Below, in pieces: positions 1 to 64,000 of a DNA stretch of 64,000 bases. The DNA is from Podarcis vaucheri. Lineage: Eukaryota. Positions within the stretch are counted from its first letter, which is position 1; the number at the start of each line of letters is the position of its first letter. The DNA is taken from NCBI GenBank assembly GCA_965113315.1, contig OZ220366.1; one strand, written 5' to 3'. Under the pieces are notes generated by a model. It had not been told where the DNA came from. It worked only from the letters and a program-made list of their open reading frames with translations, and searched no databases. The position numbers were made by a program, and so were the translations under genes.

Positions 1-146
1 AGTCTGGATGGTCCTACTTTCATTAACTTTATTATCCCACAGAATTATGAATAGTAAATCTCCAAGATATGGCAGGTTTTGATCAAAATATTAATGTACC
101 ATGAAAGATAAATGACAGCGATGTCATCTAGAGATTCTTAACTCTG

Positions 147-169
147 GAGAGAGAGAGGGGAGAGAGAGA
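147..169. repeat. (GA)n microsatellite, interrupted
   Basis: gagagagagaggggagagagaga read directly. Confidence 0.9.
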
Positions 170-363
170 AACTATATAGATGTCCTACCTCTTTCGATTT
201 TTTTATCCTGTCATTTTTAAAGCATATTTTGCATCATTTATAGGTGTTAATCTTAGATACAATGACTGACCATTGAAGAGATACAACAATGCATAAAGCC
301 AAATGTATTGTGATAAGAAGGGGGAAGCAGCCACTTTAGAGTAGAAACGGAACATTTTCATCA

Positions 364-625
364 CATGAAGGAGCATCTCCACCTCCATCGTTCTGCCCGG
401 ACACTGAGGTCCAGTGCTGAGGGCCTTTTGGTGGTTCCCTCGCTGTGAGAAGCCAAGTTACAGGGAAACCAGGCAGAGGGTCTTCTTGGTAGTGGCACCA
501 CCCTGTGTTACACCCTCCCACCAGATGTCAAAGAGCAAAACAACTACCAGACTTTTAGAAGGCATCTGAAGGCAGCCCTGTTTAGGGAAGCTTTTAATGT
601 TTAATAGACTATTGCATTTTAATAT
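364..625 (+). mobile_element. L2-clade LINE 3' fragment, running into the assembly gap
   Basis: Closely similar to 58510-58700 (gagaagccaagttacaggg...catctgaaggcagc.ctgtttagggaag). Resembles squamate L2 ORF2 C-terminus and 3' UTR as recalled. Confidence 0.75.
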
Positions 626-781
626 NNNNNNNNNNNNNNNNNNNNNNNNNNNNNNNNNNNNNNNNNNNNNNNNNNNNNNNNNNNNNNNNNNNNNNNNNNN
701 NNNNNNNNNNNNNNNNNNNNNNNNNNNNNNNNNNNNNNNNNNNNNNNNNNNNNNNNNNNNNNNNNNNNNNNNNNNNNNNNN
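626..781. other. Assembly gap (156 N)
   Basis: Run of N characters. Confidence 1.
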
Positions 782-1287
782 ATGTCACTAGGGAGAACCA
801 GAAATCTTTTGACCACTTCATTCCTAATATTGGATGGGCAAAAATAAATAAATGCAAATTTACCATGGCAGGAGACTTCATGATATATGAGGAACATCTA
901 TGATGGCTGGCTCTTCACATGTGTTTTGTCTTATGTCTCCCTTAGACATATTGTTCTCCAAACTAGGCAGCTGGATATAATACACTCAAACAGTCCCCCC
1001 CCACTTTCCTACACCTAATTAGCAGTGTGAACAAATATTCTGGTTTGCTCCAGATTACCTTGTCTGGCCAGAATATAGGGTCAAGAGGAGTGGGGGCTAA
1101 ATGAAAGTACTGTATTTGTAATTCTCACTGTACTACTGATTTGTCAAAGACAAAATGAAACAAAAGCAGGTCTCTTGGATCACTCCAGAAGACAACCAGA
1201 TGCCTCCATAAAGCCAACAAGCAGGACATGGAGGGTATAGCTCGCTTTGACTGTTCCAAATCAACAATTGGTATTCAGCAGCATATA

Positions 1288-1527
1288 GAGTGGAACCTCA
1301 ATTGTCAAACGTAATTCATTCTGGAAGACCGTTCAACTTCCAAAACGTTCGACAACCAAGGCACAATTGCCGGTCGGCAAAATCCATTGAAAAAATGGAG
1401 AACGCACTTTGGAAGCCATTTTACTTCCAAGGCACGTTCAAAAACGGAAGCATTCACTTCTGGGTTGTCGGCATTCAAAAGCCAAAATGTTTGACTTCCG
1501 AAGTGTTCAACAACCGAGGTTCCACTG
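1288..1527. mobile_element. Tc1/mariner (Tigger/pogo-like) MITE
   Basis: Termini (g)agtggaacctc / gaggttccactg are inverted repeats, with TA on both sides (1286-1287, 1528-1529). No ORF. Confidence 0.85.
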
Positions 1528-1604
1528 TATCTGCTTCATTTTGAAGCCTTTTCAGGATAGGTGAGCCTTTTCTGAATTTAAAGAAAGATTGTACCTTACT
1601 TATC

Positions 1605-2003
1605 ATTATTTATTTATTACATTTATTTCCCACATTCCCTCCAAGGAGCTCAAGGTGGCATACATCTCTATCCTCCTCCCCTGTGAGGAAGGTGAGGCTG
1701 AGAGTGAGTGACTGGCCCAAAGCTACCCAGTGAGCTTCATGGCTAAGTGGGGATTGAACCCTGATCTCCCAGCACTGGTCTCTCAGGGTCTAGTCCACCA
1801 CAACTAGGGGTTCTCTTTTGGTGCAGCTACATCTCCACCCGGAGGGGATTTTTGCATTTCATAGGAAATGTCTGGGGTTTGGGGGGCTATTTATTTATTT
1901 ATAACTGTGCCCCGGAAATGGAAGCCATCACTTTGCCCGAGGCCTGCATGCTACCATTTTTACGTCTTGAAACATGGCAACCCTAACCACTACAGCACAC
2001 TGG
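1605..2003 (-). mobile_element. Old tRNA-derived (MIR/CORE-like) SINE, interrupted by a probable hAT-like insert at about 1805-1985
   Basis: TTAT-rich tail at left, core gtgactggcccaa...gagcttcatggc, B-box-like ggattgaaccc. Head resumes as taaccactacagcacactggc after an insert ending tggcaacccta. Confidence 0.55.
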
Positions 2004-4352
2004 CAGAGTGTATGCTATACCTTAAGTCTTTAACTTATTAGTTGCTCATACCCTAGAAAGAATGGCTGCTTTTATCCATGATTGTTTTTAATACAGCGCT
2101 TGGTGCTCTGTTGTGTAATGGCTTGGTTCTCCCCCACAGACGCGAGACAACTCCAGCAGTAATTATCTCATGTTTACTACTCAAACTCATAAATCACTGT
2201 GGAGCTCAGTCTTCAGCATGTTCATCTCTGTTTGCAGTTGTCGAGTCTGAGCTCCACCCCTTCCTCCCCCAGCAGCGAAGTCCCCACTTTCACTTCCTTT
2301 CTTTCCCCCTCTTCTCACAGAGTCTCTCGAGCCCACAATTTTTTGGACAGGTTATTTTCGGGGTCTCTGTGTCAGAGCCGGAATCTGAGCTAACAGTCTG
2401 TGTGCCCCCCCCCTGCTTCTCTTCCTGCCCTTTGATCTGTGAGATTAGGCTCCTACTGCAGCTTGGCTCCTCCTCCCTCGCTTCACATTCCAACCTAATC
2501 ACATCTCTTGTGTTCTCAGGCTCTGTTAGCGGAGGCACAAAAGGCTTGAGATTCCCAGAGCTGACATGTTGTGACCAATGTTGTGCCATATTGTCACTGC
2601 TTTGCATGCTCTAAAGCAGCACAGAACTCCATATCTGCACTTCATGCAATGTTAAGAGAATCCGCAGTCTGTTTTCCATTTCACCAGTCTGAGGTAGCTC
2701 CAGTCCAGGCACTGAGGCAGCTGAAGAGAGAATCTGGTTGACATTTCTCATGCTAAATGTGTGTTTGAGTTTGCTCTGAACGAAGTGGTTTGACCACCGG
2801 CCTTCATTTAAATAGTGCATCTTACGATGGTGATGAGAAAACAATAAACTTGCATTGAACAAAGCATGAGCTTCTGGATACTGGTTGAGGTCTACCTCAA
2901 CCTCACAGACCAAAATCCTCTTCATGTTGGCTGAGGGAAAGTATAAATGTGAGCAGGAAAAAAGACAAGAGAGTGTGAGGGCATGAGTGTTGTGTTATTT
3001 CGTCTTCTTGCTTTATTTAAGGCTGATAATGGAAGGCTAGATCATCCACAGATGAAGTTGCAAGTATGAGAGAAGCTTCTTGCTATTCTCCCAAATCTTG
3101 AAGCAAAGCACTCCCTTTGTACAGTTTGGAATAAAATAAAGTCCCTTAATAGACATCAGATGTAAAACTGAAGCCATTTTCTATCAATTTCTTGGAAGGT
3201 TAGTTGCTAAATCTTGATTTCACACCACATAAAATTCTGTCCATTCCAATTAGAAAAAGAGAAATCAATTTTATCAATAAGAGGAAAGTAAAAAAAAAAA
3301 AAATAGATTCTATCTTGTGCTAAGTACAAGGAATGGCCCTGTGAGCCAGTGTTAATGGTGGCTTCTTTCATTGCCAGGAACAGAAGTAGATGGCTTGCTT
3401 TCTACTGAAAATCTGGCATAACATTGTCTGCACATTTTTCTATAGGGTGTAGTTACTTAACAATAATTGAAACCTTGGAATCTATACTAATAAATGTCCC
3501 AAATAAACACTGTGTGGCTCATCTAGAACTAGGACAATATTCATCTATCTGGTCAATATGGCAAATCTAATGCCTACTCATGCAGCTTTGACAAAACTAT
3601 CACTGCATGTCCTCCAGGCAGTGACTACCATGAAAAAGTTCAAATGACTAAAGCTTATAAAGGAACGACTCCGCCTGAGTTTCAATGTTCATACTGGGAA
3701 GAGTTCTTTGTTTCTGTCTTAAAGTTGCTGTGGGCTTTAATGAAAGGGGGAGTTTTTCACCAAAAGCTATGTATGTTGGGAAAATGGAAACCTTTTTGGA
3801 GCAAGTCAAATCCCTAAGCCCTTTTTAAACTTGCGATGGCGTGTGTTGAAAAAGCACATGGAGGGAGGTGAACTTGAGAAGAAACAATACCAGAAGGAAT
3901 GCCCATCCTTCTTCCACTCAGACTTGTACCTGCCCATAGAAAAAAGAGTTATGCAACTCTGCTTAATTAACCACTTCCAAACATATATAGAAAATGTATC
4001 TTGGTACTTCAATGCTACGTGTGTGTACTGAGAAGACAAGCCCATTACAGTCCGGTGGGTTATTCTCAAGCAAGTATGCATGGATTGTGGTGTAGGTGAA
4101 CCATTTATTTAACTCTAGATTTAATTTAAGCACTATAAATAACTATTTGTGTTTTTTTGGTGGTGGTGGTTCTTGTTGTTATACCTTAAATTATCAGTGT
4201 AGGTTACAATAGATATTAAAACATCATAAAACATATTAACATAAATTGAGATAGAAATTCTATAAGAGCAGGATATATCCTATATGTGCATGCAGTGAAT
4301 AATCCCAACTACATTTTTCTGTGGAATGTTCTGAATCACTATGCATTAGGCA

Positions 4353-4641
4353 AAATAAAAAAATTCCTTCCAGTAGCACCTTAAAGACCAACTAAGTTAG
4401 TTCTTGGTATGAGCTTTCGTGTGCATGCACACTTCTTCAGATACACTGAAACAGAAGTTGCCAGATCCTTCTATATAGTGAGAAGGTGGGGAGGGGTATT
4501 ACTCAGAAGGGTGGTGGGAATGGGAGATTGGCAGATATCCAAGAACTAACTTAGTTGGTCTTTAAGGTGCTACTGGAAGGAATTTTTTTATTTTGACTAT
4601 GGCAGACCAACACGGCTACCTATCTGTAACTGGAACCATGG
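4353..4641. mobile_element. Penelope-like element remnant (inverted pseudo-LTR pair)
   Basis: Perfect 57-bp inverted repeat (4351-4407 / 4539-4595), 13-bp target duplication TATGCATTAGGCA (4340-4352, 4642-4654), and a hammerhead motif typical of Penelope pLTRs. Confidence 0.85.
4407..4444 (-). ncRNA. Minimal type I hammerhead ribozyme motif in the Penelope pLTR
   Basis: Minus strand GUAU-CUGAAGA-A-GUGUG-CAUG-CACAC-GAAA-GC-UC-AUAC: stem I, CUGANGA core, stem II, GAAA, palindromic AGCU mini stem III, UH site. Confidence 0.75.
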
Positions 4642-6400
4642 TATGCATTAGGCAGTCTGCCATATCTGAAATATTTTCCCCAGTCCAATAGGAAGTTAAT
4701 AAAAATCTTCATATTTTCATCTTAACTTGCTCAAAAAATGTCAAATGGAAAAACACCAACAATATATTAAAATCAACTCCCCCCCCCATTTGACCTTCAT
4801 TACAAACATTTGGGTAAAACCACTGTTCTACAATTTTAACTTCTTTAACAGAGAAGCAGTTGTATAATCTCTAGAAGACGTAGGCAAATTGTGTCACTTA
4901 TACCTTCCACTAAGACATGTATAAATATATACTATAAAGTAATAGCATTCCATCCACATATATTGCCAACAAAAAGGCAATTTTGGAAGCATGGATTCAA
5001 AGCTGCATTAATATTGTGGCCCATAATGTTTCATCTGTTCTTATACTGAAATAGCTTGAAATGAAAAAAACAAGGCTGCAGCTGAACAGAGTGTAATATT
5101 CATCAAGTTGATCTTCAGGTCCTTTTATTCTGAACTAAAATTGGAAGGCTAGCTACAACTGCCATTAAGAATCTGTGGCAGGAACAGTGGGACAGTAATC
5201 CCTTTTGCAGATTCTATTTTAATTTAAATCCTGGTGTGTTAAATAGCACCATAGTTCTTAATAAGAGGGGATCAGAAACTGTATTTGTCAGGCTCCATAC
5301 TGGGTATATTACTACTTCCATTCTTTGCTTGTTCTTGAGAAACAAGAATTTGGGCTTTGCACTGAGTGCTAAGCCCCTTAAATCGCTGAACACTTTCCCT
5401 GAATTGTTGGATTTTAAGCCTTGAATACTTCAGATCCTATCAAGTTAAAATTTCCTTTCAATTTCACTCCTCCTCAAAGGCCCACAGCACTGATTTTATT
5501 TTAACTACTTATATTATCTTCCTGTGTTATCTGAACTATTTTATATTTTTCTAAAGTCACCTAGGATAGTATCACAGTCCTCAGAAAGTAATGGAAATGG
5601 CATTCTGTGTGCTTTAACTGGCAATCTGTAGGGATATTTACAAGTGCAGCAGTTCGGAGATTCTCATAAAATGCTGCCTTTTGCTTGATAAACAGTGTCA
5701 TCACTCAAGTATGGTACATGTCTGTATTATCCACACTTACAGAACTGAAGTAGCCATGGGTAGTAATTCAAACTAACAAGGCAATTTCCAGCTCTGCCCA
5801 AGTGACAGGATTGTAACCTCAGTGTCATGGGCAAACCCAGTCAGAAAATTTATATTCAGTGTTTCACAGAAATGGTCCACAATGTAGGTTCCCCCCCCCC
5901 CTTACCTTTAAACCTGATCCCTTCAGGCTATTAACTGTCCCCTAATATGATCCATTTGATGTTTAAAGGGACACTTTCCAGCTTCCTCTGCTACTATTTT
6001 TACTGAGGTGAAAGGCTTCAAAGATATTTCATGAATAAAACTATAGCTGGGGCTAGATCTATATTTTTGCCAGGAAGTCAAAGGTTTGCCAAAGTGCTCC
6101 TGTAATTTTGCATATTCATGTCTGATTTGAAGGTAGCAGAGCCATTCTAAAATGTTTCCAAGATCAAGATAAATCTGTCCCTTAGTTTATGGAGAATGTG
6201 CTAAGAAAGCTGGAGGGCTCATGTGGTGTTTCTTTCCCCTCATTGCTTATTTTTGGGAATAAATATACAAAAGGAATTCAGACAAAAGTCCAATATCTAG
6301 TTATCCAAAGCACACTATTGCCATTACTACTGTTGCACACCACCCCAATATTGCACCCCAGTGCAAAATTTCATGGGTTCCACACATACCTAGGCTCTGT

Positions 6401-6746
6401 GTTTCCTTTAGGAAATTAGGCACAGCAGAGAGTCTAGTGTCTTTATGATATATGGTTTATTACACAAATATACAACCTGGACCTACTATGTAGGTGTTCC
6501 CAGCATTAAGACCCCAAGACGGTCTTTTTGTTCTATAGCAACAGTCTTGGATTCATACAGGAATCAACCATCATGCTCTGCCTTTCTCTAGTTTGCTGCC
6601 TTTACCACTTGGAATCTGCCCTGCCCCCATCACATCATGACCAATTCTACCTCAAACTCTAGCTTTGTCTTCTCTCACTCTGAGTTGAGGGAGGGGCTTT
6701 TCCCATTTGCTGCCTGGCACTCATGACAGTGGTAGACCCATGACAG
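6401..6746. mobile_element. Unclassified insertion, possibly a degraded solo LTR
   Basis: Flanked by 10-bp direct repeat TAGGCTCTGT (6391-6400, 6747-6756). Minus-strand AATAAA near 6455-6460; ends near catgaca. Confidence 0.3.
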
Positions 6747-8786
6747 TAGGCTCTGTTGCAATAATTAAATTAATCTTTACAGCAAGGGATATAGGATTCC
6801 TCCTCTTCCATAATGAAAAAGATTTATAAAGGCTTCTGATAGTTCAAATGCAATGGGTTCGTGATGCACAACTAACTTATTCTACTGGTTCTTTTTCCTT
6901 CTTTGCCATTTGTAATTTTTGTTTTCACCACCTTACACAATTTCTAAAGCCACTAACACAGATACTCTCTGAAATCTGTGCAAGCATAGCTCAGTTGAAA
7001 CAAAAGAGTAAAAAGCAAAACTCATTCTGAAAATCCTAAATGTAATGAGGAATTAGAACAGACTGAAGCCTTGATCTCAAATTGTGATTGCTGGACTACC
7101 AATGTTTACTGCACTATATAAAAATGATATAGCAAAGAATCTCCCTATTCTGAAACACCCCAACATAGTGAACAGGTATAAGAAAGATTTTATTTCTAGG
7201 GGGATCCTACAAATTAGTTGAAATGGATGTTATAGCTCCTTATGAAATGCAAGTTGGGGTTCTGATGCAATTCCCTCATAAAGAGACATGAACTGAAAGC
7301 TTACAGTTTAAACCCTGGCACATAATGCACAACTCTATGCATATATTCAAGGCATTTGTGTTCGTGGCATTGACTGCAGAGAGAAAAGTGAAAAATGTGT
7401 AATATGTTAAACTGGATTATGATGTCAACCATGGATCGCTTTAATGTATTTGAAGAGGAAACTTGACATGATTTCTTTCTTGACTTGAATTGGCTATGAC
7501 TGGACAGAATAGTTCTCACTGGATTTATTCAGGCAATTCAAATGATTAGGGTGATGCAATATCCAATATCTGAAAGCCAAATTGAAACCAATCACACATG
7601 GCTGATATGATATTATTTGCTGTAAAGCTGAAAGTGTAAAAATAAAGGCCAGAGACCATTCCCTCCCTTTAAGCATATAGAACTGGTACATGACCCGACA
7701 TATTTGTGTGCAGGTACACATATGTGAAAGCAAATTATTGAGGCAACACATATACCCGGTATGTTTTTCTGTCCCAATGGGTTGAGGGAATTCTTCTGCA
7801 AAGTAAATTTGTGTGATTGCTCCATTACAAAAGAAATGTTTGGATGACACCCCACTTACTGAGGGATTATGCATGATGGGACTATAGAGCTGAAGCTGAT
7901 CTTCGCACATTTAGCAAACTCAATTAATTGCTGAATTTTCTGATAACTTTTTTTGTGTGGTGCACAAATCAGAACAAATTGGGGTGGAGGGAGTTTCGTT
8001 GCCAGAATCTGAATTCTAGAAAATGCAACAGAATGATTGAGAAACATCTTGAATTGTGGATAGCAAAAGGAAATATATGGAACCCCCCCCTTTCTGCTTC
8101 ACAATGCATTTGCCATTATCATATTTTAAAGTGTATGGCAAAAATGGATTTCATATGCTCTAGTCTAATGAAATATTTACAAGAGCATATGAACCAAAAA
8201 ACCTTTAAAAACTTACCTGAGGGAAGAAAGAAACAACACTTGCTTTATGGTAGTCTCCTGCACTACAGCTAGCTAAGTTGGCAGCAAAATAATGCATAAT
8301 GCATTCATCCTGAGGTGCACTTCATCATCAGTTTGATACCTGGGCATTTATTTGTTTTCTGAGTAGTTCTTGAGAGATAAAAGTGCAGTTCTTAGACTAT
8401 AAGAAACAACTTGGGCAATGGATGTGTTTAGATTTGTCACACTATGTGTGCTCATCAATAATGAATGTTGTGAAAGAGGGCAAGCGTACATATACACAGA
8501 AGTGTGCAAGCAGCAGAGTGCCTAAAAGTCTGTAAATATAAAGAGCCCATTATGTAACAAAATCATCTAACCTTAAAATGTGTTAAGATTTCTGGAAGAA
8601 TAGGATTAGAGTTGTTGGGCTAAAATAAAGTAGGTGTAATCTAGATCCCTGATTATTTGTGTTGGAGTGTCCTGATGGTTCATATATCCAGGATTTTGGA
8701 TATAATGGAACACACCGATACAGAGTACCATTATCTCTTCTTTTTTTGCTGTTCTTGGCAGCCACTTTGTGCTAGCACCCATGGTA

Positions 8787-9153
8787 AGGTAAAGGTAAAG
8801 GGACCCCTGACCATTAGGTCCAGTTGTGGCCGACTCTGGAGTTGCGGCGCTCATCTCGCTTTATTGGCCAAGGGAGCCGGCTTACAACTTCTGGGTCATG
8901 TGGCCAGCATGATTAGGCTGCTTCTGGTGAACCAGAGCAGCACACGGAAACACCGTTTACCTTCCTGCTGGAGTTGTACCTATTTATCTACTTGCACTTT
9001 GAGGTGCTTTCGAACTGCTAGGTTGGCAGGAGCAGGAACCGAGCAACGGGTGCTCACCCCGTCGCGGGGATTCGAACCGCCAACCTTCTGATCAGCAAGT
9101 CCTAGGCTCTGTGGTTTAACCCACAGCACCATCCACAGTGCCACCCGCGTCCC
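8787..9153 (-). mobile_element. Sauria SINE, full length
   Basis: tRNA-like head (minus strand gggacgcgggtggc; B box ggttcgaatccc), (ACCTTT)n tail, flanking (ccc)atggta duplication. Near-identical to 61430-61782. Confidence 0.92.
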
Positions 9154-10151
9154 ATGGTACTTTTACCCATATAAGTGTACGAGCACTTTCAGAATGCTAG
9201 TACCTCCTCCCCACCCAAAAGCTCTGCTTAGATTTCTTTCTGAAACTCAACATAGGTTTTTAATTCTTAGGAAATTTTACTGTCCCAATCCCAATGAATC
9301 TTCTCTATAAAAATCATGTGGATTAGAATTCACAATATAGCCTTGCTTGACATCACACCACACAGTCATTTCATGAAGATTATACATTATATGGACCCCC
9401 CTCAAAAAAAATCCTAGTAGTAATAGTAATAAACTCTAGGGTTTTTTTTGGGGGGGGGGAGAAGCCCTATATGCTGATAATGTCATAGCTGTGCATGCCA
9501 GCATAGCTCTGTACTGCCTATAAGGGCATTATTTTATAAACACAACTAAGCTAGGAAGATAGGTTTTAAACTACAAAGCCAAAACCTGCGTTTTTCTATT
9601 CACTCATTCATGTGAGAGGATATTTTTTTTTGTTCATCATTAGATGTTTCTTTAGATTGGACTTCATCCAGATGTTCAGAGATAAAATTTGTACCTTCAG
9701 TAAAATGCTAATTTGGGAGACTTTGCAAAAATCCTCTCCCTAACAATTTTCAATAAATAATTTATTTGGAAAGTAAGCAGCTGCAGCATGATTTAGAGCT
9801 AAGACTATGCTTAGGGCAGGAAAACAGCAAAGCATTAATTCAGCTGAAAGAGATTCTGTTTTTAGTTATGTTGCCTGATTTATGCAGTTTGCTTAGAATT
9901 CCCGCAATTCAGAAAGAAACTGGTATTCCCTGTGTTAAACAGCAGGAGATTCATTTGCTTAAAGGCAATGATCCTTGGCCCATTTATTCTTGAAGACCAT
10001 GATCCCAATCTGCAAATACATTGGCAACACTAATGGTAAAAGCCTCTTCTAATTAACTACTTTAGAGTAACTTCTAAAATAGCCAAGTCCAGGGTTTCAA
10101 CCAACGTACAGTTATGCCCTTTGATGAAATTGTTTTGTCCTTTCTACAGCT

Positions 10152-10287
10152 AAGGGGGACGCAGGGGGACGCATACCCCTAAACATTTTGTGAATCTAAG
10201 TTCGGCCTCATTGAGGGGCAGTATTTCAATATGTGTAGGAAAATGAGAGTACCCCACACATTTATTTATTTAGGAAAAAAAGCACTG
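10152..10287. mobile_element. hAT-type MITE remnant, left terminal repeat lost
   Basis: Right terminus aaaaaaagcactg; internal duplicated gggggacgca and taccccta/tacccca motifs. Confidence 0.5.
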
Positions 10288-10931
10288 GGATATATGAAAC
10301 TCAGATTCTAGTCCATGGTCAGTTGTGGAAATCATACCATATACTGACTGTATCTGAGTTGCTTACAATGAACCAGAAAAGGAGTTTTGGAATTGTGTCT
10401 CAGCACAAATGTCAATCCAGTGTTTAATGGGGATGAAAAAGTAAATCCTGCATTAAGGAATAATTTATTTTTTTTAAACGGCCTCATTTGGAATACTGGC
10501 TATCCTGTCTTAGTAATGAAAATGGTCATGAGATGATACAGTAACATCTCCTATAAGACCAAGCTACATGATCAGGGCTTTTAAATTTAGAAAAAGGGGA
10601 CGTTGCCAAATTTATGTGTTGCAGGTGTATAAAGCCCTAAACAGTTTAGAATTTGTTTATCTGAGAGTCTACTTCTCCCAAATCTTATTGCTTGGATCCT
10701 TAGTTCATAAAGTGGAGTTGTATTGTGGATGTTGTTTAATGTTCATTTAATGGTAACATGGAGCAGAGCTTTTAATTTGGTGACACCTACAGCTGCATGC
10801 CCCTTGGAACAGGATCAACAATTTGTTCTTTGAAGATGGCTCCTTAATATTTCTTTCTAATTCAGTCAGGCACTTTCAGGTTAGCAGTGTTTAATATTGT
10901 TCATGCTGTTTTTACAGGTAGCTTTACTGTA

Positions 10932-11173
10932 CAGTGGTACCTCGGGTTAAGTACTTAATTCATTCTGGAGGTCTGTTCTTAACCTGAAACTGTTCTTAAC
11001 CTGAAGTACCACTTTAGCTAATGGGATCTCCTGCTGCTGCTGCGCCGCCGGAGCACAATTTCTGTTCTCATCCTGAAGCAAAGTTCTTAACCTGAAGCAC
11101 TATTTCTGAGTTAGCAGAATCTGTAACCTGAAGCATATGTAACCTGAAGCATATGTAACCCGAGGTACCACTG
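10932..11173. mobile_element. Tc1/mariner (Tigger-like) MITE
   Basis: TIRs cagtggtacctcgggtta / taacccgaggtaccactg, TA on both sides, internal taacctgaa repeats. Second copy at 62159-62383. Confidence 0.92.
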
Positions 11174-14100
11174 TATTATTATTTGTTTACTGTTATTTAT
11201 TTATACATCACCATGATATTTTGCATGGTGGGTGCCTTATTAATTATTTCAATAAAACCATCAATAAATTTTCAGTGGTTAGCTTTATATACTACATATT
11301 TGGCATAAGATAAGATGGATAAAGTCTCCGGTAGCCCCACATTTTTCTATCACCTATGATTTACAATCCACTGAAAACTTCATTCAGATATGTTGCAATA
11401 TTTGTACAGAATTAGTATACAGCTTCAGTATTTTCGCAAATAGATTTGCAGCATTGTTGATTATGGAAAACTTAACATTAATATCACAGCTGATTGGCAA
11501 ATATTATAATCAAAATATTTTTACTACAGTCATTTCAGTTTTAAAGCTGATGCTGATAATGGCTAATCTGGAATACTTCCAGTTAATGGCTTCTCCAGTG
11601 ACAATAACACCAACTTTGGATATAAAAAAGAAAATAGCTTTAAAGAAGTGAGAATTAGATGGTGGTAGTGCTCTTGTCAGGATCTGCTAAATCCATTTGA
11701 ACTAACAACGAAGAGCATTAGCACAGTTACCTTGTGGTAAACTGATTTGGCACCTCTTTCACTCACAAAAGCATATAGAAGCCGTCTTGAGAAAATATGC
11801 TCTTTCACTTTGACTATGGTTGCTTCCAGATGAAGATTTATTGTGGGATCAGTCTTCCTCATCCATGCAAGATTTCTGCAGTACACAATGTCATCAGCAT
11901 TAAAATTCCAGTCTACATATCTCCCCCATTTAATATGGATTTACCCTTTTTGGAGAGGATCTGATAGTGAAAATTCAAAAGTGAAACCTGTTGCCAGTGA
12001 CCCATTTGTGACATCTCAATGGCTCATTTGCAAATTAAGCTCCCATCTGGAAGCATCCTGTATTATGCTGTCCACTTTTTCTTCTTTAAATATCAGCATG
12101 ATGCATCATGTTGGGTAAGCAGTTTCAAAAAATAGACTTTGTGTTTATTGATTCACAATGTTTTTTGACGGAAACCAATTACAGAAAAGGTGAGCAACAC
12201 CAGACAAAATAAATATGCTATCTCCTCCAGGTACTAACTTCTGTTCCTTGTATCAGTTTGATTGTGTGTCTTGCCCCTGCACACCTATATTTAGATTATT
12301 GAAAACACCCACCCACACACCCCACATACTGATAATAGTATAAAAATACACCACTATCAATTTGCATAGACCCCTTTTCTTCAGTAAATTAGATTAAGAG
12401 CAGCTAATTAAGCAATCCTTTTGATATATATTTTTAATGCTTATCAGGAGTTGTATCTCTGTTGCAAACTGAAACGCCCAAATTCATCTCATCATGTTCT
12501 GATTCACGCATATGTTTCATTAGATCCTCCTTTTTTAATTAGCTTTTGTGAGTTAGTTTCAGTTTTGTTGGACAATGTAGCTTCACTTAAACCAACTAGT
12601 GTATGGAAAATAAGTATAGCACTGAAAGATGGATGGTTAGAATAATGTAAACTTGTAAACCATGTTCAATTGTTCTCCTTTCCTTAGGAAGTATTAATGT
12701 AAACTTGTAGGTTACTGAACCTTCAGGCATTCAAGGCATTCAATATAAGTTAGATTAGTTTCTAACTCAAGCCACTCCTTCACAGCTCGACATAACTCCC
12801 TGTAGATTAAAATAACAGCAAGAACAAAAGAATTAGCATGTCAGAATTCAAGTGGAATAGTCATGCAATGCTAGGGGGTTTAGCACAGCTCCTGTCTTCA
12901 TAGCCTTGCTCTTATGATGCTGCAGTTAACTAAATTATGAAGCATCTGACAGCTGCTCTACTTGATCACATGAATATTCTGTGAAGGTTGACTACTATCA
13001 TGGGCTTGCACGTGGGAGTAAAGACGCTGAGCCATATGCATTGTGCCTCATTCTCTACATGTGCACAGCTAATTATAATCAAATGGGCAGAGTACATTTT
13101 TAAACCCTTTTCTTCACAATTCCATTCCCCACTGATACATCTATCTGCTCAAAGGAAACATATGTAGACCATTCAAATGCTTCAAAGGAGAAAGTCTCAT
13201 AATAGAGTTCTGGAGGGGATTGTGGAATTTAGCAGTATTCTTAGGGTCATCTTCCATGGTGTTCACAACCTGTCAACAGAACGAAGGGAATTTTTTGCTT
13301 CCCCTTAATGAGAACAAAACAAAGATGGTCTCTTTGTGGCTAATCAGTAATGTTTCCTGAGACTAGTATTTGTTTGAATATTTGACCAAAGAAAGGAATG
13401 AGAAGATTTGATATTTCATCACAAGATACAGTTCTGGGTTATCCTATATCCTAGATATCAGGGGGAGAAACCTGGGCCTTCAAGATGATGTTGGACTTCA
13501 ATCTTATTCAACCCCAGTCAGTATGACCAGCATTCAGAGATAATGGGAGTTGTGGTCCAGTAACACCCAGCAGGTCATAGGTTAGATCAGTTCTTCTGTG
13601 TCACTGAAGAGAGCGCTCCAGCTTTGGAGAGGGAAAGTCAAAGTTTGATCATCCCTCATTGAATCCTCTGATGCCCTGGGCAAAGCATGTTAAACACCAG
13701 TGTTGGTAGAACCAAAAATAGGTGTGTGGCTCCATTGTTCATTGAGTCTGGGAGCAGGAACACCATACTAGGATTAGAACTGGATGACTCATTGTCTTGT
13801 TCAGGACACCCTCTTGTGCTCCCTGTAGGAATGCAGTCTCCTACTTCCAGATATTTCACTTGTGTTTCTTTACTCTGTAACTTACCAAAATAAAAAAATA
13901 AAAATCCCTATCCTCTTTTTTAAAAAGTTTCTAAAGTGCTAAGGGAAAGAATGACCTTGTAATAGAATAACTGGCTGGCCCTGAACTAGCACTTTGTACT
14001 TTCCCTGGTTGTGCTGTACATTTTGCAGAGTTTGCACTGAATCTTGCATACAAATGTAACTGCTGTATTCTGCTCTGCTTTGCTAGCACTAAATGGGCTC

Positions 14101-14840
14101 CCTTGATAGCTTTCAGTACACCAGCTATTATTGAACTAGTTCAGGCTCACAGTTCTTCAGAAGACTAAACACAAAATCCTCAGTGTTTCAACCCTGCTCT
14201 GGTGGCAGAATCTGAGTGTGCACATGAAACAACTCGTCTCAGAAACACAGAGGGAATTCCCTCGAAAGTTCAGTAACTGTGACCCATAATAAAAAATTCA
14301 GAAGGATATTGCAATGGAACATTAGACAAGACAGTTGCAACAATTAGATTTTTGGAGGTGTTCTGATAACAGATACTAATTTTATCAAACCTTGCTTTAA
14401 TTTTGTAAGATAAAACATTTATTTAAAATGTTGGCTACAAGGCTGAGTCCTCTGCATAAACTTTTCCCAGGGACTATCCAGGGAAACAAAATATTTATAA
14501 CCCCCTTTGCAATCATGTGTCTTTTAGCAAACGTGGCAGGAGGCTTGAGGGAAAGAGGTGGTTGGGTGTCTCTTTACCCACTCTGGGTCCTAAATATATT
14601 GTCACCATCATGTGAAATTTATGATAGTGTTGGGAACCATCTGCATACCACAGGAGTATCCATTCTGGTGCCCTAAATATTTTTGGACTACTGTTTCCAT
14701 CATCTTCTGCCAGGGCTGATGAGAAGTGTGGTCCAAAACATTTGGATAGCTACTTGTGGCACATAGAATCATAGAATCATAGAGTTGGAAGAGACCACAA
14801 GGGCCATCGAGTCCAACCCCCTGCCAAGCAGGAAACACCA

Positions 14841-17763
14841 TCAGAGCACTCCTGACATATGGTTGTCAAGCCTCTGCTTAAAGACCTCCAAAGTAGGAGA
14901 CTCCACCACACTCCTTGGCAGCAAATTCCACTGTCGAACAGCTCTTACTGTCAGGAAGTTCTTCCTAATGTTTAGGTGGAATCTTCTTTCTTGTAGTTTG
15001 GATCCATTGCTCCGTGTCCGCTTCTCCGGAGCAGCAGAAAACAACCTTTCCCCCTCCTCTATGTGACATCCTTTTATATATTTGAACATGGCTATCATAT
15101 CACCCCTTAACCTCCTCTTCTCCAGGCTAAACATGCCCAGCTCCCTTAGCCGTTCCTCATAAGGCATCGTTTCCAGGCCCTTGACCATTTTGGTTGCCCT
15201 CCTCTGGACACGTTCCAGTTTGTCAGTGTCCTTCTTGAATTGTGGTGCCCAGAACTGGACACAGTACTCCAGGTGTGGTCTGACCAGAGCAGAATACAGT
15301 GGCACTATTACTTCCCTTGATCTAGATGCTATACTCCTATTGATGCAGCCCAGAATTGCATTGGCTTTTTTAGCTGCCGCGTCACACTGTTGGCTCATGT
15401 CAAGTTTGTGGTCAACCAAGACTCCTAGATCCTTTTCACATGTACTGCTCTCAAGCCAGGTGTCACCCATCTTGTATTTGTGCCTCTCATTTTTTTTTGC
15501 CCAAGTGCAGTACTTTACATTTCTCCCTGTTAAAATTCATCTTGTTTGTTTTTGCCCAGTTCTCTAATCTGTCAAGGTCGTTTTGAAGTGTGATCCTGTC
15601 CTCTGGGGTGTTAGCCACCCCTCCCAGTTTGGTGTCATCTGCAAATTTGATCAGGATGCCCTTGAGTCCATCATCCAAGTCGTTGATAAAGATGTTGAAT
15701 AAGACCGGGCCCAAGACAGAACCCTGTGGCACCCCACTAGTCACTCTTCTCCAGGATGAAGAGGAACCATTGATGAGCACCCTTTGGGTTCGGTCAGTCA
15801 GCCAGTTACAAATCCACTGAGTGGTAGCATAGTCAAGACCGCATTTTACCAGCTTCTTTACAAGAATATCATGGGGCACCTTGTCAAATGCCTTGCTGAA
15901 ATCAGGGTAGGCTACATCCACTGCGTTCCCTTCATCTACCAGGCTTGTAATTCTGTCAAAAAACGAGATCAGGTTAGTCTGACATGACTTATTTTTCAGA
16001 AATCCATGCTGACTATTGGTGATCACAGCATTCCTTTCTAGGTGCTCACAGACTGTTTGCTTAATGATCTGCTCCAGAATCTTCCCTGGTATTGATGTCA
16101 GACTGACTGGGCGGTAATTATTTGGGTCCTCTCTTTTCCCCTTTTTGAAAATAGGGACAACATTTGCCCTCCTCCAGTCTGCTGGGACTTCGCCTGTTCT
16201 CCAGGAATTCTCAAAGATGACTGCCAGTGGTTCTGAGATCACATCTGCCAGTTCTTTTAATACTCTTGGATGCAGTTCATCTGGCCCTGGAGACTTGAAT
16301 ACATCTAAACTAGCCAAATATTCTTGTACTATCTCCTTAGTTATTCTGGGCTGTGTTTCCTTTGCTGAATCATTTGCTCCAAATTCTTCAGGTCAGGCAT
16401 TGTTTTCTTTATCGGAGAAGACTGAGGCAAAGAAGGCATTGAGTAGTTCAGCCCTTTCTGTGTCCCCTGTTTGCATTTCACCATCTTCTCCTCTGAGTGA
16501 CCCCATTGTTTCTTTGTTCTTCCTTTTGCTACGAACATACCCATAAAAGCCTTTTTTGTTGCTTTTAACCTCTCTAGCAAGCCTGAGTTCATTCTGTGCT
16601 TTAGCTTTTCTGACTTTGTGTCTACACGTGCTGGCTATTTGTTTGAATTCCTCTTTGGTGGTTTCCCCCCTTTTCCATTTTTTGTACACATCCTTTTTTA
16701 ATCTTAATTCAGTTAAAAGTTCTTTAGATAGCCACCCTGGCTTCTTTAGGCACCTTCCATGTTTCCGTCTCATTGGTATTGCCTGACGTTGTGCTTTTAG
16801 TATCTCCCTCTTAACAAACTCCCAGCCATCATGAACTCCCTTTCCTTTTAGTATTACTGTCCATGGGATCTCACCCAGCACTTCCCTAAGTTTTATGAAG
16901 TCGGCTTTCTTAAAGTCAAGAAATTGAGTCCTAGTATGCTTGGCTGCTCCTTTCCGCTGTATAGTAAACTTCAGAAGAGCATGATCACTCGCGCCTAATG
17001 ATCCTTCCACTTCTACCCCACTAACCAGGTCATCAACATTGGTTAGGACCAGATCTAAAATGGCTGTTCCTCTTGTTGCTTCTCCCACTTTCTGGACAAT
17101 GAAGTTGTCTGCAAGGCCAGTGAGGAATCTGTTTGACCTTATGCTCTTGGCTGAGTTTGACGTCCAACAAATATCTGGGTAATTGAAGTCCCCCATTACT
17201 ACTATCTCCCTTCCTTTTGCATGCTTGGCCATCTGTTCCAGGAAGGCATCATCTATGTCCTCCGTTTGGCTTGGGGATCTATAGTAAACTCCCACAATGA
17301 GGTCTCTGTTATTCTTCTCTCCCTTAATTTTGACCCAAATGCTCTCACTTTGGCTTTGAGGATCTAAATCTTGGATCTCTTCACAGGTATACACATCCCT
17401 GACATATAACGCCACTCCTCCTCCTTTCTTGTCTGGTCTGTTTCTCTGAAATAGATTGTATCCCCCCATTATTACATTCCAATCGTGGGACTTATCCCAC
17501 CAGGTTTCAGTGATGCCTATTATGTCATATTTAGTTTGCTGTACCAAGAGCTCAAGCTCATCTTGTTTATTTCCCATGCTTTGCGCATTAGTGTACAGAC
17601 ATTGAAGTCCATTAATCATTCCCCCGTGTCTCTTATTTAAGGATTTTTTCCTCCCACCACTAGGTCCGCGTGCTGTTTGCTCCATTTGGTCTATGACATT
17701 TGGATGATCATCTTCATTAATTGATAGACTCCTACCTTCAGGAGCACTGTCTCCCTCCCCCAC
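14841..17763 (-). pseudogene. CR1 ORF2: APE endonuclease plus reverse transcriptase, two disruptions
   Basis: EN motifs [37 protein letters not shown] motifs [30 protein letters not shown]. In-frame TGA at 16393-16395 and +1 slip in the 9-nt run 15490-15498. Confidence 0.95.
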
Positions 17764-17768
17764 ATTAG

Positions 17769-18739
17769 TCAGTTTAAAGCCCTCCTGATGAGGTTTCTGA
17801 GATTTTTGGCAAAAACATTTCTCCCAACCGTTGTGAGGTGCAGCCCATCACTTGCCAGAAGTCCATCTTCAAGAAACTGCAGTCCGTGATCTAAGAATCC
17901 AAACCGTTCCTGTTTACACCATTTGCGAAGCCAGCTGTTCACTTCCACTATTTTCCCCTCTCTCCCTGGGCCACGTCGTTCAACTGGGAGGACAGATGAG
18001 ATGACAATTTGTGCATTTAGTTGCTTCAATTTCCTGCCGAGAGCCTCGTAGTCTCTTTTGATCTTCTGGAGGCTATTGCTTGCAGTGTCATTGGTTCCCA
18101 CATGAACCAAGAGGAAGGGGTATTTGTCAGTGGGTTTTATGATTCCTTGCAGTCGTTCAGTTACATCTTGGATCTTAGCCCCGGGGAGACAGCACACTTC
18201 CCGAGACATCTTGTCAGGCCCACAGATCACTGCTTCTGTTCCCCTCAGTAGGGAATCCCCTATCACCACTACACGCCTCCTCTTGGGTTTGGTCGGGGTT
18301 CTTCCGTGAGCTGTCCGTTCCAAGGTCGCCTGCACATTCCCTGAGGACTGACTTTGCTGCTCGTCTTCATATACCTGATCGACTGTAATGAGGGAGAGAT
18401 CCTCAAATGGAGTCTGCTCTTCGTCTTCCATGCTAGGGGAGAGGACCTCAAAGCGATTGTGTATTTCTAAGCAATCAGAGTGAACCCTGGGCCTCCTACT
18501 TCTTTGAGTCACGTTTCTCCATATATCTGGCTCCTGTGTTGGTGAACTAGACTCCTTCTCAGGGGAGTGCCCTGTCTCCTCCTTGGTGGAGACGGTGTGC
18601 TCTGTTGCTTCCAAGAAGAGCTCCAGCTCTCTAATTCTTTGGAGCGTAGCTACACGTTCCTCCAGTTGCTGGACTTTGTCTTTTAAGAGGGCAATCAACA
18701 TGCAATTGCTGCAGGTAAAGCTGCCTGCAACCTTTGGCA
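17769..18739 (-). CDS. CR1 ORF1p, N-terminally truncated: CxxC, coiled coil and SGNH/GDSL esterase domain
   Basis: FTCSNC followed by the heptad [19 protein letters not shown] blocks GDSLL, PGA, HVGTND, DGLHL. Ends RRALN-stop. Confidence 0.9.
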
Positions 18740-20119
18740 ATGCTATCCTTCTGCTTATATAGTCCTGCTCCAGCTCTTGACTATGCTGGAACATAGCTAT
18801 GCCACACCACATATCTATATATAATGTTCTATACACAGGATCTGGAGATTCTAATTGTTCCTTCTCAAAGTCTGGCAATGCACTCTGAGAAAGAATGGAA
18901 GTTCTTCCCAGACTGGTTATAGTCTAATTTTTTCTCATTAAGAAACTAGCAATGACACTGAAATTTAGTGCACTGAAATTCAGTAATATGGAACAAACAA
19001 ATAGCAAATGTATGAATTGCTCTTGCATCCTTACAAACTGAGTTGAGCCCAAACTCTAATGGTGGTCAGATCTTGATAAGAATCAGTTCACCAGGATCTT
19101 CATAGGTCACTGTTCACCCCAACAACCCCTTTCCCTGGTAACAGCAAAAGAAGAGAACACATTAGAGCTATTTCTGTGATGGCTCCATCCCTTCTATCTT
19201 ATCTCTGGTGAGTTGAATGTCGCGACAGCAGAGGCCAGGCATAAGGAGTTGAGGGACACATGATTTTCAGGCTAACTGACATCCGCTATAAGCACTTGAA
19301 TAACCTAATTCCTAGAATCTCTGCCAGCAGCATTCTCCTTGCAGCATTCTCACAAAGCACTCACAAAGAAGCCTCCAGCGGGACTTTCTCATTGCTGCCA
19401 CCAGGAATGTTTTAGACAAAGAGAAGGTTTTAGCAGGATAAGTTTCAGGGTCTTGTGGAAGGAGTTGCTTATAACTCACCATGCTGCCAATTATGGAACT
19501 AAGAGCAGAAAGAAGTTATTTTTTCAATGGGTGTGTGTGGAAACCACCCATTATTGTATAAGAAATAAGTTCTACAGTACTAGCAGAACTCATTCCATCT
19601 GATGGCCTGCAATCTCACAGCTTTCACCTAGGATTGAGATATTTGCTCAAGAATAATAGTAAATGACTAGGTTGCTCACATCAAGGTGTTGAGGGATCCT
19701 CCAAAGATGCCAGTACCTTTCCTCCTTCTTCCTAGGACACAATTATATTTATCTGTACTGATGGGAGCAATACTGCTAAAAGATCTATGTACAAGCAATG
19801 GCAGCCTGAGGAATTTTGCTGCCTGAAACAGAACCCAAATGATACTCTCCACAGCCTTAGGGCTAATGCTCCTGCCTATTCCTGATGATGCTGATGCCTG
19901 AAAGGCCTGTTCATGAAAGGGCTGGCCCTGTGTTCAAGCAGTTTAGTGTTTACCTGCACTGCAGCAAATACTGTCTTTTTAACATGGTAACACACTAGCA
20001 GGGTGATTCATGACATTCATTGACATCAGAGCAGAACTAAGGCTCATAGCATTAAAATGCTCTCACAGCTGGCTCTTGCTGGCTCAACATCTTTGCTTCC
20101 CAGTACTGCCTGAAACAGC

Positions 20120-20300
20120 CTCTCAATTTCAGAGGCAGCATGCCTCTAAATATCAGTTGCTTAGGAACAGCAGTAGGAGAGGGCTATTGCCCTAATGTCC
20201 TGCTTGTGGGCATCCCAGGCACATCTTGTTGGTCACTGTGGGGAACAGGATGATGGAACTGATAGGCATTTGGTCTGATTCAACACAGCTCCTCTTATAT
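20120..20300 (+). mobile_element. Old CR1-related 3' UTR fragment
   Basis: gaggcagcatgcctct...tcctgcttgtgggc...aggatgatggaactgataggc...tctgattc. Related degraded copy at 57470-57640. Confidence 0.55.
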
Positions 20301-21029
20301 ATTTACACTGCACACCACAAACTTTATTTGCTCCTGTTTCTCCTGTTGAGCCTTCCTGCTACTGCATTCATGGACCCACTGACTCCAGTTAGTACATTGA
20401 TTGGTTCAGAATATAAACTCCTAATGTTTCTATCAAAGTTTAGAAATCTGATCTGTTCTCATTCCTTGTTTTATTTATTTATTTGCAAATATTTATGTAC
20501 CACAAACTTTTTTGTTGTAAAATCAACACGGTAGACAATGCAAAATCGTCATTAAGGTGAATCACTAAAAACCAAAATGACATCAACAAATCTGATTGAT
20601 CAAAACTGGGTCACTTCCCGCCTCAGGATTGCACTAGAAGAGGTCATTTCCACACTTCTCTGTTTATTTTTTTTAATTTTATTAATTAAATTTGTATACT
20701 GCCCTATACCTGTAAATCTAAGGGTGGTTCACAACATAAAACAACTTCTCCCCACTTACTCATTGCTGAATATGTACAGAGTAATACCTGTAAGGTAGAT
20801 GCAGTCAACCTTTCTGGCAAATGTGCCACAAGCCAAATCTTCATTATAATATAGTGCCATTAAGTGCATGTTAGGGTATGCATATATATGAATGTATATT
20901 ATCTACCTCTGTATATTGGCTTGGCTATTTTTGTGGCTTACTGAGCTGTGGTGCACTGCAAGAGAGACAGACCAAAGTGCAGGCGGGGAGGAGCATAGAG
21001 CCTTATATCAGTTCAGACTGTTTACCTGT

Positions 21030-21160
21030 CAAGTCTAGGGTCTCATTCCATATTTTCACCTGAGCCATCTTGTTTCCTTTTCTGGAGAGGCCAGGATCTG
21101 AAGTTGGGTTCTTCTTCTGCATGCAAAGCATGTGCTCTACTGATGAGCTGCGGTCCTTAG
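21030..21160 (-). mobile_element. Degraded tRNA-derived squamate SINE fragment
   Basis: ttctgcatgcaaagcatgtgctctactgatgagct is an antisense tRNA-like head. Related to 58310-58460. Confidence 0.55.
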
Positions 21161-21649
21161 GCCAGCATTCATAGAGGTCAGCAGAAGGGTTCACTATAAT
21201 TTTTACACAAGAGGAATCCAGACCAGAAAAGGCATAAGGAGTGGTTCGATTTTATTGACATCAGGTATAATAATGCACTGAGCTGCAAGACTGCACACTA
21301 TAATGCAAATGCACACAAGACATAAGTACAATTGCCCACAAGGTCCCATCCACAACAGGAAATGTGATCAGTTACTGAAAAACGCCTCCCTTCATCCTCA
21401 CTGCGCACCTTCAGAAAAAAAGGGGGATGACCAGACCTTGCATGAAAGTGAGACCCGAGGCTTCACTGATGGAACTATCCCAAGATAGTTTGTCAACAAG
21501 AGGGTCTTTCTCTTCCCTTTCAGAGCCTCCAAATCCTTGCCTTCGATGAACACAATTGTGTCATACAGTGCTTTCTTAGAGATGTGCTTCTGCTAGCTGT
21601 CCCAATGACACGATCTTCAGCAAAGTCTGTACAAGTCTTATACTAGCCT

Positions 21650-21966
21650 ACCATCATGGTGTTCCCTTACGCCAGAAGTGGTTTAGTCCTGCTGCCAACC
21701 TAGCAGTTTGAAAGCATACCAGTGCAAGTAATTAAACAGGTACCGCTGAGTCAGGAAGGTAAACGGCATTTCCATGCGCTCTGGCTTCTGTCACGGTGTT
21801 CTGTTGCACCAGAAGCGTTTTAGTCATGCTGGCCACAAGACCCAGAAAGCTGTCTGTGGACAAACGCTGGTTCCCTCGGCCTGAAGTGAGATGAGTGCCG
21901 CACCCCATAGTAGCCTTTGACTGGACTTAACCGTCCGGGGGTCCTCTTCCTTTACCTTTTTTTACC
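21650..21966 (+). mobile_element. Sauria SINE, head missing and 5' end rearranged
   Basis: Body matches the reverse complement of 8787-9030 (gccaacctagcagtt.gaaagca...gagatgag.gccgca), cctttacc tail, 9-bp TSD TACTAGCCT (21641-21649, 21967-21975). Confidence 0.85.
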
Positions 21967-24900
21967 TACTAGCCTGCAATACTGAAGCCATCTAAACAAT
22001 ATAGTGATGTCCACAAACCAATCCAACAGTGTCAGCAAACCAAAATAGTAAGCCCAAAGGAGCAATGCATAGATAAGCTCACAAAGGTTCAGCAACACAT
22101 CTTGTGACTATGATTATATTTAGATCTTAAGCAACACCTTAGCTACTTCCAGCTGGTAGTGATGTATTGTTCTACTTTCTCATGTGATTGTTCTTCAGGC
22201 CCTCTCCTCATGTTCATGTCTGTGACCCCCTGCTAGTATCCGTAGTTCTATATATCTGTTTTTCAACATCAGCAGATGTTCATTCTCATGCCTTTACTTA
22301 AGCATTGTGCTTCTAGAAGCTCAATTTGTATTTCTAGACAAATATAGCAGTATGGCATATATGCATATTAATTATACAAGTCTAAGAAAAGCCTTGTAGA
22401 CACTGTTCTCCATCACTGGGATCTAGGGTTAATTCTCCTATTGACTTTGAAGATCAAAGTGACATCTGTAAATCCTATTAACAGTATTGGCTACTGCTAT
22501 CTCTACAATCTTAGTCTCGCTGATTCTTCTGGGTCTTCTTCCTCTGTCATAGTTCTTGAGAAAAAAAGTCATGGGATTTCTTGTATAAGACATCTTTCTT
22601 TTCTGTTTGTCTGCATGTGTACACCCTCCTCTCCAGTTATCAGATTTAGATACACCATACATATGGATGGAAATAAGTTTGTATAAAACAGAGGTAGGAG
22701 ACAGGATTGTTTTTAGCAGGCACCAAATAGAGGACAGTGAAGGTACCTGCTTGATCTCAGGAGGCAAGGCATTCCAAAGTGTAGGCGCTGTTAATGATCA
22801 AGATCTTACAAAGGTGGAATAGGTATTATGTGGAACCTGTAGTAGTGCCAATTCCACCAATCAAAGCATTCAAGTGGTGGATAAGGCAATCTTGTAACTA
22901 TATTACCTGCTTAGTTCCTGATAGAATAGGTATTGCAACATATATTATTAAAGCAAAATAAATTCTAACTTTTACTTTGCATGCATGCTTGTCAGATGGA
23001 ATCTGAACACTGTATTTATCTTCTTAAAAAATTAAAGCTTCATTGTTCTTTACAAATTAAGCTATGTGAATCTTCCATCATGATCATAAAATGTGTTAAG
23101 CAACCTATAAGTATATTGTTTGTACCTCAGAGTACCATTGAAATGTCCTCAGAGTGCTTTAAGAGTGTAATTCATTTCGAAGTTCTGTTTCTGAAATGTT
23201 CAATTATAAGCTTGAACATTTAACTATTCCCTGAATTGATGTGGCAGGTATTTTAAAAGAAGCAGTACCTCTGTGGGATTGATAGCTATTAATTCTTAAC
23301 ATTAAAGCTTCCCATTTTGAGACAAATAATGAATTTAACAATAGCTTAAATCTCTAACCTAGTAATCCTTGCTTGTATAGTAGTGCAGAGGCAGGGTTCA
23401 CATTTGTAATAATATGAATGTGACAGGTTTAAAATGCTAATATTCTCCCTTTACAGTTCAAGAATCATTGATTTTGTATAGAGGAGGAAATAAAAGACAT
23501 TTTCGACTTGTTTTTCATGTTATTTTCATTATGCAGCATGTGCCTACCATAAGCCCTGTGTGTATTTAATAACATCACATTACCTAGAACTAATAAATTT
23601 TAGGCTTTTTTTCTGATAAAAATTGAACTTATGCTTATCTCGTCAGGCAATAACTGCAGCACCAACTGCAAAATGCCTCTTTGTTACTGCTAAAACCCAC
23701 CCACGGAACAATTCCCTAAATGTGCAGGATATAATTAGCAAATCAAAGGGTTAATTTACAGATATGAAATTCTTCATAATAATGAGGGTTAATTTAATTT
23801 CTCGTGGGAAATTATTTCAATTGGATTTGGGAGAGGTGTGAATATTTGAAATGGATTAATTATCTTCCAAATTTGGAATATCTCAATTGAATAGACTCAA
23901 GCTTTAGAAAAGCTTTGTGTAAATGACACCTTCATGACTCTAATGCAGGTCAGGGACAAGGATGGATTTGGAGAATGAAGGCCATGGCATCAAACTCATT
24001 CATAAGGCTTGAGCCCTGTCTTAAATCTTAAACTGGTAGAAGACTCATTCCCTACCAATTCTTTTTGCTGCAAGTCTGTTCTGTCTATTTCATATGGTGT
24101 CCTATCTAGATTTCCTCCTTGGATAATTCCAGCATTAATGGAATTCTGGGGAGCATGGAGGGTACAAGTGTCCCCAGTCCAATCTGGTCATTAGCCTGAC
24201 CCACTCATCTGCAAATGGACAGCTGCTGGTGCAATCTGCTTCCTCCCTATTTGCTCTTATTATATCAAATACTTTTGTGTCCCACTCCCAGCCATTGATG
24301 AGGAAAGGAAGCTGTGCCAAAGGCCTGGTAAGTGGGGGGGGGGGCATTTTCCTTCTTCCCCCCTTCCGAGGAATGTGAGCTTCCAAGAGAGCACAGAAAG
24401 AACGTCTACATACACAAGCATCCCAAACACTCCACCCTGTGTGTGCATGTGTTTGCACGTGTCTGTGCATGCATGCACACATTGGGTGTGGGTATTTGAC
24501 AAGGACAGACAAATATTGTTGGGGCGGGTGGGAAATACAGCCACAAGAAAAAGCCAGTTGAGTTGAATTAAAACTGCTCCTTACACTGCAATCCTAGGCA
24601 TTCCATTACTCCAAATCGATTCTTACGGTAAAATAATTCCCAATCCGCACAGTCTGAAATTCAAACGCTTTGCATTTAAATACAACACAATGCCTAGTTT
24701 TTTTGTGGGTTTTTTTAAAAAAAATATATATTTTAAAAGCACACATTTTATCTCCAACAATGGATTAAGAGAAAATAAGAAAAAGAGAAACAAGGTAAAC
24801 TTGGAGGCATCCCTTTCTCTGAAATCTTTTTGCATGCCCCAGACAAGGTATCTGTCACCATTAGGTCTTTTTTTGTCCATCATTCCATTGAAAACCCATA

Positions 24901-26189
24901 TTGTTTTAGCAAGAAGAGAAATGCGTCTTGGATCGAATGTCAGCTTCTGCTGCATTTGGCCTGCCATACATGAACTAGTGAGACCTTCCTTTTCTCACTC
25001 AGTCTAAAATGACATTCTGTTGCTGCCAGAGTTCTGGAAGCTTATGCCACTGGCCATGAGTAATCACTATAGTTTACAGGAGCTTAACTCTTTCAAGACA
25101 TCTATAGATAATTGTCTTCTGTCATTTTAGAGTATAAATGTAGAGTGGTCTTGTTTTCTCAGACAACTTGAAGTCCCCCCTCCATTCATATTATTGTTTT
25201 GCTTCTTTTATTATTTATCTGTTTTTTTTTTTATAAAAACTGACCATACATTGCCTTTTTAGCATTTATAAATAATAATATTGTCTCTGTGTTAAGGGAG
25301 ACAGAAACAAAAAGAGACAGTGAGATCTCATTTTCCATTCATCTAGCTTTTGCCAGCTTTGCATATGCACACATGCCAGTAATTTTGAGATAGCTTAATT
25401 GCAGTACAGCACACTCAACTACTCTTGAAAAAGCAATGACTGCAGTCTACTACTGCTTACAATGGATACCTAACATAATAACATTAGAACTCTGAAGGCC
25501 GACTGAGTTTCTTGCTTGCATCCAGGTGTTGTAGTCAATGTGTTGTGTTCCATAGAGGAGTCCAGGCACTGCAAGCGCCGGATTCTTCATTTTTATGGAA
25601 TTGAGCCACAGTCCTTCCAGCTGACTTCTAAATTATATTTTACTGTGACACTCAGAGTTATATGCAGAGGAAAATATATTGCCAGAGACACAGAATAAAA
25701 TTGATTTTGACAATGAAAGTGAATATTATAACATTTTAAAGGCTAGACATATTTCAAGCACGAATGTTGTAAAAACAAGTCTGCAGTTAATACTGTGAAA
25801 AGTTTGATGTCATGTGTGTGTGGCATCAGAGGAATTAGATGCTTGGTTTGTCAGTTTTGCATTTTAAGTGTCTTTCCCAGAAACTAACAAGCAGATTAAT
25901 CATGCTTCATCTGATAATTTTACCCATTTCCACTGTAAGGATTGGCATAACCATGCTTTGTAACTCATTTGTTCTACAATAGTAAGTTTGAGCTCCTGAT
26001 TCACACACGCAAACACACAAACACACAGTGGTAATCAATGTGCTTTGAATTTATTGTTGCTTTCCAAACTCCAGATCCTGATTCCTACTGTATACTATCA
26101 CGAAACACTCAGTGACTCATTAGTGTGGGATTAAGCCTATGAAAAGGATATCAAAGCCCAAGTACTGCAACTCTGTCTGCAGTGCAGAA

Positions 26190-26552
26190 CTAGACTCACA
26201 GCTATCCATGGAGGCACAGGTCAATTCTGTGTCCAGGGCAGCTATTTATCAGCTCCATCTGGTACGCAGGCTGAGACCCTACCTGCCCGCAGACTGTCTT
26301 GCCAGAGTGGTGCATGCTCTGGTTATCTCTCGCTTGGACTACTGCAATGTGCTCTACATGGGGCTACCTTTGAAGGTGACCCGGAAACTACAACTAATCC
26401 AGAATGTGGCATCTAGGCTGGTGACTGGGAGCGGCCGCCGAGACCATATAACACTGGCCTTGAAAGACCTACACTGGCTTCCAGTACGTTTCCGAGCACA
26501 ATTCAAAGTGTTGGTGCTGACCTTTAAAGCCCTAAACAGCCTCAGTCCAGTA
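26190..26552 (+). mobile_element. L2-clade LINE ORF2 C-terminal fragment, frame still open
   Basis: HALVISRLDYCN, LQLIQN, HIT, LHWLPV and QFKVLVLTFKAL are L2 RT-thumb/C-terminal motifs. Confidence 0.9.
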
Positions 26553-29500
26553 TTTTTATTTTGGTAAACATTTTTCAATACATTTGACTTGGCCCCAAGT
26601 CCAATTTGAACTTTGTACTCTTTTCTATTTGTGGCTGACCTTTCAAGGGAAATATTTAGGAACAAGGTAGGAGCAATAGTAAAAATATTGTGTTTGTGCA
26701 TTGTGGGTTGTGAATGTTGGAGGCGACATTGAAGGAGATCCCACTCAATACATCTAGTGGTGGTTTACCTCATGTAGCTATTAAATATTTCTATTAATGG
26801 TCAAATGTTTATAGAGTTCCTTTCCCCCCTGTTAATGCCCTTACCATAGGGCTGTGATGCTTGTTAATAAACATAAGGCTACTGATCAGTACACAGGTGA
26901 TAGTTACTCAAAGGAAAAGGAGAAGAATACTTGAAAGTTAATTAAGGTTAGCGATATTAGACCATCTTCCCATTTGTTGTATGAGAGCCAGAACTATTCT
27001 GCTTTGGTTCAGTATTTTCTCCCAGGACTTCTCACTTGTATCATTAGAGGTGCCTCGTATGGAATGTATTTATTTATTTTGGCAGCAAGTTTTGGAAAAG
27101 AGCCACTTGCCAGCATTCTAAGCACAAAGTGCACAGCTACAGATGTTATAGCAGCAGGTATGGAGAAGTCAGAAGCTAGAATAAAGACGTGGATCTTTGA
27201 ACCTTTAAAAATGTCTAAAGCAACCAACCACCACTATTTGATAAGTGACATCAAATCCTATGAATAACACAAAACCATAATTAAACCACTGGTTCTTTGA
27301 ATAGCTCTTGTGCACTGCCAATTTTTCACCTTTGTATGTGACATTTGCTACCTGTTATGCATTCAGTTTTTTTCAATACAAAACCCCACCATGCAGCTAT
27401 ATCTAACAACATTGTCTTTAACAGGGCAGATGCAGGCAAAGACTATTTGACTGGTATCTGTAATAGAGCCTTCTTGGTAGTGGGACTCCAACTCTGGAAT
27501 GCTATTCTCTCGGATATTAGATAGGAACAGATATTGGGTGGGTTCCAAGGGCAAGCAAAAACATTTCTTTATCATTGGGCCAATGCTGAACAGCAGTCAT
27601 TTTATGATGGTCAGACCTTGGGAATTGCAGAATTGCTCTGCAATCCCTCATCTTACATGGGGTTCAGTTTTGTGGGCTACACAGATATATGAACATTGGA
27701 AATAGACAAACCCTTGGAGCCATCCCATAGCTAGATGATGAGGGAGAAAGAAAGTATATCCAGTACACTCAGAGCTGGAACACTAAGGAGTCCTTACTCA
27801 TCAAGCAAGTTAGAGAGGTTTAAATGTATTTTCATGCTGGTCTACTTGGGTTACCTGACATGAAAACAGCTTTTAAGTTTTTTGCCTTGTTTGGGGGGGG
27901 GGGTAAAGACTTTTCAGCCTGCCCACTCTGGAAGGCTAGAGATGTGAGATGCCATAATTCCCAAGTGCTCAGGGGGGTGGGGAGAACACCCTTTTTTCAC
28001 TCAAGATCACAGCAGCCATTTTGGACATGTGTTTCTGGGCGTGGTGCCTCACACTTGCCCAGAAGCGCATCCCAGAAGATGCACCTCCTAAGTTTGGGGC
28101 TTGAAAAATCTGGATGGTATGAGATGTTCATATGAGATTTCAAAGTCAACATGCTGAGAGAGGATCTTTCCCTCCAAGCAAAGAGTGAAAAAGCTCTTTT
28201 CATGCCAGCTGGACCTGGTGTGTAAAAGGCTTTTAAGCTCTCTGCCTTGTTTGGGACTTGACTTGCACAAGTTCAATCAGCTCCCCTTCAATCGGATATG
28301 GTTGAAATCATACAAATCAAATGTGCATTAGATGAGAGATTACTACATACATGTTTCTATTCCATTGTTGCATTGTATCTTACCTGAGTAAGATGATTAG
28401 GTGAAGAGAAAGATGTAAATCTTTCTAATAAAAGAAAGAGAGACTAACTTCTTTATCCTTGCCTGTTCCTCATTTTCTTCTGTGTCATGTCTGATGAGAC
28501 TGCCCTGACCCAGAAACCCATTCATCCACTTTGACTCTGCTGCATTTAGGGGACTTTGTTAGATACAAAATGTTGTCAGCTTCTCATCTCTTTTTCAGTA
28601 CAGGTATCCTGTCTCCCATTGTCCATCTTTGTCAGGTGACCCCATTCCAGCCTTGGCTTAATTAAGCTACCAGGGTCTTTTCCTTGTCCCCACACAAAGA
28701 GAAGATGAGTTGCAGTCATACAAATAAACAAATAAGAAAAACAACAGCTCTCCACAGACTAAAAAGAAATTGGCCAAACTGCTTGATATGGCTCCCAATA
28801 TGTTTCAAGGAAACTCTTTATGAAGGGGAAATTGGAACATTCCCCCTCCTCCGCTGTATCACACCTAACCAGACACCTTACCTGTGCACAGCGACACTTC
28901 TGCTTACAACACATCCCTCCAAGTCAACGGGCCCCTGGAAGGATTGTTGTGATCAGTATAGCATTGGCAAGATGCTTCCCATCCAAGTTTCCCTGAGGCC
29001 TGGAACATTTAATTCTTTTAAAGCAGTTTTGGAAGTGGGATAACTCCCACCCCCATGCCAAAGACTGATACAATTGATGAATTTGAAAGGGAAAAAAACA
29101 TTTGTGTGGGTATGGCTTCAATGCTTAAGCTGAGGTCACTGAGGGTTTCTCCTCACCCCCCCACACACACTTGAGAAGAAGCAAACAGGCTCTGCTATTC
29201 CCTTGCTCCTTCTTTTCCTTTTGCATAGTAGTGGTGAAGGAGCCCCTTACAAAATTGCTGCTTGGTCATGCATCTGGTGTCTCTGGAGTTAGAGAAGGTG
29301 CAACAATAATGGCCAGTGGCAGCTTTTCTGCTCCTTCTGCAAGGGAGAAATGTGCAGAGGCAGCAGCGAAAGGGTAGCAACTGGAAACCCTCTGGCACAA
29401 CAGTCCTTTGAAACCTAGACTAAGGCCTACAGCAATGTTTTCTCTGGTTAGGGAAAACCAAGGGTGTGGCCTTTGGGTCAGATCTTTTCTCCATTTCCCT

Positions 29501-32500
29501 CCCCTAATAACAAAACAATACTTTTTCGGGGGGAAATAATTGCTTATAGGCTGGCTGGTTACACGGCAAAGCTCAATACTGGCGAGACCCCAGCCATATG
29601 ACATTTAATTTGGCCAGAGGCATTCTCACATATTAATTAGCATATGCACATTTCATACAAATATGTGTCACAATCCTATACCCTTAATTATTTAAGCACC
29701 TAGCAATGGCTTGCTTAGCTACAAATGCTCTGGAATGAGTTCCTTGACCTCTACACTGAAAGCATTTTGAACAAATTGTTAAAGCAATTAAGTTCCATAG
29801 GGTATAGAACACTTAAATTCCAAAGAAAATTTTAGTAGGGTTTGGGATGTAAGTGCTGTGCTAGATAGCTTCAAAGAGTCATAGAGGTAAGTATTGCTTA
29901 TGGCAAAATGGTTTGCATAAGCCAGTTGACAAATTATGAATGATGAACAAATCTGTAAAATAAAAACCAAAGCTTCATTGTGGATACTTCACAAACAGGA
30001 AAGTAGGCTAAATTGGTTGTTTGAATAGCTCCCCTTTCCTACCTTTAGTGACAAGCTTGGTATTGATTTGGATCTATGCTGCAGACTATTATAATTCTGT
30101 AGTCTGGGCTGCTTCACCTATTGAATATGGATACCATTTAAAGAAGCTTTTAGATACCCTTACAGCAATTGCACACAACACAAGTCAATTACTGACTGCT
30201 ATAAAGGTTTTTTCATTATTAAGCATGCTGTAAGTGCATGTGCCTGGCATAATGATATTAGCTCAGGATAGGGTTTGGGAAAGAAGATGGAAAATAAAAA
30301 TACCAGAATGAAACAACAACAAAACTGGGTGGTTAAGTGTTCAGAATTTTAATATATCACTTGGAACACTTATAAGGTAGCGTGGCAAAACTTCAGACTG
30401 TTGCTTTTCAATGTATGTGGCATACTGGAGAATCAAATGAAAGCAATACAGCTCCTAAATGTGCAGTATGGAAGCTGGAACTCTATACTACTGTAGGAAC
30501 CGCACAGTGAATAAATACAGATCCCATGCTGAACCCTTTGCCCCTATCTCTTGCAGAGTCACATAAACATGATGCATTGCCTATGGGGTTGCAATTTTGT
30601 TGGACGTAACAATGCTTTAAGCTCTGCTATTACATTCAAACACCACATCAGAATAGAAAATATTCATGGGCAAACAGCTTCCACAATATTAGATGCAAGT
30701 GTGAATGGTGCCCCTGAAGAGATCAACAATGGAGAGGTCATATCAGATGCTCTTCCACTTTTCCTTGTCATTGTGAACTTATGAACATAAGTTGACTTTA
30801 AACTGCATGCTCTCAATTGCATGTTGTTCGAATCCAGCACTTGGTGAATTCCACTTCATAATATTAGTTTTACATAGGTTTCATGACCTGTTCTGATTAA
30901 GATAGCTATTGGGGCTAAACAACTCTATCTTGCATTTTGCAACTGCTGTTCTCCAAACCTCATTCCATCTTGGCTCCTGTATCTTGACAGTCTGCTCATC
31001 TCTGGATTATTTACATATCCTTTAATGGGACTATTATTATACAGAATGAAATTAGTATTTCTTCCGTTCCATGCAAAGATAGTAAAGAGACCCTTCGTTA
31101 ATCAGACATGAAAATGGAATAAATGGCCATTTTGATTTATTGCTTTGATTAATAAAAAGTAATTAAGTTAACAATAAATGAGATTTCCTAATGAATCTAA
31201 GAAACAAGAGTAAAGTGCATACAAAGAATTGAATTCTCTCTCTCTTAGGCACAAAGAGAAAGCAGTTCAAGAAAATATAATGAAATGAGAATTACTGTAT
31301 ATTGTCAATACACTACTGATTTGAGTTTGCTCAGCTAAAAAGACTTTGCTGCTTTGATCCACAGCAGGTAGGAGCTCAGAGTATGATGCACCTCCATCTG
31401 TTTTTGCTTTCACTGTGCAATTAATATAAGTGAGTCCCTGGCAGGGGATGGTGCTGTGGACCCCTTGGGTGTATTCTCCAGACCCCTAATTGGGAACTAC
31501 TGCTCTAGTGGCTTGAAGACCATAGAACTGACCTTTCTGTGATTGGTGAATGCCAAGATCTAGCACATTAAGAAAATATATTGTTTAAGAATCTTGGAAA
31601 ATGTGTGGAATGAAAACTGTGCCTGCTTCAGAATACAGAAGAATAACAAAATAGGTGGTTGAGTCGCACTGTACTTTGAATAAGGCGTCTATTCTAAATG
31701 AAGTTAACTATCCTATAGAACCCCTTTGGGGAAAATTTCTAAGTTATAATAGGGAAAAAAGTATATTTTTTAGGTTATACTGTTGATCGCCTGATGTGAC
31801 ATTTTGCTGTAATAGTAAATCAAGTTCAGTTTCAGTGAATAAACCAGAGCTTATTTAATATATTCTGATCAACAAGTGAAACTCTTTCTTCCCCCCAAGT
31901 GATGAAGAGCTTTATTTAACTGTCCAAAGTAATGCTAAGTTTTTTGAAGCTTTACAGTCAAGGAAAGTGCAGGAGGAGGGAGGGTGGAGGGAGAGGGAGA
32001 GAGCGCACATGGTCTGTCGCTTTCTTTGCAGTCGTGTTAGTTCTTTTGAATTCAAACAGATGTAATTTGTGACAAGTTACAATTACCAGGTTCCTCCCTT
32101 TCTACACATACCTCTTTACAATTTCTATCTATAATGCAGCAATAAATGCCTCTTGTCAAAGGAGGAGATAGCACTGCACTTGACACATTCCCCCAGCCTT
32201 GCTTCAGAAGTCTTTCATTGCTATTTGATCGGGCTTAGTAGATGGAAAGGTACTATTTTTTGTATCACTAAGGAGAACAGATTGTGGAATTCAAAGCAAT
32301 AGGTACACCCGGAATGAAAAACAGTAAGATTACCTAAAGCCCTGTTCAGACAAGAAATGTGTGGTGACATGCATAGGGATGGGCCACACTCATTCCGCAT
32401 GCTCATCCTAACTTCTGAACATAATAAGTAGTAATAAGGAGTCTGCATTTTTGCAAGGAAAAAAACTGCACTAACAAATTGAATGCACCTGGGCTTTAGT

Positions 32501-32796
32501 CAAAAGCAACATGAATAGATGGCGCATCAGAAGAGGTGCAACAGAGGTGGAGCCAAGTGGCAGAATTACGTATCTGTGCATATATTCAGTCAGAAAACAC
32601 GTGTTTTCTCTGATGGAGTTTTAAAAATATTTATAAACCTCAATTTTGTGGAAAATATAATAAGGCAGTGTTACAAGATAACAACCATAAAGACATCAAT
32701 AACATATTAACAAAAACTGGTTGTTGTGGTAAAAAACAACAACAAACATTCCAAAGTCCTTTCTGAACAATACAATTTTTAGAAGACACCTAGAAG

Positions 32797-32999
32797 CAGC
32801 ACTGGATGCTGACATTTTGGTGCCTGAGGTGAACCACAAAATGGGACACACCCTCTACCAGGGAAGAAGATCTATAAGAGGAACAGTGGCAGGGTAGCAG
32901 TGGTGGTGAAATAAAGATCTATATAGGGATCTGCTGCTTCTGTGCATCTTTCCACCTGAGGTAGTTGCCTCACCTTGCCTCAGAGGTGGGCTAGTCCTG
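32797..32999. mobile_element. Old hAT-type MITE nested in a minus-strand L2 3' fragment (about 32640-33130)
   Basis: Termini cagcactgg / ctagtcctg and an 8-bp TSD matching 6/8 (cctagaag, tctggaag). Flanks resemble antisense L2. Confidence 0.5.
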
Positions 33000-34269
33000 T
33001 CTGGAAGAAAATAGAGATGACTCTTGATGGACTTCTATTAGTAAGGACTCCCACAGGGCAGGGCCTGCCACACTAAAGGTTCAGGTCCTAGTAGAGGCCA
33101 ATTGAACTTCAAGGACATGGGAAACAAACATGTCTCTCTGTCTATTTTAATGATTAACAAACCAAACAAACTGGTGTAGTGGAGTACATGTTTGGTCGCG
33201 TGGCAAGGCCCTCATGATAGTTCTCATTCTCCAAATATTGTAGACCCTGTAAAAGAATTACATCAAAAATTGCTTCATGGATGCCTTGACTTATATTGCA
33301 GTAGTTGCTGCCACATACTTTTATGGAGCAGGAAAACCTTAAAAACCTTTGAACCACTGTTCAGAACCTAACCAAAGAAATGAGGGCTTGTGTTCCTCAA
33401 TAATCCTGAACAAAGCGCATTAGAAGTATATGATACAACAAGAAAGGGTCAATTTGACTAGAAAGGGTCAAATTGTCAACTTTCAACAGTTTTTAATGCT
33501 GTACCTGTGACAATTTTTTATTGAACTGGATTGAAATTTGGCACATTCCTAGAGACTCTGGTACATCATATATGCCAAGTTTCACGTTATTAGCTCAACA
33601 GATGGAATTTCTTTAAGCTATAGAACTTTGAGGCTTATAAAGACAGGCTTTTATTTTATTTTTGCCATTTGCATTAACTTAAGAACAACTCCTGTGCCCC
33701 TTTAGTATTATTTCTGTGTACTTTTACCATCGGAAATTTCTGTATGCCTTTATCATCTGAAATGCTTGAGTATGAAATGTGTTCTATAATGGATGTTATT
33801 ATTAAATCTATGGCAGACAGAACAAAGAACTCTTAAACAGAGTGTACTTCAAATAGGTAGGAAATGAGGAAATAAACGGGATCTTCTCTTGTTAACTTCT
33901 AAGCTGAAGTATTTCATTTTTTCTTGGGGGGGAGAAGTGTCTACATCTCCGTCCAACTGATTTCACATGGACTTCATTTTTGCACACATACACAGACTAA
34001 AGGTTCCTGTTTCCAAAAAGGACAGGAAGTGGGGACGGTCTGATCTCTACACCACTTTTAATTGTTCTCTGAGATGTGGAGTGGAGGAAAAAGGAAAACC
34101 AGGATATTCCAGGTTTAAATAAAAAACCAGGATGACTTCTGTAATTCTAGGACTGTAAGTTGCCTTGAAGAGCTTCACTCAGAAAGGCAACCTATAAATA
34201 ATTCAAAATATAGTAAGTCATGCAAGTCTTTAGTTCTTCTGGCTGTGTCACACATTTCCTATCTCCTTA

Positions 34270-35050
34270 TTGTCCTTCCCACATTCTAGGCACTGTTGTT
34301 CTTATTCCCTCAAGTCATTTCCACCCTGGCCCAGCCTGAAAGTTGTGTGTTTGAGCAAGTCTGGCATTCCAGACCTAGCTTTTCTTCAAATTATTATCAA
34401 CAATTTGACACCCAAGCATCTGTACTCCCATCCCACTGTTCCTTTGCCCTGGCCTTTCCAATCTCATCTCTGATCCTCGATAAATCTTTATGAATTCCTT
34501 TCCTCTAGCTAGTTGGCCTCGCATAGCTTGTAAACCCTCTAAGTATGCTTCATCATGTCACTTCTGGTTTCTGTAAGTAGCAGTAGCAAATCCCTAGGGT
34601 ACCAAACCTACTCTAGAATAAGTGGGTTCAATTTTGTAGCTACTATGTGTCTGTTATTATACAGCATGAAACTAGTAATCTCCCCTTGGTTCCCGAATTT
34701 TCCATTTTTGTTAGTCTTTAATATATTTTTGTGCAAAATATTACATTTTTCTTCTCCTTTTCCATCTTGCAGTTCAAAAATCACTATAATACTAATCCAC
34801 CTGGTATTCTCCGGCCATCATTTTATTGACTCCCTTACTGATCTACCTTTTCTGTCTTTCCCGACAATCTATCTCTGCCTTACAAATGGTTTCTCTCTGA
34901 CTGATGAAATTCTTATTGTCAAAACAACAGTACAAGATTGTGTTTCAGCCCAAGATACTTTAGCTATCTGATTGGTTTGCTAAACCCATAGTTCTATTCT
35001 TTGTTCAGTTATTTCACAGTGTAGTTTCTTCCAATAACATCTTTACTCTT
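34270..35050 (-). mobile_element. Highly degraded L1/Tx1-like LINE fragment
   Basis: The minus strand is purine-rich and retains KYLG (aagtatcttggg) and a GMGV motif in L1-like order. No long frame survives. Confidence 0.3.
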
Positions 35051-35380
35051 TCAGAAAACTATACTGAACCAAACTGAGTTAAATTTTCAGGAAGTAATCC
35101 CAAAGAAGTAGCAAGTCTCATAGGCTAGTAGTCAATATCAGGCAATGATTGAAAAAGGACACAAAGAATCCAAATAGGCCAAAATCTTCTTATACCTACA
35201 CATTGTCTGCCATTTCATGGGCATGAAATAACTCCTGCTGGTGAGCAGTCAGTTCCCCTTTACAAGCATGTCTGTAAAGCCAGCTGGAGCGATCCTGATA
35301 ATCTCAATATATTAAACTACTAACATGAGGTATGGATTTTTCTGCTCTCCCCAGCTGTTGTCAGTGTAGTCAGAAAAGTG

Positions 35381-35736
35381 CATACCCACCAACATTTCTC
35401 CAATGAAAATAGAGATGTACCATTCCATAATGATAATGTTATGTTTATACCCCACACATCTTACTGGGTTGCCCCAGCCAGTAGCTGGGCAGTTTCCAAC
35501 ATATAAAAACATAATAAAACATTAAACATTATTTATTTATTTATTTAAAAAAATCCCTATACAGGATTGCTTTCAGACAGCTCGGTGGTTGAATAACTCG
35601 ATACCCTCCAACATTTCTCCAGTGAAAATAAGGGCACCCTAAGGAAAAGTGGGACATTCTGGGATCAAATCAGAAACTGGTACCGCTTCTCTAAATCAGG
35701 GACGTCACTGGAAAATAGGAATACTTGCAGGGTCTG
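35381..35736. mobile_element. Non-autonomous hAT-like element containing an antisense L2 3' tail
   Basis: Termini cataccc / agggtctg, aaagtg on both flanks, internal repeat ccaacatttctcca.tgaaaata. 35445-35575 is antisense to the L2 tail at 58670-58790. Confidence 0.6.
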
Positions 35737-38625
35737 AAAGTGGTAGGGACAAACGATTATGTCACAAGTAGGAAGGCTTGAGAAATTTGAGTTTTGTGAA
35801 TGCCACTTCAGTCTGACCTAATCTGCACTGACCCTTCCACACTGGAATGAATTTATCATTCTGATTTCGCAATACTCTCAGATTTTCAATGCAGTTCCTG
35901 GCTCAAAAAAAATCTACCAGCAGAATGCATTACAAATGCATTTGGTCAAATGTATTTAGAAATACATACACTGAGATACATATCTGGATATGTATTTTGT
36001 GACAAAATACTTATTGCAGTATATATTTTAAAATGTGTCTTGATATGGACTGATCTGTCTGTCTCGTTAATTGTACCTAAATTTATTTGTGAGGAAGGGA
36101 GAACATGGCATCAGTCGGACAGCAGCCTCATGTGTGTGTTTTTTGAGCAGTGCAGAGGTGAGGTGGGCCCTCAGCAGTACTTGGCGAAATCCATGCTGGG
36201 CTTAGGCTGCAGACTACATGAAAGTAGAGCTCAGATGTTGCTTCATCAACAGTCATCCTCAGCCTGAGCCTTAAATAGGAGCTGCCTGTGCATGTCAGCT
36301 GCTAGCTCTGCTTTTGGTGAGAGGATTCTCTTCATTTAATGGGCCCACAGGATATTATGATTTCACCAGGAACTTTGGCTGGAGAGGTACTGCCACAATG
36401 AGTTCCTCTTGCAGAAGTGCTTCTTGTTGGTTTTGCACATCTGTGGCTGGGCCTGAGGGCTTGTTCCTCTCCCATTCCTCTTACTCCCTATACTACTTCA
36501 TCATTTGATGGTGTGTACAGGTTCTAACCAGTACTGGTTTGTCATTCTGCATTTTTGAAAGTATGCTGTTTTAGAACATAGCCCAATATAAAAGTCCCCC
36601 CCCCCGTACCAGTGCTCATTTAGTAGTATTCATGGAAGAGGATTTTTATTTTATTTTAAAAAAGCTAATTTTGGAATTTCTTTTTTTTAAAAAAAATGCA
36701 TTGAGTGCTCATTAAAACAACAGATTAAATCACTTCTCTTCGAGACAGATGTAAAAGACAGGTGCTGTATAATCTGACACAAGCTCTGTAAATATATGTT
36801 TGTTTTGATCATCAGTGCCACTCGCGATCTCAGTTCTAGGATTCTATGGAAGGGAAATTGCTAATTGCACCAAAACTTTGCAGTAATTTGTAGCACCCAT
36901 ATTTGTGTAATGGGTTAGACCAGCTTTTCTTTCGTGCTTCAACACATCACTTAAACTGAAGGCTGTAAGGGGAACTGTAGGTCAAGATAACAATGGGGAC
37001 AGGAAAAGGCACTGGACAATGGAAGGCGGAAAAAAGGTAGGAAATGTCGAAGCACTTGTAAAGGAGACACAGTTTAAAGTACTGGTAGTCACCTGAGTTT
37101 CTTCAGCTAAAAATGTGAGTAGCACACTGAAAGAAGGCCTGGCTGAAATGAAGGATAAAGAGGGAGGCTTTTCACAGTTCACAGGTGTGCAGACAGGAGC
37201 AGGAGAATAGCGGCAAACCCAGCCCTTGACCTCTGCACATTCAGCTGAAAGTTATGAGCCCATATGCATATAGCTCTCTATATGTGTAAAGTTTTCTCCA
37301 TGCTGTCATTTCAGGATTGCATGATAGTATGGGGAATTGTGCATGCATAGGCTCTGCACCAGGATGTGCTATCCTGCCCACTCTCTATAGGCATTCATAT
37401 ATTTTCTTAAAAGGACTAAAGGAACCCATATTATGAGACTGAGGGAGAGGCCTTCCTCCTTTTGGAAGTTAGAGGATGCTTCCTGCACTTGCTAAAGTGC
37501 AAATATTCCATATATCCCAGGCTCGAGGTGGACAGGAGGAGCTGACCTTGCTTGCACAAGCCATTTCTTTTATCTGCTATGCTCATTTTTAACATTTATC
37601 TGGGGGCAAGAGCTGTGAAACTCAGACTGTGACTCTGTACACACTTATCTGAGGAGTAAGCCCATGGAAAACGGCACTTGCTTTTGAGCAGTCATGTACA
37701 AGCTTGCACTGTAAGGGTGCTATTTCATTTTCCTACTTTTGTAAATTAAATGAAAATCATATGGGCCAGAACTCAGATCTGATTTTTGAAATGGTAATGG
37801 CTGTGCTTCATTTTTTTGTAGCTCATTAACAGCATTCAGAAGCAACTCGTTGGGGTGACTAAAAGGTGTTCCTGCTGTCATTTGTGAAAATGCCCCAAGG
37901 ATATTTTACTGGAACATTTTAGAATGATAGGATTGCTAATAATTATTAACAATGCATTAGGTGAAGATGAAGCCTGCAATGCTATACACGTATCCTTAAG
38001 ATTAAGTATCAGTGATTTACTACTAAGTAAATGTGCATAAGACTGAGCTGCAAACTTTGTTTTGTCAGCTCACCTCAACATATGATGGGAATGATGATGG
38101 TGGTGGTGTCTGTGCAAGATGGAAGAAATGTAGACCCAATAAAACAGAAAGTTTTGGAAGGTTGCTCATTTGTTTCCATCTGTCTTCATACTTTCTTGTC
38201 GTTCTGGTGCTGTCTTCTTGTGACTTCATGCTTTCATACAAACACACACACACACATTTCTTTTATTGCTGCTTGATAACTGGAAAGTAGCAGTGTACAC
38301 AGTCAGCCCTCCTGGAGGCAAAGCTTCCTACCAGTTATTGACATGATGCCTGTGTTCACATGATGCTTCTGATTCAATATAAACACTGAACTATGGGGGA
38401 ATTAAAACTATCCTGGTGAGATAATTCCAAAAGAAGGAAAAGTGGCAGGTAATATTTTGGACACTTACTGGGTTGAAAACTCACCACCCACCACCTCAAC
38501 TAAGAAATAGATTACACATGACAAGGATAAAATAAAATACATAATACATGGAGGCAACTTGGTGATCTTAAAAAACTTGGTTGTTCCAAACCATTTTTGA
38601 CCAGCAGATTTCTTATGCTGTTGTG

Positions 38626-39247
38626 TGTCGAGGTCCCCCAAGCAACCCTTAAATAATTCACAATTCACACATAATTTTTGCTTAAGGTTTTTGGCATAAT
38701 TTTGGCCACAACTTTTTTAAAATACATAAATGTGAGTGGTTGCTTAGGCATTGGTTATGACTATCTGTTTCCACGCCCAGGGACAGAACTGACTTCCGGA
38801 TTCCAGCAAAAGCCAGTAAGGGAAAACAATATTGGGGAGAGCATGGAGCCGGGCACCAGACCCTCACCCCCCTGCAGGCTCCCGGGGGCTTGCATGGCCA
38901 TAAACCCTATTCAGGGGTACGGACAAAAGAATGGCAAGCCCCTGGATTCCTTTAATGGATTTCCCTTGCAGCAGCAGCATTGGAGGGGCAGGCACCGCCA
39001 ATCCTTACCCCTCCACCAACCAATTTTTTAACCAATGCCTAACCACAACCTTACAAGTTGTGACAATTTGCTACGCAGTAGGCAAAAACCAAATGGCACC
39101 AGCCAGTCAGCCAAATGGACAAAATTCCTATCAGGCCTCTGCCCCAAAAGCAGATGACCACATGACAGGTATAGCAAGGTCAACGCAATAGCCCTAGATT
39201 AGGGAGAGTGGGCGGTTGATCCGATGCACGCAGCAAAAGAGCCCAGT
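38626..39247 (-). mobile_element. LTR-like structured repeat, copy 1 (promoter end truncated)
   Basis: Collinear shared blocks with copies 2 and 3: taggcattgg, atggcc, cggacaa, gattccttta, aagttgtgac, gtagg, aaaattccta, tgacc. Superfamily unresolved (solo LTR or DIRS/Ngaro terminal repeat). Confidence 0.7.
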
Positions 39248-40965
39248 CAGTGATGCTGCTCGTGCATGCGCAGAAGTGCTAAATCACGCTTCGCATGTGC
39301 ACAGAAGTGTAAACCACTCCGCGCACATGTGCAGACGTGGCACTTTGCCATGTGCCCTTTTTAAAAAACAGAATTCTATCTTGAGGCTTGCAAATGTTCA
39401 AAAAATAATATTTCACAAAATACTTTTCCAGTGTAGAAACAATGCAGTTGGCAACAGTTGGAACAGAGCTACACAGCATGCAGTATAGTGCACAAACACC
39501 TCATCAATGCATGTGGAATTCTGTGCCATGTGTGATTCTGTGATGTTTTATTTCTAAAGGATTTTTTTCTATCAGAACAGAGCCATAAAGCATCATATTT
39601 CTGACCATTGTAAAAAACAGAAGAGGCTTTCAGCTAAATCATTGCTTTTCTCCTGAACAAAATGTCCTAAGCTTCATCCTCTCACAATTTTTGTTACCAG
39701 GATGAAATATTGGCATTTAAATGCTTCATTTGTTCTGTGAACTGCACTAGTAACATGTACTATTTTGACCTTTTCAGAATTTTGTAGTTTAATTGGATGG
39801 CTGTTTTTCACTCATCATCCTCTTAACAACCTCTCTGATGTCCAAGTGGGGAGGTAGCGCTTGACAAATCAAGGTGAACATTATTGAAATGAATACAACA
39901 TAATAAAATATAGATTTCCCACCCACCCTCAATACACCCTCGATTTTTATATTACTAAAGCCCAACCCATTTCTTTATCATTGCCAAATTTACAGTGTAA
40001 GCCTTACATTGCACCCCTTCCGTCCCCACCCCCATGAGCTTGTGGAAAGCAGCTGCAGGGAGGAGAGGGGGAGGGGTTTGAAGAATAAGAATAGGATCTA
40101 TTATGGCAGTTCTCTTAGATGGTGCTATTTGTTGCTGCCGAAATGAGGTAAGAAGACAGCTGTTTATGCAAATAAAATGTCTCGCAAATCCACATGAGAA
40201 GGTGTGCACAATACTTATAAGAAAAGAAATGTTCCCTCATGACCATGCTGCGTCTGTTTCTTGAATAAATCCCACACCCTCCTAAATTCCTATCTGCCAA
40301 CTTGTCTTAATGAATATGGAACTCTCTGAAAAGCCACGGCATAATGAATAAAAAGGCTAAACTTTGCTTTTACTTTGGAAAGAATGCATGACTAATCTAT
40401 ACTAGATCTAGAGCTCTGGTTACTTCAAAGGGCAGGCATTTTTGCTCACAGTAGTAGTGAGTTTGCAGTCTCTCGAAAGTCACAAATGTAATTGGGAGGG
40501 ATAAACTGCCCGGGTTTGAAAAACCTAGGAAGACAAAGCGCAAATCTGAAAATATTTTAAATTAAAAATGTAAGCTTTGCCAGGCAGAGAAGAAACAGCG
40601 GCCCTCCAGAGCTTGTTGGACTGAGACTCCCATCATCCCTGACCATTGGGGATGCTGGCTGAGGATGCTGAGCATCCCAATTGTCAGCGCCATGCTTTCT
40701 CCATCTTATTTGTAGAGATTGGTTGTGTGAACCATGCTAATTTAAAAGTGTTGTCTTTTTACTTTGGCTTCCTTTTCCACTTTGTTTCTCCTTTTTTAAA
40801 ATAAATAAATAAATATCTATTTTATCTGGATATTGTGTGAATGTGTGTTACTGTATTGCGCAAAGTTTCTGGAGCAGAAATTCAGTTTTAATATACTGCA
40901 TAATGCACTAATAGGGCACAGAAATTCCATGTGAATAAAATTGTTGTTTATTCATTATTATTGGA

Positions 40966-41742
40966 TTGCACCCCAAGGCCCCACAAGCCCTTTTCCAGTA
41001 AAATAACTTCAAACGGACGCATAATTTTAGTTTAAGTTTTTCGGCAAAATTTGGCTACAGCTTTATTGATTACAAAACAAATTGTGCGGTATTGGCCTAG
41101 GCATTGGTCAGAGACTATAACTGACTCCAGCCTCTCTGGCTGGCAGTCTGAAAGGGTAAACACCAAACAAGGGAGCAACATCGGTGAAGATCAATGGAAG
41201 CTCACCCTGGGGTTCCTGTGGTCCTGGCATGGCCCTAGTCCCTCAAGCGGACTTCGGACAAGATCCAGGACCCCCAGATTCCTTTACCGGAATACCCTAT
41301 TTCTAGAGGGACAGGTGATGGCCACACCTCCCCTCCCGCACATTTCTATAAACCACCAAACCTTACAAAGTTGTGACGATTGCTAAGGGGGTAGGCGAAA
41401 ACCAAGTGGCTAAGCCAATCTGCCAAATGGAAAAATTCCTACCCAGCCCCTGCTCCAAAGCAGGTGACCCAATCCAAAGCAAGACCAAAGCAGCAGCATC
41501 TAAAATACGGAGGGAGGACGGGTGTTTGGCAGCGCAAAGCAAGTGCCCCTACCCCTGTCACGCTGCCGCATTTATAGGTTCCTGGGATCACGCCCACTCG
41601 CCACAATTGGCCCAAACAGCCAAGCGCGATCCCAGGGCCCAACAGACAAGGCTTGGGCCACTCCTAGCAACAACACACCCTGGGGGGGGGGCTTAAGGGT
41701 CCCGAGTGCAACCAGGACCCTCGATTTAGGAGGATCCCATTT
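40966..41742 (-). mobile_element. LTR-like structured repeat, copy 2 (CCAAT, TATA and AATAAA intact)
   Basis: Same blocks. Minus-strand CCAAT 41606-41610, TATAAA 41571-41576, AATAAA 41062-41067. Right end gaggatcc.attt shared with copy 3. No clear TSD. Confidence 0.75.
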
Positions 41743-42382
41743 GTTGTTTCTTATGATTAACTGGTGAGATTGCATTTAAAAATTATTGTGCAGTGATGAA
41801 AAAGGAAGGGGGTGTCAATATGGCCCACATTTCTCTTAGCAATTTGGACCGCCATATACAAAGTTTGTCATTTTGTGCTTATATAGTTGATATGTGATAG
41901 CTTTTTAACTAATACTGAACTGTTTTTGTTCAACTTAACTGTATATATTTGCCTGGCTAATATATTTGCCTAGACTAATATCTATCTTGCATACAAATTA
42001 TAAGACCTTATAATTAGAAAGAACCTAGATGGACCTGTGGTCTGACTTTGTATAAACCAGCTTCCTACATTCCTAAATATCATTGGATTGACCCCTAGTT
42101 TAAATTAAGAGTGCTTAGAATTTGATTTTGGCTTGCAAACTGGATGTTATAATGTTGCTAGTCCCCACCAACCTTTGAAATTTAGTAACTGTTGTGTAGA
42201 TGTTTAAAAAAATACCAGAGAAGTGTGCAAAGAGTTTCTTGAAATTATATTTGTGGCCAGAAAGGTTTGGGGTTCATTTCACTGAAATTCTCCTGGGGCA
42301 GGAGGTTATCCAACAGTCTCCCGGGAGAAGGGCTCTCCATTAGTAATGACAGTAGCACATGGGCTCTTTATTCAAAAAGATT

Positions 42383-42438
42383 TTGTTGTTGGTGTTGTTG
42401 TTGTGAATGCAAACAGCAGCAGCAGCAGCAACAACAAC
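42383..42438. repeat. Compound (TGT)n / (CAG)n(CAA)n microsatellite in fold-back arrangement
   Basis: ttgttgttggtgttgttgttgt-gaatgcaa-acagcagcagcagcagcaacaacaac. Confidence 0.85.
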
Positions 42439-45400
42439 TGTGTTTTTCTACTTGCGTTCTCCACAGTGGACCTAGTGTTGGCTCTGGAGGTAAATAATGG
42501 CTGCCAATGCCATTAACAAATGGTGGAGAATGAACAGTGAAAAATCTTCAAAATTTCTCGTTCCAGGAAAATGAGAACTCTTAGATATTTTATCTGAAAA
42601 AATTCCATTTGAAGAAAAAGGATGCGGGACTAGATGGTCTTCAGCAGGGCTTTTTAAATGTTAAACACCTTTGCAACATTCCCCCATGTACACACCTTTA
42701 TAAACTGAAGATTCCTGAACTTCATTAGCTTCATCATCAGAACCAGAGTTTTTGCATTGCATGTGTAATGGGAAGACTACGAAAGTTCACAATCCTGAAA
42801 AAATCATCAGTCAGTTTAGCAGTCGGTGCATTGCACCTGAAGAGGGTTCATCTGGTTACTTAAACCTTTTAGACTGTGAACTCTGAAGGTTAGTCTAACA
42901 TAGCCTTGCATACTAATAAGGGCATGAAGATGCTTAATGAATAAAAATGCTAACACCAGCCAAACTGGTAGATTTTCTTTTAAATTGCTGGTAAAGTGGG
43001 AGATTAAAGGGATGTTTATGGCAAAAAGTTAAAAAGATAGCATATTGGATGAGTGTTATATGTATACACAGGGCATGATTATCTTCTTCTAGCTCTTAAA
43101 ATGGTGTTTAGAGAGTAAGGAATTTTGCCTGGTCTCTGGGGACCTTGGGTTTTCCTGCCTTGTGATGGTGGATAAATGCTATGCAACAGGTTTGTGAATA
43201 AATCATACCTTTTGAGACAAGTGAATGGCCTAAACACCAGCTGTTATGCATCTCAAGGTAAACCTTAAAAGGAGACTACACCACACATTTTAAAAAGGAA
43301 GAGATAGTAACAACTTGACTCTGGATTTGCAACTGAAAGCTCAGTTTCTGGGACACCTTTGATGTATTTTCTTTTAAATTATTAGCGTTCATGGTGGGTA
43401 CACATCCAAAAGCAGCGGGGAAGCAGAGGCTCACATCGTTAAGTTTGATACTACCCTAGTGCATGTGAGGAAAGGATCAGAGCAGATTTGCATTTTTAAA
43501 ATTTATTTAGTAAATTTAAATCAGCAGCAGAATAAAATTATACAGGTCCAAATCTGCAAACAAACTGAACAGGAGGAACTGGATTTAAACCTAGTGAGAT
43601 GTATTGAGTCCGGATGAATCAGCACAGGCAATGGTTTGTGCTCTTGAAGCTAATGTGTCATGTTAGGAAACCTAGCCACATCTATGTTGCCCTTTTTTGC
43701 TTGCCTTTGGGAAGCCCTAGCCCTGGTGCACTATTTGACTTACCATCCCAAAACATTGCTGCGCTGTTTAGTGGCATGGAGCTGGGACCAGAGCTGTGCT
43801 CTGGAGCTAAATAAAAGTATAACCATATATTGAAGGCAGCCCTCTGGTATGGCTCAAAAGGACAACTTGAAACAAACAATGATTTAATTCATTTGGAGTT
43901 TTTAACTGAGCTCATTCCTTTGTAGTATTTATTTCCAATGTAAAGGATTAACACATGGTAGTAAGACAGCCAATAATTGGATTCAAAAACCAATTAAATT
44001 TAAGCCAGAGAACTTGCAAAGCATAGGAACAAGCCCTGGGTCTTAAAGGTGGCTCAACTGGTGGTGGTAGGGAGTCTGGGGTGGGCCTTGCAGATTTCAT
44101 GATGAGCCCCCACCTTTTTTCATATAGCGTGAGCATTATAATGGATTTAATCCATTAACCAGAAATAATATTAGCTAGTAACTTGCTTTACTTAAAGCTG
44201 CTAGCAATATTGTTTTCATAAGGTGTTTGTAGTATGGTATGTGTCCTTTTGATGTCTTGCATTTTGCTGGGATGTGACCGCACATACCAAAAATAATTGC
44301 CTTCAACACATAGGTATACTTTTATTTTCTAAAGCAAACTCTTACTGTCTGGTGCTGCACCAGCACTCAGAACAAATAAAACTGTAAACTGTAACTAAGG
44401 TGGAAGAAGAAAATTGGAAAAAAAACACCCCAAACAAATAAAACTGTAAAAAGCCAAGGTAAGCCAACAATATTTTGAGAGTACAGGTGAGCACAGGAAA
44501 CCACAAACATAGAATTTTATACTCTTTTCAAATCCCCCATGTAAGCCTTGTTTATACTGTGATGCCTATAACATGCTTCTCCAGAGATGGTACTGAGTAG
44601 TTCTCAAACATTACCAGTTACAGACTCTCACATTATTTTAGGAGGTCCTCCTGGAAGGCAAGACAACAAAAGCTTGTCATTTAGCCTTACTTCTAATTTG
44701 GTCCTAGTCAGCAGCTGAACTTATATTAGAAAGGGCAGACAACTTGTATACTAAGCCAAGCGGTGAACAGCTGAGCAATATCCTGCAAAACATTCAAGTC
44801 TGTTTATCCTAGAAAATATATACTGGAATGCTGCCAGTATTGCCATATATGCCAGGCAATATATAGCTGCCATTTACAATAAAATTAAATTCAGTGGGAT
44901 CTTACTTTCTACATGTAAGTACAGCACAGGAACCTGATGTTTTTGTTGCAATGCAGTAGGTAGAGGGTTAAAACTCCACACCTCACACAGGTGCTCTCAA
45001 TGAACACAATCCCACACATTTGTAAACAAATAAAGGGGGGAAAGTCATGATTTGCAGGTGATGCCATGTCACAGGTAGTTAGGCCCTTAGCATGTAAATT
45101 TTAGGCTGTAGGTTCAAAGACTCTTACTGAGAAATAGTGTGACTTACTTCTGACTAAAACATTTAGGATTGTGCAGCACATTACCCAATGATAATATACC
45201 ACAGCAAGTTTTCTCGTTGAATCAAACCAATAATGCATGGGAACACTTGCCCCACAGTTTTGTGAGATCTTGAAGGTGTGTTTCCACACTGATCTAGAGA
45301 AAAATAACAATTACTTAGCAATGTCAGAGGTCATGTCTGCCTTTTTGGATGAATGTGGACATTTCTCTAAAGCAGATGGAGAAATGGAATAGCATATTAT

Positions 45401-46706
45401 GGCTAAGTATGACAAAAGCAGCCTTAATGGCTTAACAATGGGTTCAGTTGCAGGTGAAAGATGCATTTTTAAAGAGATGACATATTTTCCCTCCCTTTGA
45501 TCACTGAAGCCAAACTAAAGAGAGAGAATGAGAAAGGAAAAGCATTCTGAGTGTGGAACAGATGATCTAATCACACACAACAACTGTCTCTTTTTAATGG
45601 GAAGCAGAAGCTGTTGGTGTTGTTTAGTATAAGGTCCATGAAGTTCCATTCCTTAATCATTGTCACCAAGAAATCCTGAACATGTCTCTATACATGTACA
45701 CTATAGGTCACCGGATAGCTATAGTTATCACACAATTTTCAAAAATTGAATGAAGTGGAGTTATATTATCACCTGATAACTTGTAATTTATATATTCATT
45801 TCCTCAAATTATTAAAAATAGTTTTAAAAATCATGACCTGATTTGTTAGCATTAAGTCTTTTTTGAATCCAACGTGATAGATTTTCATTTTCTTTTTTTT
45901 TTTAAAAAAAAAACCAACTAAATTTCTCCCACGCATATGTTATAATGATGTTTCTTTGCACAACATAAAGCTTGGCCAGTAGGTTATTGTAGCACTTAAC
46001 CACAAATGAACTACCATTGTCCTGGAAACAAACTCCTATTTTCCCCCTCCTTCTAAGGAGAACAAATTTATTTCCACACAAAGTCCAGATCAGGGATTCC
46101 ATTTACAGCACCTCTAACTGGATCCAGTCTCAAATCTGGTGTGGTGGGAAAACATTTCTCCAACCTCTGGTTAAAGGCTTTCCTTGTTGTTTATGCCTTC
46201 TCTTTATTCACGTACTTCTGTTGTTGCAAATGAGCTGTCATGTACCTGGGAAAAAGTTTCTCTCATCTAATTATCAGAGACAAACCATAAGTTATACACG
46301 AATGAAGCCCCAGTGAAAAGCAGCTTTGGGATACTACGATTTTGAACAAAAAAGTGGCAAAAGGGAATGTTTGATCTTTTCTTCAGTAGCTGTGAGTGGC
46401 TCTGAGCTGTTGTCTAGTCATGTGCTTGGAGTTGTGTTGAATGAAAGCAATTTGAAATGGGGAAATGGCCAGCAAAGAAAAGGTTAAGCCTCCCCAATAT
46501 TTGGGGTGTAGGAACATTTTACATAACATGTTTCACACTCTCAGTGATTTGATAATCATAGGTTCTATCATCACTTTATTTGAAAAAATGCACATACCGG
46601 TACCCAACCAGGGTCACTTTAGAAGCATAATTATTTATTAGAATATCTTTTTTTACTTCTTGGATACTACTCCAAGGATAACATCTCACTTTGCTTTCAA
46701 CACTTA

Positions 46707-46790
46707 CGCCTGAAGAAAAACCTGTAAACAGAAAAGCTTGGTTGCAACATATTGAACGACTAGCTGGATCAATGAAAGGATAGCTTTCCT
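46707..46790 (+). mobile_element. Possible degraded Penelope pLTR with decayed hammerhead core
   Basis: cctgaagaa...ctgt-aa-acag-aaaagctt follows the CUGAAGAA-stem-GAAAGCU order seen at 4407-4444. Confidence 0.3.
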
Positions 46791-47503
46791 GCTCTTACTG
46801 TCTCCTCCTGAAGAAACAAGACTACCAACATTGTTCTGGGGCATGTTTTCAGTGAAAATGTGTAATGTTTCTTACAGTGTTTACTACATTTCTTCCTAGC
46901 ATTGAATTCAAGCTGAAATGGCTATGAAATGGCAGCAATATCAGGACCTCAGCTTTTATCATAATAATTTTCTTAGTCGTTCAGAAATTCCCCCAAAGGC
47001 CTGAAATGAGAGAATCTGTCCATTTGCAGTCTCTGTCACTTTCCCATGCTCCTGCTGACAATTCTATTTTGTTCTGTTTCTGTATTCAACAACTTCAAAA
47101 CTATATATATATATATATATAAAGGTAAAATCTCAGAATTGAATTTAACAGAGCAATTCAAACTTGGCTCCAGCCTGCTAGGGTGGAAGGGGGGCTGGCA
47201 GTATTTCTCTGCTTTTTTATTTTTTCCTTTTTTTCTGTACCAACTCCAGGGTGGCACAGCAGGGGAGCCCAGATCAGGCCCACAGAGAGATGGATTCAGC
47301 AGATCCTTTGGACTCGGCAGATCCTGCCCCAGCTTTATAACACTCAGTTCTGGGGCCTAATGGCAGCTAAAACCAGCAGAAATTCTTCCAGGAGTAGTGT
47401 GCACTCTACCACACTTTTGGCGGGTGCAGTAGAGCCTTCCCTGCTCCCCCCTCCCCTGGTGGAGGGATATTGTGGTTATTCATATTGTGCTTTTGGGAGT
47501 AAT

Positions 47504-48139
47504 AGGCAAATAGAAGGGGAAGAAATGGAGGCAGTGAGAGATTTTACTTTCTTGGGCTCTAGGATCACTGCAGATGGTGACAGCAGCCACCAAATTAAAA
47601 GATGCCTGCTTCTTGGGAGAAAAGCAATGACAAACCTAGACAGCATATTAAAAAGCAGAGACATCACCTTGCCTACAAAGGTCCATATAGTCAAAGCTAT
47701 GGTTTTCCCAGTAGTGATGTATGGAAGTGAGAGCTGGACCATAAAGAAGGCTGATCACCGAAGAATTGATGCTTTTGAATTTTGGTACTAGAGGAGACTC
47801 TTGAGAGTCCTATGGACTGCAAGAAGATCAAGCCTATCCATTCTGAAGGAAATCAGCCCTGAGTGCTCACTGGAAGGACAGATCCTGAAGCTGAGGCTCC
47901 AATACTTTGGTTACCTCATGAGAAGAGAAGACTCCCTGGAAAAGACCCTGATGTTGGGAAAGATGGAGGGCACAAGGAGAAGGAGACAGCAGAGGATGAG
48001 ATCGTTGGACAGTGTTCTTGAAGCTACGAAAATGAGTTGGACCAAGCTGCGGGAGGCAGTGGAAGACAGGAGTGCCTGGTGTGCTCTGGTCCATGGGGAC
48101 ACGAAGAGTTGGACACGACTAAACGACTAAACAATAACA
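47504..48139 (+). mobile_element. BovB-type RTE LINE, 5'-truncated 3' end
   Basis: FTFLGS, VFPVVMYGSESWT, IDAFE, LQYFG.LMRR, SLEKTLMLGK in one frame with a single TAG (47789-47791). Tail gactaaacgactaaacaa. Confidence 0.93.
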
Positions 48140-48774
48140 GTATGAATAAAAACTTAATATTCTTGGAATAAAAATTGTCCTGACAAAAAAATTGTCCTGT
48201 CAAACAGCTCTTCTGTCAAAACGTTATTCCTAATGTTTAGTTAGAATTCCCTACTCTATGGTACTTTAGCTCAAGTTTGTATTTCTCTGCTGAATTATTT
48301 TTTTATATACGCTCTCCATATATTATCTGCCAATAATTCCATTGCCACATTCAGGGAAGTATGCAATCTGGTGGGTTGCCAAATTACAATCCACACATTG
48401 GTCCCCAGACATGTAGATCAAGTCGTAGCTATCAAATTCCTCAAACATCCCAAATCCAATTTACACTTTCATTGTCTTGTTTTGTTGGATCTTAAAATAC
48501 TGATGGTTTTAATAAGTGGTAAGATAGTTAAAGGGTTTTGAACAGAGAGGAAATGTCAGTGTTTCTTCAAAAGGGTAGCACTATTGCCCAACAAATTTGC
48601 ATTTACCGGTGTTGATTACATTTGTATTCTTCAGGAGCAAGTGTGCTGTTATAATAAACCTTCTGTTGTTTATTTCAGCTAAGCTGCAGAATAGTAGAGC
48701 GCAACTTGGTAGACGAATCAGTGCGATTCCTATACTGAAACTTAGATCTATTTTTTAAAAATTCTAACTGCATT

Positions 48775-48777
<3 letters not shown>

Positions 48778-48808
<31 letters not shown>
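48778..48808. repeat. (CA)n microsatellite
   Basis: About 15 perfect CA units. Confidence 0.95.
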
Positions 48809-48809
<1 letters not shown>

Positions 48810-50201
48810 CCTAAATGCATATTAACCGAACCCATTAACTACCTGAGCACTCTTGTAGTTCAAATGCAATTTCTAATCCTACCTAATTCACCTGATCTGT
48901 GAGCTTAGTTCTTATATTCCACTCTGTCACTATTTCTACAGATCTCTTTTGGTACCCAACTCTAATTTTTACCACACTGAATTAGCTCACTTTTCTACTC
49001 ACCTGTGCCAAATTTAAGGTGTGCAGCATTCTTTTTTTAAAAAAAATAAAATTATCCTTTTTGCTAGCAAATTTATGAATTCTCTCCTTGCCTCTCTCTC
49101 TGTGCCCTTGATGTAGTTCTCTATATATTCTAGCACTTGTCCATTTCTCTCCCCCCCTTTTTTTTCTTTTTGTAAATCTACCAAAGAATAATATAAAATA
49201 AAATCTGGATTAAGGGCGGTTTTTTTCAGGATGGTTGAGGGCATGTGTGCTGCATCCTATTGGTGTCATGGTGGTAGCACTCATTCTGCATCTGATGATG
49301 CTCTGCAGGGGGAGACACTAAAAAGGGGGGAGGGTTAAGAAGGGTCAGTTGGGGGGAGTGAGAAATGTCCCTATTTTCAACTGAAGAATGTTTGATGATA
49401 TGCCATGAGACACAGTTCACTTTGACACAGTCTCCCAACTTCATATTACCAAGAAATAATAAATATGTGTGACCTATTTTATTTTATTTTATTTTTGAAG
49501 GTCGGGTTCCAGCTGTATCATACCCAGTCAGCTCTTAGCAGCTTTCAGTCCAGACACAGCAGGAACAGAAGCAGCAGGCAATGCCTGGAGCAGTAAAGGA
49601 GTGACTGGGAGAAAGACTTTTTCTTCTGCTGCTGGTATGGCTTTTACACTATCAAGCTGATATGGCAGTGCTGACCATTTTAGGTATGCCAAACTCAAAA
49701 ATTCTTGTAGCTTTTACTAAATAAAGCTCAACAACTCTGGGGTTTGCCTAAAAACGGCTCAACAACTTTCAGGGTGTCCTGGGTGTCCTGTTTCTTACTT
49801 TTCAAAAAATGGCAACCGTAACAATTCCCAAGCATTTATCACATTTTGTATTCTTACAAATATTCCCCTAAAGGCATGAGATACTGTATTGTGGGAAAGT
49901 ATATAATGTGTGTTTGATAGAGTTAAACTGGATTTTTAAAGAGTTTTCCTAGAGCAGAAGGGACATGGGGTGCTGAAATTCAGAGGAAGGGTAAATAGAG
50001 GGGGGAGAGAGAAAGAGAGAGATGGAGCAGCAGAATAAATTGTAGGATTTTTTGCAGGGCGGGTGGTTTTCGAGAAAGGCAGCAGTAGCACTTTTTCTTC
50101 CAGAGCTACATAGGCCTCAGGCATCAAACTTGGGGTGATATGGTTGGTGAATTGGGGGGGCATTTGTTTACCTCTGTGAAGTATAAGAAGTTGAGCAAGC
50201 T

Positions 50202-51040
50202 GAGATGGGGAGAAATTTGATTCAGTTCACATTTAAGAACAGATTGATCAAACTCACACTTACGGAAACAATGTGTGAGAGAAAATAGAATCATTCTTCA
50301 AATTTTGCATTTATCCAAATGTTGTGATGCAGCTCTCCAACCAACCGGTGTTTACAAAAATGCATGCAGTCAACTTGCATCATACAAAGGGTTTCAGTTC
50401 CGAGGGTTATGTGTATGCACAAAAATCACATAAAGCCAAAATTACCTTTGGAGCACCCCTGGAGCTAAGCAGCCCACTTCCTATGAGAGGGAGGATCAGA
50501 GATTGAAGGAAGCTAGAAGCCCCAAGCAGCTCTGGTAATATGGTGGCTCTGAGAGTGCATCCCCACCACTCCCAGAGCCACAGGGACTCCACTCGCAAGG
50601 TGCACCAAGCAGGAATTGCTCGGGAAGAAAGGCTGATAACTTTAATAGCTTCCTATTCTTGCACTGAGTTCACTTGGGGTTTCCAACTATCACTTCTGAT
50701 CCTTCCCCTCACGGGCCTGCCTCCAACCACATATGGATGAAATAATATATGTTAAATGTGTGTAAGATGTGGGTTTACTGTATATTAGAGAAAAGGGTGC
50801 GTTAAAAAAATAAAACATTAGTGAAAATAACATACAAAAGTGTGTTATGAAAAATTGCTTGCAGAATTGTGCACATTAGTCAGACTTGCCTACAAAAATG
50901 TGCTTATTGGGAGAATTCTGTACTAAAATGCTGTTGAATTGTCTTTATTTAAAAGTTACAAATTGCTGCAGAAATGTGGAGAACTGAATTTAAGATGGGG
51001 AAAATGAGAAACGGCCAACATCTCCAGATCCTTCCATCCA
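50202..51040. mobile_element. AT-rich non-autonomous DNA-transposon-like element (host of a nested MITE)
   Basis: Termini gagatgggg / ttccatcc. A related antisense end ttcttccccatctcta lies near 57250-57265, with a similar start near 35750. Confidence 0.45.
50367..50780. mobile_element. Old Tigger-like MITE nested in the 50202-51040 element
   Basis: TIRs cagtcaacttgcatcatac versus reverse complement cagtaaacccacatcttac (14/19 match), TA on the right, internal inverted repeats. Confidence 0.55.
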
Positions 51041-51086
51041 CAGGAGAAGGTTGTACTTCGAAGGTGTAATGCACTGTAGCTTAGCC

Positions 51087-51222
51087 CAGGCTTCCTCAAC
51101 CTCAGCCCTCCAGATATTTTGAGACTACAGTTCCCATCATCCCTGACCACTGGTCCTGCTAGCTAGGGATCATGGGAGTTGTAGGCCAAAAACATCTGGA
51201 GGGCTGAGGTTGAGGAAGCCTG
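51087..51222. mobile_element. Young palindromic hAT MITE
   Basis: Perfect 29-bp TIRs and perfect 8-bp TSD GCTTAGCC (51079-51086, 51223-51230). Degraded relatives near 13460, 14680, 40600, 51425 and 61900. Confidence 0.95.
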
Positions 51223-52779
51223 GCTTAGCCAGCCAGGAACAAGAAGAATTATTCTGGCACATGTCTGCCAGGTAGAAGCCATCATTTCACAACCCTCAGA
51301 GATATGATCTGTGTAGAGTGCCTTTTGGGAGGCGGGAAATACCAACTTCCCATCTGAACAGCTTTTTCTGGCTGGGGAAAATAGAAAGCAACTGTCATCA
51401 CCAGGTTACATCTATCCATCTAAGCCAGTGATGGGTTGCCTGTGGTCCTCCATATGCTATGCAATTACAACTCTCACTATTTCCGGTTTTGGCTAGTCTG
51501 CCTGGGGGCAACTTATGGAATGTAAAGGTTTCTCCATCTCAATTTGATTATTTATCTCCTCAAAAATCAACCTTAATCTTTCAGAGTACCAAACTTACCA
51601 TGCTGTTTCTACAAGTTGTTAAAACAAAGCCCTTTTATCAAACATTTATGCTTCCCAAAAATATATACTTACTAATACAAAGGCAAGGTTGTACGCATGT
51701 ATTATTTTTTATTCCACTTACTGTGAGAAATGTAGCACCATGTTTATTTACAGCATCCATTTTCTTTCCAGTTTTTTTAAAAAAAACTTTATGTTTATTT
51801 CAAAGGGTTCCACTCAAACAGGATATGCAGAGTCCAGTAATAGGATTATTTTTCCTATCAGGTTTATATTAGATTTTCACAGTATGGAGATTTCTACCCT
51901 GCATCATTTTCCTACTGTTAATTTAGTGCAAGTTCATGTTTAAAATTTGCATTGGTAGGCAAGGAAAGGATTGACTCTGATCTGCTACTGCTACCCTAAG
52001 GTGTAAGATAATGCTGTACTCTAGACAAGGGAAATAGCAAGCCCAAAATATATTTCTCAGAACGATATATTTGCTTTCAACTTTCTGAAAACAGGATTTG
52101 AGGAAGATCTACCTTAAGGGCTAAAGTTCTGTCTGCAGATGCCATATTTGATCTCTTGGATTTACTCTTCCTACCTGAAAAAGTTATCAATTATTTCAGA
52201 TGGGAAATTGGCAGAAAAGAGCACAGCACAATTTTGGCAATTGTAGCAGAGGCAATGGGGTCAATTTAATTCACCATTTACATAGCTAAGGTGTCCAGAG
52301 CTATGTGTATTCTGCACTTCCATAATCACCTCATGCAAGCAAGGATCTCCATGTGCAGAAATCAGTATATAACCTCCCCCACCTAGCACTGATTGAAAAG
52401 GGGGAGAATCTCCTCCACTTCCCAAATGGCTGCAAATATATTTTCTGAGAATGCTTTTTTAAAAAAGTTTGTTGTTATATTTTTCTCCCAACTTTCAAGG
52501 AGCTCAGATTGGAGTATATGCCTCCCCCCCCATTTTATCCTCACAACCACCATATTAGATAGATTAATTAGGCTGATAGCTAGCAACAGGCCCAAGTTCA
52601 TCCAAATAGGTCAATGGCCAGAACTGCCCAGTCCTAGCCTAACTACTATACAACACCAATTCGAATACCATACTGACAATGCCAGTAGCTTGTGAAATCT
52701 GAAAGGCACGTGGGTGGCTGAGCATAATTTATAGTGGCCAAGGAGCTAGAACTGAAGGGAGGTGTATGCGTGGCTTTCA

Positions 52780-53420
52780 TTGTACCTGATCCAAAAGTTG
52801 CAAATAGTACAGAATGCAGTGGCCAGACTGCTGACAGGAACAGATTACCGGCAACATGTTTCTCTTCTGCCGAGAGAGCTGCACTGGTTGCTGATTTTCT
52901 GCTTACCCAAGTTCAAGGTTCTTGAGTTAATTCAGAAAGCCCTTAACAAATTGGGCTCAACGTTCCTTGAAGACTACCTGATACCTTATAGTCCACCTTG
53001 TTCACCGATAAGGCCCTTTTGATGGTTTCCATGTGTCTGAGGTTCAGTTGCCCATCACTAGAAGCCAAGTCATTAGCATGGCAGGCCCTGCCTTGTGGAA
53101 ACCATCTCTATAGAAGTTCAGCAGGAACCATCCTTACCTTCTTTCAGGTGGCTTCTGAAAGCTGTATTCTAGTGGTACTTCTACTTACGAATGCAATCCG
53201 TTTTGGGGTGCCGTTTGCACCCCAAAAAGCCCGAAAGTAAAGCGCCGTTACTGCGTGTGCACGAAGCACCATAGAGCACTTCTGCGCATATGCGAAGCAC
53301 ACAGATTGTTTCTGTGCATGCACAAAGCATGCAGATTGCCACATACGTAACCCAAAAAACCGCAACGCGAAGCAAACGTAACACAAGGTATGACTGTATT
53401 TAGAAAGGCCTTCACAATAC
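52780..53420 (+). mobile_element. Older L2 3' fragment, split by a MITE
   Basis: KLQIVQNAVARLLTG, LHWL, FKVL.LI.KAL. The 3' UTR-like ttagaaaggccttc resumes after the insert. Confidence 0.75.
53170..53396. mobile_element. Tigger-like MITE inside L2
   Basis: Termini agtggtact / ggtatgactg followed by TA. CpG-rich interior with ttctgcgcat repeats. Confidence 0.7.
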
Positions 53421-55496
53421 AGATATTCTTCTTTTCAACCAAACAGTATCTAGTGATATTTTATGGATATTTATAGACTGATTTTATTGTATATAGTATG
53501 TATGCATGTATTTAAATTACATGCAACCCTTCATTATGTTTACAACATAAAAAGCTTTTTTGTGTTCTAAGTTGTCTTGAGATATTTTGTGAAAGTGCAG
53601 ATTATAAACAGTTAAGTAAATAAATAAATCCGGCTTCCCTGCTCAACAGATTCCCTTTTTTTACCCCCCTCCCAAAAAAACCCCTGTGCATGAACCCTAC
53701 TGACCTCTCTTTCTCAATGGTCCCCCCCCCTGAAATTTCAGGGAGTTTTGGGTATTTTGTAACATGGATAGTGAAAGAATGAAGGGCACTGAAACTATTC
53801 TGACGAAAATCTCTAACACTTTCTAGGTGACTAAAAGATTTTGCAATCTAATTTTGCCCCATTGTTAAAGTTAATTAAGGTCTCAGCCACGAAGCAATTC
53901 CCCAGGTTTTGCAGCAGTGAAACATTTTTCCTCTGGACCAACAATCTGTATAGCCAAGAGTAAGTTGATTAGTCTTGCTTTGTAATAGGGGTTAGCACCT
54001 TATCCTTTTATATTTTTGAAACTGTTTTCACTCAAGGGATGTGGTGCACTGACTGCTAGCGTGGACCCTCTGAAATGAACAGCGACTCCAGGAACAATTC
54101 ATCATGGTGGATCATACCCAGTCTCTGCATTTCTTTAGGCTGCACTGGCAAAAATCCCAGCAGTGTCTGCCCCCCCCCAACTATCTCTCCCCCCTTTTGC
54201 AAGCTTGCTAGGCACTCTAATCCTATTATTGCAAAAATAGATAGACATTTTTCCAAACAGCAGGTGCAAGAAAATAAACTGGCCAGGAGCAGGGAATAGC
54301 TTTTGCAACAATATATTGCTTTAACCAGTGCTTCACCTCTCTAAATCTCTGAACATAAATCTTTCCAACTAAGTATATGAAAAATAGCTTCATAAAATAG
54401 CTTTAAAATAACAGCAAAACTCTGTCGCAAGGAATCCTATGGCATAATTAATATTTTCATAAGTTTTATTTCCAGAACTTTGAGGGGTGCCTCTTCCATT
54501 CTCCAACATAAATTCCTTCATTAAAATGGTAAATCTCTTACAGTGAACAAATCCCTCATTTGAGTGAAAAATCTTGGGGCAGCATAGGTTATTTTAATGG
54601 GTGATACATTTTAAATCTAGTCTTCACAGCCTGTTGTATCTGCTTCTCAATAGGTGTGGGGGTGTAGGATGAATAGGGAAGATGAAAATGATGTACGTGC
54701 ATGTGTGTTTATTCAATCAAGTATGTGTTACGTTTTCATTCTGAGTTGGAATCTGAGGAAGGAGGGATAACATTCAACACACCATTAAATACCCCCTTTT
54801 ACATTCCTTTTAAAACCTTCTGATAAGGGAAGAGTGAGTTTCTATGACGCTGGATGCTGAGCTATTCATTTTAATGGCACATGGATTAAATACCCTTGGT
54901 GCTACTGTTCATGACATGTTCCAAGTATATACAGGGCAGGAAGCTCTGTATGTATATGTAACAGGGGAAGTGGGGAAATATGCTTCAGAGCCTCTTGAAT
55001 ACGCCTCAATTTTCTCTCCAGGCAAAATGTCTTAAGTGTAATAGGATAGATTTACTTCATATCCTCGAATTCTTTTGACTGGAAGGAATTCAGTACGTAA
55101 CAATTGTGGAGTTAGCACCTGCATACAAAGTGGCACACAGTTGCTCTCCCCACGCAACTCCTTTCAAAGGCTAGAGCATCAGTGCTAGTTTAGGCCTGAT
55201 TCAAACTATTGTTTTAGAATGCTCCGTATCACATCTGCTGTGTTTTCGCAAGGCCCAAATTAGTTCTGGATTAGGTGAATGTGAGGCTACGCCAGATCTA
55301 ATTTTGTGCCATGTGTTTTCAATAAACATGAGAGCAACTTGTAGCAAAATAAACACTGGACAGCAGGACTGGATTAACTACCAGGCCAAATATTGTATAG
55401 AGCAAGTCCCAAGTTCAACTGCCCTGTAATGTTATTAGGAATCCTCTTGAATTTTTCCTCATCTGTCTCTCTTCTAAGATTCTGCAGTTTTGAATT

Positions 55497-56343
55497 ACCT
55501 GCCCCTATTCAAATACCCAAACCACGGCACTCCCCGCTTTGCTTTTGTGCTTCAAGAACTGCAACCACCCCCAAAAATGAAGACACAGTGACACAGGGTT
55601 TTTAGTTTAAGTTATTGGGCAAAATTTAGCTCACAACTTTAATGAATACAGAATGTGAGTGGTATTGGCTTAGGCATTGGTATCATCCAAACTATATCAG
55701 ACTCCCATCCACATCACGGGGAATCTGATAAAAGGGTGAATCACCACCAGAGGGAGCCCCGCCGATGCGGACCAACTCAAGCTCACCCCCGGTGCCCCTG
55801 TGGGGTCCTGGTATGGCCCTAGCCCCTACTGCTGGGTTTCGGACAAGACCCAGGTCAACCCCTGATTCCTTTAATGAAATACCCTTGAGCTTGGAGTGAC
55901 AGGTGATGGCCGCATCTCACCTCCCCACACATTGCTGATCCAATGCCTAACAGCAAATCTTACAAAGTTGTGACAATTGCTGTGCAGTAGGTGAAAAGCA
56001 AATGGCTCTGCCAATCTGCCAGATGGAAAAATTCCTACCAGGCCCCCATTGCAAAACAGGTGACCAACAACATCCATAGCAAGGCTAACACACCAGATAA
56101 AAGGGGCGGGCGGGCGGGCAGGTGATCCGCTGCGCAAAGGCAAAGAAGTCCAGCAAATTTCGCACAGGGATTAAATAATGTTTCGTGGCCACCCTCCAAG
56201 CCAAGCCATTGACTTTAGGGAACAAGGGACCATGAAACAACCAACCAGAGTGGAGCAGGGCATAGCCCTGCCCACACCAGGAGGTGGGAGATGCCTGGGG
56301 GCCCGAGCACAACGCGTACCCTCCTTGAAGAGGATCCGATTTT
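55497..56343 (-). mobile_element. LTR-like structured repeat, copy 3
   Basis: Same collinear blocks, minus-strand ATTAAA at 55638-55643, right end gaggatccgattt. No clear TSD. Confidence 0.75.
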
Positions 56344-57469
56344 CTAAATTCTGCACAGAATGTAGTTTACAGCACCTTTTAATACCCCCTCTTTCTACAT
56401 TACAGATGTAGGTGTATATATTAGGACACCATGAAGCATACTACAAAAACCTCTTTGTGTCTTTCAGTGTAGTGTCTTTTAGTGATTCTCATGTACGCTC
56501 TCAAATATTGCTAAATCATTACACTGAAACAAAAACCTGTACATGGCCATAATTTACAATCATATCAGGATTGCTGTTTTGCATACAAGCTCACTGGCAA
56601 TGCAAAGTGGCAGAAAGATGCAAATTAACTATAGAAACAGAAGCTACTTGGGAAACTGCACATGTACCAGCTTATTGGAATTATTCTTTAAAATTGCCAT
56701 AGTTAAAATGGATTGCAAGATTACTAGGCCAGAGTGAGCCTGAGGAGCAAAAAAGAAAATGAACATGGAAATTTGAGTCCTCTTGACTCACATGACAGGT
56801 GTTGCTTGGCCATGTTTTTACACTGCCCCCCTCCAAGTCTCATGTCTCCTCCCAGAACTGATGTTACCAAATTGCTTTGGTAGGGTTATAGCAATCTAAT
56901 TCCATCATGTTTCAGTTCCACAGGTCATTTCTGTCCCATCTGATGTGGTTTTGAAAGAACACAAGAGAAGTCCTCATTTAAATTGTATGCATTTTGTACA
57001 TATTTATTTACATACATTATTTCCTTTTTATTTAAACTATGCATTTCTCAATGCTTTCCGTGCATTTCTTTCCTGTAGAGTGTGCATGTTTATGCATAAT
57101 ATGTATGTTTGTGTATTTTCTGTGCAGTGAAACTGCATCACAAAATTGAGGGAATAATGCAGGCTTGCTGGGAGTTGTGTTTCCATGTGCCAACAAGTCC
57201 AGGGGTATCAGATTCCATCAGTTCACTGCAAAAAGTGGATGTAACTAATTCTTCCCCATCTCTATTATGGGGGGTGGGTGGAGAACCTCTAGACTGCAGG
57301 CCTAATTAGGGCACTCCATTCGGCTCGCAAGGCACATTTGGACAAGCCACGCCTACCTTCCCTACAGCTGCCATCATATATGACATCCTATACAAGGTGT
57401 TGGGTAGGTAAAACAAATTCATTAAAAACAAGTCTGCCAGTGTCTTGAACAGAACGGTGAGTACTGCTT

Positions 57470-57640
57470 CTAGTATCACAGTCTGCCTCTTAATACCAGT
57501 TGTCCCGGAAGATGAATGGGGACATTGCTGTTGCACTCATGTCCTGTCTGCAGGCTTCCCATAGGCATCTGGTTGATGTCTACGTGAGCAAGATGCTGGA
57601 GAAGATGGGCCATTCACTTAATCCAGTGTAACTCCTTTTC
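57470..57640 (+). mobile_element. Old CR1-related 3' UTR fragment
   Basis: ataccagttg...ggcttcccataggcatctggttg...gatgctgga...gatgggcc, homologous to 20120-20300. Confidence 0.5.
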
Positions 57641-58309
57641 TGTGAGGTGAAAATATTACCTGTGGACAAGTACTCTGTAGGTTCAAGATAATTTTATCGT
57701 AATGAATTTTTAATTTACTTAGTTCTGTACAGATTACCTGCATGTACCCTTGCTGAATAACAACAATAGCTGCACATTTTATCAAAATAAGCAAAGCAAA
57801 TTGTCATTCAGAATATTGAACTATTTATCAGGTATTTCAATGGCAGACCGTACATGCTTTGTTCTATCAAGGACATCTTGAAAAGTCTGCACTAATGCAC
57901 GTTCCCCATTTCCATATAACTGCTTCATCACTTCTTAAATATACATATATATATTTATCCAATAGGTAGTGTAAACAAATCCAAGACCTACATAGCAAAA
58001 TTTTGCATGTAGAGAAGAACTTGTTGAAGTATGCCCTTGGGAACAAGGTTAAATTCCATTTGTAGTTCTGCTATAAGAGCACGCTAGTATTTGCTCTGAA
58101 AAGCAAATAATGAAGGAAGGGGGAAAGCTGAAGAGAATTTTAACTGTGTCCAATAAAATGCAATCAGATTTACCTGAGAGCAAGACTCAAGTTGCTGTTT
58201 AAGATTAATAGGGAAGCGTAGAGTTCTCAACCAGCAGCCTGCAGGGTAAGAAGGAACACAGGGAGCTACTGTATATAAGATCAGACGTCCATGTTGGGCA
58301 GTTTTGTCT

Positions 58310-58460
58310 ACTGTGATTGGCAGCAGCTCTCTATACCCTGAAAAATAAGTCTCTCCCACCAGCTGTTATCTGTTCCTTTCAAACTGAAGATGTCAAGGAT
58401 TGAGCTTGGACCTCCTTCACACAAAGCATGTGGTCGACCACCAAACTATTGTTTTCCCCC
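58310..58460 (-). mobile_element. Degraded tRNA-derived squamate SINE
   Basis: ggattgagcttggacct...caaagcatgtg is an antisense tRNA-like head, related to 21030-21160. Confidence 0.5.
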
Positions 58461-58509
58461 ATACAAAACTTTGGAGGTACCAGTGTATCTATTTTCTGGC
58501 CACAAAAAG

Positions 58510-58813
58510 TGAGATCCAGCGCTGAGGACCTTCTGGCGGTTCCCTCACTGCGAGAAGCCAAGTTACAGGGAACCAGGCAGAGGGCCTTCTTGGTAGTGGC
58601 ACCAGCCCTATGGAATACCCTCCCAGCAGCTGTCAAAGAGATAAACAACTACCTGATGTTTAGAAGCCATCTGAAGGCAGCTCTGTTTAGGGAAGTTTTT
58701 AATGATTGCCATTTTAATGTATTTTTAATGTCTGTTGGAAGCCAGCCAGAGTGGCTGGGGAAGCCCAGCCAGGTGGGTGGGGTATAAATAATAAATTATT
58801 ATTATATTATTAT
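58510..58813 (+). mobile_element. L2-clade LINE 3' end with TAT-rich tail
   Basis: RAFLVVAPALWNTLP and FRSHLK are L2 C-terminal motifs. 3' UTR ends ggggtataaataataaattattatt. Confidence 0.85.
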
Positions 58814-59080
58814 AAGCAACTTTGGGTTCAGCTGGCAGAGCCGGATGCAGACTGCCACCAACATTTCTCCTTCCTGAGGTGGCAAAAGATAGGAGGATAC
58901 AGGAACATAGGAAGCTGCTCATACCAAGTCATGGGCCATGGGTCCGTATTGAATACATTGTCACTGAGCTACGGCTCTTCTCAAACCATAGGGCATACAG
59001 AAGAACAGGGAGCTGTAGGGAGGAGGGAGACAAGGAAATACTTTTCTCCAAGGGGGACTTGAAACTGCAGCAGAAGGTTC

Positions 59081-59227
59081 CAGTGGCGTAGCGTGGGGGG
59101 TGCAGGGATGGCCGGCTGCACCGGGCACAACATCTGGGGCTTAGGGTTAGGGGGCGCAAATCCATGGGTTAGGGGGCGCAAATTACTTGCCTTGCCCCGG
59201 GTGCTGACAACGCACGCTACGCCACTG
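59081..59227. mobile_element. Young hAT MITE (147 bp) carrying TTAGGG repeats
   Basis: Perfect 15-bp TIRs CAGTGGCGTAGCGTG / CACGCTACGCCACTG and perfect 8-bp TSD GAAGGTTC (59073-59080, 59228-59235). Confidence 0.95.
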
Positions 59228-60796
59228 GAAGGTTCTAATGCTAGCTAGCCACTTCTGCAGTTTTAAAAATTAAAAAATAAGTTTTTTAAAACTACAAAAG
59301 ATGGAAGTACCTCGTACAACTGTTAGCAGTGGACGTTGAACTGCCACATGTGCGTACGTGTGTTTAATGGTAAAATATGTATTTTCCATTAGGTTTTATT
59401 CTTCAGGATTTGTGTGGATTTTCCATAAAACACATATACCCATGCCAGACCAGAACAGGGTGCACTTTAGTCCTGTGTAGAACTAGGACAAGTTCATCCC
59501 TGTTCCTTCCTTACAGCATCTTTGAAGGCAACTGACACACCTGTGTCTTGGCCCAGTCCTCCTTGTGTTGTTCTGAGGCATAATTTGACCCTTCTCTCCG
59601 GGGGGGGGGGGGGAAGCCACAGAACTCTAGTCCACTGGCTTGGGTTTGGACTAACATTTAATACTGTGCAGTTGTCTGTTGTCATCTGATGATGACTGTG
59701 ATACTATATACCTCAAATTTCTATTGACAGAAGCACACAGTGTAGCTTTAATTGACTCTTACAAATACATACCAACATCTTTTAAAACATCAGCTTCTAC
59801 CACCAGAAAAGAAGCTTATGGGGTGGGGGTCCTAATGATCAATAATTACCTTTAATGTAATGTTCAGTAATGATCCTTAATCACATTTAATCAAAGGCCA
59901 TGGTACATATGATAATTTCAATAAAAAGAAATCACTAAATGTACCTGACAGAACATGCTCCATGGTAAAAATCTTTGTTCCCTATAGAATCCTGTTGAAC
60001 TTCCAAAGATGTATGTACCTGGATGCTGGCTTCAGAAGATGATTTTAACATGCAGGTGGGTTGATATAGGAGAAAGTGGTCCTTCAGACATCTCAGCCCT
60101 GGCCATTTTCAGCTTTATATACCAAAGTCTGCATTAGAAATAGAAAAATCACATTTATGTGGTTTTCAGTGGTTAGGGACTACAGAACTGAAAGCCTGAA
60201 CTGAAGCTGAAGATTTCTGCAAGACAGCTCAGCCTCCCAAATGTACAAATCAGTTCTACAAAACCAAATCCCACTATGGTAAAATGACTTTTTATATATC
60301 TGTTAGAAAAATGTAGCCGCTGCCCCAATGCTACAGTCGAAGATGGGGAAAATATAGCAGATGAATTAGTGAGCCTAGTAAATTCTTTTATATAAGGATT
60401 GTCCCAGGAGACTAGTATTTTATGTACTCCCCAGGGTGCATAAATCAGTGTTAACTCTACTTGGCAAGCCCGCTAAAGAATTGATTTACTAACTTAGCCA
60501 ATTTAACAGTTTATATACCTTTTCCACATACAACCTGATACAGATGCTCCATTTTTACATTTAAAGCACCACAGATGTTGATCAGAAACTCTGTCTAAGA
60601 AGAGGAAAATGAACAGGCTACTTGTCAATTTTGTGTTCAGTAATGTGTTTTAAAGTAGATGTAGGAATACCCACTTGGTTGTGTAGAACAACTTTTTGTT
60701 CTGCAGCTTAAAAAATAAGTCAAAACTAAAATAAAGCTGGTGGTATAAAACTAAAATAATTCTGAATCAGTTTTGTGCACTAATATACTCCTTATC

Positions 60797-61353
60797 TGTT
60801 GTCTTTGTCCATGGAGTTTTCTTGGCAGGGATACTGGACTGACTTGCCGGTTCCTCCTCCAGGTGGATCATGTTTGGTCTAAACTCTCCACTATGACCTG
60901 TCCATCTTGGGAGGCCCTGCCTAGCTTCTCTGAGTTATTCAAGCCCCTTCAGACCATAAAGAAGGCTGATCGCTGAAGAATTGATGCTTTTGAATTATGG
61001 TGCTGGAGGAGACTCTTGAGAGTCCCATGGACTGCAAGAAGATCAAACCTCTCCATTCTGAAGGAAATAAGCCCCGAGTGCTCACTGGAAGGACAGATCG
61101 TAAAGCTGAGGCTCCAATACTTTGGCCACCTCATGAGAAGAGAAGACTCCCTGGAAAAGACCCTGATGTTGGGAAAGATGGAGGGCAGAAAGAGAAGGGG
61201 CTGACAGAGGATGAGATGGTTGGATAGTGTGCTCGAAGCTACCAACATGAGTTTGACCAAACTGCAGGAAGCAGTGGAAGACAGGAGTGCCTGGTGTGCT
61301 CTGGTCCATGGGGTCACGAAGAGTCAGACACGACTAAACGACTAAACAACAAC
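60797..61353 (+). mobile_element. BovB-type RTE 3' end joined to a probable inverted 5'-region fragment
   Basis: 60952-61353 matches 47737-48139 and ends in (CAA)n. 60797-60950 resembles antisense BovB 5' sequence as recalled. Flanks atactccttatc / atactctttgtc match 10/12. Confidence 0.85.
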
Positions 61354-61429
61354 ATACTCTTTGTCCACGATGGTCTTCTGGATGTGCTTCCAGAACAACA
61401 CACCAAGCATTTGACTTACTGACACATAG

Positions 61430-61782
61430 GTAAAGGGTAAAGGGACCCTTGGCCATTAGGTCCAGTCATGACCGACTCTGGGGTTGCGGCGCTCATCTCG
61501 CTTTATTGGCCGAGGGAGCCGGCATACAGCTTCCGGGTCATGTGGCCAGCATGAAAAAGCCGCTTCTGGCGAACCAGAGCAGCCATGGAAATGCCGTTTC
61601 CCTTCCCACTGGAGCGGTACCTATTTATCTACTTGCACTTTGATGTGCTTTCGAACTGCTAGGTTGACAGGAGCAGGGACCGAGCAATGGGAGCTCACCC
61701 CGTCACAGGGATTCAAACCACCAACCTTCTGATTGGCAAGTCCTAGGCTCTGTGGTTTAACCCACAGCGCCACCCGCGTCCC
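61430..61782 (-). mobile_element. Sauria SINE, full length
   Basis: Same structure as 8787-9153. 13-bp TSD tactgaca(c/a)atag (61417-61429, 61783-61795). Confidence 0.93.
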
Positions 61783-62158
61783 TACTGACAAATAGAGGCA
61801 AGTTATTTCCATTTACTCTGTTCCACTCTCTAAAAACAAAGTCTAGATTCCATTGCAATCTTTATAATCTTCTGACAACTTTTTTCAAACCAATCTCCTC
61901 CAGCCTAGCAACCTCTAGATGTTTCAGGCTAGAGCTTCCATCAACCCTAGCCAACATGGCAAATAATCAGGGATAATTGGCATTGTATTCAAAAACAACT
62001 GGGGGAAGCTAGACTGGGGGACACTGGTTTAAACCATACTGTTTGTATACCATAGTGTTTGGATAGTGCACATTATTAACCATTATTTGTTGTGGCATCC
62101 TACAGTTGCACAATTCAGTTCCCCAGAAGGTTTGCCAAGCCTGTAGGGTGAATTTATA

Positions 62159-62383
62159 CAGTGGTACCTTGGGTTAAGAACTTAATTCATTCTGTAGGTC
62201 TGAATGAACCTGAAACTGTTCTTAACCTGAAGCACAACTTTATCTAATGGGGCCTCCTGCTGCCGCCGTGCCGTCGGAGCACGATTTCTGTTCTCATCCT
62301 GAAGCAAAGTTCTTAACCCGAGGTAATATTTCTGGGTTAGCGGAGTCCCTAACCCGAAGCGTATGTAATCCGAGGAACCACTG
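62159..62383. mobile_element. Tc1/mariner (Tigger-like) MITE, same family as 10932-11173
   Basis: TIRs cagtggtacct / aggaaccactg, TA on both sides, interior shared with the first copy. Confidence 0.9.
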
Positions 62384-64000
62384 TACATGCATGATGTCTC
62401 TTGGTAACTGCAAATACCAAGCAACAATATGATACTATATGCACAAAATGGATTCTTAACTTCAGAGGTTGATTGTGTGGGTAAGTTTAGTGATTATCTT
62501 GTCCCCTACCTTGAACTTTAGGGGGGAAACATGTTGCAAATCCAAATCAACAATAAAACATTGTGGATAATTTGTGTGTGGTAACTTTCATACTTCCTGT
62601 GGCGGCCCTTTCCAGGAAGGGTAACAGCTCAGAGAAGAAGGCAGTATTGATTCCCAGCACAGCTCCATTTGCTAGCCCACAGAAACCATTGGCTGGTAGG
62701 AACCCCCTTGGAGCAAACTATTTACCTTGGAGAGATCTGTAGTTATGCAGACACTATGGCTAGTTCTGACACCTGCTTCTCCTAATATCTGCCTTATTTA
62801 ACTACCCTGTGCTAATTTCCCTACAATCTTCCACCTGCTGTTTTCTGCTAAAATATTTTGCCTGTCCGTGCAGCTCTAGCCTATCCACAGTAGAGTTGTT
62901 CTTGCCCTTTGGGGCTTTTTGACCAAAGCAGAACCTTTATTACTATGATCATAACTTAAAGCAATGTTTAAAAACAAGGATTTTCTGAATATGAATCCAC
63001 TCCCACCAGCCGCACAATGCTGTGCCTGGGAGTGTTTTGTGGCCACCCAGGGATGAGGGGAGTGTAGGAGGTGAGATTACTTGGCATGCACATGCTCACT
63101 GGTATCTCAGGGGCACAACTGCAGGCTTTATAAGCTTTGGCCATGGCCCTGAGGGCCATTTAGCTTCTATGTGGGTTGAAATGCTATGAGAACTTTTCTT
63201 TTCTTCTGCAAAAGGGCAACGCTGTATTTCTGTTATACAAAAACAAACACAACTGAGTCAGACTGGTGTACTTGACTGTGTGTATGTGTGTGCATGCACT
63301 TGTTTGTGTATGCCTCTGTTACGCTGACTCATCTGCAGTATTTGTATCCTGCCAACAGCTTTAGCTGGGGAGCATCTGGAAGGTGAGCCATTTGGAAGAG
63401 TGTGTACAAAATGAAGGAACATGTTCCAAGTTTTCCACCTTTTCTTTTATCCCAGCTACTTCTGTTCTTTTTATGTCTCGCTCATACCACAGCCGTCGGG
63501 AAGATACAATGGCATTGGGTTGAATAGTTTTCTTCTTCTTCTTCCACTTGTGGTTATAGCAATATTTGCACACACCCTTCACCGTTAATCAGACAATTTA
63601 TTCACATTACAATGTGGCATCTGCTAAGAGATGGGAGAAGAAAAATAGGCTACCTCCATAATTCTTGTTGCGTTTGTCTGTTTTGGGAACAGGGCATCAG
63701 TGGTTATTTTCCTGAGTTCCTGGCTTAGGAGGGATGGAAAACCGTACTTGAATTCACTTGAATCAGTGCAGATTATTTAAACAGTTTTGAGGGGGGTTTT
63801 TTTGGGGGGGAGAAATGCACACACACAAGCACACAGAATTATATTTATGTATGTGCAGGACACTTGCACGTATTTCCTTTTGCCCCATTTGCCTACATAC
63901 ATGCCATAGCTTTCAACTTTTCCCTTTTCTTGCGAGGAATCCTATTCGGAATAAGGGAATTTCCCTTTAAAAATGGGAGACATTGACAGCTATGATACAT

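Follow-up and report, generated by a model that had tools for sequence, protein, structure and literature searches.

A predicted wobble helix in the terminal repeat of Ngaro retrotransposons of the lizard Podarcis vaucheri, a candidate protein docking site

What is the hairpin that recurs three times within 64 kb of the Podarcis vaucheri genome, with the same letters at its centre and different stems around them? The window analysed here is a stretch of 64,000 nucleotides of contig OZ220366.1 (assembly GCA_965113315.1). An initial annotation had described three copies of ATGGCC..CGGACAA in it, and all three could be found by a pattern search of the 64-kb window, at 38894–38926, 41229–41261 and 55813–55846, where 0.01 would be expected. 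The closing stems quoted for them are present as given. A covariance model of the hairpin, built partly from these copies, matched only the same three sites in the window, all on the minus strand. On that strand the hairpin arms of copies 2 and 3 were placed by motif search and covariance model at 41212–41281 and 55796–55869, respectively, and that of copy 1 lies at 38877–38949. The copy 2 arm consists of a lower stem, a pyrimidine-rich internal loop, a core helix and an apical stem.

Solo end units of Ngaro retrotransposons

The three sites fall in one common repeat of about 770–800 bp, of which the genome holds thousands of copies. The exact motif gave 455 matches in the 1.6-Gb genome vs 81 for a reversed control, and among the matches listed for it many belong to unrelated repeats. 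Two other motifs of the family gave 5413 and 4653 matches vs 0 for the control. In 29 of 30 loci the repeat was located downstream of a tyrosine recombinase (YR), on the strand of the recombinase. Intact elements with the order A1–gag–RT–YR–SGNH–B1–A2–spacer–B2 are also present. Among the 20 longer recombinase loci, B1 and B2 are 98.8–100% identical in 12, and A1 equals A2 in 5.

The open reading frames (ORFs) of one intact element comprise an unmatched ORF1, a reverse transcriptase (RT; RVT_1, 2e-13) and the YR (Phage_integrase, 8e-7). The SGNH ORF that follows the YR in this element has a weak match to Lipase_GDSL_2 (E 0.0023, below the cut-off), and no match to the methyltransferase family was found in its ORFs. 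Inspection of ORF1 (Gag) by eye revealed C-terminal CCCH and CCHC-like fingers. Protein relatives come from Podarcis, Lacerta and Zootoca, and the lacertid relatives are named SGNH / PF13472. The flank duplication of solo units is ≤3 nt in 22 of the 24 scored (out of 30), as seen for Ngaro elements, which make no target-site duplication. Other hallmarks of this group are found as well, namely split direct repeats with identical pairs, RT and YR ORFs, and the SGNH ORF after the YR with no methyltransferase match.

All three window copies prove to be solo end units (A–spacer C–B) of Ngaro retrotransposons of lacertids. The hairpin, for which the initial annotation had named no host element, forms one arm of their terminal repeat B. 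The sense strand of the element is the minus strand of the window. In copy 2, the B repeat spans 40966–41358 (5′ boundary approximate; AATAAA at 41062–41067), spacer C, which lies between the A and B repeats, spans 41360–41525 (upper boundary approximate), and the A repeat, identified by repeat comparison and carrying a terminal hairpin, spans 41526–41740, all on the minus strand. The A repeat contains a CCAAT-like word (41606–41610) and a TATA-like word (41571–41576), also on the minus strand, which may serve as promoter elements. The B closing helix of copy 2 lacks its 5′ strand. The copy 1 solo unit (38621–39260, minus strand, end approximate) consists of B (38621–39044, 80% identical to the B of an intact element), spacer C (39048–39215) and an apparently truncated A, and the copy 3 unit was placed by repeat comparison at 55545–56340 (minus strand, ends approximate). 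All three solo units (38621–56340) share one orientation, and the poly(A) hexamers are altered in copies 1 and 3. The window also contains, at 14841–18923 on the minus strand, what by eye is a CR1-like LINE of nearly full length, whose long open frames include an SGNH-like ORF1.

Eight of the 20 long recombinase loci (L271, L274, L275, L276, L278, L285, L287, L288) stop exactly after B1 and thus have the structure A1-ORFs-B. Such loci are the reciprocal of the solo A-C-B unit, and both could originate by recombination between repeats or by the recombinase acting between the two B|A junctions of a circle. For three lineages of about 1800–3800 candidate copies each (L033–L062, L329–L388), no match to Ngaro ORF4, YR or RT was found within 1.5 kb of the 30 best copies of each; here the solo units may greatly outnumber their parents or spread alone. 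No intact element was seen in the 60 loci of divergent lineages examined.

Several other identities were considered and rejected. The ends superficially fit a non-autonomous Helentron / Helitron2 element (short asymmetric inverted repeats, a terminal hairpin, a T-rich target), but the partner encodes RT and YR. The sole Rep match for a Helentron partner is an old fragment which, by eye, is interrupted by a solo unit, and the PIF1 matches are three close exon-like matches at one locus. A retroviral or other LTR origin was rejected since TG..CA ends, a target duplication, a direct LTR pair and an integrase were all lacking. Two near-identical copies 8.9 kb apart, considered as a solo LTR pair, are inverted and have no retroelement ORFs between them. 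Two observations were made at individual loci. The partial copies of L002 and L003 (L031) are 97% identical and inverted relative to each other at a distance of 8.9 kb; one of them has the A side only and the other the B side only. In L188 (about 550–2050), a divergent-lineage solo unit lies within an old fragment of a Helitron Rep gene and is not flanked by a duplication.

The Rfam scan that had been proposed gave no match at the gathering threshold and nothing credible at E up to 10, in agreement with the earlier statement that the motif fits no named family. A loose pattern found 120 loci in viral contigs, none of them similar by BLAST, and the metagenome contigs yielded neither a YR relative nor the B pattern. 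The copies analysed at the DNA level thus all come from this genome.

Predicted fold and conservation of the core

The initial annotation had read the shared letters as an internal loop. With RNAalifold, the sense-strand core instead pairs as G-C, U·G, C-G, C-G, and the predicted structure is therefore a helix of four pairs, one of them a U·G wobble, together with an unpaired C. It looks open on the plus strand because the U·G reads as A·C there. In copy 2 the motif, the predicted fold and the model columns together place the 5′ strand, GUCC, at 41256–41259 and the 3′ strand, GGGCC with its final C predicted unpaired, at 41231–41235, both on the minus strand; in copy 1 a U replaces the first G of the 3′ strand.

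The pairing was evaluated in 35 cluster representatives, selected to fold stably on both strands, with 3 mis-anchored clusters of 38 left out. The U·G register had a mean pair probability of 0.65 and exceeded 0.5 in 25 of the 35; an alternative register with a U×C mismatch is disfavoured at 0.08. On the other strand the core paired with a mean probability of 0.25, and the sense strand folded more stably in 30/35 representatives. The earlier minus-strand reading holds. As the invariant core of the anchored set cannot covary, the case for the U·G pair is a thermodynamic one. Pairing also makes it unlikely that GGCC acts as a kissing palindrome.

The stems around the core change in a compensatory way in part of the family. 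The pair below the core alternates between U-A and C-G and is broken in 10/39. In the lineage group of copy 1 (24 sequences), two-sided changes were seen in 8 of 19 flanking-stem pairs, and the same sequences gave 37 cells against 15.9 when shuffled, well above slid controls, by shuffles that ignore relatedness. The lower stem was more stable with its own arms than with swapped arms (−16.8 vs −13.0 kcal/mol; 0/10000 permutations), and the apical stem behaved similarly (8/10000), although the own arm was the best partner in only 5/35 representatives. When column covariation was tested across all lineages together, it did not reach significance (44 and 68 of 500 shuffles); the lower stem shifts register, and one alignment that was out of register (A6) was left out of the covariation counts. 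The co-varying stems of the initial annotation thus stand for one lineage group and in the arm-swap test, but not for the columns of the family as a whole.

The letters of the core are far less fixed than the three window copies implied. We took 94 anchors by means of an unrelated family motif and counted the 69 with a complete B, the 25 truncated or interrupted ones being dropped. In this sample, chosen independently of the motif, 2 of 69 copies carry all 13 letters unchanged; in the subfamily of copy 2 itself 5 of 30 do, a loss that is largely CpG decay. The invariance first reported for ATGGCC / CGGACAA is a small-sample effect. The sense-strand GUCC..GGCC is kept in 42/69 copies (16/21 clusters), and 19 copies in two lineage groups (7 and 12) have a different arm in which the core is replaced or flipped; in the flipped lineage an A-U pair replaces the wobble in 2/9 copies.

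Other blocks are kept as well or better: a hexaloop hairpin in 52/69 copies, GGCAUUGG in 60/69 and the poly(A) signal with GUUGUGGCC in 63/69. The hexaloop hairpin (GUUAAA-type loop) lies immediately 5′ of the arm, in copy 2 at 41278–41293 on the minus strand, and is retained even where lineages replaced the core. No partner was found by eye for this hairpin or its equivalents.

Searching 76 loci with a covariance model of the arm gave 53 distinct matches, in which the core columns hold G 52, U 53, C 53 / G 52, G 50, C 52, C 53 with varying neighbours, a comparison that is partly circular as the model was made from overlapping copies. The core might still be an ordinary helix with no special role, its letters fixed by shared ancestry and G+C richness. 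The non-significant covariation across the family is consistent with this, as is the finding that 19% of the aligned columns are equally conserved at the 0.9 level. The same can be said of the solo copies (n=30), where the core had decayed at 6 of 210 non-CpG sites vs 422 of 9564 G/C sites elsewhere (p=0.39, low power), with no excess of conservation. We nevertheless consider this decidedly improbable, as the seven core columns are kept in 50–53 of 53 matches while the adjacent stems change and compensate, in lineages that differ by up to about 30% overall. The kept columns beside compensating stems bear out the earlier suggestion of a selected structure with a sequence-specific core. Given that the core decays no more slowly in them, nothing points to a host function of the solo copies, and the constraint likely acted on the active lineages during transposition instead.

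RNA is favoured over DNA as the acting form. The ratio of G·U over A·C exceeds that of shuffles only in young copies (9.5:1, 8 elements), and in old copies it equals the shuffles (15.9:7.8 and 34:18, respectively). That the structure acts in single-stranded cDNA, of whichever strand, to form circles or to load the recombinase is very improbable. It would agree with the single-stranded DIRS-1 cDNA reported in the available text of PMC7192593, with the shuffle-like ratio of the old copies and with GNRA/UUCG loops that are not enriched on the sense strand (3/34 vs 4/44). However, the first-strand cDNA is the antisense strand, where the core pairs poorly, and young copies favour G·U on the sense strand.

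A docking site for an element protein and its rivals

Among the functions first proposed, packaging or protein binding is plausible and fits a core that is fixed within lineage groups. We tentatively favour, at somewhat under an even chance, that the wobble helix of the B arm is a docking site for an element protein, either the Gag zinc fingers or RT, in packaging or at the start of copying. The short helix, opened by bulges on both sides, would be gripped by Gag or RT, which we infer to be the binding partner. This explanation is preferred because the helix stays constant inside a lineage group but is rearranged from one group to another, and whole lineages changing or flipping the core would be expected of a site that evolves with the element protein. 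The identity of B1 and B2 ends at a sharp 5′ border, and is kept up to it even though lineages differ by up to about 30%, which suggests a shared template. Both repeats would then be copied from one template in each cycle, with the folded B2 as the handling site.

The suggestion of a nuclear export element of CTE/RTE type, by which a host factor would carry the unspliced element RNA, found no support. In outline, a helix between internal loops near the 3′ end of an RNA does resemble what is generally known of such elements. Against it, two young elements had no Rfam match even with E up to 10 and the core is replaced or flipped in the 19 copies above, and we regard this function as improbable. 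A catalytic core fared no better. Short words recall the twister and pistol cores as generally known, and the conserved wobble is flanked by bulges. A self-cleaving ribozyme is nonetheless highly improbable, since no Rfam ribozyme matched, the hammerhead word CUGAnGA is absent from both strands in 6/6 young C+B2 regions, the positions adjoining the core vary widely and no conserved pseudoknot partner was seen by eye. The hairpin represents neither a new host RNA nor a new ribozyme.

The core pairs are also predicted to recur near the poly(A) signal. Of 52 folded copies, 36 have a predicted module GUC:GGC(C), made up of G-C, U·G, C-G and then C, in the arm. It is also predicted in 49 of 52 copies, with its 5′ half fixed by sampling, in a long-range helix that joins spacer C to the bases directly following AAUAAA. 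In copy 2 the spacer C part of this predicted pairing is GUCACAAC at about 41370–41377 on the minus strand. In the most divergent lineage group, the module is predicted with its strands swapped in 7/7 tested copies. The module arises somewhere in 400 nt in 15/63 shuffles, and given this rate the flipped module alone is only suggestive. G-C and U·G, but not the full module, are retained in the other divergent lineage. The C:B helix is predicted only in the context of B2 (4/8 elements at B2, 0/8 at B1), and the predicted accessibility of AAUAAA is mixed across the 8 elements.

In several loci (L277 at about 5945–5965, L272, L279, L281), non-repeated sequence before B1 pairs with the 3′ part of B, with compensatory changes between lineages. 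In two lineages this sequence covers the first half of AAUAAA.

Alternatively, the core might be a tertiary contact or a site for a host 3′-end factor, which would help to choose between the two identical poly(A) signals, so that the one in B1 is read through and the one in B2 is used, or protect the finished RNA end. The same module beside AAUAAA in the C:B helix, the restriction of this helix to B2 and the masking of AAUAAA at B1 all point this way. The arm itself is identical in B1 and B2, one abundant lineage is without the full module in the arm (0/4) and the accessibility predictions do not agree, and we take this role to be possible but unlikely.

Returning to the docking site, a more specific and still less likely version is that GUC:GGC(C) is a repeated recognition module of the arm and the poly(A) side. 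Gag or RT might then grip the folded 3′ end of the RNA, with tRNA-free priming at the C|B2 border.

Relation to known elements and significance

Bulged stem-loops serve as cis signals in several reverse-transcribing elements, such as the hepadnavirus epsilon, the retroviral psi and the 3′ stem-loops of LINEs. The arm, known here by prediction, shares with these generally known signals a lower stem, a pyrimidine-rich bulge, a short upper helix and a place in a terminal repeat that is present twice. It differs from them in having no sequence or Rfam match and a variable apical loop.

Ngaro-like YR retrotransposons with an SGNH ORF have been described before, e.g., Xenopus DIRS-53_XT (10.1101/2021.08.05.455354). 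As far as the available text of that study goes, the lizard element resembles this type in its split direct repeats, A1 / B1-A2-B2 with identical pairs, and in having gag, RT/RH, YR and a fourth SGNH ORF with no methyltransferase match. Its B repeat is longer (370–440 bp vs 152 bp in DIRS-53_XT), and unlike DIRS-53_XT it has a unique spacer of ~165 bp between A2 and B2 and thousands of solo units; an RNA structure is predicted for it, and none is described for the DIRS-53_XT type in the same text. The solo unit also resembles SIRE of Trypanosoma cruzi VIPER, a split-direct-repeat YR element, in that A2, a unique internal piece and B2 are dispersed together, as described in the part of PMC6681497 available. 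SIRE/VIPER belongs to another superfamily and host, and the lizard unit measures about 770–800 bp with its 165-bp spacer. Neither the class of element nor the kind of solo unit is new, and the wobble module is the addition. Among the papers listed by a literature search, none dealt with Ngaro RNA structure or with this motif.

Priming of reverse transcription in DIRS-type/YR retrotransposons is stated as unknown in the available text of PMC7192593. Were the module reading true, a cis signal for priming or packaging would for the first time be defined in a split-direct-repeat YR retrotransposon, and the solo A-C-B units might be recognised in trans. The thousands of copies in many lineages amount to a natural mutagenesis of the RNA end, which leaves a small number of short blocks, the wobble helix among them, as candidate signals. 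The wobble helix thereby offers a modest handle on the copying of this little-studied class of YR retrotransposons.

Follow-up and report, generated by a model that had tools for sequence, protein, structure and literature searches.

Three diverged copies of an interspersed repeat in the genome of the lizard Podarcis vaucheri share an RNA hairpin with opposed U runs, here called hairpin B, which very probably belongs to a real, selected minus-strand RNA domain at the poly(A) site of the repeat. The window analyzed is a stretch of 64,000 nucleotides of contig OZ220366.1. We tentatively propose, as a possibility that we consider doubtful, that hairpin B forms a clamp on the poly(A) tail resembling the ENE elements known from herpesvirus and other viral RNAs, MALAT1, MEN-beta and the transposons of plants and fungi.

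Results

An abundant interspersed repeat in three diverged copies

The repeat is present in the window at three places.

38612..39259, minus strand: repeat copy 1, about 650 nt, in which the 5' ~200 nt common to copies 2 and 3 are missing
~40976..41778, minus strand: repeat copy 2, about 800 nt
~55537..56369, minus strand: repeat copy 3, about 830 nt

These copies are 72-80% identical in pairwise comparison, their flanks are unrelated to one another, and they are independent insertions of one interspersed repeat. Unique contigs around copy 1 end at 38679 and resume at 39266. A fourth copy was not found in the 64-kb window, either by nhmmer with a three-copy profile or with the covariance model R1 with filters off. 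In two genomic runs, the summed contig word depth over the repeat reached 2 x 10^5, compared to ~31 on single-copy flanks, and single contigs on the repeat had a depth of ~5,000; contig word depth is a rough guide only to copy number. On the basis of these depths, the repeat family is very abundant and has young members. Folding and alignment used the natural copies and the aligner's own output, three sequences in all, and variant letters in contigs and reads on the repeat were taken from the best-supported 40 of 407 rows.

Searches outside the window returned no credible relative. The plus-strand open reading frame (ORF) across the hairpin block gave no match in a homologous-protein search, and the minus-strand ORF of copy 3 retrieved from protein representatives five unrelated tandem-repeat proteins whose scores were summed weak matches. 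A DNA pattern scan gave no matches in viral contigs and six chance matches in metagenome contigs, of which only 28 nt fit the repeat profile.

The first-pass annotation had called the repeats retroelements, and this designation is putative: the poly(A)-site anatomy and the high copy number agree with it, but no reverse transcriptase or recombinase gene lies beside any copy. We infer a retroelement terminal repeat from that anatomy and abundance. As in a terminal repeat of the LTR type or of the split-repeat Ngaro/DIRS type, a poly(A) signal, a cleavage site and a GU/U-rich element of its own lie on one strand near the 3' end of the repeat, which is interspersed and high in copy number. A link to reverse transcriptase, integrase or tyrosine-recombinase genes was not found in the window around copies 1-3, ORFs close to the copies had no Pfam match, and the parent element was not found in the window. 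Beside copies 1 and 2, neither a primer-binding site nor a polypurine tract was found. The possibility that a single element is bounded by copies 1 and 2 was rejected, as they lie 2.3 kb apart yet are no more alike than copies 2 and 3, and a MITE was ruled out by the absence of terminal inverted repeats. The repeat end carries no terminal A run or microsatellite, and all three copies end in ...CA at the 3' side. The 5' end is common to copies 2 and 3 only and is not sharp, and no clear target-site duplication was found around copies 1-3.

Other parts of the window hold further repeats and reading frames. Dispersed pairs 81-91% identical, unrelated to the hairpin-bearing repeat, occur at 405-620/58510-58725, 8791-9134/61433-61775, 10981-11147/62207-62373 and 47737-48036/60952-61251, and an assembly gap (N) occupies 626-781. 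On the minus strand, 14841-18878 contains four long ORFs in succession, of 209-456 aa. A plus-strand ORF of 178 aa at 2078-2611 gave a sub-threshold Pfam match to DAAF9 (E 0.0014, 17.9 bits compared to a cut-off of 27) and could represent a host-gene exon.

Opposed U runs in a conserved hairpin

Hairpin B occurs once in each copy of the repeat.

41389..41444, minus strand: hairpin B of copy 2, with a 7-bp lower stem, AA and U5, CCA/UGG, a UGGC/GCCA apex, and U4 and CG
39076..39133, minus strand: hairpin B of copy 1, with a 5' run UUUUGU, a 3' run U5 and one A.C mismatch in the lower stem
55985..56040, minus strand: hairpin B of copy 3, with runs U5/U4 and the closing pair beside the U runs broken (C.C)

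The first-pass annotation had listed U-loop strings on the minus strand at 41389-41444, 39078-39131 and 55987-56038, and all three read exactly as given there; the UGGC/GCCA apical hairpin with a variable loop was likewise seen in each copy. The lower stem pairs UAGG with CCUA and reaches 7 bp in copy 2; above it on the 5' arm come AA, the first U run and CCA, up to the apical UGGC/GCCA. The 3' arm descends through UGG (in copy 3, UGC), the second U run and two variable bases to the closing strand. The second run consists of only four U in copies 2 and 3. The internal loop is bordered on its upper side by two C-G pairs, and the lower stem is headed by two G-C pairs.

The block was described in the same annotation as among the best conserved of the repeat. 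It is the best-conserved part, with a three-way identity of 0.65-0.80 in 20-column windows compared to 0.45 overall. The internal-loop bases (AA and U5 on one side, U4-5 and two bases on the other) are conserved as strongly as the stems, and the opposed U runs are invariant in copies 1-3 except for one inserted G. The apical loop differs in both sequence and length among copies 1-3, family contigs and RNA reads. The conservation of the U-rich loop in three repeats that was noted there stands for the block as a whole but not in every detail, with the run of copy 1 interrupted and a C.C closing pair in copy 3. As the copies are dead and decay evenly, the uneven conservation implies source elements that diverged elsewhere while this block stayed, and points to selection on the source elements.

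A predicted long-range helix at the poly(A) site

A complete poly(A) site of the vertebrate type lies on the minus strand of the repeat, composed of UGUA, a hexamer, CA ~21 nt further on and a GU/U-rich tract, and the repeat ends ~65-90 nt past the hexamer. The hexamer is AATAAA in copy 2 (41062-41067), ATTAAA in copy 3 (55638-55643) and a decayed AAAAAA in copy 1. UGUA is conserved in all three copies, after hairpin B and just before the hexamer. The minus strand is the sense strand of the repeat, as the first-pass annotation had it, with the poly(A) signal, the CA site and the GU/U-rich element all on this strand and G.U pairs that fold on this strand only.

In linear sequence, hairpin B lies 322-342 nt upstream of the hexamer. 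Nested helices, designated H0 to H2, begin 4-5 nt past hairpin B and pair with the poly(A)-signal region, looping out ~300 nt. In H0, GCAA pairs with UUGC; in H1, an 11-nt strand pairs with the hexamer's 3' half and with bases immediately downstream; and in H2, a strand of 11-14 nt pairs with the CCAAUGCCUAA block.

55940..55980, minus strand: 5' strands of H0, H1 and H2 in copy 3, beginning 4 nt past hairpin B; duplex -34.8 kcal/mol (z -3.1 relative to shuffles)
55619..55680, minus strand: 3' strands of H2, H1 and H0 in copy 3; H1 covers the 3' half of ATTAAA, and H0 ends 1-2 nt before CA
39032..39070, minus strand: 5' strands of the long-range duplex in copy 1; duplex -41.3 kcal/mol, z -4.5
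38695..38754, minus strand: 3' strands of the long-range duplex in copy 1, with the hexamer decayed to AAAAAA
41366..41383, minus strand: 5' strands of H0 and H1 in copy 2, the H2 strand being gone (8-nt deletion)
41044..41067, minus strand: AATAAA and the 3' strands of H1 and H0 in copy 2, H0/H1 being retained

The duplex reaches significance in copies 1 and 3; H2 is absent from copy 2, the copy with the best hairpin B. These duplexes support a companion claim of the first-pass annotation that the element contains long-range stems. The best-fitting CA is located 1-2 nt past the 3' strand of H0, which places the predicted cleavage site and the exit of the tail at the foot of hairpin B. Separately, the fold of the whole-element alignment contains a nested stem region at 41220-41272 (minus strand) in which TTGTCCG and GGCCATGCC form conserved blocks and several pairs vary.

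RNA reads from two runs of a sister species cover the repeat with few reads per position. Nearly all are less than 90% alike and aligned in part only, and hence originate from other copies, and neither read ends nor tails were reported among them. The libraries appear stranded, as the neighboring SINE is biased 2.3-fold. Transcription from the plus strand had been named at the outset as evidence against an ENE, and the reads on the repeat family instead lean weakly, by 1.5-1.7 to 1, to minus-strand RNA, provided the libraries are stranded.

Two neighboring stretches were also covered by these data. A fragment of a different, SINE-like repeat (40594-40666 and 51098-51170) has the highest RNA depth in the 6 kb examined (~90 and 205 reads per position, in two orientations), and hundreds of contigs continue from it into dissimilar sequence. 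Just upstream of copy 1 in the minus sense, another repeated stretch (39266-39400) shows a word depth of ~6,000 and one-sided RNA reads with the first mate on the plus strand ~5 to 1. At position 39296, the letter of the window is absent from every RNA read of one run and from most reads of the other.

Covariation in an adjoining hairpin and strand specificity

A second hairpin, hairpin A, abuts hairpin B on its 5' side.

41445..41469, minus strand: hairpin A of copy 2, separated from hairpin B by zero spacer
39134..39159, minus strand: hairpin A of copy 1, bearing one C-G to U-A compensatory change
56041..56065, minus strand: hairpin A of copy 3, bearing a second C-G to U-A compensatory change

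Hairpin A has 10 bp, and every cell of the alignment (one base pair in one copy) is paired in all three copies, with compensatory changes at two pairs and one-sided changes at four. The two compensatory changes are independent and represent the clearest covariation signal in the repeat. For hairpins A and B jointly, 97% of cells are paired, compared to 35-49% when the partners are slid by 1-3 columns, and three pairs in all are compensatory. One sixth of the cells (12 of 72) are G.U; they occur in both hairpins and would be mismatches on the plus strand, so that the minus strand alone folds in this way. Within hairpin B, 10 of 14 pairs are constant. Of the others, a terminal pair goes from G-C to U-G by a double change, another is altered on one side only, and two each contain a broken cell. 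Because these stems are nearly invariant, covariation speaks neither for nor against hairpin B itself.

Comparison of hairpin B with ENEs

To our reading, the definition of an ENE given in a review (PMC7583470) and in the paper on the Evade element (PMC12501189) is a U-rich internal loop directly beside G-C pairs. The loop-adjacent G-C pairs make A-minor contacts and were found essential in the Evade ENE by mutagenesis (PMC12501189). ENEs typically lie close to the RNA 3' end, and that of PAN forms five U.A-U and three A-minor triples (PMC7583470, PMC12501189, PMC13541005). Transposon RNAs also contain ENEs, mostly those of LTR retrotransposons (PMC12501189, PMC7583470). The first-pass annotation took such an element to be undescribed in its host group; extended to vertebrates, this is too strong, as the review includes ENE predictions in stickleback retroviruses, its only animal transposon examples, which are computational (PMC7583470).

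Measured against this definition, the opposed runs of hairpin B are short, with five U facing four in copies 2 and 3 and UUUUGU facing five in copy 1, so that at most four contiguous U.A-U triples could form in copies 2 and 3. G-C pairs immediately beside the loop were not found on the lower side in any copy, where the 5' strand has AA and the 3' strand has CG, UG or CA as spacers. The upper side has two adjacent C-G pairs in copies 1 and 2, the first of which is C.C in copy 3. As for closeness to the tail, a full poly(A) site is present on the same strand 322-342 nt downstream and is brought nearer by the predicted helix, which is significant in two of the three copies. Comparison with ENE covariance models, as proposed in the first-pass annotation, gave no Rfam 15 match in the window at the gathering score, and over 40900-41600 even an E limit of 10 yielded no related family. 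This blank is weak evidence.

The identification as an ENE put forward there is therefore only partly sustained. In its favor are a conserved hairpin with opposed U runs on the sense strand, a fold specific to the minus strand, the covariation in hairpin A and a helix that places the predicted poly(A) site at the base of hairpin B. Against it are lower G-C pairs two non-U bases away from the runs, a different predicted fold in two of the three copies, stems with one terminal double change, and the Rfam result. With its lower G-C pairs not adjacent, its short loop and no Rfam match, hairpin B was not accepted as an ENE proper.

Known ENEs resemble hairpin B to varying degrees. The KSHV PAN ENE likewise has an internal loop of opposed U runs with G-C pairs in the flanking stems, and it lies upstream of the tail in a polyadenylated RNA (PMC7583470), a position that is predicted for hairpin B. 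Its five U.A-U and three A-minor triples form on an adjacent lower stem, whereas hairpin B would allow at most four to five triples and has two-base spacers on each strand; the two have no sequence or covariance-model similarity. The ENEs of plant and fungal transposons (rice TWIFB1; Arabidopsis Copia93/Evade) also lie in the 3' untranslated part of the element RNA and are a proposed guard against deadenylation (PMC12501189, PMC7583470). They are mostly double-domain and near the 3' end, in contrast to hairpin B, which is found in an animal host at a distance of ~330 nt from the signal, approaching it only via the predicted helix. MALAT1 and MEN-beta share with the repeat a U-rich internal loop in a vertebrate RNA, which in their case captures an A-rich 3' end. 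Their loops are longer and interrupted by C/G, and bind a genomic A-rich tract after RNase P cleavage, leaving a blunt end. The repeat differs from these in having an ordinary poly(A) signal and, by Rfam scan, no tRNA-like structure.

Discussion

A candidate tail clamp

An ENE-like clamp is, in our view, the single mechanism that might best explain the conserved opposed U runs, the G-C flanks and the placement at the origin of the tail, but it is an explanation that we hold only tentatively and regard as rather less than probable. The departures from the ENE definition and the number of copies, only three and all decayed, keep our estimate at this level. In the proposed scheme, the sense transcript would form a three-part junction, with hairpin A on the 5' side of hairpin B and H0-H2 following its 3' end. 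By looping out ~300 nt, H0-H2 would bring the cleavage CA to the foot of hairpin B, and the poly(A) tail would leave the junction at this point. Its initial A residues would follow the G-C-rich lower stem upward; the four or five after these would be clamped by Watson-Crick pairing to the 3' U run and Hoogsteen pairing to the 5' U run. Such a clamp would slow deadenylation of the RNA of the element. Because two non-U bases on each strand part the U runs from the lower stem, the clamp would be a variant and not a canonical ENE. Within this scheme, we infer the production of the RNA, its polyadenylation at the predicted site and every step of tail binding.

Other explanations of the conserved loop

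An upstream polyadenylation enhancer was considered as an alternative. According to this explanation, the single-stranded U runs and UGUA would be a U-rich element folded to the hexamer, where cleavage and polyadenylation factors would be drawn in. Its action would precede cleavage and would not involve the tail, and the poly(A) site would be used efficiently when the upstream part of the repeat is in the RNA. The complete poly(A)-site anatomy suits such a role, as do the long-range helix linking hairpin B to the hexamer region and the retention of UGUA in every copy after hairpin B and before the hexamer. There is precedent in retroviruses. In HIV-1 an upstream element in U3 is brought near by the TAR fold, and in HTLV-1 the Rex-response fold bridges the signal and the cleavage site; in both, an RNA fold in the terminal repeat unites distant parts of the poly(A) region, and the upstream sequence is U-rich. 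These elements differ from hairpin B in that they lack opposed U runs within a closed internal loop. An enhancer would need neither opposed runs nor closure of the loop by G-C pairs, although both are conserved, and H1 buries half of the hexamer, which is expected to hinder use of the site. We consider this explanation unlikely.

The hairpin may also be real while its U-rich loop has no function, the facing U runs being a chance feature of one arm in a larger 3' domain, picked out because patterns of this kind were sought. A descriptor was composed that requires a lower stem of 5 bp or more with a closing G-C pair, 0-2 nt of spacer, two runs of four or more U and an upper stem of at least three Watson-Crick pairs. 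In a scan of both strands of the 64 kb, copy 2 was the sole match, and dinucleotide shuffles gave 0.15 matches per window, a chance rate that amounts to many occurrences genome-wide; with zero spacer the descriptor had no match in the window. A G within the 5' U run disqualifies copy 1 and a C.C closing pair disqualifies copy 3, so the motif is violated in two of three copies. The presence of the motif in common among the copies reflects shared descent and not three independent occurrences.

Folding predictions are mixed and tell in part against the ENE-like clamp. Hairpin B is the minimum-energy structure in copy 2 only, with pair probabilities of 0.7-1.0. It lies 6-7 kcal/mol above the minimum in copies 1 and 3, and its pair probabilities are at most 0.03 when copy 1 is folded alone. 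It competes with a small hairpin in which GGA/UCC closes the 5' U run and which is favored in the local alignment fold; over the whole element, RNAalifold chooses hairpin B. Fold z-scores are weak, from -1.2 to +0.3 for hairpin B alone and at best -2.1 together with hairpin A (copy 2), and these scores favor a loop that lacks a function of its own. The loop bases are nonetheless conserved like the stems, with the apical loop free to vary, and the placement at a poly(A) site would then be a coincidence. This explanation too we judge to be improbable.

A protein-binding hairpin is, in our estimation, quite unlikely. Its contact surface would be the U-rich loop, and its partner the reverse transcriptase, recombinase or Gag-like protein of the element or a host protein, with possible roles in template recognition, packaging or nuclear export. 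Hairpin B is near-invariant, including its distal UGGC/GCCA, while other parts differ by at least 50%, and an ENE would leave this distal stem free. The adjoining hairpin A varies with compensation instead, a pattern that suits read-out of the sequence of hairpin B. We know of no protein partner of hairpin B, which counts against this explanation, as do the lack of any coding part of the element within the window and a position away from the extreme 3' end. Its precedent is found in stringent LINEs, whose reverse transcriptases recognize 3'-terminal stem-loops (PMC5135761). These stem-loops resemble hairpin B in that they are conserved, lie in the 3' portion of a retroelement RNA and occur in thousands of copies (PMC5135761), but they are located at the very 3' end, by the tail or terminal repeat, whereas hairpin B is internal and its repeat has its own poly(A) signal.

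Constraint at the DNA level is very unlikely. On this account, the block would serve as a promoter or enhancer within the U3-like portion of a terminal repeat, the TGGC/GCCA half-sites, the inverted CCAAT box and the GGAA...TTCC motif would be factor-binding sites, and the hairpin would be a by-product of palindromic sites. In its favor, hairpin B is invariant without covariation, the family majority restores a plus-strand CCAAT where copy 1 has a private change at 39106, and the minus strand has two further CCAAT motifs 25-40 nt ahead of the hexamer. Against it, the compensatory changes in hairpin A and the G.U pairs in both hairpins point to RNA, the spacing between half-sites is 3-4 nt compared to 5 in the NFI consensus, and the lower stem and U runs match no factor sites known to us.

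Implications for the repeat family

Whether or not hairpin B acts as an ENE, it forms with hairpin A and the poly(A)-signal helix a junction that represents a compact and testable RNA signal, in a family whose replication signals are undescribed. That squamates harbor a family of thousands of copies with a working single-domain ENE variant, having two-base spacers and delivered to its target by a ~300-nt helix, is a proposal on which we place little confidence. If it were true, this would be the first ENE tested in any amniote transposon, with a "bridged" layout that is new for ENEs. The accepted geometry of ENEs would then widen to include loop-side spacers and delivery by a long-range helix, and animal transposons too would use a tail clamp against deadenylation.

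Follow-up and report, generated by a model that had tools for sequence, protein, structure and literature searches.

The window, that is, the whole 64-kb stretch of DNA that was analysed, is vertebrate-type genomic DNA with a G+C content of about 40% and abundant interspersed repeats; presumed SINE and MITE motifs would point to a squamate reptile as the host. In a BLAST search within the window, we found three copies of one repeat, all oriented alike (copy 1, 38616-39246; copy 2, 41001-41742; copy 3, 55540-56342), with pairwise identities of 64-68%; a fourth copy was not found in these 64 kb. The repeat is about 810-830 bp long and presents the anatomy of a solo LTR on the minus strand (Table 1). 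The minus-strand sequences of copies 2 and 3 start with TGC in the same register (41774 and 56374) and end in CA (40967 and 55546, respectively), and copy 1 has a CA end at the homologous 3' position. The TATA-like box of copies 2 and 3 is followed by about 530 conserved nt, the hexamer, an A-rich tract, a GU-rich tract and the CA end. Copy 1 has neither an upstream TATA nor a canonical distal hexamer; no alignment with the other two copies was obtained on its U3 side, and the three-way homology begins near the predicted start site. The place of the U3 side of copy 1 is taken by 39253-39361, a stretch with repeated GCGCATG-like motifs which weakly resembles 53224-53330 (BLAST, E 0.005), in a MITE-like element at about 53168-53400.

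Table 1. Features of the repeat family and of the predicted RNA domain. Positions are those of the window; the arms, hairpins and signals are those of copy 3.
Feature	Position	Strand	Basis or remark
Copy 3, candidate solo LTR, 829 bp, TG...CA ends	55546..56374	-	homology to copies 1 and 2
Copy 2, about 808 bp	40967..41774	-	homology
Copy 1, homologous part	38622..39246	-	homology
TATA-like TATTTAA, copy 3; promoter role inferred	56171..56177	-	aligns with TATAAAT at 41576, copy 2
Hairpin H0, immediately 5' of the ENE-like element	56041..56065	-	hand-registered
ENE-like hairpin	55986..56039	-	lower stem, U5/U4 internal loop, 3-bp and 4-bp upper stems
P1 outer stem, 5' arm	55964..55974	-	
P1b middle helix, 5' arm	55952..55959	-	
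P2 inner stem, 5' arm; missing in copy 2	55940..55950	-	
Looped-out interior, multibranch: HA, P3 (55886-55881/55737-55732), HC, HD, HE, HF	55681..55939	-	
P2 inner stem, 3' arm	55670..55680	-	
P1b, 3' arm	55661..55669	-	
Hexamer ATTAAA, copy 3; last 3 bases within P1	55638..55643	-	
P1 outer stem, 3' arm	55629..55640	-	
Hexamer-to-cut segment, including helix B 3' arm	55616..55630	-	predicted cleavage at CA near 55617
GU/U-rich downstream element, U5-like	55573..55595	-	sequence

The ends of the copies were also examined for traces of insertion. A target site duplication is supported in one of the three copies: the flanks of copy 3 hold a 5-bp match at 4/5, the sole candidate in the scan of its ends. 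At the homologous ends of copy 2 the flanks match at 2/5, and the scan of copy 1 gave 19 candidates, which is the chance level. A PBS-like TGG is absent after the 3' end of copy 3, and neither internal genes nor a PBS flanking any copy were found in the window. The search of Pfam with the 188 stop-to-stop ORFs of at least 68 aa in the window gave 0 retroviral or Gypsy matches, with neither gag, pol nor integrase in the vicinity of the copies and no family in the ORFs overlapping copy 3. Rfam gave 0 hits at the gathering threshold in the whole window; by E-value, the best matches of the three copies (E 0.24 and 0.069) were far below the cut-off. The TG...CA ends and, in copies 2 and 3, the order TATA-like box, hexamer and GT-rich stretch are shared with retroviral and animal Metaviridae LTRs, for which PMC3601003 gives TG...CA, a TATA-like box, AATAAA and a GT-rich stretch. 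Compared with a generic LTR, the termini match the TGT...ACA consensus poorly and the R-like region, of a putative 530 nt or so, is long; in long R regions, the same source ties the residual conservation to stem-loops. On the basis of these sequence features, we consider it likely that the three copies are solo LTRs of one retroelement family, and they are probably old and decayed. The possibility that copies 1 and 2 were the two ends of one provirus was ruled out, as they are 64% identical, and so was that of the stems being the terminal inverted repeats of a MITE, as the homology extends well past both of them. The observed/expected CpG ratio is 0.34-0.42 in the three copies and 0.21 in the window, which suggests that CpG decay in the copies is incomplete.

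Other elements were also observed in the window. The only Pfam hits above the cut-off came from a near-complete LINE at 14841-18923 (minus strand), with a GDSL-esterase ORF1 and with endonuclease and RT domains, whose ORF2 is split over three frames; we take its organisation to be of the CR1 type. MITE-like elements with long terminal inverted repeats are located at 4342-4604, 10930-11175 and 51086-51223. In addition, 47129-48036 and 60952-61251 contain two 300-nt copies that are 91% identical, and the ORF end in this pair, without a Pfam hit, is presumably like an RTE/BovB LINE 3' fragment.

The original prediction described two nested long-range stems that loop out about 300 nt. In copy 3 both were found exactly as described, the outer one (P1) with 10 bp (55631-55640/55964-55973) and the inner one (P2) with 11 bp (55670-55680/55940-55950), and so were the outer stem of 8 bp (38707-38714/39055-39062) and the inner stem of 14 bp (38744-38757/39029-39042) of copy 1. 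Copy 2 has indeed lost the 5' arm of its inner stem. Its outer pair, said to be kept, is formed on the plus strand only, by means of two G-U pairs, whereas on the minus strand 9 of the 11 pairs are canonical and the mismatches are C.A and A.C; since the minus strand is the one required by the model, this part of the prediction needs correction. Between P1 and P2 there is a third long-range helix, P1b, which had been missed, as had the conserved multibranch interior. P1 (10-11 bp), P1b (6-8 bp) and P2 (11-14 bp) constitute a long interrupted helix, and the stems close a multibranch RNA domain of about 345 nt. P1b presents 6/6 pairs in copy 1, where it is shorter on both arms, and 8/8 in copy 2, and this shortening on both arms is the sole covariation-like sign in the closing helix.

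A single inverted repeat of this kind is nothing unusual: the 64-kb window holds 24 perfect ones of at least 10 bp with a loop of 200-400 nt, and when the copy-3 region was shuffled 5000 times, one repeat of at least 10 bp with a loop of at least 200 nt appeared in 370 of the shuffles. A nested pair of stems like that of copy 3 was obtained in 1 of 5000 shuffles, and a 14-bp stem like that of copy 1 in 1 of 5000 as well; among 205 real 580-nt tiles outside the copies, two had a nested pair of at least 10 bp. At the length of the outer stem of copy 1 (at least 8 bp), nested pairs are frequent (324 of 5000 shuffles and 21 of 205 tiles), and for this reason the support from this copy rests on its 14-bp stem. 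It should be noted that the copies descend from a common ancestor and are therefore not independent draws.

Alignment folding, combined with hand registering, gave from 5' to 3' the hairpin H0, the ENE-like hairpin, a linker of 11-12 nt, the interrupted helix and the multibranch interior. The consensus fold of the minus strand reached -94.8 versus -57.1 +/- 6.1 in the null (z -6.2, 0 of 69 simulated triplets), and that of the plus strand -77.2 versus -48.1 (z -4.5, 0 of 79); the null triplets had the same identity pattern, gaps and dinucleotide content. For the interior alone, the alifold energy on the minus strand was -67.3 against a null of -29.9 +/- 4.6 (z -8.1, 0/200), and the plus strand gave a z of -4.9. 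The fraction of pairs predicted in one copy and kept in the others was 0.72 versus 0.65 in the null for the minus strand (0/69), and the difference from the null was less clear for the plus strand (5/79). When the alignment was folded up to the predicted cut, P1 had a p of 0.62-0.92 and the ENE-like helices of 0.87-0.97; with U5 included, P1 was lost. In whole-region folding of the single copies, the energy z was -2.20 for copy 1, and the values of -1.24 and -0.48 for copies 2 and 3 were not exceptional. We conclude that the structure is real and probably belongs to the RNA level, in a candidate LTR family.

In the hand registers, 299 of 320 cells are canonical (72 of 76 in the long-range helices), and 13 of 113 pairs changed on both sides; the registers were selected for pairing and are therefore biased in favour of the model. 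All 13 changes fall among the 70 pairs that belong neither to the long-range helices nor to the ENE-like ones (for example, 3/9 in HD_low and 2/7 in HF), and no compensatory change was observed in the 30 long-range pairs or in the 13 ENE-like pairs, three copies giving low power. With automatic alignments, changes on both sides were not above the null (11/100; 19/69 and 8/69; 137/200), and the excess of G-U over A-C (14 vs 6 columns, p 0.058) was not significant. Regarding sequence identity between copies 1 and 3, it is 42/45 positions in the stem arms and 136/259 in the interior (112/259 three-way). Between these two copies, 15/17 positions are also identical on the 3' side of the P1/P1b loop, which is unpaired; since this side is as conserved as the arms, sequence conservation does not single out pairing. 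In single-copy folding, P1 had a probability of 0.89-0.97 in copy 1, where P2 is also supported, 0.0 in copy 2 in 4/4 contexts, and 0.0 in copy 3 in 3/4 contexts, with 0.81 for the domain alone; forcing the model fold costs 6-31 kcal/mol. These results are compatible with decay after insertion, and these copies cannot prove the fold.

In the ENE-like hairpin, 37 of 39 cells are canonical, 10 of 13 pairs are invariant and 42 of 54 positions are identical across the three copies; its alignment fold has a z of -2.9 (4/500). The neighbouring H0 has 10/10 canonical pairs in 3/3 copies, two of them changed on both sides in the hand registers, and an alifold p of 0.99-1.0. A descriptor of the ENE, composed after the element had been seen, matched the three copies and two other sites when both strands of the window were scanned, and it matched 71, 130 and 76 of 2000 shuffles (3.6-6.5%). 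The two sites outside the repeat (4819-4749 and 44452-44418, both on the minus strand) are probably due to chance. The single-copy probability of the lower stem was 0.0-0.17, 0.27-0.83 and 0.0-0.01 in copies 1, 2 and 3, respectively.

The outline of the hairpin corresponds to that of an ENE as given in PMC7583470, and a triplex with poly(A) would be predicted from it. The same source reports ENEs in LTR elements, including stickleback retroviruses. On the upper side, G-C pairs lie directly beside the U tract, with one mismatch in copy 3; on the lower side, a 2x2 loop intervenes between the tract and the G-C pairs. PMC12501189 describes the Evade RNA as stabilised by an ENE in which the G-C pairs adjoining the U tract are essential, and interrupted A-minor stems are known in the lower domain of double ENEs (PMC7583470). 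Compared with the ENEs of KSHV PAN, Arabidopsis Evade and the stickleback retroviruses, the element described here differs in its U5/U4 loop, in the 2x2 loop before the lower G-C pairs and in its position, as 348-385 nt, among them a large closed domain, separate it from the predicted cut. The outer stem had been proposed to start about 13 nt after the U-rich loop; this agrees with the linker if the count begins at the end of the hairpin, whereas from the U tract, which ends at 55994, the distance is about 20 nt. This linker is paired in copy 1 with the predicted 5' end of R (39237-39228/39076-39067, minus strand; 10 bp, p 0.92), and the pairing is weaker in the other copies.

The overlap between the hexamer and the outer stem is real in copies 2 and 3, with only the last three of the six bases paired, and it does not apply to copy 1. 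The hexamer of copy 2 is AATAAA (41067-41062, minus strand); at this position copy 1 has AAAAAA and no A[AT]TAAA. With P1/P1b formed (state A), the first two hexamer bases are unpaired with 0.74-0.92 in copies 1 and 3, and the last two or three are paired. The cut site was placed from hexamer spacing alone, about 20 nt past the hexamer; from this distal hexamer, 3' of the domain, it is about 43 nt to the GU-rich tract. Just beyond the predicted cut there is an A-rich tract (55599-55616, minus strand; 13/18 positions identical in all copies), which, should the 3' end be located further downstream, could act as a genomic third strand. In the interior, the loop of HC contains ATTAAA at 55875-55870 (minus strand) in copy 3 and at 38956 in copy 1, and GGTAAA in copy 2; it is a candidate for a second hexamer-like or protein-binding loop. 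Inside hairpin HE, all three copies present a donor-like G|GTGAG (55786, minus strand; 41205; 38867) with 6-7/9 consensus matches.

We tentatively favour the reading that these are decayed solo LTRs in which the long closing helix positions the poly(A) tail at the ENE-like hairpin. In the active element, the minus-strand RNA would fold in the cell as the ENE-like hairpin followed by the multibranch domain of about 345 nt, with P1, P1b and P2 acting as one long interrupted helix that closes it. Because the closing helix ends at the hexamer, the start of the new poly(A) tail would be tethered to the U-rich loop by about 23 nt: 11-12 nt separate the predicted cut from the base of P1 and another 11-12 nt lie between P1 and the hairpin on the other side, which reduces the 348-385 nt of linear distance to about 23 nt in the fold. 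The tail would then bind the U-rich loop as a triple helix, and the RNA of the element would be deadenylated more slowly. The original prediction that the fold positions the tail at the ENE is plausible as a prediction, in view of the shared minus-strand fold and of this geometry, although such closeness of the ends would be a generic outcome of any closed RNA domain. It had also claimed that the fold gates 3'-end formation. The outer stem does overlap the hexamer, but the argument is weak because only two or three terminal A-U pairs touch it and P1 is unstable in two of the three single-copy folds. Gating of cleavage would be a secondary effect at most, and it seems unlikely that cleavage control and tail protection form a single RNA device.

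The main rival explanation is that the interior is a functional protein-binding module, for export, packaging or dimerisation, with the long-range stems as no more than its base, and that the nearness of tail and hairpin is a by-product; it is compatible with tail positioning, and we consider it possible, if somewhat unlikely. Rex/Rec response elements and the CTE are analogues of such a module, and we know of no Rex-like gene for this element. The strongest structural signal sits in the interior, which also holds or adjoins all the hand-registered pairs changed on both sides, none of these being in the long-range or ENE-like helices; in copy 2, which is without the 5' arm of P2, the interior still folds with high probability, and any closed domain brings its flanks together. 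Left unexplained are a closing helix that ends exactly at the hexamer and an ENE-like hairpin that is more conserved than the interior (42/54 vs 112/259), and no Rfam family matches the module. That the stems instead go back to an inverted duplication, as a DNA-level relic preserved for its transcription-factor sites and with no RNA role, is very unlikely in our opinion. CCAAT/ATTGG is present in both arms of P2, which we take to be two inverted CCAAT boxes, with presumed kappaB-like and CCAAT motifs in the ENE-like hairpin; in addition, the arms are invariant rather than covarying, and the plus strand also beats its own null. This reading is made less likely by the strand asymmetry, since the minus strand folds clearly better and has G-U pairs in H0, HE and HF. 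Furthermore, the interior hairpins keep a common fold in spite of their low three-way identity, and in copies 2 and 3 the aligned TATA-like boxes are upstream of the region.

Another alternative is a two-state switch that gates the use of the poly(A) site differently at the 5' and 3' LTR, which we regard as quite unlikely. The 5' linker segment would pair either as P1/P1b, with the hexamer partly buried (state A), or with the segment between hexamer and cut site as helix B, with P1 open (state B); a variant supposes that the fold sets a GUAAG resembling a splice donor opposite the hexamer, for a suppression by U1 like that of foamy viruses. Helix B (55963-55952/55630-55619, minus strand), which had been missed by the original prediction, competes with P1 and P1b and is mutually exclusive with them. 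It has 12/12 pairs in copy 2 and 11/12 in copy 3, and with U5 and default parameters its alignment p is 0.79, falling below 0.4 under RIBOSUM scoring. In copy 1 it is broken, with a duplex of -5.8 that 67% of random 40-mers match (5% for copy 3). In copies 1, 2 and 3 the difference G(A)-G(B) amounts to -14.9, +4.5 and -6.1 kcal/mol, respectively; the addition of U5 shifts it by less than 3 kcal/mol, so no copy flips, and state B exposes the hexamer only modestly. In 3/3 copies, the P1/P1b junction carries a GTAAG opposite the hexamer, but this donor scores 5-6/9 and every copy holds 4-7 sites that score at least 6. There are precedents for both versions: HIV-1 hides its AAUAAA in a hairpin (PMC2645353), and foamy viruses use a donor in R in a distance- and fold-dependent manner (PMC3694450). 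A bridging of the HTLV-1 type, in which the fold would join the hexamer in the HC loop, about 255 nt upstream, with the predicted cut, we hold to be hardly conceivable. The ATTAAA of this loop is found in copies 3 and 1 (55875 and 38956), being in the latter the sole minus-strand A[AT]TAAA; nevertheless, copy 2 has GGTAAA there and a perfect AATAAA distally, with its GU-rich tract at normal spacing.

Several known systems resemble parts of this arrangement. As in the polyA hairpin of HIV-1, a stem overlaps the hexamer in a repeat found at both ends (PMC2645353), but the HIV-1 structure is a local hairpin in a 97-nt R, whereas here a long-range closure of about 345 nt touches two or three hexamer bases. 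In HTLV-1, an RNA fold bridges the U3 hexamer across the 228-nt R, and with its Rex response element the present domain shares a large fold in a long R-like region that shortens a distance at the 3' end (PMC3694450). The original prediction had invoked this analogy, which fails because here the hexamer and the predicted cut are adjacent and contiguous with the GU-rich tract: HTLV-1 bridges a hexamer to a distant cut, while here the hairpin would be bridged to the tail. A donor-like sequence upstream of the hexamer within R is also shared with foamy viruses (PMC3694450), although the donor-like sites observed here are weak and indistinguishable from the background.

ENEs in LTR elements, poly(A) hairpins and large folds of the R region are each already known. 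In the literature searched, which did not cover Tycowski et al. 2016 or repeat libraries, we found no description of this combination or of this family; nor was an example of an amniote LTR with an ENE found in that literature, Tycowski et al. 2016 again apart. In PMC7583470, ENEs are documented mainly in plant, fungal and viral RNAs, and among vertebrate transposable elements in one fish retrovirus. If our reading is true, a structured amniote LTR bearing an ENE would extend the known range of these elements. It would also mean that an ENE may sit hundreds of bases from the tail where a fold closes the gap, and such distant ENEs would affect the design of ENE searches. Solo LTRs are usually numerous, and copies of this family could influence the host transcripts that end in them. 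If the interior should turn out to be an export or packaging element instead, it would still be an undescribed conserved RNA domain.
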